A stretch of 64,000 bases of DNA from Paraspadella gotoi (Eukaryota; Animalia; Chaetognatha). The translations under genes were made by a program, and so were the position numbers. Below the pieces are notes generated by a model. The model did no database searches, was not told where the DNA came from, and saw only the letters and a list, made by a program, of their open reading frames with translations. Location of the stretch: positions 25,307,783 through 25,371,782 of the forward strand of contig CM119267.1 of the NCBI GenBank assembly GCA_051294375.1, written 5' to 3'. This document shows, piece by piece, positions 1 through 64,000 of this stretch (the first letter of the stretch is position 1; each line of letters begins with the position of its first letter).

Positions 1-3000
1 CGACGATCCTGAGAACGACGAAGCTCTCCGGCGATGGGAACGCGATCAAATCAAGAAAGGATTCACCGGCGCCGGCGGAAGTGGCGCTGCTTCCGTAACC
101 GGCGCCAACGGTGCCAGTGGCGCTGCTTCTCCGACTCCAATGGAGTCGTTGGTCGGCACTTATTACGGATGTACGTCGGACGCGGTCAACTCGGCCGTCG
201 CCGCCGCCGCCGCCGCCTCCCTAGTCTCTGGTTCCGCCTCTTCCTCTTCAAACGGCCCCTCCGGCGCGGCGGGCAATCGTTACGCCGCCGCTGCGATGGC
301 CGCCGCCGCCGCCTCGGCCGCCATGCCAGACTCGATATTAGATATTAAAAAGCGACTTCGATCCCGACTGGACGGGTTCGAATCCGTTGCCCGCGGTCAC
401 CGTCAAGAACTCGATTCTCTTGAAGACTCGCTCGCTCTCACCGAGCATTCTATCCGCACTCACGACTCAGACGTGAGGCGTCTCGAAAAAAAGTATACCT
501 TCTTCCAGGAGACTCGTTGCTACGCGACGGATCTCGTCGATTGCCTCGACGACAAGTTGCCGAAGATCGAGGCGTTGGAGGCGTCTGCCCACGCGCTCTG
601 GCGAAAAAGGGCGGAAAGATTACAGAATCGATATCAGGTGGATTTTTGTTTTTCAGAAATTATTCGCTAAGAATTTAAAAGCTGATAACAAATATAACTT
701 AACTAATATTACGATTTTGTTATTTCGAGGCGGACGTGCGAGACGCGGCCGCCAGATTCGCAACCTCCAATCCATCGAAGACTCTCGACGCCGAGACGAA
801 GAGACGGCTCGTGGATCGGGAGTGTCGACGCGCGCGACGGCGCCAGGCACGGGCGGCTACGTCGGCTTCTCGCCATGAGGAGGGCCTCTCCACCGACGAC
901 GAGGAGGCCCCTTCGGACATCCAGACATTCAGGGACGAACGCCTTCGTCTACATCAGTCGGCCGCCGAAATTTGGGACGACGTCGTCGACGATTTCCATC
1001 GATTCGATCTCGTCCTCAAGCGCTTCGAAGAATGGAAGCGGCTGCACGGCGATTCTTATCAGAACGCTTTCGTTGCCTTTTGTCTTCCGGGACTTCTAGC
1101 GCCTTTTGTGCGGATGGCCTTGATCGGCTGGTCCCCCTTTCCCGTCTCCTTAGACGACGGGGGCGGTTTCGAAGACTCCGAGTGGTTCCAAAAGGTGTTA
1201 ATGTACAACGCTGCCGGCGCCCGCCTTGCCGACTCCCTCTCTAACGGTCGCGCCTTCTCACCGCACCTCAATGGCGAAGCCAGCGACGACGACATCGACG
1301 ATGACGGAGGCGTCAACGTCGACAAAGACGTCGACGGAGATGAAGACTTTAAAATTATTCCTCGTCTGGTGGAGAAAGTGATCGTCCCGAAGTTGGCGTT
1401 TTTCGTTGAGGACGTCTGGAATCCCTTGTCCTCGGTGCAGACTAGAAGACTCTCCAAGCTCTTGCAACGGCTCGTCGATGAATATCCTTCCGTCCACATG
1501 GATTCTAAGAACGTTCAGGTAATGGTGGTGACTATTCTAATTAGCGAGTGCGTATTTAGTGTCAAAATTAATGTTTAAGTATTAATCATGTTGAGCGAAA
1601 TGGCCTCGAGACGATTCTCAGTTATTCTGTTTTAACTCAGGCGATGGTAAAGGCGGTTGTGGCGCGGCTTAAGCGGTGTCTTAACGAAGACGTCTACGTG
1701 CCTCTCTACTCAAAAGAGCTTTTGACCGACAAAACCTCAGAGGCTGCTGCCTTTTTTGACCGACAGCTCTGGACCTGCATCAAACTCTTTGGCCATATCT
1801 TCCAGTTTTCACAGTTTTTGGGTTTGGCTCAGTTGCAGGTTCGTACGACAAAAGATTTAATACTAAACCAGTGGCTCCGCCAATACATGTAAATCGTTTT
1901 CAAGGGCTTAAACTGAACTGTTACTGCGCTATTAATAACATTTTGGTACTTAAAATATATTTTGTAAATCAAGATTTTTTTTTTTTTTGCTTACGTCATT
2001 TTTTTAAACTTGAATCAACTTGCATCATTTATCAACTCGTTTCTTTTTTCAATTTGAATCATTTTAATTTGTTTTGTATCAATTTTTTAAATTTAATTAC
2101 AGAAGGCTTCATATTATAAAATAAGGTACCCCTTTTTGTTGACCATATTAATTAATTAATTAATATTAATTAATTAATTCAAATTAATTATGTAATTAAT
2201 TAATTAATTTGATCCAAAATGTTTGTTTTGATTAATTGACTTATTAACTAATTATTTATTAATTAACTAATTGATTAATTAACTAATTAATTATTTGATT
2301 AATTAATATATCTTGCATTTACATTTAATATAAAAAGAAAAATCTTAAAAGCATAAGGATCTCGCCAAGGAATAGTATCAAGAAAATTAATGAAAAAGTA
2401 CTATAATCTAATTTGCATATTGCAGTAAATCATAATGAAGTGGAAATTCAAACAAAAAATACTTGAATCGATATGATAGTTCTATTTGTATTCACATAGG
2501 GATTGTTCATACCAAATTTTAATATATTTGGTCCAGTAGTGTTCTCGGAACGAGTTCTGGTCACAAAAAGGGGTACTATGGCAACAGCCGGGTTGCCTGT
2601 GATGCCCATTGGGATGGGGCATCTCACTGTTGGCTTTGGGGGCTTCCGACCCTCAGTGACGACTCCAGTCTCTGGCGCGGTTACCCTAGGACGGTCTCGC
2701 TTTGCCAACTCAGAGGGAAGTCGTTAGGACTGTGGATGGAACACTACGCCTGGGATGGTGTGTTCCCCCTCTGAGCCCATGGATTTGGCTGAACGATGGT
2801 GGATATGAGGCGGTGTGAATTTACCGCCACAGTACCTCATTTTATAATATGAAGACTTCTGTATTTTCTCAATTTGCATGATTTTTTTGGAAAAAAAAAG
2901 AATTATACAATTTCGGGGTGTAAAGCGATTTTCAATGATACATTGATAAAATATGATACAAAATTATTTTCGTTTTTCTTTATTCTCCTACGCCCCTTTT

Positions 3001-3381
3001 TCATTCCAGGATCTGGCCTTCGCTTCTCTCCTCAATCGCTACGTCGTCATCGGCCTCTCATCCTTGCCGATGAACGCCGAGACTCTGAACAAATGCCGCG
3101 CCCTTGTCGACCGGGTGCCCGAGCGATGGATCAAGCGCATTACCCAATTGGCTCACGATTCACCGAACGCGGACCGGGCGGCGCCTGTTCCCGCTTTGGA
3201 GACGTTCGCCAGGCACGTCTCCACCGCCTGTCAGTCCTTGGGCGCGGAGAAGCGCGATAAAGGAGAGACGGCCTTTCGAGAAGCCCGAGAGATCATCAAA
3301 CAGGGCGCCTGCATCCTTCGCGACGTTTACGCCTACGGTTACGCCAAGTCGCTGGCCGAGACTTTCTCTTTTAAAATTTAA
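1..3381 (+). CDS. PAXBP1: PAX3/PAX7-binding protein 1 / GC-rich sequence DNA-binding factor (GCFC domain), 5'-partial; exons <1-637, 730-1518, 1641-1838, 3010-3381
   Basis: Spliced translation gives RRWERDQIKKG, YTFFQETRCYATDLVDCLDDKLPKIEALE, EEGLSTDDE, IWDDVVDDF...FEEWK...SYQNAFVAFCLPGLLAPFVR and LVEKVIVPKL...WNPLSSVQT, characteristic of PAXBP1/GCFC2. GT..AG introns keep the frame. Confidence 0.9.
2577..2831 (-). mobile_element. Solo LTR (family E3, 255 bp) carrying a twister ribozyme
   Basis: Termini TGTGG...CCATA on the minus strand; 4-bp TSD GTAC at 2573-2576 and 2832-2835. The same sequence forms both LTRs of the element at 51043-52014. Confidence 0.8.
2629..2709 (-). ncRNA. Twister ribozyme, type P5 permutation (family E3)
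   Basis: GUUGGC aaa GCGA GA CCG UCCUAGGG U^AA CCGC GC CAGAGAC..GUCACUG AGGG UCGG AA GC CCCC aaa GCCAAC: P5, P2, T1 (CCG/CGG), T2 (GC/GC), P3, P4 and the conserved UAA, GA and AAGC are all present. Confidence 0.8.
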
Positions 3382-3626
3382 CGAAAGGGAGAGAGGTTTT
3401 TATCAGACTTGGCACATTTCTCCTTTTATTTTTTCTTCTTAAAATTGATTATTTTTTTTTTGTTTTGTTTTTTGTTTAGTTTTTTTAACATTCCTTCCAG
3501 CGCTTGTTATAATTTTTAAAACATGCGTTTTCACGGTGCAGTCTGGAACGAAAATTTTACTTATATAATATACGAAAACTGATGAGTGATAACGGGAAAT
3601 ATTAAAAAGATTAAGCCCTATAAAGA

Positions 3627-4256
3627 ATGATGGCGACCGGTTCGCTTTCGGAAACCATTCTCACGCCCGCCGCTGTCGGCTCCAAAGAGTCGGAAGCTGC
3701 GGACGAGTCGGCCGTAGACGCCGCTGAAGTTCTCTGCGACGCAGCAGCGGCCGCGTCTTTGGCTGGCCTCTCTATCAACGAGTCTCGAGATAAAGAGGCG
3801 CTGGCGCAGGGACTCTTTCATCTCTTTCGCCCCGCGGTTGATGAGGTCGATTCCCGGGTCAAGGCAGTCAGGCAAAGTCAGGTCGGGAACGAGATTGCAG
3901 AATTGATCCAGTTTCATGATGAATGAGGTTTTAAAATAATTATTTCCACTGAAGCTGGAGCTTCGCGCTCACATAGACAACCTGGCCGAGGACCTTAGAC
4001 GGATCTCCGACTCCCGATTCGTACCCATCGATCTCGACGCTCACGTCAAGAAGCTCGTCAACGTGCGCCGTCGCGTCGTCGTCGTTAGCAACTTGCTGCA
4101 GACGGTTCAGGTGTGGACGCTGGACGGATGACTCTTGTCATTGCTTAAGTAAAACATCGATTTTAAGATCATTACAGAAGGCTTCATATTGTAAAATGTA
4201 GTACGCCTTTTTTGTGACCACATTTTATAATATGAAGCCTTCTGTATGTGTTTATC

Positions 4257-4313
<57 letters not shown>

Positions 4314-4524
4314 TCAGGAACGCGTGAACAAAGTCAATTATTACGTGAATCGGGAAAAGACGAGGAGGAACAGGATGGTGGAGGAGACGACGACGAGGAT
4401 CATTCAGGGAGAGAAGGAGGAAGAGGGAGCCAGGGGAGGAGAGAGAGGGAGGAGGAGGAGGAGCGAAATGGACGAAAAAATCGACAAAGAAATCGAGGAA
4501 AAAAAGTCAACGCAAAACTCGTGA
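3627..4524 (+). CDS. SNAPIN: SNAPIN (BLOC-1/BORC subunit); exons 3627-3881, 3955-4110, 4318-4524
   Basis: LAQGLFHLFRPAVDEVDSRVKAVRQSQ|LELRAHIDNLAEDLRRI...PIDLDAHVKKLVNVRRRVVVVSNLLQTVQ|ERVNKV is the Snapin coiled-coil signature. Both introns are phase-0 GT-AG. Confidence 0.9.
4173..4246. mobile_element. Minimal (74 bp) copy of the tacagaaggcttc MITE
   Basis: Both TIRs with only a short spacer, in SNAPIN intron 2. Confidence 0.65.
4259..4313 (+). repeat. (AAT)n microsatellite
   Basis: Perfect AAT run immediately before the SNAPIN exon 3 acceptor. Confidence 0.95.
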
Positions 4525-5054
4525 CAAATTCAGTCACTTAAACCTTGACGCCCTTCATCCGCTTTCCTTTTCAAAATCCCCCGTTCGACTTTTTATTATA
4601 CACAACGATTGATTTCTGGTGCGGAATTGAATTGACTTTTTCTGTCTCTCTCTGTTTTCCTTTCGATTTATCTCGATTTCTCTCTCTCTCTCTCTCGCTT
4701 GTCATTTGGTGTTTTAATACAAAGATCCTCGCTGGTCATTCGATCTTCAATTCCTCCTGAAATAATGTTCTTTGATTTTTTTTCAATGATTATTCACGTT
4801 CGTTTGTTTTTTGTTTTGAATTTTTTCTTTTGACAGGCTCTCGCTTCTCCCGACGAAGAGCTCGACGTTAAGCGGCAACAGCTGCGCCTTATTGTCGAAC
4901 TCTAGGTTAGGAGAGAAAAAAAGAGAGAGGGAGCGAGTGTTTTGACTGTTTTCATGCAGGGGAGAAAAGATCTGTTCTGTAAATTAAAAAAAGTCGTAAC
5001 TAATTTCGTCGTCAACAAAACAAAAGAGAATCGCGAAGACGAAAAAAAAAAGAA

Positions 5055-5603
5055 ATGCCGTCGAACGAAACGAATCCGAAAGGAGGAACGAACGATTCCC
5101 TCTCGATCGATCCCGGCGCCGCGGATCCCGGCGTCGTGGTCGGCGCCGCGATCGGCGCCTTCGTCGTCATCGTCCTCCTCATCCTCGTCATCGTCGTCCT
5201 CGTCGCTTACTTTGTTTTTCCTCATCGACTCGTCAAGTGGCTCCAGCGGTTGCACCTCAGGATATCGGGGCTGAAGAGAAAGTCGATCATCTCATCCAAG
5301 GACGGGTTAGAGAGAGAGTGTAGAAAATATTTTTGTATTTTCTATGCCCGTGGTGTCAAAACGTCGTCGTAACGCCCGTCGAATTGTTTCAACATGAGTA
5401 TTGTCGAAGAATTTGGAAGAAAAAGTCGTATTTAATATTTAGACTTTATTTCATTAAAAAAAAAAAAAATCCACCGGAAAACTCGTAAAAACGATATCTC
5501 TCTTGGAATATGGGTTTTACCTAAATGACCAAGAAAAATATTGGCCCATTTGAAAGCTGGCCTAGGAAAAGTTAAGAGAGACAGTGGCGAGGCGTAACAT
5601 CTT

Positions 5604-5687
<84 letters not shown>

Positions 5688-7789
5688 AATTTCCGCCTAC
5701 TTTAATCTTCAGATTTGAATTTCACTACGCTGAGCGCGGATCTCCGTCTCCCTCCGACGACGAACCCTCTCTTCTTCTCATCCACGGATTCTCGGATGAC
5801 CTCAACTCGTGGGCTGCAGTCGTCCGTCAGATCCCGGAGTCCGTTCACTGCGTCGCCCTGGATTTGCCCGGACACGGAAAGTCTCGAGTCAGTTTCGAGT
5901 TACTTTTTTTTTCCAAGAAATTATAAAAGATCACCAAGTCAATTTGGCCCTGAAAATGATATGTCCATTACATTATAAGAAAAAAAAATTGTACTTGTAC
6001 TGCCATGTGTGATCTTTTATAAATCTTCAACTCTTAAAGTAAAGTTTATTTGATTTAAGACGGCCGATAAAAACTAACATCCTTACAAATAGCTCCACAT
6101 TGTGGAGTCCACAATTATATATATCGCATTGAAAAATGCTGCTTTCAGAAACTCTGATTTCTGACTTTCGACTAAAATGTTAAATATATAAATAAACAAG
6201 TTTGAGCAAACAAAGTCGCATCTGCCCACGATCATTATCGGTATTTAATTAATTAATTAATAATTAATTTAAGTTAATTAATAATTAATTTATTCAAGTT
6301 AATTATTTAATTAGGCAATTAATTTATTAATTTGATCCGAATGTTTGTTTTGATTGATTAATTGACTGATTATTAATTATTGATTAATTAATTGATTAAT
6401 TAACTGATTAATTATTTGATTAATTAATACATCTTGCATTTACATTTAAAGAAAAAGATACATAATCAATTAGTGAAACAGGTTTTTTGTTTTTTCATTT
6501 AAACTCATTTCCACTCAAACGATTCCATCAAAACTTGTTTTCCAGTTTAATCACATACTTTTCTACCCAAATAAAAAATTTCAAGTCAATCGCCCCATCC
6601 ACTCATGAGTAATTGGTGTTCAAATAGTGAAATATATTTTTTTGTTTTTTCCATTTAAACTCATTTCCACTCGGACGATTCCATTGAAACTTCATATCCA
6701 GCTCAATCACACACTTCCCTACCCACACACAAAATTTCATTCCAATCCATCCATCCAATCACGAGTAATTGGTGTTTTTTGCTAAGGTGGGACGGATGGA
6801 AGTTTTTTTTGCATAATTTATCATAATTCGATGTTCTGACATGATATAAATAAATGCCTGACAAGATTGAGGGGGCGGACCGACGAACCGACAAAGTGTA
6901 TTATAGAGTCGGGATCTGCTGAAAGCAGATCCGACTAATAAATCTATCGACAAACTTAAAAGTAATGTAGAAGAAAATTACATTTGTTTCCTTTGATCTC
7001 CAAAGGTCCACGAACGCGACGACCTGAGTTTCTCTGGTTTCACTAGAAAACTCCACGAGTTCGTCGTCGCCGTCGGCCTCGAAAAAGTCCCAGGCGGCAT
7101 TCATGTCATCGGCCAATCTCTCGGCGGCGCCATCGCCGGAAATTACGGCGCTACTTACGGTCGTCAGGACGGCGTCGAGCTGGTTACTCTGGCCGGACCC
7201 GCCATGAAGACTCCCAAGAACAGGTGCCGCCACGAAAATTCTCTTTGATTAATGACTTGATCTGACGGAACGCTCTCTTGCATCGAACAGCGAATTCTGG
7301 GAGGCGTTGCAAAATGGCGAGTTCGAGCAATGGATGTTGCCCGACACTCCGGAGGGAACGCACCTCATGCTCTCCCGTTCCTCCAACGTCGACGAGAAGA
7401 AGCTGAGACGCGCCCATCAACTCGTCAAGGGAGTGACCACTCTTCGCGTCCCCCGCAACGACGATTACCGTCGCGTCTGGACGGCGTTGGAGCCGGAGAT
7501 AAAGAATGCCGAGACCATCGTAGCCGGATGGGCGGGATTCGAAAGACCCACTCAAATCGTCTGGGGCACCGCCGACCGCATCATCGACATTTCCGGGTCG
7601 GAGGTGCTGGTCAAGGTGCTGCCCGACGCCCGTGTCGACACCCTCGCCGGAGCCGGGCACAATCTCAACATGGACGCGCCGGGAGACTTTGCCCGACTCC
7701 TTCTAGAATTTAGGGAGGACAAGAAGAAAGGGCTCAGCGGTCGGGCGGCCAGGGATCACTTGGATACCGACGCCGATTCTAACGTTTAA
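5055..7789 (+). CDS. ABHD6: ABHD6-like alpha/beta hydrolase (monoacylglycerol lipase); exons 5055-5305, 5713-5887, 7006-7223, 7291-7789
   Basis: N-terminal TM helix; LLLIHGFSDD, ALDLPGHGKS, nucleophile motif IGQSLGG, and QIVWGTADRII / AGHNLNMD supplying the acid and His of the triad. Confidence 0.8.
5606..5685 (+). repeat. (GA)n microsatellite
   Basis: Perfect GA run in ABHD6 intron 1. Confidence 0.95.
6195..6938 (-). mobile_element. DINE-1/HINE-like non-autonomous Helentron element
   Basis: Subterminal inverted repeats gtcggatctgc/gcagatccgac, 5' IR gtcggatctgctttcagcagatcccgac, gtcc microsatellite, 3' hairpin acattgtttgctcaaacttgt and T-rich flanks; five or more copies in the window. Confidence 0.65.
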
Positions 7790-8880
7790 AGCAAAGGTGG
7801 GGGTGACTGACGTGACCCTGGCTGCCTCGTCTTTCATTTCGGTATATTGATCGTTGCCATGGTTTTCAAATGGATTTTAATTTGTCAGTACTTGGACTCG
7901 TTTCTGACGAATTCGATTGCCTTCGTGAACATCTTGCGTGATCTCATAATGGATGTTATGCCTTTGTTTGGGCCCTGCCTTCTCTCACCCATCAAAAATA
8001 ATCTTGTTTTCATTGTTGGTGTTTACGCGTTGGGTGATAGGAAGCACCAATTGTTTATGTAAAGAATATTTTTTTTCTATATAGTATATATTCGTTTATC
8101 ATAATATTAGCGCTTTGTTATCTGGCTACATAATCTTGCTGGTGATAGTATTATGAATTCTTTTTCTTTTTTATTTAAATGGTCTGTAAGGCAGACGCTT
8201 TTTTGTATCTCGCTCAAACTAGTTATCATAGATAGTTTTTGCGTTTTTGTCTTGTCCGGTCGAAATGCGTATTTTAATTGTTTTCGTCTCATGTTCTCAT
8301 AAATAAATCCTGTAAGTGATAAACGGTGGTTTTTTTTCGACCATTTCTGTTATTTAACCGAAAATATAATCGGTTATAGTTTTTATATTTCCAGATTATG
8401 TACATTTTCCATTAGTCATGTTTTATACTTACAAAGTGGCAGTGTTCTTAAGTTTCTAGTGATTAAAGTGAACTCCGACTGTCCTAATAAGGGCAACAAC
8501 AACAACAGTTTTGCAGAGCCTCTCCGTCCTTAAAACAATCATCGATTCACCATGGTGCCTTGCCTTATAACCAGAAATTTTGTTTATTAACGCGTAACGT
8601 AACTTTAAAAAAAAATATTAATAAAAAATAAATAATTCGACAACTCCCGCGCTTAAATGATTTCGCGCTCAAAGGAACAAATTTCTTTAACTTTAACTTT
8701 AACAATCTTAAAAGGGGGAAAAAGAACTCTTTGGGTATAAAAGAGAAGAAAATCCAATCGTCTTTTTTTCTTTCTCATTTCTGATATATTTCTCATCTTT
8801 TTCGACTCCGAAAAAAAAACTACTTTAATCACGAGGTTCACATTTTTCTTCGCTCAATTATCGATAAATTCATTTGCGTC

Positions 8881-11800
8881 ATGACTCAACGAATTTCGTT
8901 AGTCTTCCTCGTTCTCTTTCTGGACTTCTCCCTTACTAAAGCCGTTCTGACATGGACACGTGAACCAGTTGATCAGGAGGTCAAACCGGGCGAAACGGTG
9001 GTGCTCGGTTGTAAGGTGCGCTAAATATTATTTTTAATGTCTGACCTTTACGGATTTTTAGCCGGATTTGCTTATCAGCAGATTCCGGCTCTATAATTCA
9101 CTTTGTCGGTCTGTCGGTCGCCCCCCCTTATCTTGTTGGTAAATCACTTATATCATCTCAGAACATCGAATTATGATAAATTATGCAAAAAAATTGTTTG
9201 GGGGCAAACCTTGCGGACCCCCTAATGGGTCGATGGGTGGCTGCAGACCAAAGGGGCAGCTTAAGAGTCTCGGCGTTGCTCGTATGCCACTCGACGCGGG
9301 CAGCAGGGCGTCAACAGTTTCAATAGCCCAGAGTCACTACACTGTAATATTGTATATCAAGAGAGAACACAATGGATCAGTAACCACAGTTTAGTGTGCA
9401 CAAACGGATCACTAAGAACACTATAAGTAGTTAAGTACCCAACACCTCTGCTATAAAATATTAATCATCAACTCATGATAGCTGAGGGGAAAAATAGTAA
9501 TGAATCAATTAAATAATTATCAATGACGAAAGAATGAATAATCAATGAATCTTTAATTAAATAAGATTATCAATGAATGAATTAAATCCACAAATGTTTA
9601 TACGGATTTCCACAAAGTTCCAATCGAGATTCCACAAGAGTTTGTTCCTGACAAAATGTCTGTCCGTCTGTAGAGAATATATCTTCTCGCCCGAGGAGAC
9701 TAACGTTCCAAGCGTCGTCCGTCCAAAATGTATCGACAAGAGTTCTAGAAACGCATTTTATTTGGAAAACGCACAAAACACGGTACAGAAATAGTAGAAA
9801 CGAAGTTTCGAACGGACGATTAAAAGTTCATGATTCGTTCCAGAAAACAAATGAAAATTGATCGAGATTCTCGCTAAATGTTGTGACGACCAGAGCAAAA
9901 ATTGATCGTTAAAATCCTTACAATAAGGACGCGTTCATGTGACCGAGATAAAGATATAAAGACGAGGCAAAACGTTCTTCTTTAGCTTTGAACGCATATT
10001 ACTCATGAATGTATGGGGCGATTGTCTTGTAATTTTATATGTGTGTAGAGAAGTGTTATTAAGCAGAAAATCAAGTTTTGATGGAATCATCCGAGTGGAA
10101 ATGTGTTCATTTTTATATTATGCTTTTTTTTCTTTTATCAAATATAAATGCAAGCTGCACTAATTATTTAATTAATAAATTAATTAATAAATTAATCAAT
10201 CAATTAATTTATCAAGCAATTAAGCAATTGATTTATCAGTCAATAAAAGAATTATTTATTTAATTAATCTAAGACCTGAAATAGTGAAACAAGTAATTTT
10301 GAAATTTTCATAATTAATTAGTCATTCAATTAATCGTCGGTGTTATCGTCGTCGTCGTCGCCATCATAGTCGTTGTTTTTGACGTGGTTAGTGAACTGAC
10401 GAAAAAAATATTTTTTATTAATTTTTTAGTTAATTAATGTGTAAATAACTAATGAATTAATATTTTAACTAATTGATTAAATACCTCTTATGATCGTGGG
10501 CAGATCCGACATTGTTTGCTCAAACTTGTTTTTGATAAATATGTACTTTTCGTTTTTATCGCGTAGACTTTGGAAAACTTGACCCATTCGACTTGGATTG
10601 GAATGACGAATAAAGGAGAAGCCAATCAGGTTGCCACGTGGTACAAAGGAAGCCGAGTCTTGGACAATTTCTTTGTGGGTTTCAAAGTTATAAACGACTT
10701 CGATTTACAGATCTCGGTAAAGATTGATTAGAATCAGGGTTGGCATTAAAAAACCCACCCAAAAAAAACCAGCAAAAAAAACCAAAAAAACCTACTAAAA
10801 AGTGGTTTTTTTTGGTTTTTTTTTAAAATTACTGAAATTTTTAATATGAAACATTAAATTGTTGAAGCAAAAATTTAAATCATATAAAATGTATCATTTT
10901 TACAAAGCTTAAAATATAATTTAATGATGAAAAATAACCCTAAACCTATGTTTTACGTGTTTACTATCAGTATCACTTTCGTTGCTGGCTTCTGTACCAT
11001 TTTCCTTATATTAAGTAATCCTAATCGCAAATTATGTTCAGAGCGACTCATTAAAAATGATTGCTATTCTCTCGTAATTATTAAATACAAGGTTAGGGTT
11101 CTTTTAAAGCTATTTATGAGAAAAAATTAAACTTCAATATAATTATATATTTGACTATTTGTCACACGTTAAAGAATTCTCTGAAAAGGTATCCTAACCA
11201 GGAGTAAAGTAACGAGAATGCTGGAAAATAATATATTGACGTCAGGAAAAAATCTTAGCTTAAGTAAACACCTTAATATTTTATTAACTCAAATATTTTA
11301 TCCGAACATCAAAATTTAATTTTAGCCCAAAAGACAAGTTAGTTCGGCAAAAACATGTAATAAAGATGTACTTCGATTTTTAATGTATTAGTAATTTATA
11401 TCAAATTATTTTGATTATTTATTTACTATTTTCTAATAAAATTAAGTTATACACTTTTTTCATAACAGGTTTTATTCAGAAAATATAATATTTTTATTTA
11501 TTACATTTCTGTTTACCATAAAAAATAGTAATTAATTAATACTATTATTAAATATAATCAGTATATTTTTATATATTTTTATCAGTAATCACTTAAGAAG
11601 TATAAATGATGAGCGGTATTTATTGTAGAGAGCACCAACACCTTTGTGGGAGTGATGGTAAGGGGATGCCATAAAGGATTCTCTCACTAAACGTGAACTG
11701 GCACGATGCATCAGTGATGAGCGGTATTTATTGTAGAGAGCTCACCTCGATTCAGCTTGAAACGGTTTGAGTAAGTTCGGTGGTTATTGGAGATCAAATA

Positions 11801-14800
11801 AGGCTCTTGCTCAATCTGCAGCAAAAGGTAAGGACGGCCAAAGGCATCGTTAATCATTTGAAATGCTTAGGTCGCAATGCAAGATAAAAGCTAAAAGGGA
11901 GTTTCAGCCTACTTTTGCACCAATTTATTGATCTCAGAGACAACTGCTTTACCCAATATTATCAATTATGCAGCCATTTGGTACTCAGAAGGTTCAGTTA
12001 CAATGTGAAGGACCGTCATTTCCCTGTGAGAAGATTAACAAGGTCCAATCGTTAACAAAATAGAAAAAAATATGAAAAAAAGTGTGATAAATTTTTTTAC
12101 TGTATGTTTTCGAAATTATGGTACTGTCATAAAATGGTTTAAAAAACGCATTTTTAATACATATTCTGTTAGAGCAGACCAAGCCCTTACCTCTACATAT
12201 TTTTTGCGACAACTTTGAAACAGGGCTTGTTCATAATCAATTAATATATCAGAAATTTGGACTGACAAACAGATTTTTACTTTTTATCAAATATTTTACT
12301 TTTTTGCACTGATGTCTTTGTTATGAGAAAAAAAACGAAAATGGAGGGTAGTAGTGGTAAATCTATGTTGTTGTGATCATTCATGATAAATTTGAATAAA
12401 AAATATGCACAACTTTGATGATAGGACATTTTTCTTTAATAAAAAAATTGAATTATCCAGTTTTTCAAAAGTATTATTTTTTGCGTTCATAATTATAATT
12501 AAAGAAACGGCGGGTAACAACATTTTGCAATTTCTAAAAACATCAGATTGAGGTAATCAATTTGCGCACAAATCTGATGTTTTTTATTTTTTGATATTTT
12601 TTATTTTTTATGCAAAAACATAATTATGAATGAGCCTTGGTCAAATCAATTTTTTTTATCATTTTTTCATATAAGCCTGACTTTTTGCCCTGATGTCTTT
12701 TCTACAAAAAGACCCATGGATTTTGGAGTAGTAGCCATAAATCTATATTTTTATGATAATCCATGATTAATTTGGAATAAAAATATGTACAACTTTAAGA
12801 CAGGGCATTTTTATTTATTAAATAATTGAATATTTTTAGTTGAAAAAAGCAGAATTTTTGTTCAATTAAGAATAAAGAAAACGAGCAAACATTTTGTATT
12901 TCTAAAAACATCAGATTGGAGATAATTATTTTGGGCCAAATCTGATGTTTTTCTTTTTTTTTTAAATTTCATTTTTATGCAAAATATTAATTATCATGAT
13001 CATTGGTCAAACCAATTTTTTAAATCTTTTTCTTATACAAGACTGACTTTCTTTAACTGATGTCTTTTCATTAAACAGGTTGGAGCAACAAAATGTCGGA
13101 TCTGCCTACGATAATTAAGTGGCATAATTTGGTCAACTGACATAATTTTGTCAGCTGGCATAATTTGGTCAACTGACAAAATTTAGTCAACTGACATAAT
13201 TTGGGCAACTGAAATAATTTAATCAACTGAATTAATTTGTAACTGACTTTGGTTAACTGACATAAATTGTTCAACTGATATAATTTGGTCAACTGACATA
13301 ATTTGGTCAACTGACTTAATTTGGTTAAATGACATAATTTGGTCAACTGACATAATTTGCTCAACTAACATTTATGGTCAACTGACTTAATTTGTTTAAC
13401 TGACATAATTTGATTAACTGACATAATTTGGTCAACCGGCATAATTTGGTCAACTGGCATAATTTTATCCACTGGCATAATTTTATCAAATGGCATAATT
13501 TGGTCAACTGGCATAATTTTATCAACTGGCATAATTTGGTCAACTTGCAGAATTTAGTCAACTGGCATAATTTGGTCAACTTGCAGAATTTAGTCAACTG
13601 GCATAATTTGGTCAACTGGCATATTGTGTCAACTTGCAGAATTTGGTCAACTGGCATATTTCTATCAATTGGCATAATTGTGTCATTCAATCTATCAATC
13701 AATCAATCAATCAGAGAGAGATTGAGAGAAACTTTAAAAAAATCAAATACATGTATTTTTTGGTTTTCTAATTTGAACTCTTTTCCACTCCTACGAGTCC
13801 ATCAAAAAATTTATATCCAGCTGTATCACATACTCACATACTCATGCGTTAGATTTCTTAAAAGTTTTCCAAATGCTCCGTTATAAAAAGCTAAAAATTG
13901 CAATAATCTCATTTGCATATTGCAGTAAAAAGAAATAACCTTTTAAAAAAATATACATAATATATAATTTTTGTTTCAGGTTTAAAACGCTTATAACTAT
14001 ATGTGGTTATTATGATTCAAAAGGTTATTAAGAAAGACTTTTTTTTTTACAAAAAAAAATGAATTTGAAAAAAAAGTACCTTGTCAAAGTGAAAAAAAGA
14101 TAGATGTAAAAACAGAATCCCAGCCAGAAATTCAGAAATTGACAAAAATTGATCGAAATGACTTTTTACGCAATGGCAAAGTTTAGTTCCAATAATATTT
14201 ATGGGTAATGGATTTTTAAATTATTCACTGTATTTTACTGTATCTCGATAGCCTGTAACAATTTTGCATAGATTTTTTAGGATAACTTCTGTAAAGACTC
14301 AGGGAATAAAAAAAAATATTCAGATGGGCTAAAATCAATAATATTTTTTTTCGCCTCGGTGGAACTCTCTTTCAGCTTTTAGCTTGCATTGCGTCTTAGA
14401 ATAAGGATAATAATATAAAACCCCGACACTGGCTGATCAATAATTATATCACGTGATCTGTATAAGAAAAGAGAAGGTTTAATACAAAATAACAAATGAT
14501 GATTAATAGTAATTAATCATAATCATACGTAAAGTTTTATTAATTATACGCAGACGAAATAAGTTTATTTCCATTCCACGATTGGCGAAAGTTATGTCCA
14601 ACATAAATATTTTAAATTTGTATATTAGTAGAAATAAGTTTGAGTTTATTTGCAAAACAATTGTCAAAACAATTTTTCTATGACGCTGAAGAAGGCTTGT
14701 AACTAAAGCCGAAACATGTACGTCCTTATGTACTAATAAAATCGTTGTTGCAAATAAACTCAAACTTATTTCTACTAATCCAAACACAACGAAAAGAAAG

Positions 14801-17800
14801 GAAATTTCGCTATGCCTAATTTGTATATTAAAAAGAATTAATATGACAGTCTGCTATCTATAATTTAAAAAAACCCAATAAAACCAAAAAAAAACAAAAC
14901 AAAAAAACCCAAAAAACCCAGTGGGCTGGGTTTTTTTAAAAAAAACCCAGGTTTTTACGGACCCAGATTAGAATGTTTTGGCGCCTCGATTTGAGGTTAT
15001 AGAAAAAATACTACATAGTTCTGTGTTTCCATTCTTTCCCAGAATGTTTCTTTTCCTGAAAACAATGGCGAGTACAAGTGCACACTGTTACCCGAAGTTG
15101 GTGAAACGGAATTCAGAGCTGCAACTATCACTGTATTGCAGGTAAGTTTTTGACCGTGATACTCGGGGACGTATGATACGTATTAAAGCAAGGGCCGATG
15201 GTCACCTTAACCAAATCTTGTTTATTCCTTTTTCTTCTTTTTGCAAAGGCGCCGTCTCCACCGACCTTCTCCATCAGCAAGGGAGTCGATAAGAACGGCC
15301 CCTATGACGAGGGTGAGTCTTACGACCTCACCTGCGCCTCCAGTGGAGGGAACCCGAAGCCGCTTATCGAGTGGAGCGTTGACGGCGTCGTCGTGCAATC
15401 GACTGTCGGCGACTCTGCGGTTCTCACCCGCGTTTTCTCCCGCCAGGTTGTATTTTGCTTTCGACTTCAAGCTTTCACGTGTGATAAATGAGAAAAATAT
15501 ATATAGTATAATATGACAAAATGCGATATAATTTAGATGTCAAAACAATTTAAAAACGTTTTGTAAAACCTAAAAAAATATGTAGGCCAATGGGACTTGG
15601 AATAATTTGCAAACTATATGCAAATGGTTTTCTTTCAGTGATACTAATAAACGATATGCTGCTGAGTTAAATAAAACTTTGCTAATTAGCTCCATTATCA
15701 CTTAGTAAAGGAATAGATTAGTATAATTTCTCTATCTCCCATTCAGGATCACCGCCGCATCTTGTCTTGCTCGGTGAAGAACAATGCGGTGAACTCTCCT
15801 CTCGTCAACTCATTCGACGTTCAAGTCAATTTCGTTCCCGTCCTCACGATCTCTCCTTTGGACGGGGACGGGATCCATCGCGTCATTCAAGGGGAAACCT
15901 TGACTCTGACCTGTGTCGCCGACGCCAATCCCGCCGTCACCGGGTGAGAAAAAAAAACTTTACTGTGGACTCTTGCGTCCACACTACCTCCTTTTCGATC
16001 ATCGCGTTTTATTATTTTTTAGTCGGATCTGCTTTTCTATAATTCACTTTGTCGGTCCGCCCCCTCAATCTTGTCGGGCATTAACTTATTTCATGTCAGA
16101 ACATCAAATTATGATAAATTATGCCAAAAAAAATATGTCCTTCCGTCAACAAAAAATACCAATTACTCGTGATTGGATGGATGGATTGGAATGAAATTTT
16201 GTATGTGGGTAGGGAAGTGTGTGATTGAGCTGTATATGAAGTTTCGATGGAATCGTCCGAGTGAAAATGAGTTGAAATGGAAAAAAACAAAAAAATATAT
16301 TTCACTATTTGAACACCAATTACTCATGAGTGGATTGGGCGATTGACTTGAAATTTTTTATTTGGGGAGAAAAGTATGTGATTAAACTGGAAATCAAGTT
16401 TCGATGGAATCGTTTGAGTGGAAATGAGTTTAAATGGAAAAAAACAAAAAACCTGTTTCACTAATTGATTATGCTTCTTTTTCTTTTTATATTAAATGTA
16501 AATGCAAGATGTATTAATTAATCAAATAATTAATCAGTTAATTAATCAATTAGTCAATTAATCAATTATTAATTAATCAGTCAATTAATCAAAACATATT
16601 TCAGATCAAGTAAATTATTTAATTGACTAATTAATTAATTAATTAATTAATAAGTCAATCAAGTCAATCGTTATCGGCATTATTGTCGTCATCGCCATCA
16701 TCGTCGTCGTTGCTTTTGTTGTGGTCAGTGTCGAAAAGACCTAAAAACAAACATTTTGGATCAAAATAATTAATTTATTAATTAAATTATTATTTTAGTT
16801 TATATAGTTTGTAATAATTAATTAATTACCGCTAATGATCGTTGGCAGATCCGACATTGTTTGCTCAAACTTGTTCTTTTCCTTTCAGTTGGGCGTGGCA
16901 ACGAGACGGCGCCGATCTCAATCAGAATACGCGGACTCTTTCAGTTTCCGGCGTCTCTGTTAATCAGCGGGGAAACTACTCGTGTTTGGCGACGAATGCT
17001 CGGGGCGTGGGATCTCGCATCATCCCTGTCGATGTTCTTTACAAGCCGAGGATCTCCCTCAACGCCACCTATACCTTCAGAGCAGGCAATGCCGCCACCG
17101 TCGTTTGTGTCATCGACGCCAATCCCAAGGAGTCCTCCGTCATTTGGCTGAACGACGGCAGTGTGTCCCGCCACGAAGCGAGGCTTCACTTCTCTGCGTT
17201 AAAACCCGAAGACGACGGGATGTACGAATGCCGAGCCACGAACGCTATGCGACCGACGGGCGGGTCTCTGACGAGCCGCACCGAGTTCGCTTCGACCCAA
17301 ATCATAGTCGAATACTTACCCGGCCATCCCAACATCTTGGGTGAACCTAAAGTAACCCAAGGCGCCACGATCAGACTCACCTGCGATTTGAACACGCAAC
17401 GCGGAAATCCCGTCGCCGACTACAAATGGAAGCGAACGCCCCTGAGTGGCGGCGCCGAGGAACTACTCAGTCCCGGGCGCGACCTCGTCATCGATTCCGC
17501 TCAAGAGTCTCACGCCGGAAAGTACGAGTGTTGGGGCGAGAATGCGGTGGGCGCTGGCCCTACTGCGCTGGTCGACGTCGTCGTCATGGTGATGCCTGCG
17601 ATGGACAACTCGTGGAACGGGATGACGCAGGAAGTTGGAGAGGATGAGACAAAGACTCTCATCTGCGCCGCGACTGGAATTCCCAGACCTCGATTGCGTT
17701 GGGTGAGTTGAGAAAAAGGTTATTCTTTAACTATTATTCTTTAACTCTGACTATAAAAGAATTATAAATCAAATAATTAATAATTAAAAAAGAATAAATA

Positions 17801-20800
17801 ATAATATTTTTACTCCTTCCTGCTTCGAAAGATCAAAGACGGTTCCTTCGTTGAAAACCGCGACGACTTCTCCGTCACCTCTCAAGACGTCGGCTCCGAC
17901 AGGGTCGAGTCCTCGCTAATTTTCCGCGGGTTTTCACGTCGACCGACCGACACCTCGCTCGCTCCCTCTGACGCCGGATCTTTCAAATGCTCGGCCACCA
18001 ACGACGCTGGAATCGCCGAATCCACCTTGCAACTCGTCGTGCTTTTCAAGCCTCGCGCTTCTCCCGACTCGGCCGACCGCTTTGCCATCGACGTTGGGGA
18101 GACGGGCTCGATTAAGCACGTCGTCGACGCCGTTCCGAAACCCACCTTTACGTGGCGCAAAAACGGGGCCGATGTTCCGATTAACGGCACCCGAGTTAAA
18201 ATAGTAGATACCCCGAAACTCGGCTCGACTTGGGAGAGCCGATTGACTTTGAATCCGGTGGAGCCGAGTGATATGGGAGATTACGAATGCGTAGCCACAA
18301 ACAACAGGGGGTCGAGCTCGAAAGGAATCAAGCTGGGTCCAGTCACCCAGCCGGACCCTCCCACCAACTTTCGCGCCGACAATGTCACGTACAAAGACGT
18401 GACGCTGCGATGGCGCGCCGGGTTCAACGGCGGACGTGAGCAGACCTTCTACATGCGGCTGAACGAGGCTAACGCGGCTCGGAGGAGGCGCCGGCGCCAG
18501 GTGGGGGAGGACAAAGAGATCGGGATGGAAAGGGTCGGCGACGCGCTCTACGGAGACTTTGAATATCGCGTTACGGGACTCAAACCCGATCAGAGATACG
18601 ACCTGGATTTTTGGGCGCGCAACGAGAAAGGTGTGAACGGAGAAGGAAAGATCAATTTTGAGACCAAGCCTTTTCCGGTGACTGCGAACGACGTACCTAA
18701 AGTCGGTTCCGTCGACGTTGAAGGAAATACGCTCAGGGTAAGAAGAACCAAGTTCGATTTTCTCAATCTCTTTGTTAGTTCTTTTATCGCCCAACTCTAT
18801 TTAAATTTCTCTACAGAAGGCTTCTTATTATAAAATGTGTCGGTTTTTTTATCGTCGCAATCGCTTTGCGTTTGCGACGTTTTTGCTGTGGTTTTGCACA
18901 TAAGTGGCATAGTTTTCGTCGTTGTTGTCGGCGTTCCATCTTATCAATCGCCTTTTTGATGATTAAATTTGGGTGTATGAAGCTGAAAATTTATATACTG
19001 CTTCTCATCAAGGTCCTTGAAATTGGGTAAGGACAGTTATTAAATGTTTTGTTTGTTTTATTAAAACAAACAAATTTTCTCTAATATTTTTATGTCTCCT
19101 TCTATCTCTCTTTTCTCTTTTAATTATATGTAGCTCTCTCTCTCTCTCTCTTTTCCCCAGTCATCGGAAAACAAGGATCGGTTATTCCAACAAAAGGTGG
19201 CGCCAGTAGTCGCTTAGATTTGATTTTTAACAAATGAGCAATAAACTATAAGCAAGTTTTAAGCGTAAGTGGGACAGACCAACGGACAGACATATCGACC
19301 GACCAACCGAAAAGTGACTTATAGAGTTGCTCCACGAGTACTCGCGGTGCAACTAAAAAAACGTGTCTGCAGCTGCTTCTGCTGATTCGAAAACGATTTG
19401 GGCTCTGCAGGGGCTTTCTTTCTTTTTCTCTCTTTTCTCCTGCTGCTTCTGCTGCTGCCTTTTGATTTTTTTTTTACGATAAACGCCTATGCCCCTGGGG
19501 TACGCTGGGCATCACAGGCAACCCGGCTGTTGCCATATCCGTTTATTTGACAATGAAAAAGTTTTCTCCTGCTGATTCGTCCGAAAACGATTTGGCTTCT
19601 CTCTCTCTCTCACTGCATTTTTATTAAACAAGTTTGAGCAAACATTGTTGGATCTGCCTACGAAAATTAATTAATTAATCGATAAATTAATTAATTTTAA
19701 TATTTAATAATTAATTATAAATTTATATACAGCTTATCATCATCGATGTCCTTAAAATAAAGTAAATGTGACTTATATTTTTTCCATTTAAACTCATTTC
19801 CACTGGCACAATTCCATCAAAACTTTATATCTAGCTTCTTCACAAACTTTCCTTCCCGCTCACAAAATTTCATCTCAATCTATTATGGGTTAAAATAATT
19901 TAGAGATGAAACAAAAAATTCGTTGTAATAGCAATTTTATATACAAGGGTTAAAATAAGTAAAAAGAGTCAAGTAAATGTGACTCATATTTTTTTCATTT
20001 AAACTCATTTCCACTCGTACCGAAACTTTATATCAAACTTCGTCACAAATTTTCCTACCCACACACAAAATTTGAACTCAATCTAATCATCCAATTATGA
20101 TTAATTAGTATTAATTAGTATTTATTGGTTAAAATAAGTTAAAATAATCCACTCACACGATTCTGTTGAAACTTTATATCCGGCTTCATCACACATGTTC
20201 CTACCCATACACAAAATTTCTCCGATCCAACCAGCCAATCACGAGTTATTGGGGCTTTTTGCTAAGGTGGGACGGATGGACGGATTGATTGACTGATTAA
20301 TAAATTGGTGATTTATTAATTGACTAATTGATTAATTAACTGATTAATTATTTGATTTATTAATACATTCAATATACATTTAATATAAAAGGGAAAAAAT
20401 CATAATTAGTGAAACAGGTTTTTTGTTTTTTCCATTTAAACTCATTTCCACTCAAACGATTCCTTCGAAACTTGATTTCCTGTTCAATCACACACTTTCC
20501 TACCCACATATAAAATTCCAGGCCAATCGCCCCATCCACTCATGAGCAATTGGTGTTCAAATAGTGAAATATATTTTTTTGTTTTTTCCATTTAAACTAG
20601 GAAGCCGCTATAGAAAAAGAAGCCAGTAACTTTTTTCTTATATTTTTGTATCGATAGATGTGGAATGACGGGAATATTGTAAATCTCAAGTTTCGCTTTA
20701 ATCGGACCTCACATTGTGGAAAAATCTTAGGAAACCCAACAAAATTCCACCCCTTTTTTTCAACATTCTCGCCTTTTAAGATTTTTGCCGATTCTGACTT

Positions 20801-23800
20801 CCTCTTACAAACTTATAATTCCGCTAGTTAATTTTTTTTCTTAAACGAGCGAAGGGAATCCACAACTTTCTGTTATTTTATGATTTCTGGGTAAAAAATA
20901 GAATAAATTACATTAACATTGGGATATTTTGAAAGTATAATGTCTTGTGAAGCCTGTGAGAGTTAAATAATTAAAAAATTCGCCTATTTTATTATTGAAA
21001 AATGACAATAAAGTAAAGAAGTTGAATGTTTTCTGGCTCATTTCAGTAAACATCCCTGTTCTCTAGCATAAAATAATGTTTACTTTTTGCTGGTGTAAAA
21101 GAAAGATAAATACTTGGCTGTGATGGGGTGAATAATATTTTGTAGAATTTTGTAAGCATGCTTGTAAAATCAGACAAGCAAATATTTAAGTGACAAAAAA
21201 TTCACATTTTCTTTATCCAAAAAACTTTAAAGTTTTACTAGAGTACAATTTAGCCTTTTTTCTTTCAGAATCATTAATAAGAATTAAATTTTCATCTATT
21301 CTTATAGGGTGTCATTAGTTTTAAAATTCATTATAATTTTGACTTAGTTTGACACTCACCCTGTAAGGAGGTTTCAGCATAAGTAATTCTAAAATTGTAT
21401 CTTGTATGTGCCCTATGATTATGGCTTCATTTTGGTACTATTACCATCCCTTTATCTTTATTCCTTCAAAAGATATTAGGAAAAATCAGTTTTTTTCTCA
21501 ACCTTCCTTTTAATTTCTTTTTAAATAAAAATTTCGCGATTCAAACCGGACTATTTCATTTAAACCTGATCATTTTATGTCAAAATCATTATAAAATGAA
21601 AAAAGAAAAATGGACAAGCTCTTCAGACACAAAGCTATCAGAATCGCGAAATTCGAAGTCGCTCATGTAACAGGAACATATAGCAATCCCGTTTGCAATT
21701 TTAAGTTTGTAAACTTTCCCTTTCATTTCTATAGTAAAAATGAGGTTTGAAAATTCTCCGGAGATGAGTAGTGCATTTCCCTGGCTTGTTTGATATTAAA
21801 TCCTTTATCAAATGCCATAAAACGAATAGGACAAGCTCTTCAGATGTAACAATATCGGAATCATGTGTTTTTACAAGTGTTTTTTAACCGAATTTCTGGC
21901 AAACGCGTTTGCAATTTGGGTAGTCAGATTTGAACGGAATTCTCTATTAGAAAAATGTTGAATTTTTTTTTAAGCGAGATTCTCGTCTATTTAAACTCAT
22001 TTCCACTCGGACGATTCCATCGAAACTTTATATCCAGCTCAATCACACACTTCCCTACCCACACACAAAATTTCATTCAAATCCATCCATCCAATCACGA
22101 ATAATTGGTGTTTTTTGCTAAGGTGGGACGGACGGACGGACATCATTTTTTTTGCATAATTTATCATAATTCGATGTTCTGACATGATATAAGTTAATGC
22201 CCGACAATATTGAGGGGGCGGACTGACGGACCGACGGACCGACAAAGTGAATTATAGAGTCGGGATCTGCTGATGACGAGCATATCCGACTAAAAAGTTT
22301 GAAATTAGTTTCGACAACGATTTATTTTTATTAGAAAAACTTACATGTTTCGGCTTTGATTCAAGCCTTCATCAGCGTTAATATACAGGAAGAGAGAGAG
22401 AGCAAAAGTTTCCAACGAATGATTCTTGTAAAAGTGTGCAATCATAGGAAGCAAAAAATTTAGATATGGTTTTTCACCATTAAGATCTTTTATTCATACA
22501 AAAATTTGTTAGTTTTTATAGAAAGATTATTAAGAATTACGGTTAATTATTTTAAAAGTGCAATTACAGGATCGAACACGGGACAATTCATTTTAGGTCG
22601 CTCAATCACTACGATTAGTGAATTCAGAGTTGGAAAAAACTCAATTTGTTTTAATATATATTTTAACTTTAATTATAATAAAAATTTTATCTTAAATTTC
22701 ATCTAATTCGGTATCGTGCTTAGTGGCTTGTTCGGAACCGAGTATGGTCACAAAATAATGTTACATCATTCTAATTATGAAGCCTTCTGTACTTATTAGA
22801 CCTCCCCAGTATCAAAGAACTGTCTCCCAAGTTCTCACTCTGTTCGGTTTCCCGTTATTTATCAATATTAGATAAGTTTTAACTCAAATCTGGAGAAAAA
22901 AAATGTGACCGCGTATCAACCCAATGAAGCGTCAATTAGCGCAATTCTCGTGTTGTAAATTTTTTTTTCCTCATAAAAAATCTAATGATTTTTTCCTATT
23001 GTTAATTTTTTATTAAATAATTTGCTACCAATGATTCAAAACTAAATTATTTATTTAAAAAGTATATTTTTTAAAACAGGGAATTTGTATAAACCGGATG
23101 TAAGGTAAAAATAACTGGAGGTAAAGGAAAAATAACCGGAAGTAGTATTAAAATAACCTTTCCTAGAAAAAGGTACAATTTTCGACCAAGGCAATTAAAA
23201 GAACTAAAACTTAACATTTGAAGAGCTTATGCCTACAATACAGAGAGTAGGGGGAGATACAGTATATATATATATATATACAATATATATATTAAGTGTA
23301 AGATATAACATAAGAATTATGTTTAGAGAAAACAAAGTTTTTATTGTTTACAAACAACAATTTTTTTGTTTAAAAAACGGACATGGTTAAATTTTGATTT
23401 GTTACGAGATAGACTCTCGGTTGTTTATTATTGAATTCGTATTTTACCGCATACGAAGTATCTGATTGATCAAGTAATTTTAAATGTAGATCTCGGATTG
23501 GTCAGTCCTTTTTCGCTGTTCCTTACCCAAAGTTATAAAAGAGATGTTCTTAACTAAAACTGTGAGGATAGATTACCAATGATTCATGACAGTAAAAATT
23601 TAAAATGTTATATTTGCAATTTTATGATTAAGTTTAAAGTTTACTATTTTTTAATAAGTTTCTCTTTTTTATGTTGAGAAATAAACTTGCTACATGATTC
23701 GCGCCTCACGCCCATGTTATATCTACTACAATAAATATTACTAAATTTATATTTTTCAAATTTCTATAAAGAAATAGCAAAGCAGAAAATACTAGCTTGT

Positions 23801-26800
23801 TCACGGCGTTACGGTTAAATCCTCAATAGACATGTTTCAACTCTGTGGTTGCAAGAGAAAGAGAGAGAGAGAGAAAGAGAGATAATGGTTGTCAACAAAG
23901 AACTAAGAAAATAAAGTAAAAGTTTTGAAAGCCAAAATGGTAAAAATGAAATTATGAAATTTTGAATAGTTTGAGTTGCCTCACTTTCTGATTGATTTTA
24001 AAAATGACGACAAAGGAGGATTCAAAAATTGTTTATTAGTTTAAAATGGCCAACAAGGGAGTAAAAGCATTTGATTTGTTTGTAAACAAGCACAAATAAA
24101 ACAAAATCTTGTTTAAAAATATGAACGGTCCTAAAACCAAAGTTGGAGGCAACTGCCGGACAGTGATATCAAGTTGATGCTGTTTGGATCAGGGATAAAT
24201 CCTTTGGGGACAATGCTTAATACTACTCAAATGTCCATTGAGCCCGCTGCACCAGTCAAGAGCCCTCTTCTCACCTGACAGTAAGGTGAGCAGTCATCCG
24301 TTATTGCTTCTTTTGCAACAGGAGTGACGGTCTCCCCTTCCTCTATCTAAAGTGTTCTTTTTGAGGGATGCCCGGTTCGTGGAGAGACGAACTAAGTTGC
24401 TTCAGTAGGGTTGACCTTATTTTGCTTCTCTTCTTACCCCCAATCCACTCTCCATTCTCTGTTCTTTGTTAAAAACCTTTATCTCTCTCTCCCTCTCTCT
24501 CTTTTTCTCTATCTGTTTTTTTAGGTTTGGCTGATGAAGACTCGCAACCATAGATTCGAAACATGTCTGGTGTTTGAAACAAAAAAATAGTTGTTTGTAA
24601 AAAATAAATTATAAAAACTTATTTCCTTAAATTTCAAACGCAGCAAAAAGAAAGCCAAAATCTAATTATTATTATTATTATTTTGAAAATTTCTTATTTT
24701 ATATCGATATTATTATTGATTTATTGTATTTTATGATACTGCTCCCCCAAACAATATGAGCAAACAATTTTTTTTATTTTTTATATTAAATAATGTTATC
24801 TCACGTCTAAATAACCTTGTTTGTTTACTAAAATTTTTAGTCGGATCTGCTTTCAGCAGATCCCGACTCTATTATTCACATTGTCGGTCCGCCCCCTCAA
24901 TATTGTCGGGCACTCGCTTATATCATGTCAGAACATCGAATTATGATAAATTATGCAAAAAAAAAACGATGTCCGTCCGTCCGTCCGTCCCACCTTAGCA
25001 AAAAACACCAATTACTCGGGATTGGATGGATGAATTGGAATGAAATTTTGTGTGTGGGTAGGGAAGTGTGTGATTGAGCTGTATATGAAGTTTCGATGGA
25101 ATGAATATAAATGGAAAAAACAAAAAAATATATTTCACTATTTAAACCCAATACTCATGAGTGGAGCGAGCGATTTGACCTTGAAATTTTTGTATCCTCT
25201 TGCGAGGTACGAAAAAGGTGTGTGATCCCCTAACATGGAAAATCAAGTTTCGATGGAATCGTTTGAGTGGAAATGAGTTTAAATGGAAAAAAACAAAAAC
25301 CTGTTCACTAATTGATTGTGCTTCTTTTTCCTTTATATTAAATGGAAATGCAAGATGTATTAATAAATTAAATAATTAATCAATTAATTAATCAATTAGT
25401 CAATCAATCAGTCAATCAGTCAATTGTTATCGACATTATTCTCATCGTCGTCATTGCTTTATATGGTTAGTGACGAAAAGACCTAAAAACAAACAATTGG
25501 ATCAAATTAATTAATTAATTGCCTAATTAATTAATTAACTTGAATTATTTAATTATTAATGAATTAATTACCGATAATGATCGGTGGCAAATCCGACATT
25601 GTTTGCTCAAACTTGTTACTAAATTTTTTTCCCGCGAGCTCTACTCTAATAAAGACAGCTTCTCAGTGATATGTCAATTTAAACCTAATTCCTATTATTT
25701 TTAATTATTATTTCCAATTTTTTAAATTATTATCATTACCATTAGTAGAATTAATATTATTATTATATTTCAATTATTTTTAATAATTATTTTTTAAAGA
25801 ACAAATATTAGAATGATGGAATTTAAGTTCGTCTTTTGATCAAGGAAAAAACTAAATTTTATAAAAATCATTGAGGATTAATAATGTATTTCAGTTCAAT
25901 TTGCTCTTTATCTAGCAAAAAGTTAGGAAAATTTAATTTTGAATTGATTGAGGATATGACTAAGCTTACCCAAAACTCATTGCCCATTGTTCGAAAAAAA
26001 GATAAAAAAATAAGAAAGAAGCTACTGGTGTTTTTTAACTAATATAGGTAAAAATCCTTATGTTATAGCGTATAAAACCTCTATAAAATTATTATCATTT
26101 TGTGTTATATTTTTTTTGCATCAATACTGTTTACTTTGACGCTCGATTGGGTTTATTAGCAAAAAAAAATGTTTTGCTTAGACAGACTTTAAAATGAATT
26201 TAAGTTAAGAAATAATGGAACCGGACCGAGTGGAACTTAGTATGGAGTTTTTTGAGGCTGGGGAACTCTAGTACTTATGTCACTTATTTTAGGTTCAAGT
26301 GAACGAACTCCTCTCAGGCTCCGACAAAAAACTCTGCGTTAAGGTAGAGATTCTCAAGTCGGACCGCGACTCTTACGAGTCGCTCGTCGACTGCGCTCCC
26401 GCAGAACGTCGTCCAACTTCCGAACGAGAATCTCCGGGCGTCCGCGTCCGCGCCTGCGTAGTGGAAAAACAGACGTGTGCGGCGAGCCGACGACGACTGT
26501 ATTATCAACCCGTGGGAGTGGTGGTACTGGCTGCTCATTGCCTCGCCGTCTTGATCATCCTCATCATCATCATCTTGATCATCTGTTGCTGTTGTTGTCG
26601 TAACAAAAGACGGAAGGAAAAAGAGGAGAAAAAGAAAAAGGTGAGTTTATATGGGTTCCCAGTACCTCGAAGTCTTTTAAGATAATGATTTCTGAACTTT
26701 AATAATTTCCTTCTCTTTTGATCTCAGTGATTAGTATGAAGTTTTCTTTATTTAAAAAAACGGTTTGCTATGGTTCTCATTCTTATTACCTATCAATCTA

Positions 26801-29800
26801 ATCTCATTAACTACCTAATTTTAGATGAAAGTATGAATGAATTTTTATGGTACCAACAACTTTTAAAGTTCAAATTCCTCCTATTAATTTTGTGGCTTTT
26901 ATTTACACAAAACTTTTCAGGCCACATTATCTGATACAATTTTTTTTCCTTTTATACCGTTTCCCTTATTCTTTTTCTTCATCTCTTCTGTTCTTCTTCA
27001 TCTCTTCTGTTCTTCTGTTTCTATTTTTATCGTCGCAATCGCTTTTGCACATAAGTGGCGTAATCGTCGTCGTCGTTGTCGGCGTTCCAAATTATAGATC
27101 GCCTCTTTTATGATTAAATTTGGGTGTATGAAGCTGAAAATTTATATACAGCTTCTCATCATCCATGTGCTTAAAATTGAGTCAGGTCAGTTATTATATG
27201 TTTTGTTTACGTTTTATCAAACGTTACGTTTTATCAAACGTTTTATCAAAACGTTTTATCAAAACAAACACATTTTCTCTTTTATTTTCATATTTTTTTT
27301 CTCTCTCTCTTTTCTCTTTTAATTACATGTCTTTCTCCCTCTCTCTTTTCCTTAGTCACTGATTCATAATCATAGGGAAAAAAACGAGTCTGCAGCTGGC
27401 TCTGCAGGGGCTTATTCTTTTTCTCTCTTTTCTCCTGCTGCTTCTGCTGCTGCCTTTTGAGTCTGCATCTGGCTTTGCAGGGGCTTTATTTTATCGTCGC
27501 AATCGTTAAGCGTTTGCGACGATATTGTAACACTTTTGCGCATAAGTGGCGTCGGCGTCGTCGTTGTCATCGTCGGCGTTCCAAATTAGAGATCGCCTTT
27601 TTTATGATTAAATTTGGGTTTATGAAGCTGAAAATTTATATACAGCTTCTCATCATCGATGTGTTTAAAATTGAGTCTGGACAGTTATTAAATATGTTTT
27701 GTTTACGTTTTATCAAAACAAACAAATCTTTTCTCTTTTATTTTATATTTCTTTCTCTCTCTCTCTTTTTTCTTTTAATTACATGTTTCTCTCCCTCTCT
27801 CTTTTCCCTATTCACTGATTCATAATCATAGGGAGAAAAAATGAGTCTGCAGCTGGCTCTGCAGGGGCTCTCTCTTTTTCTCTCTTTTCTCCTGCTGCTT
27901 CTGCTGCTGCCATTTGATTTCTTTCTTTTCTCTCTCTCTCTCTCTGTTTTTATTTAAAAAAAAATTTTGATTGGGATTGAACTTGGCATTAGGAATTAGC
28001 CATCGCATTCGTGCATGTTATCATTTTGCTATAGTAACATCGGGTTTTTTATTTCACTTTAGTCTTTACTTCACTTCGTCAGTCTGATTCAAGTTTCACT
28101 TTGTCTTTTGTCTGGGAATGCTGACAGTGTTTAAAGAGGTCGCATTCGATGAAACTGCTCGCTTATGCGTGCTTGAAGTAAAACAAAAGTGCCTTCAATA
28201 ATGTTACTCCAGTCTTAGCACTTGCTAAAAATTAAACTCGAAAATAAATTATTTTACTGTTTATATTTATTCTTTTGACATTGAAAAAGTTTTTTAGTTT
28301 TTTTTTTTCAGAAACTGTAACTGTAAATTGACAATCGCAAAATAGAATTTTTCTTTCTGTTTATAAATTAATTTTCTTTTTTTCCCCTTTCTATTCTTTC
28401 TTTCCTTTCCATTCTTTCTTTCCTTTCTTTCCTTTCTTTCCTTTCTATTTTTTCTTTCCTTTGTATTCTTTTTTTCCTTTCTTTCCTTTGTATTCTTTCT
28501 TTCCTTTCTATTCTTTCTTTCCTTTCTATTCTTTCTTTCCTTTCTATTCTTTTTTTTTCTATTTTTTCTTTCCTTTCTTTCCTTTCTATTCTTTATTTAT
28601 TCTTTTCTTCTTTTTCTTTCTGTTTATAAATTAATTTTTTTTTTTCAAATTTTTTTTTATTATCAAAATTTGGCGTCAATCCATATTTTTTTTATGCAAT
28701 TGCGACGATCCTTATTCTTTTAAGATTTTTTTTCTCTCTTTTCTCCTGCTGCTTCTGCTGCTGCCTTTTGATTTCTTTCTTTTTTTCTCTATCTCTGCGT
28801 TTTTATGAAGGTCCGGGATCACTCAATTCAAATTATAATTAGAATAAAACTGAGCTCGGATTTCGAAAGGAGAGCTCCTGACGATTCCGAAATGTATTCA
28901 CTTACTATTTTTTCGTCGTTTTTTCGATTTTTTTTTATACTATATAAAATAAAAGAAACCTATTGAAAGAGTTGCAGCCCAAACGGTAAGGCGGTTTCTC
29001 ATGAAATTTGGCATGAATTACCTTTAGGTAACAACTCCAATTCTATATGAAAGATATTTTCAAAATTTATATTTTTTCTTCAAAGAAGAGCCCAACGGTT
29101 TTGAGCTGCAACTCTTCGTTTTTAACTTCACTTCGTCAAAGAAATTAAATTCTGTACTCATTACTTTTGCAAGATTCACCACAACATACACAAGCACGGG
29201 ATGTGATGATGGAGTTTGTTTAATGCCAAAGTCTTAAAAAATGGCTTACTGTTTTTAATTTTTTTAATTCAGATTTGATTTTTTTTTTCAGAGATTCCCT
29301 TGAAAATAGGGCAACTATATTATGATATAAATATTTACATAAAGTAAAAAGTCAAATTTAAATAAATTCGATAAGTTTTTTAACTCAAACTCATAAAAGC
29401 ATAAAAATCCGTCTGGAAAATGTGTAGAGTAGTTTATTTTAGACTTATTAGTGATAAAACTCCAAGTATGTACTTTTACCAAAAGAAGAATTAATTATAA
29501 GAAGTAGAAATTGAGCTTACTGTAAAGAATCAGTTTTAAGTTTAAAATTTGGTTGTTGAAATTTAGCTTAGTTAAAAAATTATTTTTCTAGTTTTACTGA
29601 AAAAAAAATTTTGTTTAAATTTTTATAAACATTTTGGGTAGATTTTTAAAAGTTTTCGATTATTTTTTAATAGAAAACCTCTTACAAGATGTGAGAAAAT
29701 GATTAAGATACAGTAAATTAAGATGTCTACAATTTTAGGTTGAGTGATCCCTGGCCTTAAAAAAAAAGAATTAGGATTGAACTCGTAAAATTAGGCATCG

Positions 29801-32800
29801 CATTCGTTATCATTTTGCTATCGCAACATTGGGATTTTATTTCGTTTTTTTTTCTCAGGGGCTGAGTCTGCTGATCAGTTTATTTTTTGACAATGAAAAA
29901 GTTTTTTTCAGAAACTAACTTTAATCTTCCTTGGTACTTTATTATTTTTTTATTTGACAATCGCAAAATAGAATTTTTCTTTCTGTTTATAAATTAATTT
30001 TCTTTTCTCAAATTTTCTTTTTTTTAGTATTAAAATTTGTCGTGTGGATAAGGCGCTAAGTGGGCAGAAAATGACTATCCGTAACTTAGGAGTCTACGTC
30101 GTTCTTAGAGATCGAGGAAGAATGGAAAGAAAAAGAGGGGGGAAAATAGGGGAAAAGAAAGAGAAGGAGAGAAGGCGAGAAAAAAGGATAAAGAAAGTCA
30201 AATAGTGGCAGAGAAAGGTAGGGTCGTAGAAAAGGTAAGTTACGGCGTGAAAAGTAGGGGAGGAAAGGGGAAGATAAAAATCTTAAAAGCATAAGGATCG
30301 TCGCAATCGCAAAAGAAAAATCTAGATTGACGACTGTAGTTGGGCATTGCCGAGGTTCACCCCGCCTATAAGCACGACTCTTTCAGTTGTGACCTGGTGG
30401 CTCATTGAGTAAAGCATCAGCTCATGACCACTAGGTACCGGGTTCAATCCCAACCTGGTACCTACCCTGCGGGAAGAGTGAGGACGGCCAAAAGCCGCCT
30501 TGGGGGCGTGGCAAACCCTCAAGCCTGGTTCCAAGCCCAGGACCCGTTCCATGTCTGCAAGAGGGGTTTTAGGAGTTACGTAGGACTAAGCTCTGACGAA
30601 AAAAGCCAGAGGTTTTTTTATTATATTCTTTTACCGGTCAATGTAGAATAATGGCAATATTGCTATTGTTAAGTTTCAAAAAAATCCGATCCTAAATATA
30701 GAAAATATTAACCAAAACCTTCGGAAAATCCACCCCTTCTTTGAAAGATTTCGCCATATAAGATTTTCCTGAATCTGACTCCCGTGTTGAAAACTCTCAA
30801 GAATTCCGATCGTTATCTCCTCTTTTACTTTTACTTTAAATAAAAATTTCACCAAAATGGACTAATTCACTTTACCATGATCAGTATCATATCAAAATAA
30901 CCTAATAAAAATATAAAGAAAATTTTGAGAGCCCTTGGACACTTTGCCAAAGGATTCCAAGTTTGGACCTCATTTGTTGAACAGTATATAATTGTTTCAG
31001 CTTCATAAAGCCCAAATTTAATCATAAAAAAGGCGATCTCTAAATTTGGGAACGCCGGACGATGACACACGACGACGCCGACCGCCCACTTATTGCGCAA
31101 AAGTGTTACAATATCGTCGCAAACGCTTAACGATTGTCGACGAATAAAATAAAGCCCCTGCAAAGCCAATGCAGACTCAAAAGGCAGCAGCAGAAAGCAG
31201 GAGAAAAGAGAGAAAAAGAATAAGCCCCTGCAGACCCAGTTGCAGACTCGTTTTTTTCCCTATGATTATGAATCAGTGACTAAGGAAAAGAGAGAGGAGA
31301 AAGACATGTAATTAAAAGAGAAAAGAGAGAGAGAAAAAAATATGAAAATAAAGAGAAAATGTTTTGTTTTGATAAAACATAACGTTGATAAACGTAAACA
31401 AAACATATAATAACTGACCTGACTCAATTTTAAGCACATGGATGATGAGAAGCTGTATATAAATTTTTCAGCTTCATACACCCAAATTTAATCATAAAAG
31501 AGGCGATCATAATTTTGAACGCCGACAACGACGACGACGATTACGCCACTTATGTGCAAAAGCGATGCGACGATAAAAATGAAACAGAAGAACAGAAGAG
31601 ATGAAGAAAACAGAAGAGATGAAGAAAAGGAATAAGGAAACGGTATAAAAGGAAAAAAAATTGTATCAGATAATGTGGCCTGAAAAGTTTTTGTGTAAAT
31701 AAAAGCCACAAAGTTAATAGGAGGAATTTGAACTTTAAAAGTTGTTGGTACCATAAAAAATTCATCATACTTTCATCTAAAATTAGGTAGTTAATGAGAT
31801 TAGATTGATAGGTAATAAGAATGAGAACCATAGNNNNNNNNNNNNNNNNNNNNNNNNNTACAGATTTGAATTCCTCGTCAAAAAGTTGATAAAGAAAATA
31901 TAAATCATTTTAAAAATTCTTTCATTAAGTGGGATAAAATTTAAAAACTATATTTAATATAAAAAAATTATTTTTCAGCTTAAAATATAATTTTTTAAAT
32001 TTTTGACCTACTTAATAAAGGAATTTTTTAAAAGAGTTTATTTTCTTATATCAACTTTTTATGACGAATCCAAATCTGCAAAAAAATCTTAAAAAAATTG
32101 TTTTGAAATTTTAACATTTATTGGTTTAGTACTAGTATAAATATGGCCTACTGCGTAAATAGTAAAATTTATTATAATTTTTTTATTACATAAATGTTCA
32201 ATGAGTATAATGTTTGGTCGTTCCTCACTTTTAGAATTTTATAAAGTTAAATTTAGAAAATTTTACTACGCCTTAAGGTTAATATGCTCTCTCGCTCTGT
32301 TTGAGTAATTTACCTTAAACCTTGAAGAGACAGTACTATAGTTATGTGTTAGTGACAGAACCGTTTCAATATAAGCAGTCCCTGTGCTTCGATCAGGCTG
32401 TAACACATGCTACAGGTGGGTTAAGCGCCCCGGTCCTCTTAATGCGGGCGACCACCGGCAAGAACCCGGACCTTTGGGTTGGAGGTGAATGACTTGCTCC
32501 GGCGCCAATGCCATGATGAACGGTTGGTGGATTTTAGTCCCAATAACCTATTATATATATTATATAACGAACGAATCTAACTTATTTTTGGTTAAGTGGC
32601 CTCTTTTTTTTTTTTTTGCACAAGACTGAACTAATCGTCGGAAATTTTACTTTCTATTTTCCGTCAAATATGCTTCAAATATGTCTAGGACGAATTCTTA
32701 CCTGATCGTCGCCCCGAAGAGGCAAAGACGGAAGAGTCCGTGGGATGCACTCGACGGAGGTGATGGCGGAGGCAGTGATGTTTGAACGAGGCGATGGGCG

Positions 32801-35800
32801 CGGAATGGTAGACATAAAGAGTGAAGCGAGAAAGGAAAAATACTCTCTCTCTCTCTCTCTGTTTCTGAAAATCAGAAGCCGCTATTCCCTTTGTTCGAGA
32901 GAGCGCCAACTCTCTCCGATCTAGCGAGTCTCTTTCCCTCCGCCTGAAAATTTGAAATTTTCTATCTCGAACGAAACTTATCCTTCTCAGATAATATATA
33001 ATTTTTTGATAATATTAACCACATTGATAATCAAATCCCTTTTAAGTCTGCTTAAGAGAGTTCTTAATCCTCTAACTGAACCATCCCCCCCTTTTCTCCC
33101 CAAACCCCGACCTGCAGTTCTCAGATCCAGACTTTGGAGAGAGCGTCGTCGCCGCGCTGACGATGAAGGTTTCCGTCCGATTCCAACTGATCACATTCAC
33201 GTCGCGTCGGTGAGCCCTTTTCACCGTCAACATGTTGGCGACCGTGGTTGGCCGAGTGTCCAGATCTGAGGTAACAATTATCATTATCAAAATATTATAT
33301 TACAATAATAATACTAACATATTAGTAATTTAATTATAATATATAATACTAATTGATATTATTAATTATTTATTCTTATCATTAACCTACTTAACAATTA
33401 AACATAAGTTAGACGGTTTTGTATTATGATTAGGCATTAATTTGCTGTTTCATGGAGAATTTTAAATATATATAAATGGATTAAGAACGGTTTGTAATCG
33501 AGGTGCAGCAGATAATTTGTGGTTCATTCAAATGAGATTGAGTTTTTCATCTCATTTACATTATGTAGCAGTCTAGATCATTTCTCATATCTTTGATACA
33601 GTTTCCTAGTAGTCTTATTTTACGGTTTTAACAATACTTTTAATAGGTTTAATAATATAATAATATATATATAATATGCCCCCCGGTTAGAAAGGCAGGT
33701 AATGATCAGACAACAATTGAACAAAAGATTCTTCAGTCTTCACGCTGATGGTCTTATCGACGCTGGCTGATGCAAAGACTGTTCGGTCGTTGGAGACCAC
33801 TGGAGATCTCGACTGAGTCTTTGTGGCCGACGAAGGGCCGCTGGTCAACAGCCAGGCGTCTGTCGATCGGGTCTTGGGGTCCATGCGTGATTCCTCCTGA
33901 TCGTAAAAGAAAGACTTGTGGCGTATATTCACAACCGCTCACGTCCACCATCCTTCAGCTAAATCCATTGGTCAGAGGGGAACACACCATCCAGGCCGTT
34001 GGCAAAAGCGAGACCGTCCTAGGGTAACCGCGCCAGTGACTGGAGGCGTCGCTGAGGGTCGTAAGCCCCAACGCCAACAGTGAGATGCCCATCCCTAATG
34101 GGCATCACAGGCAACCCGGCTGTTGCCATAGTGGTGAGCCCTACTATCGAACACGCAACCTCTCAGGGTACGCTACGACAAACGCCTATGCCCTGGGTAT
34201 GCTACGACAAACGCCTATGCCCCCACAACTCGCGCTCTCTCTCTCTCCACTATGGTAACAGTCTTGTCAGACACCCTCTCAGGCTGGAGTAACCTGATGA
34301 TGTCTGGTCCGGGGATCCTGTGGCGGTATATTCACACGCCTCATCGTCCACCATCCTTCAGCCAAATACATTGCTCGAGGGGGAACACACCATCCCAGGC
34401 GTAGTGTTCCCATCCACAGTCCTAACGACTTCCTCTGCGTTGGCAAAGCGAGACCGTCCTAGGTAACCGCGCCAGTGACTGGAGGCGTCACTGAGGGTCG
34501 AAGCCCCAAAGCCACAGTGAGATGGCCAATGGGCATCACAGGCAACCGGCTGTTGCCATAGACTTTCTATTCATTTTCATCATTTTTCAATTGGCTTGGC
34601 AAGAAAGGCCTGCGCAAAAAGACAATCATTCCACTTCCCTTTGTCTTTGACTCACCCTTGCAATCTCGGTGATCAGCTTTCCCTCGACGTTCCCGACCAA
34701 TCCAGAGCGGAAGCCCTCGGCGAGGTGGCCTTGAAGCTCGCGCAAGGTTTGATGCGGGCGTCGAGGCGTTGGGCGGCGTAGTCTTTAGCCCCTTCGTCCG
34801 ACGACAATGCATCCCAATCTTCGTCGAGTCGTACACGAAGACTCGTCCAGAGTCGCACCACGACGGCCGCGAAACGCTTGGCGCCATCGGACACCGCGAT
34901 CCTGTTGCAGGCGCGTGGTTTGAATAAGAGGGAAGAAAATGAGAAAAATGAGAAAAGAAAAAAAGAGAAAAGAAGAAAATGAGAAAGAAAGAAAATAGAG
35001 AAAAGAAGATAGAAGAAAATGAGAAAAGAAAAAAATGAGAAAAGAAGAAAAGAAGAAAAGAAGATAAGTTGTAGAGAGTGGTGAAGAGAAAAATTAAATC
35101 TAGAAATAAAGAAAGAGAAAAGGTTCAGTTTTCCATTCACCTAGTTGGTTAATCATCGCCGCTTTCATGACCGGCTCTCTTCCTCGTCCTCGTCATCGCT
35201 GCTTTCATCTTCGCTGCTCTCCTCGTCCTCTTCCTCCTCTTCTTCTTTCGCTTTCCTTAAAAGTTTTTACCAAGTTTGTCTCTTGACCACACCACCTTAT
35301 CCTCTTTCTCTTCTTGCCGCGCCGCCGCCGCCGCCGCCGCCGCGCCCTGAGTCCCGCAAACGACGAAACAAGAGGCGGGAATCCCCGCGGGCTTCGCCCA
35401 AGTCGTCAGGGAGGACGTCCGAGACTGAATAGAAACAATGAGAAAAGATTTGTAACGTTTAGCAGTTAACACAAGGAAATACTACTCTTTAATACAGAGT
35501 GCACTAAATTTAAGAATAATCGACTGGAAAACCTAAGGCAGGGGAGCGTTCAACTCAGCCCTGTGAAGCATGACGTAGGCGGAAGGGTCATGTTCCAGGG
35601 CTTCCCAGACCTCAATTTGCGAACCGGGAAGGTAGACTCGCCGGTTGGTCGGGGGAACGCTCTCTCCTGTTTCGTCGTCGGCCGACATGTCGTCGTCGTC
35701 ATCATCGTTTTCTTCGTCATCGTCGCTCATGTCTTCAAAATCGTCGTCATCATCGTCCATTTGATGCGAGTCTGAATCCTCGATCGACGCTTCCTTCGAT

Positions 35801-38800
35801 TCCTCACTTTTTTCATTTAATTTTTCTTCGCTGACATTTTTGTTTTCATTTTGTTTTTCTGTTTTTGTATCTTTGTTTTTAAGATTCGGTCATCGTCCGG
35901 ACGTTCTCTCGATTCGACTAAAAAGATAAAAAACACGCTAATGAGCGAGGATAAAAAGAAACCATCACCGGGTCTAAAAAAACTTTTCAAGCAATGCTTG
36001 CGCCGCTTTCGTATACATTCAGTACACCGAGGCTTTTGTAGTATCTTACGTTTTTGTCGTTTAATTACAATACAATAAAAACGTTTAAGGCCACCAACTG
36101 AACAGAAATTCCGGCTTCATAAGATTTTTTTTTTTTACATGGTGTAGAAAAAAAGAAAGGAAAATACTAAGCGCTTAAGGAGTATTCTCACAATCGAATT
36201 GACTAGTACGATTTCAACATATATTAAGTAATTTATTGTTACTTAACAAGAATTAAAAAGTAAAGATTTGAGAAAAAGACTTATATCGGTTTTGTCATGT
36301 TTCCCAAGAAAGTTTTCAACAAATTCTGTTTTGAGAAAAAGCTGAAGAACTTTTTTTGATTTTTACTCTCGCATAAGAAAAAATTTCGATTTTCAGAAAA
36401 AAAGAAAAAAATTAGTTTTGAGGCGTAATAGGCGAAAATGATGATTTATGAACATTAACATCTGAGCAAATCAAGCATTTTTCAAAAACTGGACAAGATC
36501 GTAAAGCGACTATTGAACTTGCTTAATTTAAAAAAACTGGGCAACAATAAAACAAAAGATCCAGCGTGCGTCTTAAAACTAAACAATGGACGCGTGTTCG
36601 ACAATGGCCAATTTTGACTTAATAGAATTTTATGGACGGATAAGAGAGACGATTAACCTTCTTAAACTAGATAAAGTACCTATTTTTTAGATACAAAAAA
36701 CAGCAACGATCACTATAGTAATTTACTCTACTAAGCGGGATTATCTAAATATAAAGTAATTTACATAGAAAATGGTCAGAAAATATTTTTTTTTTTAAAA
36801 TAAAACGAAATAACAAAGCTTGACTGATTCTGGTGGTTAAGCGGAAAAAAGGATAACTCTTAATAAAAAAACTTGAAAACTACAAAAAAGCATTAGTCGA
36901 ATAATCGTCGCATGGATTCAGATAAAAAAAAATTAAACAAAAAGTTGGCATCCAATAGGGATAATAATCAAAGAAAGGAAAGGGACAAACATGATTTAAA
37001 TACGTATAAATACGTAAATTATAATATTACGCAAACTAAACGTAATCTACCTTAAAACAATAATCGTTGAAAAATATCCCTTCGCCTTTCCGACATATGA
37101 AATACAAAATCATCGCAATAAGTCAACGTAAAAATAAATCCATGGCTCGAAACAAAGTTGAAAAAAAAACAAGTGACGAGATAAACGTTGTAGATTCATT
37201 ATTGAGCATTACACCAAATATTATTATCATCGATTGGACGCAAAAAGTGAGGACTTTTGACGCTCGAAATAGAGACGTTGAGGATAAAGAAGCGCAGAGA
37301 AGAGGAAGAGAAGGAATGAGACCAATACGCAAATATTTTTAATTATATTCTTTTAATTTTTCTTATGATCTCCGATTTTCGTAGTGTTTTAATAACATTG
37401 TTTTTTCGGGAAAATAAAATAAATTAAATAAAATAAAATTAGCGGTAGCCGACCAAATTCAAATTTGAATGGGAACAGCATTACTAATTCATTATTGGTA
37501 TTAATTATTGTGATACAATATTTTTTGCAAAAATGTTTCCAACCATGAGTAATTCGTTAATTAAATTTTATATTGCTACATTTTTTTTGAATATTTTTAA
37601 GTTTTTTAATTGTTTAATTGAGCTCCAAAAGTTAAGCAAAAAATATAATTACAACTTTTAAAATTTGATGTTTTATTACTGAAATTAGTAAAACTGAAAA
37701 AATCATCGGATGATGATGATTATTTTTTTAAGGTTTTTCCCAATTTTAACCTACTTATCATCAAAATATTGAAAAAAGAATTATACTTTGTATAGACAAC
37801 TTTCCATAAGCTATCTGAATCTACTTAAAAAAAAAGTTGAGATTTTCCATCTATAAATAAATATTAAAAACTTAATTACTAGTGCTTCAAGCCATTTTAG
37901 AAAATTTGGGTCCATTGAAAGTTTTCTTCAGAAATGTATGAAGTTTTATTTAGAAAGTTCCCAATTCAAACCCAATTCTGACCCCACCCCATTTACAAAG
38001 ATTGGCCCTCGTAAATTATTTCATCAATCAACCAATAAATTCCACTCGGTGGCAGCGGTGAAATTTGAGCCCTTGTCAAAAATCGGCGATCAAGAGAGCT
38101 TACAAGAATGCCAAATAATAATATTTGAGCAGTATGTCTCAAAGAGGAATTAGAGAACGAGGGAAGCGCGAAAGTAAAAATTCTAGAAAAACAAATTTGA
38201 TGAGAAAATCTTTTCAAAAATACTCCGTAGACTTTCGAGCGAGAGAGATTTAAGGATTTGAGCGTTCGTCCAGAGAATCGAGAAAATCGCGAAAGGGGTG
38301 TGGGTAGATGGGGGGAAATTGGGGGTGAAGGTCGAAATGCAAGACATCGGTGGGGGGGGGGAAGATGTATCAATACGATGGAATTATCTCTCGGATTTTT
38401 TTTCTCTTGATTCAAGGACTGAGTATGAGAAGAGAAAGAGCGGGTCATACTCCGCGTATCAAACGACGACCTCGTAAATGGTTCTCTTCCCGCCGACTTT
38501 GGTGGGCTGGCGTTGCGGCGCCGCCACCGGATGATCTTCAGCCGAGTATCCGGAATCGTAGCCATTCATTTCCGGTTTTTTCTCGTAGTCTCCGTCGTAG
38601 TCCAGAATGAAGGGACTCCGCGCCGCCGGAGGTGCGACGTTTCCGCGCCCCGCGCCGGGGCCGCGGAAGGTGCTGCCGTCGACGTTGTCGAGAGAATTGG
38701 AGATTAAGGATTGTAGGAAGAGAGGGGGCGATGGGCGGGTCCGTCCGATGGCCAGTAAATCGGCGGCGCCGTTTGGTCGTCGACGACGTTGACTGGATGC

Positions 38801-41800
38801 GCTGTGAAGGCTCCGTCTCCGCCCTGAAGAATGACGCCACAATGATTTCAAATCAATTAAAATCAAGGGAGTATGGTGGACTAAAATCCACCAACCGTTC
38901 ATCAGTGACCATTGGTGCAAAGGCAGGTCATTCGCCTCCCACCCAAAGGTCCGGGGTTCTAGCCCGGTGGTCGCCTAGCAGTTAAGAGGGACGGGGCGCT
39001 TAACCGCCTGTAACACGGTGTTAACAGCCTGATCCGAAGCTCAGGGCTGCTATATTGAACGGTTCTGTAACTAACACATAACAATTATTACTGTCTCTTT
39101 AGGGCCTTACTTTTATCGATGAGAGAGAGTAGCCCGCGGCGTTGAGCATAGGGTCGTCGAGGTCGATGTGCTCCATGGCGGATTGTCGGCGCCGAAAGGC
39201 GGTTGACGAGCGTGATAGGAAGACGGGCGAACGCGTGAGCGTGTCGTTGTCATAGTCGTTCGCTAATGCCTGGATGCGTAGGATAAAGATTACCTTACCA
39301 TGATGGAAAAAAAATTGTTGCGGTTAGGAAAACTCGTTAATTTCATTATCAAATATATTTCTGGCGGGTAAAAAGGTTTTAATATGTGACACGTCTTCCT
39401 TAGGACTGAATAAAAAGATTATTTTTTCAACCGCATAAAATTATTTAATGCATACAAATACTCCAAAGGAGGTTGCTTTGTACTATTTTTACCTCTTTTG
39501 ATCCAGGGATTACTACTAATATTGTTATATTATATCTTTGGCGTAATATTTTTTATCATATTTGGGGCAAGCAGTAAAAAGATTGATCCTCTATTAAGTA
39601 AATCAAGGTTTGATAACTTTTATGATACTTATAATATAAAAAAAAAATTCTGGAGCATTTACAACAATAATGTATTTTTAATACAACTTTTTTTTGATAT
39701 ATGAATTAAGATTTGTCCCTGAATCTATCCTAATAGAGATGTTGAAATCACCATTTGACATGAGACTGAGGTGATAAATAAATGAGATACAGCTCATATG
39801 AATCACAGAGGCAAAAGTTTTTGTAAGAGATAGATTCTTAGAATAATACTAAATGAGATTAATATTTTATCAAACTCATTTAATATTATTCTAAGAATAT
39901 CTCTTACAGAAACTCTAACCTCTTGTGATTCATATAAGCTGTATCTCATTTATTTCATCAATCTCATTTGCATATAATAGTAAATCATTTTAAATCCAAA
40001 AGATTTTTGTACCGTTTTATTATTAAGCATAGATTTAATTGATTCATAAATAATTTTGTAATAATTTGAATAGAATAATTATTAAGGCGTAGTGAAAGTT
40101 ACATACGAAAATTCTAAAAGTTAATTAAGAACAACATACCATCAGTGAACATTAATTTGTAAAAAAAATTTATTTTATGTTTTTTAATTTTCGCAGTAGG
40201 CTATATTTATATATAGTACTATCCTTATAAAATCGAAAATTTCAAAATAAGCTTTTCTTAATTTTGATTGCAGATTTGAATTCCTCGTCAAAAGTTGATA
40301 AAAGAAAATATAAATCATTTTTAAAAATTCTTTCATTAAGTGGGTTAAAATTTAAAAAAAAACTATATTTAATATATAAAAAGTTAATTTCCAGCTTAAA
40401 ATATAGCTTTTTTTAATTTTTGACCCACTTAATGAATGAATTTTTTAAATTTATTTCATCAACTTTTTATGACGAATCCAAATCTGCAAAAAATCTTAGA
40501 AAAAACTGTTTTGAAATTTAATATTTATTGGTTTAGTACTAGTATAAATATGGCCTACTGCATAAATTGTAAAATCTATTATAAATTTTTTATTACATAA
40601 ATGTTTATTAGTATAATGTTGTTCGTTCTTCACTTTTAGAATTTTAATTAAAGTTATATTTAGGAATTTACTACGCCTTAATAATTATGTCATTAATGAT
40701 TGAGAATTTATCTCTATAGTGGCTGACCTTTTCATAAATCATAAATACTTTATTATTCAAAGGTGAAATCAATGGTCAGCTTGGACCAAGAGCAGTACTC
40801 TCATTAAATTGGTACAAGCAATATAAAAATTATCCATTCATTTAATAAATAAGCTATTTTACCCCTGACTTTGGACAGGCTTTGTGGTTTTAAAGCTTCC
40901 ATCACTTTTACAAGATAAAGACATAGCAGGTCCTTGCAAGCTTTCAATCAAGACTCACACACAGTTGAGTTTATTCACTCCCTGAATACCTGGCTTCCCT
41001 ATCAATGAAGTAGCATGTTTCAAAGTTTTTTTCAATTATATAAAAAGACCGCTCCTTTAGAGTGTTAGAGTGTTAGAGTCCCATATCTGTAAAGTCTTGC
41101 TCAATGTATTAAATGTTGAATATTTGTATTGAATAAATAATAATTATATTTCTCAGAGGAGTATTTAGCCTGCCGTCCAATTCTCCTCTTCTCTTCTTTC
41201 CTCCTCCTCCTGCCCTAAGTATATTTTGTTCTAGCAATACATTCTCTCGTTTTTATTCTTCGCGAAATATACCATTATTTTTCCTCCATTTCTTCACGCC
41301 TTCAATACCCCTCAAGTTTCTATTTATATTAATAAATCTCAGGTAAACTAAAAGGTAGCGCGAGCACTATCACTGAAGATGCAAGCTATAGATAACAGAA
41401 TAGATATAATAATTCATATACACTGATGTCTCATCTCACGTCATCATTCTACTATTACACAATGATTATTGTATTTTTTATTTAATTCTTAAGTTATTTA
41501 CATTCATAAAATGCCGAAAAATAACTGGAAAGTAACCGCGAAAATTTTTTTTTCCAGCATGGTATTATTTTTTTATCATCATCTTTATTATCATTATGAT
41601 TATTTTCTTGTAAGTTTTTTTCTCAAAGTTGGCTTTGCAATGCCTCTGCTTACAATCCTCGTATTCAGAAAAAAAAAAAAACTTTTTCCAGTATTGTTCA
41701 GTTAGTATAACAAAATTAATTTAATTTGCACCATAATATGAAATAGGCCATAATACGGATTGGTTAAAAACCATTTCAGCTATTTCTAATCATATAAGAG

Positions 41801-44800
41801 TAACATTTTTGAAACTTTTAGGAAAAAGAAATGTCCATTTTTGTCCATTTTCACTTTCGTCTTCAAATTTGAATGCCATTGAAAGTTGAGAAAATTTTTT
41901 TATTTTGGAATTCCTTTCTTCCTTATCTTCTTCACCCTTGAGTAAATATCATTCATAGTTCACTTATAAATTAATTTGTAAAAAGCAGAGAAAATATTTC
42001 AGGAATTTCTTTGATTTGGCTCAATGTAAATGCAGAAAAGTAGTGGGAGGGAACATGAATGGGAGAACAAGAAAATGAGAAGGGAGAGAATGAAGAAAGA
42101 AGGGAAAAAAGCATAAAAAAAAGGCAAGGGAGAAAAAAATAGGGAAGTAAAGAAAAGGCGAAAAATAAGGGAAAAAGGAAAGAAAAAGAGGGGGAAAATA
42201 GGGAAAAGAAAAGAAGAGAGAAGGCGAGAAAAAGGATAAAGAAGTCAAATAGTGGCAGAGAAAGGTAGGGTCGTAGAAAAGGTAAGTTACGGCGTGAAAA
42301 GTAGGGAGGAAAGGGGAAGATAAAAATCTTAAAAGCATAAGGATCGTCGCAATCGCAAAAAAAAATCTAGATTGACGACTGTAGTTGGGCATTGCCGAGG
42401 TTCACCCGCTATAAGCATGACTCTTTCAGTTGTGACCTGGTGGCTCATTGAGTAAAGCCATCAGCTCATGACCACTAGGTACCGGGTTCAATCCCAACCT
42501 GGTACCTACCCTGCGGGAAGAGTGAGGACGGCCAAAAGCCGCCTTGGGGGCGTGGCAAACCCTCAAGCCTGTTCCAAGCCCGACCCGTTCCATGTCTGCA
42601 AGAGGGGTTTTAGGAGTTACGTAGGACTAAGCTCTGACGAAAAAAGCCAGAGGTTTTTTTATTATATTCTTTTACCGGTCAATGTAGAATAATGGCAATA
42701 TTGCTATTGTTAAGTTTCAAAAAAATCGCGAATCCTAAATATAGAAAATATTACCAAAACCTTCGGAAAATCACCCCTTCTTTGAAAGATTTTCGCCATA
42801 TAAGATTTTTTCTGAATCTGATCCCGGTTGAAACTCTCAGAATTCCGATCGTTATCTCCTCTTTTACTTTACTTTAAATAAAAATTTCCACCAAAATGGA
42901 CTAATTCACTTTACCATGATCGTATCATATCAAAATAACCTAATAAAATATAAAGAAAAATTTTGAGAGCCCTTGGACACTTTGCCAAAGATTCCAAAGT
43001 TTGGACCTCATTTGTTGACAGGAACATACCTCAGTTACGTTTATTCGTTTTGAAGGAAAAAAATCCCTTTCATTTCTATAATAAAATCAGAGATGGAAAA
43101 TTTTTCCGTCCAGAAGCAGTCTATTTGTTCTGGCTTGTTTGATATCAGAGTGTTGTGATGATTTGACAGAGAAAAAAATGCGAGCCCTTCAGATGCAACA
43201 GATCGGAATCAAGTGTTTTTACATCGATATTTTACCAGAATTTTTACCAGGAGCGTTTATATTGTTTGGTAGTCAGATTTGAACGAAAATCTCATTGAAA
43301 GTCTTTTTTCCCTTATTTTTCGCCTTTTCTTTACTTCCCTATTTTTTTCTCCCTTTGCCTTCTTTTTTATGCTTTTTTCCCTTTCTTTCTCATTCTCTCC
43401 CCTTCTCATTTTCTTGTTCTCCCATTCATGTTCCCTCCCACTACTTTTCTGCATTTACATTGAGCCAAATCAAAGAAATTCCTTAATATGCAATTTCAAC
43501 TATTTTTGTTTAATAAATTATAATAAAAACTAAAGCTGCGACTTTTTGACTTGTCAACTTTAAAATTAATTTATAAGTGAACTATGAATGATATTTACTC
43601 AAGGGTGAAGAAGATAAGGAAGAAAGGAATTCCAAAATAAAAAAATTTTCTCAACTTTCAATGGCATTCAAATTTGAAGACGAAAGTGAAAATGGACAAA
43701 AATGGACATTTCTTTTTCCTAAAAGTTTCAAAAATGTTACTCTTATATGATTAGAAATAGCTTGAAATGGTTTTAACCAATCCGTATTATGGCCTATTTC
43801 ATATTATGGTGCAAATTAAATTAATTTTGTTAATACTAACTGAACAATACTGGAAAAAGTTTTTTTTTTCTGAATACGAGGATTGTAAGCAGAGGCATTG
43901 CAAAGCCAACTTTGAGAAAAAAACTTACAAGAAAATAATCATAATGATAATAAAGATGATGATAAAAAAATAAATACCATGCTGGAAAAAAAAATTTTCG
44001 CGGTTACTTTCCAGTTATTTTTCGGCATTTTAATGTAAGAATTAAAAAAAAAATCAATATCGTGAAATATAGGAGTGAGACTCAGGTTATGAATTATATA
44101 TTATTTGTTACTTGCATCTTCAGTGATAGTGCTCGCGCTACCTTTTTAGTTTACCTGAGATTTATTAATATAAATAGAAACTTGAGGGGTATTGAAGGCG
44201 TGAAGAAATGGAGGAAAAATAATGGTATATTTCGCGAAGAATAAAAACGAGAGAATGTATTGCTAGACAAAATATACTTAGGGGCAGGAGGAGGAGGAAA
44301 GAAGAGGAAGAGGAGAATTGGACGGCAGGCTAAATACTCCTCTGAGAAATATAATTATTATTTATTCAATACAAATATTCAACATTTAATACATTGAGCA
44401 AGGACTTTACAGATATGGGACTCTAACACTAACTCTAACACTCTAAAGGAGCGGTCTTTTTATATAATTGAAAAAAACTTTAAAACATGCTACTTCATTG
44501 ATAGGGAAGCCAGGTATTCAGGGAGTGAATAAACTCAACTGTGTGTGAGTCTTGATTGAAAGCTTGCAAGGACCTGCTATGTCTTTATCTTGTAAAAGTG
44601 ATGGAAGCTTTAAACCAGCAATGCCTGTCCAAAGTCAGGGGTAAAATAGCTTATTTATTAAATGAATGGATAATTTTTATATTGCTTGTACCAATTTAAT
44701 GAGAGTACTGCTCTTGGTCCAAGCTGACCATTGATTTCACCTTTGAATAATAAAGTATTTATGATTTATGAAAAGGTCAGCCACTATAGAGATAAATTCT

Positions 44801-47074
44801 CAATCATTAATGACATAATTATTAAGGCGTAGTAAAATTCCTAAATATAACTTTAATTAAAATTCTAAAAGTGAAGAACGAACAACATTATACTAATAAA
44901 CATTTATGTAATAAAAAAATTTATAATAGATTTTACAATTTATGCAGTAGGCCATATTTATACTAGTACTAAACCAATAAATATTAAAATTTCAAAACAG
45001 TTTTTTCTAAGATTTTTTTGCAGATTTGGATTCGTCATAAAAAAGTTGATGAAAAGAAATAATTCTTTTTAAAAAATTCATTCATTAAGTGGGTCAAAAA
45101 ATAAAAAAGCTATATTTTAAGCTGGAAATTAACTTTTTATATATTTAAATATAGTTTTTTTAAAATTTTAACCCACTTAATGAAAGAATTTTTAAAAATG
45201 ATTTATATTTCTTCTTTATCAACTTTTGACGAGGAATTCAAATCTGCAATCAAAATTAAGAAAAGCTTATTTTGAAATTTTTCGATTTTATAAGGATAGT
45301 ACTATAATATAAATATAGCTACTGCGAAAATTAAAAACATAAAATAAATTTTTTTACAAATTAATGTTCACTGATGGTATGTTTGTTCTTAATTAACTTT
45401 TAGAATTTTCGTATGTAACTTTCACTCGCCTTAATAATTATTCTATCAAATTATTAACAAAATTATTTATGAACTCAATTAAATCTATGCTTAATAATAA
45501 AACGGTACAAAAATCTTTTGGATTTAAAATGATTTACTATTATATGCAAATGAGATTGATGAAATAAATGAGATACAGCTTATATGAATCACAAGAGGTT
45601 AGAGTTTCTGTAAGAGATATTCTTAGAATAATATTAAATGAGTTTGATAAAATATTAATCTCATTTAGTATTATTCTAAGAATCTATCTCTTACAAAAAC
45701 TTTTGCCTCTTGTGATTCATATGAGCTGTATCTCATTTATTTTATCACTCTCAGTCTCATGTCAAATGGTGATTTCAACATCTCTATTAGGATAGATTCA
45801 GGGACAAATCTTAATTCATATATCAAAAAAAAGTTGTATTAAAAATACATTATTGTTGTAAATGCTCCAGAATTTTTTTTTTATATTATAAAGTATCAAT
45901 AAAAGTTATCAAACCTGATTTACTTAATAGAGGATCAATCTTTTTTACTGCTTGCCCCAAATATGATAAAAAATATTACGCCAAAGATATAATATTAACA
46001 ATATTAGTAGTAATCCCCTGGATCAAAAGAGGTAAAAATAGTACAAAGCAACCTCCTTTGGGAGTATTTGTATGCATTAAATAATTTTATGCGGTTGAAA
46101 AATAATCTTTTTATTCAGTCCTAAGGAAGACGTGTCACATATTAAAACCTTTTTACCCGCCAGAAATATATTTGATAATGAAATTAACCGAGTTTTCCTA
46201 ACCGCAACAATTTTTTTTCCATCATGGTAAGGTAATCTTTATCCTACGCATCCAGGCATTAGCGAACGACTATGACAACGACACCGCTCACCGCGTTCGC
46301 CCGTCTTCCTATCACGCTCGTCAACCGCCTTTCGGCGCCGACAATCCCGCCATGGAGCACATCGACCTCGACGACCCTATGCTCAACGCCGCGGGCTACT
46401 CTCTCTCATCGATAAAAGTAAGGCCCTAAAGAGACAGTAATAATTGTTATGTGTTAGTTACAGAACCGTTCAATATAAGCAGTCCCTGAGCTTCGGATCA
46501 GGCTGTAACACCGTGTTACAGGCGGGTTAAGCGCCCCGTCCCTCTTAACTGCTAGGCGACCACCGGGCTAGAACCCCGGACCTTTGGGTTGGGAGGCGAA
46601 TGACCTGCCTTTGGCACCAATGGTCACTGATGAACGGTTGGTGGATTTTAGTCCACCATACTCCCTTGATTTTAATTGATTTGAAATCATTGTGGCGTCA
46701 TTCTTCAGGGCGGAGACGGAGCCTTCACAGCGCATCCAGTCAACGTCGTCGACGACCAAACGGCGCCGCCGATTTACTGGCCATCGGACGGACCCGCCCA
46801 TCGCCCCCTCTCTTCCTACAATCCTTACATCTCCAATTCTCTCGACAACGTCGACGGCAGCACCTTCCGCGGCCCCGGCGCGGGGCGCGGAAACGTCGCA
46901 CCTCCGGCGGCGCGGAGTCCCTTCATTCTGGACTACGACGGAGACTACGAGAAAAAACCGGAAATGAATGGCTACGATTCCGGATACTCGGCTGAAGATC
47001 ATCCGGTGGCGGCGCCGCAACGCCAGCCCACCAAAGTCGGCGGGAAGAGAACCATTTACGAGGTCGTCGTTTGA
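8881..47074 (+). CDS. Ig-superfamily single-pass adhesion receptor (about 7 Ig + FN3 + TM), echinoid/nephrin-like; exons 8881-9015, 10567-10716, 15043-15141, 15249-15446, 15747-15943, 16889-17702, 17832-18737, 26293-26640, 46256-46417, 46709-47074
   Basis: Signal peptide MTQRISLVFLVLFL; repeated C..W..GxYxC Ig motifs; FN3 (PPTNF...VTLRWRAGFNGG...GLKPDQRYDL); TM followed by CCCCC and a basic stretch; cytoplasmic tail ending KRTIYEVVV*. Splice phases are compatible. Linking the last two exons across the rearranged region is inferred. Confidence 0.8.
9057..10530 (+). mobile_element. DINE-1/HINE-like element, interrupted by other inserts
   Basis: Same ends as 6195-6938, with foreign sequence at about 9195-10000. 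Confidence 0.6.
13122..13680 (+). repeat. 18-bp minisatellite (cataatttggtcaactgg)
   Basis: About 30 tandem units; they produce the spurious (QLTKLC)n ORFs. Confidence 0.9.
14682..14724 (+). ncRNA. Minimal type I hammerhead ribozyme (Penelope-like)
   Basis: GACG CUGAAGA A GGCUU guaacua AAGCC GAAA CAUG UA^ CGUC: intact core, helix II, 4-bp helix I, and helix III reduced to a palindromic CAUG loop. Confidence 0.75.
16019..16875 (+). mobile_element. DINE-1/HINE-like element
   Basis: Full-length copy with both ends. Confidence 0.65.
19476..19537 (+). mobile_element. Deleted fragment of the E3 LTR element (internal repeat joined to LTR 3' end)
   Basis: acgataaacgcctatgcccctggggtacgc + tgggcatcacaggcaacccggctgttgccata, matching 34176-34201 and the LTR end. 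Confidence 0.75.
19627..22293 (-). mobile_element. DINE-1/HINE-like element with a ~1.4-kb nested insertion (about 20599-21990)
   Basis: Both family ends are present; the sequence resumes at tttaaactcatttccac after the insert. Confidence 0.6.
22338..22379 (-). ncRNA. Minimal type I hammerhead ribozyme, helix I mismatch
   Basis: AACG CUGAUGA A GGCUU gaauca AAGCC GAAA CAUG UA^ AGUU; same family as 14682-14724. Confidence 0.6.
24531..24567 (+). ncRNA. Degenerate minimal hammerhead motif
   Basis: CUGAUGA A GACUC gcaaccaua GAUUC GAAA CAUG UC; helix I is lost. A partial inverted copy lies at about 23829-23853. Confidence 0.4.
24837..25617 (+). mobile_element. DINE-1/HINE-like element
   Basis: Both ends plus a (gtcc)n microsatellite. 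Confidence 0.65.
28385..28620 (+). repeat. Pyrimidine-rich ~15-bp tandem repeat (ttctttctttccttt-type)
   Basis: Visible tandem array. Confidence 0.8.
30334..30593 (+). mobile_element. Family E2 short element: tRNA-like head + twister ribozyme (duplicate at about 42378-42634)
   Basis: Flanking direct repeat TGACGA (30328-30333, 30594-30599); A box tggctcattga, B box ggttcaatccc and ctcatga anticodon-like loop at 30391-30461. Confidence 0.7.
30469..30547 (+). ncRNA. Twister ribozyme, type P5 (family E2); second copy 42513-42588
   Basis: GCGGG aa GAGU GA GGA CGGCCA A^AA GCC GC CUUGGGGG..CCCUCAAG CCUGG UUCC AA GC CCAGG a CCCGU; T1 = GGA/UCC. Confidence 0.7.
32704..35838 (-). pseudogene. GRWD1: Inverted, frameshift-ridden duplicate of GRWD1 exons 1-6 (probable assembly artefact)
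   Basis: Mirror of 49736-52915 with many 1-bp indels. Confidence 0.75.
33917..34560 (+). mobile_element. Gap-free mirror copy of the two-LTR E3 element (LTR1 33917-34130, internal 34131-34318, LTR2 34319-34560)
   Basis: TSD GACT at 33913-33916 and 34561-34564; TGG-starting PBS-like tggtgagccc at 34132; a twister in each LTR. Confidence 0.8.
38459..39270 (-). pseudogene. Inverted duplicate of the last two exons of the Ig receptor, with an E1 element (38872-39101) in the intron
   Basis: Mirror of 46256-47074; ends ...KRTIYEVVV*. Confidence 0.75.
40806..41030 (+). repeat. Unclassified interspersed repeat (also about 44470-44700 reverse complement and 63412-63625)
   Basis: aaattggtacaagcaatataaaaattatccattc...gcaagctttcaatcaagactc recurs in a striatin intron. 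Confidence 0.7.
44826..45430. mobile_element. MITE with GGCGTAGT TIR and TTAA flanks (Kolobok-like); mirror at 40086-40677
   Basis: ttaa|ggcgtagt ... cactcgcc|ttaa with a palindromic interior; independent copy at 53361-53963. Confidence 0.65.
46428..46660 (-). mobile_element. Family E1 short element: hairpin + tRNA(Gly)-like head + twister ribozyme
   Basis: tRNA-like 46556-46627 (acceptor gtgacca/tggtcgc, A box tggtgccaaagg, tcgcctccca loop, B box ggttctagccc); enclosing stem aaccgttca/tgaacggtt. Confidence 0.75.
46479..46552 (-). ncRNA. Twister ribozyme, type P5 (family E1); mirror at 38978-39050
   Basis: GCAGUU aa GAGG GA CGG GGCGCU U^AA CCC GC CUGUAACA cgg UGUUACAG CCUGA UCCG AA GC UCAGG GACUGC. 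Confidence 0.8.
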
Positions 47075-49735
47075 TACGCGGAGTATGACCCGCTCTTTCT
47101 CTTTCTCATACTCAGTCCTTGAATCAAGAGAAAAAAAAATCCGAGAGATAATTCCATCGTATTGATACATCTTCCCCCCCCCCACCGATGTCTTGCATTT
47201 CGACCTTCACCCCCAATTTCCCCCATCTACCCACCACCCCTTTCGCGATTTTCTCGATTCTCTGGACGAACGCTCAAAATCCTTAAATCTCTCTCGCTCG
47301 AAAGTCTACGGAGTATTTTTGAAAAAGATTTTCTCATCAAATTTGTTTTTCTAGAATTTTTACTTTCGCGCTTCCCTCGTTCTCTAATTCCTCTTTGAGA
47401 CACTACTGCTCAAATATTATTATTTGGCATTCTTGTAAGCTCTCTTGATCGCCGATTTTTGACAAGGGCTCAAATTTCACCGCTGCCACCAGGTGGAATT
47501 TATTGGTTGATTGATGAAATAATTTTACGAGGGCCAATCTTTGTAAATGGGGTGGGTCAGAATTGGGTTTGAATTGGGAACCTTTCTAAATAAAACTTCA
47601 TACATTTCTGAGAAAACTTTCAATGGACCCAAATTTTCTAAAATGGCTTGAAGCACTAGTAATTAAGTTTTTAATATTTATTTATAGATGGAAAATCTCA
47701 ACTTTTTTTTTTTAAGTAGATTCAGATAGCTTATGGAAAGTTGTCTATACAAAGTATAATTCTTTTTTCAATATTTTGATGATAAGTAGGTTAAAATTGG
47801 GAAAAACCTTAAAAAATAATCATCATCATCCGATGATTTTTTCAGTTTTTACTAAATTTCAGTAATAAAACATCAAAATTTTAAAAAGTTGTAATTATAT
47901 TTTTTGCTTAACTTTTGGAGCTCAATTAAATCAATTAAAAAACTTAAAATATTCAAAAAAAATGTAGCAATATAATAATTTTAATTAACGAATTACTCAT
48001 GGTTGGAAACATTTTTGCAAAAAAATATTGTATCACAATAATTAATACCAATAATGAATTAGTTTAATGCTGTTCCCATTCAAATTTGAATTTGGTCGGC
48101 TACCGCTAATTTTATTTTATTTTATTTATTTTATTTTCCCGAAAAACAATGTTATTAAAACACTACGAAAATCGGAGATCATAAGAAAATTAAAAGAATT
48201 ATAATTAAAAATATTTGCGTATTGGTCTCATTCCTTCTCTTCCCTCTTCCTCTGCGCTTCTTTATCCTCAACGTCTCTATTTCGAGCGTCAAAAGTCCTC
48301 ACTTTTTGCGTCCAATCGATGATAATAATATTTGGTGTAATGCTCAATAATGAAATCTACAACCGTTTATCTCGTCACTTGTTTTTTTTTCAACTTTGTT
48401 TCGAGCATGGATTTATTTTTACGTTGACTTATTGCGATGATTTTGTATTTCATATGTCGGAAAGGCGAAGGGATATTTTTTCAACGATTATTGTTTTAAG
48501 GTAGATTTACGTTTAGTTTGCGTAATATTATAATTTACGTATTTATACGTATTTAAATCATGTTTGTCCCTTTTCCTTTCTTTGATTATTATCCCTATTG
48601 GATGCCAACTTTTTGTTTAATTTTTTTTTATCTTGAATCCATGCGACGATATTCGACTAATGCTTTTTTTGTAGTTTTCAACGTTTTTTTTATTAAGAGT
48701 TATCCTTTTTTCCCGCTTAACCACCAGAATTAGTCAAGCTTGTTTATTTCGTTTTATTTTAAAAAAAAAATATTTTCTGACCATTTTCTATGTAAATTAA
48801 CTTTATATTTTTAGATAATCCCGCTTAGTAGAGTAAAATTACTATAGTGGATCGTTGCTGTTTTTTGTATCTAAAAAATAGGTACTTTATCTAGCTTAAA
48901 AGGTTAATCGTTCTCTCTTATCCGTCCATAAATCTATTAAGTCAAAATTGGCCATTGTCGAACACGCGTCCATTGTTTTAGTTTTAAGAACGACGCTGGA
49001 TCTTTTGTTTTATTTGTTGCCCAGTTTTTTAAATTAAGCAAGTTCAATAGTCGCTTTACGATCTTGTCCAGTTTTTGAAAATGCTTGAATTTGCTCAGAT
49101 GTTAATGTTTCATAAATTCATCATTTTCGCCTTATTACGCCTCAAAACTAATTTTTTTCTTTTTTTCTGAAAATCGAAATTATTTTCTTATGCGAGAGTA
49201 AAAAATCAAAAAAAGTTCTTCAGCTTTTTCTCAAAACAGAATTTGTTGAGAACTTTCTTGGGAAACATGACAAAAACCGATATAAGTGCTTTTTCTCAAA
49301 TCTTTACTTTTTAATTCTTGTTAAGTAACAATAAATACTTAATTATATGTTGAAATCGTACTTAGTCAATTCGATTGTGAGAATACCTCCTTAAGCGCTT
49401 AGTATTTTCCTTTCTTTTTTTCTACACCATGTAAAAAAAAAAATCTTATGTAGCCGGAATTTCTGTTCAGTTTGGTGGCCTTAAACGTTTTTATTGTATT
49501 GTAATTAAACGACAAAAACGTAAGATACTACAAAAAGCCTCGGTGTACTGAATGTATACGAAAGCCGGCGCAAGCATTGCTTGAAAAAGTTTTTTTTAGA
49601 CCCGGTGATGGGTTCTTTTTATCCTCGCTCATTAGCGTGTTTTTTATCTTTTTAGTCGAATCGAGAGAACGTCCGGACGATGACCGAATCTTAAAAACAA
49701 AGATACAAAACAGAAAAACAAAATTGAAAACAAAA

Positions 49736-50231
49736 ATGTCAGACGAAGAAAAATTAAATGAAAAAAGTGAGGAATCGAAGGAAGCGTCGATCGAGGATTC
49801 AGACTCGCATCAAATGGACGATGATGACGACGATTTTGAAGACATGAGCGACGATGACGAAGAAAACGATGATGACGACGACGACATGTCGGCCGACGAC
49901 GAAACAGGAGAGAGCGTTCCCCCGACCAACCGGCGAGTCTACCTTCCCGGTCTCGCAAAATTGAAGTCTGGGGAAGCCCTGGAACATGACCCTTCCGCCT
50001 ACGTCATGCTTCACAGGGCTGAGTTGAACGCTCCCTGCCTTAGGTTTTCCAGTCCGATTATTCTTAAATTTAGTGCACTCTGTATTAAAGAGTAGTATTT
50101 CCTTGTGTTAACTGCTAAACTGTACAAATCTTTTCTCATTGTTTCTATTCAGCTTCGACGTCCTCCCTGACGACTTGGGCGAAGCCCGCGGGGATTTCCC
50201 CGCCTCTTGTTTCGTCGTTTGCGGGACTCAG

Positions 50232-50270
<39 letters not shown>

Positions 50271-53200
50271 AAGAAGAAGAAAGAGGATAAGGTGGTCGTG
50301 GTCAAGATGACAAACTTGGTAAAAACTTTTAAGGAAAAGCGAAAGAAGGATAAAGAGGAGGAAGAGGACGAGGAGAGCAGCGAAGATGAAAGCAGCGATG
50401 ACGAGGACGAGGAAGAAGAGCCGGTCATGAAAGCGGCGATGATTAACCAAATAGGTGAGATGGAAAACTGAACCTTTTCTCTTTCTTTATTTCTAGATTT
50501 AATTTTTCTCCTTCACCCTCTTCTACACTTATCTTCTTTTCTTCTTTTCTTCTTTTCTCATTTTTTTCTTTTCTCATTTTCTTCTATTCTTCTTTTCTCA
50601 TTTTCTTTTTTTCTCATTTTCTTCTTTTCTCATTTTTTTCTTTTCTCATTTTCTCATTTTCTTCTCCCTTATTTTCAAACCAGGCGCCTGCAACAGGATC
50701 CGCGGTGTCCGCATCGGCGCCAAGCGTTTCGCGGCGTCGTGGTGCGACTCTGGACGAGTCTTCGTGTACGACTTGACGAAGACTTGGGATGCATTGTCGT
50801 CGGAAGAGGGGCTAAAGGACTACGCCGCCCAACGCCTCGACGCCCGCATCAAACCTTGCGCGAGCTTCAAGGGCCACCTCGCCGAGGGCTTCGCACTGGA
50901 TTGGTCGCGGACAGTCGAGGGAAAGCTGATCACCGGAGATTGCAAGGGTGAGTCAAAGAACAAAGGGAAGTGGAATGATTGTCTTTTTGCGCAGGCCTTT
51001 CTTGCCAAGCAATTGAAAAATGATGAAATAGAATAGAAAGTCTATGGCAACAGCCGGGTTGCCTGTGATGCCCATTGGCCATCTCACTGTTGGCTTTGGG
51101 GGCTTCCGACCCNNNNNNNNNNNNNNNNNNNNNNNNNNNNNNNNNNNNNNNNNNNNNNNNNNNNNNNNNNNNNNNNNNNNNNNNNNNNNNNNNNNNNNNN
51201 NNNNNNNNNNNNNNNNNNNNNNNNNNNNNNNNNNNNNNNNNNNNNNNNNNNNNNNNNNNNNNNNNNNNNNNNNNNNNNNNNNNNNNNNNNNNNNNNNNNN
51301 NNNNNNNNNNNNNNNNNNNNNNNNNNNNNNNNNNNNNNNNNNNNNNNNNNNNNNNNNNNNNNNNNNNNNNNNNNNNNNNNNNNNNNNNNNNNNNNNNNNN
51401 NNNNNNNNNNNNNNNNNNNNNNNNNNTCAGGACGCCTCCAGTCACTGGCGCGGTTACCCAGGACGGTCTCGCTTTGCCAACGCAGAGGGAAGTCGTTAGG
51501 ACTGTGGATGGAACACTAGCCTGGGATGGTGTGTTCCCCCTCTGAGCCAATGTATTTGGCTGAAGGATGGTGGACGTGAGGCGGTGTGAATATACCGCCA
51601 CAGGATCCCCGGACCAAGACATCACTCAGGTTCCTCAAGCCTGAGAGGTGTCTGACAAGACTGTTACCATAGTGGGAGAGAGAGAGCGCGAGTTTGGGGG
51701 CATAGGCGTTTGTCGTAGCATACCCCAGGGGCTATAGGTCCGAGTTTGTCGTAGCGTACCCTGAGAAGGTTGCGTGTTCGATAGTAGGGCTCACCACTTA
51801 TGGCAACAGCCGGGTTGCCTGTGATGCCCATTAGGATGGGGCATCTCACTGTTGGCGTTGGGGGCTTACGACCCTCAGCGACGCCTCCAGTCACTGCGCG
51901 GTTACCCTAGGACGGTCTCGCTTTGCCAACGCCTGGGATGGTGTGTTCCCCCTCTGAGCCAATGGATTTAGCTGAAGGATGGTGGACGTGAGGCGGTGTG
52001 AATATACCGCCACAAGTCTTTCTTTTACGATCAGGTGGAATCCACGCATGGACCCCAAGACCCGATTCGACAGACGCCTGGACTGTTGACCAGCGGCCTT
52101 CTTAATCCATTTATATATATTTAAAAATTCTCATGAAACAGCAAAATTAATGGCCTAATCCATAATACAAAACCGTCTAACTTATGTTTATTCGTTAAGT
52201 AGGTTAATGATAAGAATAAATAATTAATAATATCAATTAGTATTATAATATTATAATTATAATTATAATTAATATGTTAGTATTATTATTGTAATAATAA
52301 TATTGATAATGATAATTGTTATCTCAGAATCTGGGACACTCGGGCCAACCACGCGTCGGCCAACATGTTGACGGTGAAAGAGGCTCACGACGCCGACGTG
52401 AATGTGATCAGTTGGAATCGGACGGAACCCTTCATCGTCAGCGGCGGCGACGACGCTCTCCTCAAAGTCTGGGATCTGAGGAAACTGCAGGTCGGGGTTT
52501 GGGGGAGAAAAGGGGGGGGGATGGTTCAGTTAGAGGAATTAAGAACGTCTCTTAAGCAGGACTTAAAAGGGATTTGATTATCAAATGTGGTTAATATTAT
52601 CAAAAATTATATATTATCTGAGAAGGATAAGTTTCGTTCGAGATAGAAAATTTCAAATTTTCAGGCGGAGGGAAAAGAGACTCGCTAGATCGGAGAGAGT
52701 TGGCGCTCTTCTCGAACAAAAGGGAATAGCGGCTTCTGATTTTTCAGAAAACAGAGAGAGAGAGAGAGAGTATTTTCTCCTTTCCTCGCTTCACTCTTTA
52801 GTCTACCATTCCGGCGCCCATCGCCTCGTTCAAACATCACTCCTCCGCCATCACCTCCGTCGAGTGGCATCCCACGGACTCTTCCGTCTTTGCCTCTTCC
52901 GGGGCCGACGATCAGGTAAGAATTCGTCCTAGACATATTTGAAGCATATTTTGACGGAAAAATAAGAAAGTAAAATTTCCGACGATTAGTTCAGTCTTGT
53001 GCAAAAAAAAAAAAAGAGGCCACCTTAAACCAAAAATTAAGTTAGATTCGTTCGTTATATAATAATATATAATAGGTTATGGTGGACTAAAATCCACCAA
53101 CCGTTCATCAGTGGGCATTGGCGCCGGAGGCAAGTCATTCACCTCCCAACCCAAAGGTCCGGGGTTCTTGCCCGGTGGTCGCCTCGCAGTTAAGAGGAAC

Positions 53201-54406
53201 GGGGCGCTTAACCCACCTGTAGCATGGTGTTACAGCCTGATCCGAAGCACAGGGACTGCTTATATTGAACGGTTCTGTCACTAACACATAACTATAGTTA
53301 CTGTCTCTTCAAGGTTAAAGTAATTACTCAAACAGAGCGAGAGAGCATATTAAACCTTAAGGCGTAGTAAAATTTCTAAATTTAACTTTAATTAAAATTC
53401 TAAAAGTGAGGAACGAACAACATTATACTCATGAACATTTATGTAATAAAAAAATTTATAATAAATTTTACTATTTACGCAGTAGGCCATATTTATACTA
53501 GTACTAAACCAATAAATGTTAAAATTTCAAAACAATTTTTTTAAAGATTTTTTTGCAGATTTGGATTCGTCATAAAAAGTTGATATAAAGAAATATAACT
53601 CTTTTTAAAAAATTCCTTTATTAAGTAGGTCAAAAATTTAAAAAAATTATATTTTAAGCTGAAAATTAATTTTTTTTATATTAAATATAGTTTTTTTAAA
53701 TTTTAACCCACTTAATGAAAGAATTTTTAAAAATGATTTATATTTTTCTTTTATCAACTTTTGACGAGGAATTCAAATCTGTAATCAAAATTATGAAAAG
53801 CCTATTTTGAAATTTTTCGATTTTATAAGGATTGTACTATATATAAATATAGCCTACTGCGAAAATTAAAAAACATAAAATTTTTTTTTAAAAAATTAAT
53901 GTTCATTGATGGTATGTTGTTCATAATACTTTTAGAATTTTCGTATGTAATTTTCACTACGCCTTATTCTATATTTAGGATACCAGAGCACTTGAATGAT
54001 TAGACCGATTTTATTTAAACTTACACTTATGGATTTCCCTTTTAAAATTCTTTATTTTCTATTCATAATTTTTGATATTACATGCATAAAATGTACGTAT
54101 TTTAAGATTTAAGTTTTTTGCAAAGTTCTATATTATTAAAATTAAATTTTTATTTGGCAGATCGTACAATGGGATTTGGCGGTCGAGCGCGACGACGACG
54201 TCTCCCAAGAAGACGCGTCTCGTCCTTCCGCCTCCGCTGCAGCCAACGACGAAGACGCCAGGGTGCGCCAAATACCGCCGCAGCTTCTCTTCATCCACAT
54301 GGGACAAAAAGAGATAAAGGAGATCCACTGGCATTCTCAGATCCCCGGCCTTATGATCTCTACGGCCTTGGATGGGATAAACGTTTTCAAAACTATCAGC
54401 GTTTGA
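49736..54406 (+). CDS. GRWD1: Glutamate-rich WD repeat protein 1 (Rrb1); exons 49736-50043, 50153-50454, 50684-50947, 52035-~52101 (truncated), 52328-52490, 52802-52915, 54161-54406
   Basis: VYLPG...[86 protein letters not shown]...FKTISV*. Confidence 0.92.
51043..52014 (-). mobile_element. Small non-autonomous two-LTR element (TRIM/retrozyme-like, family E3); LTRs 51799-52014 and 51043-51602 (N gap inside)
   Basis: 4-bp TSD AGTC at 51039-51042 and 52015-52018; LTR termini TGTGG..CCATA; ~195-bp non-coding interior; twister at 51851-51930 and across 51088-51481. Confidence 0.8.
53078..53311 (+). mobile_element. Family E1 element with degenerate twister (53186-53259); mirror at about 32324-32545
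   Basis: Perfect 4-bp TSD AGGT (53074-53077, 53312-53315); termini TA...CA; 234 bp. Confidence 0.75.
53361..53963. mobile_element. Kolobok-like MITE
   Basis: ttaa|ggcgtagt...actacgcc|ttat. Confidence 0.65.
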
Positions 54407-54613
54407 TCCCTTTCCTTCCTTCCTTTAAATTTTTTTGGTTTTTGTTGTTAAAGATTTTTTTTATCGACTGTTATGCGAGAGATGCTGCCAAGAAACAAAA
54501 TAAAATTCGAGCTTCCGTCTCCACGTTCTCTCTCTTCGATTTTTCTTTTTTTTTTTTTTTTAGGCTATCTTTTTTAAAGTAATTTATCCCACCGACATTT
54601 ATTCGAAGAGAAA

Positions 54614-56492
54614 ATGAAAGAAGTTATTTCATGGACTTTAAAGAGTTTGGGGATGTCACTTCGACCGCGCTTCCGTTTCGGCGTCGACGCCAAACATTTG
54701 TCTTTGAAAAAAGCTCAGATTCGCCTTAAAAAGTTTGAGAGTAAAGACGCACGTAGAAAAGGCATCTCAAAAGATAGTGGAAAAAAAATAAGGCGCGTTT
54801 GCCCCCCGCGGCGGGCTAAGGGAAATTTGCGCTTGGTGGATTGTTTCGCCACCAGTAGATCCACTGAAAAGGTCCTCTCGCCAGAATCATCATCCCAGAC
54901 CGTCCAAGGCTCCGTCGAATTCCAGGCCTTGAATTCGAGTCGTGCCGACATCAAAGTCGAGGTCAATGAGTTTCCCTCCAATTCGATTTCTCCTCAAGAG
55001 AATGGCATCGACGACGAATTGGAAGATGTGAAGAATATATCTATGATCCCCATGGACTGCGAATCGGTCGAAACTCGGGACTGGCTCGTCGTGATGAAGA
55101 TCGAGTCTGACTTGAACAAGCTCGAGGATCAGATCAACTTGAATTTTGGAAACTCGAAAGAGGCCGATTTCTCGGAAAAGATCATCGAAGGAAAAACTCA
55201 TGGAAATTGATAAGACGTTTTGTGATAGTCTTCAAGATAGGGACATCATTTTTAAGGCGTCGCCTGACTCATCATCGCTGCCTAATGAGGAAAAGGAGAA
55301 GAAGCTGCAAGTCTCGGAGGTAGATACGACAATGATAGAATCGTTTTCTGACGGAGACAACGATTGCAAAATGGGAAGAGAAGTCGTGAATTCTAAAAAG
55401 ACAAACGACGGTGCCGAAAATTGTGATGAAACGTCATCCTTGTCGCCAGTCTTTGTTGCGGGAGACGTCTCAGCATCTTCGTCGACGTCTTCATCTTCTT
55501 TATTATCTTCTTGTTTAAGAAAGTTGGAGGCGGCGGGACGATCTATCGTAAACGCCACCATTCGTCGCGTTTCCTTTTCTCAGATCGTGGCGGTGGCTCG
55601 TCTCCCACCATCACCTACTCGCGAGCCACGGACGAGATCTTGCTGCTCGCTTCACGGAGAAGATTAGGAAAGTGGGAAAGGGAAGCAGGGTCAGAAGAAA
55701 ATCCGAGCTGGAGCCTCTTTGTCATCGGATGAGGCAGATGATGGTTGGGGCGGAAGACAAGGGTCACAGATTGGCGGAGATCGCTATAATCAGGAAGATG
55801 CTGATAAATCCGACAGGTTTGACATGTTCGGCGATCCAGAAAGCGACAATCTCTGCGCGGTAGAAAGTAATAGTCTATGCGCAGAAGATAGCAACAATGT
55901 ATGCGCAGTAGGAAGCAATAGTCAATGCGCAAAGGAAAGCCCCAGTCAATGCGCACAGGAAAGCCACAGTCGAAGGACAGAAGAAAGCAATAGTCTATGG
56001 TTAGAAGGAAACAACAATCTAGGCACAAAACAAAATAGTCCATCCCCCGATGAAACCAACAGTCCGTCTGCAGAAAGAAGCGAGAGTCTTAATGCAAAAA
56101 AAAATGATAGTCTTTACGCTCAAGATTGTGATAGTTTAATATCTATAAAAAGCGAGGATCTGTTTACGCGAGTGAGCGACAGTATTCGCGGTCAAGGAAG
56201 TGACTGTGTATGCATTCTGTATAGCGACAGTTCGGGCTCTCAAGAAAGCTTTCTTTGCTTCGATGATTTGGATGACAATGGTTTTGTCAATATTAGGTCT
56301 TCCAAATCAAATCAAGATGAAGACGATGAAGTCGAGGTGCTGCGAGTCATGGTATCTAGTCGCGGCCTCAGGATCGCCTGCAATGTGTGCGAAGGCTCAA
56401 ACAGCGTCTGTCCTATTCTGACAAAGGTCACCGCTTTCTACAGCATTTCTGACCATTTGGAGGAGCATGTTAGAACGCGGAGCTCTTCGTGA
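54614..56492 (+). pseudogene. Intronless ~620-codon orphan ORF with one frameshift (about 55190) and one in-frame TAG (55665-55667); C-terminal CxxC..HxxxH
   Basis: ORFs 55146-55667 and 55719-56492 are in the same frame with only one stop between them; 54614-55210 overlaps in another frame; coding-like composition. Confidence 0.5.
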
Positions 56493-57923
56493 AGCGCGAG
56501 ACTTTTATTTCAAAAATCTTTAGTTTAGTTTTTAGATTAAGGTCATTTATTTGATTAAATTTCTCTATTGCAAGAAAATTACATTTTAATTGTGTTGATT
56601 TTTGATTTAGAATTGTAAAAAACGGGGGAAAAAAAGAAGTCTGGGCGAATTTGGAGCAAACATAATCATCATTCCGAATCTCAACCTTAAATTCCCTCTC
56701 AACTCGGTGCGTTCTCGACATTTATCTGGGTCAATGGATTTTACTCAAGTGAAGAACCCCCCTTGGTTCTTTTTTTTTTTTTTTTTTTTTAAATTCTTTT
56801 ATTTTAAGCGTTTTAAAAAATGGACTTAATTATGCGGTGGGGGGAGGGCGAAAGACTCAGACCCACACGGCGTAACGACCACACAGTACTTCGTAAAAGC
56901 CGAAAAGAAATTCTTGCGCGGTTCATCTAGTTTTGCCCGCAAGATTCATGGACGGTCATGTGTATGGACTCGTGACAAGAAAACTTAGGACGATTTCGTT
57001 ATAGACAAATTAAGACAAGACCGTTTCTCCGTCATTTTAAGCTAGTTGGATTTTTTTTTGTTTTCTTTTTTTAAATCACAAATGAGTAAGGTAAAGCAGC
57101 CCCTTTGACTGTGGATCATAAAATAGTCCCAAAAAAAACTTGACTTTATACTATAATTTCGGGTGAAGAAAAGAAATTAGAGACGTTGCGAAATGTGTGA
57201 TAGTAACCTGGCTCTATATATATAAAAAAATGGACAATTAATTTCACGAACTGAACGTGTTACGATTTGGTCCCGTCTCGATCGTCAGTGCTATGGACTA
57301 ACGTATTCAGAGTTAGGGGTCTTCACTGCGGATTCTTTTAATGAGAGACGGACTGCCAGAGAAAATATGATTTCTTGTTTCGTAAGAGGTAAAATTATCC
57401 GCCATTTATTGTGTTAGAACCATTTTAAATCACATATGATTCTTCTCGCGATATTTGAATGAGCTGGAGACTGAGGAGGTACAAGTGTCTTCGCTCAAGG
57501 TAATAAATCCTTTCATGATTGAGCCGAAAAACAAATATGTATATTTACAGCTCAGACTGTAGGAGGGTGAGATAATCTTAATGGGTTGGAACAAAGTTGA
57601 TCCTGGATTTTTTAAAATTTTATAACATCCAAAAATTTTTGTCAGTTACGTTAAGGATTTTCCTAAGACCGGATTGGCAAGATTGTCAAGTCGCTCTAAA
57701 CAATAATATGAAAATAATTAAAAGGGTTCGACTACGTATAAGTCAATGGCCAAATATTTGGCGATGGCCATTGGCCAATGGTCATGGTGCTCCAAATTAG
57801 TTTTTGTCCTCGACCCGTGTGCCGGGGAAAAAGTTCAACGTGGCCCCCTATTTTTCTTTTCTTTTTCCGCGACGCTCGTCTCGAAGACGAGGCCGTAGCC
57901 TTTTTTGAATCGCTGGATCAAAG

Positions 57924-60900
57924 ATGTCGGAAGAAGCGCCGGACGTGGCCGCCATGGACGGCGTCGAGGACGAAGTCTTGGATTCTCTTCTTCCCGGATC
58001 TGACGACGAGGAGGACACTTTCATGGATGAGGAAGAAACATCCGACCGGAGGAAGCGGTGAGTTGCGAGCCTGGACTCACTGATAAACCTTGACCTGTGG
58101 AGTGAGGAGCTTGTAAATGTAAATTTAAATGTAAATGCGGAGCGCTTAAGAAAAGCTTTGAGTGCGATTCGTGAGGCGTGAAATCACGATCTTCAATCTC
58201 TTACAAAAACCCCTTGTTTTTTTTCTCTGTTTTTTCTTTTCCGTTAGGGCGTCGCAAAAATCGTCACAACATCCGAGTCCGATGAAAGGCTCTCGCTCGC
58301 CGACCAAGTCGGCTCAAGACGATAAGACCGACAAGGAAGATCAAGGTGCGGAAGAAGGTGAGACGGGTCGGACACAATCGGCACCGAATTGAGTCCACCG
58401 ACAATGTCAATCATCTCTGGTTAATACAATCACTTTTTTTCCCTCATTCTCTTTTTTTCCCTTTTTTCCAGAAAAAGCCATGAACAACTCTCTCGAAGCC
58501 CAAGAGGACGCGAAGGCCGACCAGAAAAAGCCGGACGTCGCCGGAAAGGACGATGACGACGACGACGACGACGACACGGAACGGAAGAAGAAAGAGCTTC
58601 AGCGTCGACGACAACTCATCGAAGCGGAAAACGCGGAGCGAGAGCGAGCACTCGAGAAGCTCAAGGAGGAGGCGATGGAGTTTGACGAGACGGAGAGGGA
58701 GAAGAAGAAGAGGCTCGAGGAGGAAGCGAGGAAGATAAAGGAAAAGATCAAGATGGAACTCAAATCGCAAGAGTCGAAAGGAGGAGGAGACAAGACCAAA
58801 GAGAGCGACAGCGACGTGAGTTCTTCTTTTTATTCTTTTTTTTAACCGAAATGTGGGAGTGGCGTCTGCGCGAACTCAATTTTTTTGTTTCCTTTTTTAG
58901 GATTCCGATTCTGACAGCAGCGACAGCGGAGACTCCAACGACTCGGATTCTGACTCCGACTCTGGAGATGAAGGAGAAAAGAAGAAAAAGCAAGGCAAAG
59001 CCAACGGCGTCGCCAAGACGTCCTCCGACGCTAAAGTAAGAAAAGGGGGTGAGAATGACGTCATCCAAACGACGCTTTTTCTAACTCGTGAGTCATTGCC
59101 TTCGTCTTTCTAAGGATCACAGAGGCGAAAATCGATCCAAGCGAATCTCCCCTATTCGTTTCGAGTCTACGAGTTCCGAGCGACGCAACGCCGGGGATCT
59201 GCTGGACGATCGCGTCGAGGATCACGGCCCTCCCGGCGAAATGTCCAAACCAGGACGGGGACCCACGGACTTTACGAACAAATTGAAGGTGAGAGATCGT
59301 TCATCTTTTGATTTTGATCATTTTATATTTATATATGAATTCCCTTTTCTCCTCGCAGTACATCTTCCGCGACGCTCGTTTCTTCCTCATGAAGTCGCAC
59401 AACTTTGAAAACGTCTCGTTGGCGAAGGCGAAGGGCGTTTGGTCGACGCCGCCTCAGAACGAGTACAAGATCAACCAGGCGTTCGATCAATGCTCAAACG
59501 TCATCCTCATATTTTCCGTCAAAGAGAGCGGGAGGTTTCAGGTGATTCGAACTACGAACTCTGATTTATTTCGACGGAGACTCGGATCACGTATTGGGTC
59601 TTGTTGACGCCTTCGTGGTTTCAAAGGACATTCGCTGGTTGCAGTTCGTACGCTCGTTTTTTGTGTACGTTTCTTGTGATCCTTTTAGCGTTGGTCCAAC
59701 ATTTTTGTCTCCGAAAATAAAAAAGAGACGAGATCTCTGCGAACGATTGAATAGTCGCTCAATTTGTTCGTCGTTCCCCTCGCCACAAAAAAAAAACAAT
59801 AAATAAATAAAACATATCTAATTTTTCTTCAGTCAGTTCTTTGACCAAATAACGATCTTTCTTTATTTTTCTTTATCTTTTTTTATCATTTAACTCTCGA
59901 AGGGTTACGCCCGCGTGGCAAGCGAATCGTCCCACTCCCTCGGCCCAGTCAACTGGGTCCTGCCCCCCGGCCTTAGTAGCAAAGCCCTAGGTGGAATATT
60001 TAAGATCGATTGGGTTTCGCGAAAAGATCTTTCTTTCAACGTCACCGCCCACTTGTACAACCGGTGGAATGACGGAAAGCCCGTCAAGATTGGGCGAGAC
60101 GGGCAGGAGATCGAGCCTATTACTGGTAATTCATTCGTTTTCCCTCTCGGTATCTTTTATGATTAAACTATGTGAAAATCACTAAAATAATTAAATTTTA
60201 TAAATAAAAGGGGATCAACTGTGTCGTCTCTTCCCCGCGGACGAGAACATCGACATCGCGGCCATCGCTCACAAGGCCAAAGTCAAGTACCGGTCCAAAC
60301 GCGACAACGCCGGCGACGAGGCGCTACGACAGGGACGAGGCGGCGAGCGACGGGACTCGAGGGGTGGCGGATCTCGTGGGAGGAACCGCTCCGCCTCGCC
60401 GCCAGGCGGGCCGCAAGCAGCGAAGAGACCGAGGAGAAGCGACGGCGACTACGACGGAAGGTTTTTTTTTGATCGCGGTGGAAAAAAAACAACTCATTTA
60501 CCGATTTAATGTAACTAAATTTAATTTAATTTAATTTAATTTCTTTTTTTATTTTCCCTCAGGTCCGGCGGATACGGTCGTCGCCGAATGGACGAGCCCG
60601 GCGGCGGACCTTCCTACTCTGATTACATGCGCACTTATCACACATCTAAGGGCGCCATGTTTCCGCCCGGTGCGCCGCCGATGTCCTACGGCTGGGGTGG
60701 AGGACCGTTCGAAGACGCTTCTAGGTCGGTAACAGAGAAACGCAATATTTTAATTAAAATGTTTAAACGTTTAAAATTAAGCGTTTCACATTTACTTGAT
60801 AAAATTATTTTTTGTTTAACCGTAATTTTTATATCTTTTGTATAAAGATCTGATCGTAGCTACGAAAAAGACGTGGAAGCGTTTCTCCGTCAAACTTCGA

Positions 60901-61343
60901 GTGGGCGCGGTTCTTCTTCCTCCCGTCGACCGAGCGATCGCGGTGGAAAGGAGCGAAGACGTGAGTTGAATCAGAGGAGGAAGAGGAGATGGGTTAGATT
61001 CCATTCTCAATACAATCAAAATGAGATCGAGTTCATTAATCTCATTTGCATATAGTCGTGTTGACATTGAGTTGACAAATATTCTATATCGGCGTCATTG
61101 CAAGGTTTTATATCATAAATTCATTCTTGTCTTTAGTAAAGCAATTAATAATGTTTATTAATAAGAGATTTTGGTACATTTAGCAATATTAATTAATTAT
61201 ACGCAGGCGGGTCGGGTTCTCCCGGGGCCGACGATCGAAGGAGAGAAAAAGACGGAAAAAGAAGAGAGCGTGAAGATGGGCGAAGCCGCGATGGAGATCG
61301 AGGGCGGAGCCGGAGAGATGAGGAAGATCGAAGGAGGCGATAA
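57924..61343 (+). CDS. YTHDC1: YTH domain-containing protein 1 (nuclear m6A reader); exons 57924-58057, 58248-58357, 58472-58815, 58901-59035, 59115-59288, 59359-59541, 59903-60125, 60211-60460, 60563-60724, 60848-60960, 61207-61343
   Basis: [98 protein letters not shown], and an RE/RD-rich tail. Confidence 0.95.
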
Positions 61344-62097
61344 GATGCCGGTGTCGTCTCCTCTTTTACATTCTGCGATGAGCTCTCTCCGAATTCTTTT
61401 GCTTCTCGAGATGACATTTGTTCGTTTTTTTGTTGTTTTTTTTTGTTTGTTTTTTGTTTTTTGTTTTTTTGAGTCGAAACCATCGAATTTATTTCGTCTT
61501 TTCTTTGTGACTTTGGCATTCGAATTTTCGTTACCCTTGTACTATAATATCATTTCGTATTCATAAAAAAATTTAACTTGCTGCAGTCTCAAAAAAAGTA
61601 TAATCATTGTCCCTCATCTTTTTTTTCCTTTAAAAGTACGAATTTTGGTTGTTTTTTTATCACTCCAAGCGACTTTGATGAAAATTAATTTTGAGGATTG
61701 TTAAAACTTTATTGCTTGGTAATCATTTTTTTTTTTTAAATTTAAGCTAATATTTTTAAGCAATGTATTGTTAAATTAGCCTCTCAAAACAGCTCTAAAT
61801 ATTTGTAACTGCACCTTCCCCCATATTAGTTTAATCAAGTTAAATGTCAACATTATTATGACGGATTTGGATTTATCCTAGCTTCAAATTTGAAAAAAAA
61901 TTTGCAAAATCGCATTTGTAATTTCTGGCGAAAGAGGCTGCTTTGCGAAAAGAAGGTAAGTTAGCATATTGCAAGCATTCCTTCTCAAATGAAGAAAGCA
62001 CAACTCATAATTTTCAGAGATCCCGCGGCCGAATTTTGAGATTTGGTTAAAATCGATTAGAAGATTCGGACAAATAAAACGCGAAGATTTTTTTGAA

Positions 62098-63947
62098 ATG
62101 GTGACCAAGCAACAGCAGCAGCAGCAGCAGCAGCACCAAGAGTCGGATGGCAACGGCGGCGCTATGGGCAGTATGGGCAGTATGGGCATGAGCGGGCAAA
62201 CTGGACCAGGGTCCGGTGGCCCCACTGGTCCTCCCAGAACCCAGTCACAGGTAAGGTTTACTCATTTTATTTTTTTAACCATCGCGTATTGATATTCGAT
62301 ATTTTTCCCCCTCCAAGTACTCCATTCCGGGCATCCTTCATTTTCTACAACACGAATGGGCAAGATTTGAAATGGAGCGTTCTCAGTGGGATGTCGAGCG
62401 TGCCGAACTTCAGGCACGCATCGCCTTCCTTCAAGGGGAACGCAAAGGCCAGGAAAATCTCAAGCAAGACTTAGTCCGACGCATAAAGATGTTGGAACAC
62501 GCCCTCAAGCAGGAACGGGCCAAGCTGCATAAACTCAAGTACGGCGTCGACCTAAACCAAGAGGAGTTGAAGCCTCCAACCTTCGAGTCTCCGACCGAGG
62601 ATAACGTTGACAATCACGATCGAAACAACTCTAACTTGTCGTGGCGACAAGGCCGCAAGTTGCTTCGCCAGTACCTCGAGGAAATCGGCTACACCGATAC
62701 CATCATCGACGTCCGCTCTCAACGAGTCCGATCTTTTCTCGGACTCCAGGGACGAGACAATGACAACGAATCCGGCGTCGCTTCCGGTGAAGTCGTTAAC
62801 GGAAACTCCAACCTTCTTCCTCAACAGACTGGAAGGAGAGACGTGGAGAGGCAGCAGGGCGGCCAGGGAAAGGTAATGGGATTTGGGAAAAGCGGTCAAA
62901 CCGATTCGTTGCAGTCTTTAGATGATCTTCGTCATGAAATAGTCTCCATCACATTAACTCGTTTTTGCAGATGGCGTTGGAAAACCAAGAGGAGGCCGTT
63001 CTCGCCACATTCGACTTTCTTCCCGGTGACATGGATGACGAGGGCGACATGTCTGACGAAGACGAAGGCTCCGACGGAGACGTAGAATCGGAAGATTCCA
63101 TTTTGAGTAAGTCTACGCCATAGGATATTTTTGTGTGGTTTTTCATAATTCTATATGTACACAAAATGGTGTCACTTTAAAGTCTTTTAACATTAAACTG
63201 AAGGATATTTCTTCAAATTTACGTCTCAGGTCACAATTTAAATGTGAAGCGAAAAATTCCGGGGATGATGGAAAATGAGTCGCCCATGGAGGATGATTTG
63301 GGTAAGAGACGAAGACTTCAATCTCGCTTTTATTTTGCGACTTCATAACTTTGTTAAATTTGTATATGAAATTGGTACAACAAATATAAAAATTATATTA
63401 TTATATTATGAAATTGGTACAACCAATATAAAAATTATCCATTCATTTAATAAATAAGCTATCTTGCCCCTGACTTTGGACAGGCTTTGGTGGTTTAAGG
63501 CCTCCATCACTCTTACAAGATAATGACATAGCAGGTCCCTGCAAGCTTTCAATCAAGACTCTCTCACAGTCTCGTTTATTCACTATCAATGAAGTGGTAT
63601 AATATTTCAAAGAATGTTTCAATTGTATGAAAATTATTGTATTATATTATATTTCAGAGGAAGAATCAGCCTTAGCAGAATTCGATTTCCTGACGTCGGA
63701 AACTGGAAGCGGCGAAGGACATAGCGATCGTCCCGATGACGCCGGGTGGTCTCCGACCGGTTTAGGAGGAGTACTTCATCCTTATTCGGGAATTAGGCAG
63801 AATTACCAACAGGTATCTTATCAACGATTGTTTTGAGCGTTTATTTTTAGATTTTTTCTGTCAGTTTTTAATGCATTTTTACAGACCAGCGTTGCTACGA
63901 ATGAAACAGAAGCCGGACTGGATATTGGAGAGTTGTCAGAGGTAACT
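62098..63947 (+). CDS. STRN: Striatin family (STRN/STRN3/Cka), 3'-partial; exons 62098-62250, 62318-62872, 62971-63106, 63230-63301, 63658-63812, 63885-~63941/63947
   Basis: YSIPGILHFLQHEWARFEMERSQWDVERAELQARIAFLQGERKGQENLKQDLVRRIKMLEHALKQERAK and WRQGRKLLRQYLEEIGYTDTIIDVRS. Confidence 0.93.
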
Positions 63948-64000
63948 GTAATTAGTTAGTTATAAACTTTAATATATCGTGGCAGCAATATAGAATAATA

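Follow-up and report, generated by a model that had tools for sequence, protein, structure and literature searches.

A probable solo LTR with an internal tRNA-like unit and a predicted twister ribozyme in the chaetognath Paraspadella gotoi

The 64,000-nucleotide stretch of the Paraspadella gotoi genome analysed here, which we call the window, carries a 234-bp element, E1, on its minus strand at 46427..46660 (locus 1), where it sits antisense inside an intron of a probable host gene. Read along that strand, this probable solo LTR starts with TATGG at 46660 and comprises a 5' terminal hairpin (46640..46657), the 5' arm of a 9-bp stem (46631..46639), a 72-nt tRNA-like unit, the predicted Pol III promoter (46556..46627), a predicted type-P5 twister ribozyme that follows after 3 nt (46479..46552), and the 3' arm of the 9-bp stem (46464..46472). 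The initial annotation had given the same order, which we confirm at this locus, and bounds of 46428..46660, of which the 5' end holds while the 3' end lies one base further, at 46427. Locus 1 ends in TA..TA (the family ends are TA..CA), and its flanks read GGAG/GGGC, so that it is without a clean target-site duplication (TSD), as had been noted. A 7-purine run before it was considered as a polypurine tract (PPT) and rejected, being the opposite strand of the host intron. The paired arms have probabilities of 0.38-1.0 in the fold; taken alone the 9-bp stem is weak, with a perfect 9-bp long-range inverted repeat in 311 of 5,000 E1 shuffles.

A second insertion (locus 2; 53078..53311, plus strand) lies in sense orientation in an intron of a WD40 gene and, as first described, has TA..CA ends and a perfect 4-bp TSD (AGGT at 53074-53077 and 53312-53315). 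It departs from the family majority at the general-base G, T2 and the B-box A, and its ribozyme is predicted not to cleave. Two further copies, both indel-rich, are duplicates with identical flanks: that of locus 1 lies in the window's inverted duplication (38872..39101, plus strand) and that of locus 2 at 32320..32550 (minus strand, bounds approximate). The window therefore holds four E1 copies but only two loci.

We compared the ribozyme with the twister layout printed in Table 1 of PMC8501958. The core is present in E1, with UAA at the cut, GA opposite, an L4 of the form U-nnn-AAGC, and both pseudoknots (T1, three pairs; T2, two pairs) intact. P5 and P4 have 5 bp each, with pair probabilities of 0.97-1.0, and P3 has 8 bp. 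P2 consists of two pairs plus a mismatch or bulge, and P1 of about one pair, short of two, where the twister of a second family in the window, E2, has two; natural twisters tolerate imperfect P1 and P2, and P1 has been reported to be dispensable (PMC11662667, PMC5408937). The predicted cut site falls between 46529 and 46528. A strict twister descriptor, drawn up like the tRNA-like descriptor below from published consensus features, post hoc with the sequence already seen, matched once in the real window versus one P5-type match in 150 shuffled windows, and matched 4 of 50,000 E1 element shuffles. The Rfam twister models gave no match in E1 at gathering score and none in E1 or E2 at E up to 10. 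Elsewhere, a metagenome scan for the twister pattern returned 29 matches, none of which extends past the pattern, and a viral scan two, neither with flanking helices when inspected by eye; scanning the window for a simple hammerhead core gave 0 matches.

The tRNA-like unit has a 7-bp acceptor stem, an A-box-like motif at 46619-46608 and a B-box-like motif at 46574-46566. A descriptor combining the 7-bp acceptor, a 5-bp T stem, the B box and TRG matched 0 of 50,000 element shuffles and gave 0 matches in 60 shuffled windows. ARAGORN found no tRNA in E1, nor did Rfam find a tRNA match there, either at gathering score or at E up to 10, and the anticodon stem is broken; the complete cloverleaf of a functional tRNA gene is thus absent. 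By our hand alignment to tRNA numbering, three of the five anticodon-stem pairs are kept. The label tRNA(Gly), whose sole basis is the triplet CCC where the anticodon would lie, is not established. T4 terminators are absent on the twister strand of both E1 and E2, which we rejected as evidence, since they are also absent in 2,548 of 5,000 E1 and 4,520 of 5,000 E2 shuffles.

To follow the family beyond the window, we surveyed public contigs from four of 13 listed runs (X3, X1, X9 and X10) against locus 2 only, using the best 20 of 682 rows. Counting contigs, not loci, loose ends mark the 5' edge at 53077/53078 in at least 187 contigs (X3) and at 53076-53078 in at least 122 (X1), with at least 46 contigs at this edge in X9; the 3' edge is marked at 53311/53312 in at least 237 (X3), 144 (X1) and 59 (X9) contigs. 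The X10 run gave three contigs and was rejected as evidence of a relative. Both E1 ends are fixed across more than 100 different flanks per side. The majority letters of the flanks spell the palindromic 4-mer xTAx on either side (NTAN-like target), and the target of E1 resembles a palindromic duplication of 4 bp. TSDs of 4 bp, with motifs of the ATAT/TATA type, are made by Gypsy-group elements and by an ant TRIM (PMC3276498, PMC3532108), and LTRs ending in TA..CA are known from TARE1 (10.1101/137141). No paired E1, primer-binding site (PBS) or PPT was seen among the window copies or at locus 2 in the four of 13 runs, where contigs break in high-copy repeats.

The same contigs give a view of conservation, in which variant percentages are shares of contig depth and summed depth is not taken as copy number or expression. 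Across X3, X1 and X9 the general-base G is kept in 98.5-99.9% of contig depth, the T2 G in 96.8-99.7% and the B-box A in 96.0-99.6%, and the T1 G is altered in 3-14%. The twister core is intact in most E1 copies. The two partners of one pair in the 9-bp stem vary at similar rates (5.2/6.1, 1.4/1.6 and 1.0/0.9%); we rejected this as compensation, both being CpG changes of unknown linkage.

E2 occurs in the window in a complete form of 644 bp (33917..34560, plus strand), in which a single GACT/GACT duplication encloses a pair of LTRs and the sequence internal to them. Both LTRs have TG..TA ends and each contains a predicted P5 twister: the 5' LTR (33917..34130), from which about 40 nt are deleted, at 33998-34078 with one T1 mismatch, and the 3' LTR (34319..34560) at 34439-34515. 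Between them lies an internal part of 188 bp (34131..34318). A duplicate of the complete form (51043..52014, minus strand) has the same GACT/GACT and an N gap in its 3' LTR. A 255-bp solo LTR (2577..2831, minus strand) is flanked by GTAC/GTAC and carries an intact predicted P5 twister (2709-2629), whose cut is expected between 2683 and 2682; the paralogous empty arm near 2095-2150 has one GTAC. The 4-bp TSD is perfect at both complete E2 insertions. A fragment at 19475..19537 (plus strand) consists of a stretch of internal sequence fused to the 3' end of the LTR. One base past the 5' LTR stands a PBS-like TGG motif, which agrees at 11 of 13 letters with the Trp-type PBS given in the supplement on Helenus (PMC10886601). 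E2 has no clear PPT, with just five consecutive purines upstream of the 3' LTR, ending 3 nt short of it. Its twister matches a looser descriptor, likewise drawn up post hoc, that gave three matches in 100 shuffled windows and 0 in 20,000 E2 shuffles. When folded as a circle, the 439-nt unit delimited by the two cut sites does better than each of 100 shuffles (z -3.0); the circle predicted for E2 would measure about 440-480 nt. A- and B-box-like motifs 35 nt apart were found in one of four E2 LTR copies tested, an arrangement seen in 39 of 20,000 shuffles. No partner retrotransposon domain was found in the 20 of 54 long window ORFs scanned.

From their sequences, E1 and E2 have different helices around the same predicted twister core, with a compensated T1 (CCG/CGG in E1 versus CGG/CCG in E2; CCC/GGG in the S. 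mansoni twister as given in PMC8501958). Their 5' ends align in twister orientation (p about 0.01-0.02, against 0.19 in the opposite orientation), whereas their 3' ends do not (12,415 of 20,000 shuffles), nor does the full-length local alignment rise above shuffles (1,193 of 5,000). A model derived from E2 recovers locus 1 of E1 only at E 0.14, behind one chance match at E 0.094, and misses locus 2; the termini also differ (TG..TA in E2, TA..CA in E1). MAFFT alignments of E1 with E2 misplaced the helices and were left out of the pair counts. Taken together, these data are no more than suggestive of kinship.

In light of these results, E1 is a high-copy insertion and probably a solo LTR, left by a retrozyme-like TRIM (a non-coding LTR retroelement) that bears a twister and is likely driven by Pol III. 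The suggestion of a solo LTR with an internal tRNA promoter had already been made, and it is now the better supported reading because the ends are fixed, the target has a 4-bp palindromic look and a paired twister-LTR family, E2, lies in the same window, even though E1 itself was seen only unpaired. The tRNA-like part is internal, as proposed: its head begins 33 nt inside the fixed 5' end, not at the terminus, and that end lies 132 nt upstream of the predicted cut. The 5' end could therefore not be supplied by the Pol III transcript of one copy; a second copy downstream could supply it. In the cycle we propose, transcription by Pol III would begin close to the tRNA-like head in the first LTR and run on through the second, and two twisters, cutting once per LTR, would free an RNA of unit length bearing 5'-OH and cyclic-phosphate termini. 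The halves of P5 and of the 9-bp stem would then come from different LTRs, and these helices would hold the RNA ends together for circularisation; a Gypsy-type reverse transcriptase and integrase acting in trans would copy the circle from a PBS and insert the product with a 4-bp duplication. Solo E1 copies would arise by LTR-LTR recombination or from short cDNAs. The initial annotation's idea that cleavage removes the promoter head applies to one copy, but a transcript of two LTRs would regain a head from the second.

Of the other readings, that of E1 as an LTR-only parasite, propagating as a single unit or in short tandems without an internal part, from read-through or circular RNA and with a Gypsy-type integrase, appears rather unlikely to us. 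All window copies of E1 are indeed single, the majority of loose ends show no common sequence beyond the 3' end, and cDNAs of solo-LTR length made from circles are proposed in the portion of PMC4918200 at hand. Moreover, one X3 contig holds two E1 copies head to tail with CTAG between them, although this join may be a copy inserted beside a copy, since its four letters fit the target motif. A unit without a PBS, however, has no obvious primer, and paired forms exist in the genome, as E2 illustrates. It is less plausible, and in our view improbable, that E1 is an ordinary Helenus-like TRIM LTR that makes no circle, with the twister as a non-cutting or dispensable passenger: Helenus, as described in the accessible sections of PMC10886601, spreads on a tRNA-like promoter without a ribozyme, and the motif is missed by Rfam and has weak P1 and P2, yet most copies retain both pseudoknots along with the catalytic positions, and the same core, with a compensated T1, recurs in two families whose helices differ.

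The fixed ends would also suit a non-autonomous DNA transposon, either of a cut-and-paste type with 4-bp TSDs or Helitron2/Helentron-like, that captured a tRNA-twister cassette, with the 9-bp arms serving as signals at the DNA level; when the opposite strand is read, one of these arms stands immediately before a terminal hairpin, as in HLE2 (PMC11417382). We regard this as very unlikely, because E1 has no terminal inverted repeats, HLE2 inserts between T and T with 12-16-nt arms and no TSD (against 9-bp arms, xTAx flanks and the 4-bp duplication at locus 2), and features of the RNA are kept, acceptor-stem variants being mostly pair-compatible among the rows listed. Insertion by target-primed reverse transcription, as a SINE with a tRNA head and an RTE-derived twister, the alternative initially offered, or as a Penelope-type non-LTR retrozyme, is largely refuted and retains the slightest probability. 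The RTE element Perere-3 carries twisters at its 5' end (PMC8501958, in the part available) and a Pol III promoter precedes a hammerhead in SINE-like schistosome tandems (PMC6765202, likewise). E1, however, has two fixed ends, a 4-bp TSD, an internal cut site and no simple-repeat tail, and its twister is of type P5 and not 5'-open; Perere-3 copies start at the cut with the TSD adjoining, whereas no loose end fell at the E1 cut among the best 20 of 682 rows.

Returning to the solo-LTR reading, we see about an even chance that this animal genome contains at least two families of twister LTR retrozymes, one of them with its own tRNA-derived Pol III promoter, and that these families transcribe themselves, are cut once per LTR, circularise and re-insert with the help of a Gypsy-type partner. 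If true, a twister LTR retrozyme in an animal would mean that the retrozyme design had evolved anew with another ribozyme at its core; twisters, about whose natural roles little is known, would gain a second concrete role in addition to Perere-3. Such a retrozyme would also be a natural circular-RNA element combining Pol III with twin twisters, and the first animal LTR retrozyme in the literature searched. With its likely promoter and its predicted cut, start and circle-junction bases, E1 also makes it testable which polymerase produces retrozyme RNA.

E1 combines known features, namely the tRNA in the LTR of Helenus, the ribozyme in the LTR of plant retrozymes and the tRNA-hammerhead order of a schistosome SINE, in a combination that we did not find in the literature searched. 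In the sources as available to us, LTR retrozymes are plant elements built on type III hammerheads, and the retrozymes of animals are non-LTR tandems with type I hammerheads. The latter (10.64898/2026.07.22.740005, PMC7761336, in part) resemble E1 and E2 as short animal ribozyme repeats with predicted circles, but form Penelope-linked tandem arrays without LTR, PBS or PPT; the words 'twister' and 'tRNA' are absent from the available text of the preprint 10.64898/2026.07.22.740005. In the schistosome tandems, as far as the available part of PMC6765202 goes, the promoter stands directly before the ribozyme, as in E1, and two copies in a row are needed to propagate, but the ribozyme is a hammerhead, the repeats are non-LTR, and no fixed LTR-type ends or 4-bp TSD are described. 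The Perere-3 variants, in the corresponding part of PMC8501958, are twisters with a P3 in an animal retroelement, with a core layout like that of E1.

The analogy first drawn with Cassandra gives way to a closer precedent in Helenus and the plant LTR retrozymes. According to the sections of PMC10886601 at hand, Helenus/TRIMp3 resembles E1 in having A and B boxes in the LTR, a non-functional tRNA, a 4-bp TSD in animals and common solo LTRs. In the LTRs examined there, however, the tRNA is positioned close to the 3' end, in most cases with a T run after it, and almost all of these LTRs start with TG, whereas in E1 it lies near the 5' end, followed by the twister and no T4 run; 'twister' is absent from the available text of that paper, and loop-motif searches of passages of its supplement gave no twister context. 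Plant LTR retrozymes, as the available parts of PMC4918200 and PMC9695139 describe them, differ in being plant elements with type III hammerheads instead of P5 twisters, in their length of 1-1.5 kb with a PPT (against 644 bp and no clear PPT in E2) and in lacking the tRNA-like promoter of E1, and circles are only predicted for E1 and E2. Common to them and the elements described here are the non-coding nature, the 4-bp TSD, many solo LTRs per full copy, a self-cleaving ribozyme in each LTR (predicted in both LTRs of E2 and once per unit in E1), the site after the first LTR where E2 has its PBS-like motif, and a structured unit between the cuts.

E1, a 234-bp high-copy repeat with two loci in the window, occupies minus-strand positions 46660–46427 at its first locus, in the order TATGG start, hairpin, 9-bp arm, 72-nt tRNA-like unit, 3 nt, 74-nt twister-like fold, second arm and 37 nt. 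The second locus (53078–53311, plus strand) differs from the first at 19 of 234 positions and has AGGT on each flank, a perfect 4-bp TSD as initially annotated, whereas the flanks at the first locus, GGAG and GGGC, match imperfectly. Since Rfam and ARAGORN, when run on E1, detected neither tRNA nor twister, both parts were tested using descriptors and shuffles. By standard tRNA numbering and A box and B box consensus, the acceptor stem of the tRNA-like unit spans 7 bp, the A box is degenerate and the B box is good; none of 50,000 shuffles matched the unit's descriptor. As its anticodon stem is broken, the unit is best read as a predicted promoter. The anatomy and the shuffles bear out the initial annotation of a tRNA-like head followed 3 nt on by a twister, between the arms of a 9-bp stem; of the proposed tRNA(Gly)-like Pol III head, the tRNA-like character holds, and the glycine identity, whose sole basis is a CCC triplet, is not established.

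Compared with the S. mansoni layout (Table 1 of PMC8501958), the E1 twister has UAA at the cut, GC at T2, an 8-bp P3 and a 5-bp P4 closing UCCGAAGC; at T1, GA is followed by CGG, which pairs with CCG in the loop. Because its ends sit in a 5-bp P5, it is of type P5 as defined in excerpts of PMC5408937. Its P2 is imperfect and its P1 amounts to about one pair, features that twisters tolerate according to sections of PMC5408937 and PMC11662667. A strict descriptor gave one match in the window, one in 150 shuffled windows and four in 50,000 element shuffles. Contigs from 4 of 13 listed public sequencing runs were aligned to the second locus. In X1, X3 and X9, runs from the same organism in three studies, one of which may be the source of the window itself, the general-base G was kept at 98.5–99.9% of depth, the T2 G was kept at 96.8–99.7% and one T1 base was altered in 3–14% (best 40 of 73 variant positions). 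Self-cleavage by this twister is predicted.

The initial observation is real, and more is present than was first seen. E2, a second twister-bearing family, occurs as a 255-bp solo copy with GTAC flanks (2831–2577, minus strand), near an empty paralogous arm with a single GTAC, and as a complete 644-bp element (33917–34560, plus strand) of LTR, 188-bp internal part and LTR within GACT/GACT. A fragment at 19475–19537 (plus strand) is a piece of the internal part recurring with the LTR end. The internal part starts, one base past the LTR, with a PBS-like TGG motif to which no primer tRNA was assigned; the PPT is weak. On the PBS strand, both LTRs contain a P5 twister (6-bp P5, 7-bp P3) whose T1, CGG/CCG, compensates the CCG/CGG of E1. 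About 40 nt are deleted from the 5' LTR, where T1 also has one mismatch; these defects count against E2 as a twister-LTR element, as do the weak PPT and the lack of an assigned primer tRNA. A looser descriptor, composed once E2 had been seen, matched only the first E1 locus and the E2 solo copy in the window, with three matches in 100 shuffled windows. The 439-nt unit between the two predicted cuts has a circular fold z of -3.0. Also in the internal part (34117–34262), the 3' end of the LTR and the start of the PBS recur as an inverted copy, and in the predicted circle this copy would form a long stem covering the PBS.

When the 5' ends of E1 and E2 were compared in twister orientation, their score was reached by 176–438 of 20,000 shuffles, against 3,718 of 20,000 in the opposite orientation; whole-length and 3' comparisons showed no excess over chance. 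A model from three E2 twisters placed the first E1 locus in register (E 0.14, ranked below one chance match) and missed the second. From E2 it is clear that this genome contains twister-LTR elements in paired form; a paired E1 is not thereby proved.

Intron-containing Ig/fn3, striatin and GCFC genes mark the window as animal DNA. It carries a large, indel-rich inverted duplication, so that each locus discussed is seen twice: 31859–42179 matches 53783–43302 (about 10 kb, 93–96% identity, differences mostly indels, N gaps adjoining), probably an assembly artefact or a second haplotype. Other repeats include a MITE-like family of palindromes, each about 610 bp long (53357–53966, 44815–45441, 40075–40681, 31861–32276), also high-copy in run contigs; a separate family, about 770–860 bp long, whose members have inverted ends and carry internal repeats (6184–6955, 16014–16878, 24819–25617, nearby); a 177-bp repeat present at two loci that are about 91% similar (44524–44700, 40803–40979, 63408–63584); and a short-unit tandem array (13115–13685) inside an ORF with repeated HNLVNW-like peptides that has no Pfam match. 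With host gene orientation taken from splice signals, three intronic insertions with largely intact twisters (46427–46660, 2577–2831, 51043–52014) all lie antisense to probable host genes. The lone sense insertion, at 53078–53311, has lost the general-base G, one T2 base and the B-box A. Across these four insertions, the pattern fits selection against cutting host pre-mRNA. The host there is a WD40 gene that we take to be GRWD1; another host is presumably nephrin. One X9 contig runs directly from the exon end at 52915 into the following exon, at 54161; X9 therefore contains spliced RNA of the WD40 gene, a host transcript that does not prove E1's own.

Loose contig ends accumulate at both boundaries of the second E1 locus, with 187 (X3), 122 (X1) and 46 (X9) contigs at the 5' and 237, 144 and 59 at the 3' boundary among the best 20 of 682 rows. 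The majority letters of the flanks are xTAx on both sides, and in one X3 contig two copies lie head to tail with CTAG between. Four-base TSDs with ATAT/TATA-type motifs are described in parts of PMC3276498 and PMC3532108 as typical of Gypsy-group elements and an ant TRIM, and the LTR end TA..CA is already known (10.1101/137141, in part). In X1, X3 and X9, one contig each spans the whole element (53077–53309) with 46 differences in 233 bases, representing a divergent E1 subfamily or a third family.

Given these fixed ends, the xTAx flanks and the paired form found for E2, we retain the earlier preference: E1 is rather probably the solo LTR of a twister-LTR element of the E2 kind, although a paired form is seen for E2 and not for E1. 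The termini are established from copies aligned at the second locus. Pol III would transcribe from the tRNA-like head, the twister would cut once per LTR, and P5 and the 9-bp stem, with halves from different LTRs, might aid circularisation, to be followed by reverse transcription and 4-bp integration through a Gypsy-type partner; a comparable retrozyme cycle has been modelled for plants (sections of PMC4918200).

The 5' end is fixed 33 nt upstream of the tRNA-like unit and 132 nt upstream of the predicted cut. A one-copy transcript from the internal promoter would miss this end, so inheritance needs a downstream second copy, a circle or DNA-level movement. A parasite of a single unit is unlikely; an inert twister within a Helenus-like LTR is doubtful, and a DNA transposon slightly more so. 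The fixed end upstream of both promoter unit and cut counts against a SINE, the alternative raised initially, and against the Perere-3 pattern, whose copies have the cut site as their start. An origin as a SINE or as a Penelope-type element is very improbable.

Several known systems share features with E1. A tRNA lies inside the LTRs of Helenus (parts of PMC10886601), in whose supplement five twister loop motifs occur 0, 1, 4, 0 and 2 times, with no twister context by eye in five of these passages; line breaks may hide matches. Schistosome SINE-like tandems combine a Pol III promoter with a ribozyme (sections of PMC6765202), Perere-3 has a twister inside a retroelement, and PMC7761336 mentions unpublished results concerning twisters located at the 5' ends of RTE elements. 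Plant retrozymes carry a ribozyme inside LTRs; E1 falls outside them because its ribozyme class differs, and outside TRIMp3 (Helenus), a TRIM with tRNA-derived A and B boxes in its LTR, because neither a paired form nor a PPT is seen for E1. In its behaviour, E1 resembles both an LTR retrozyme and TRIMp3.
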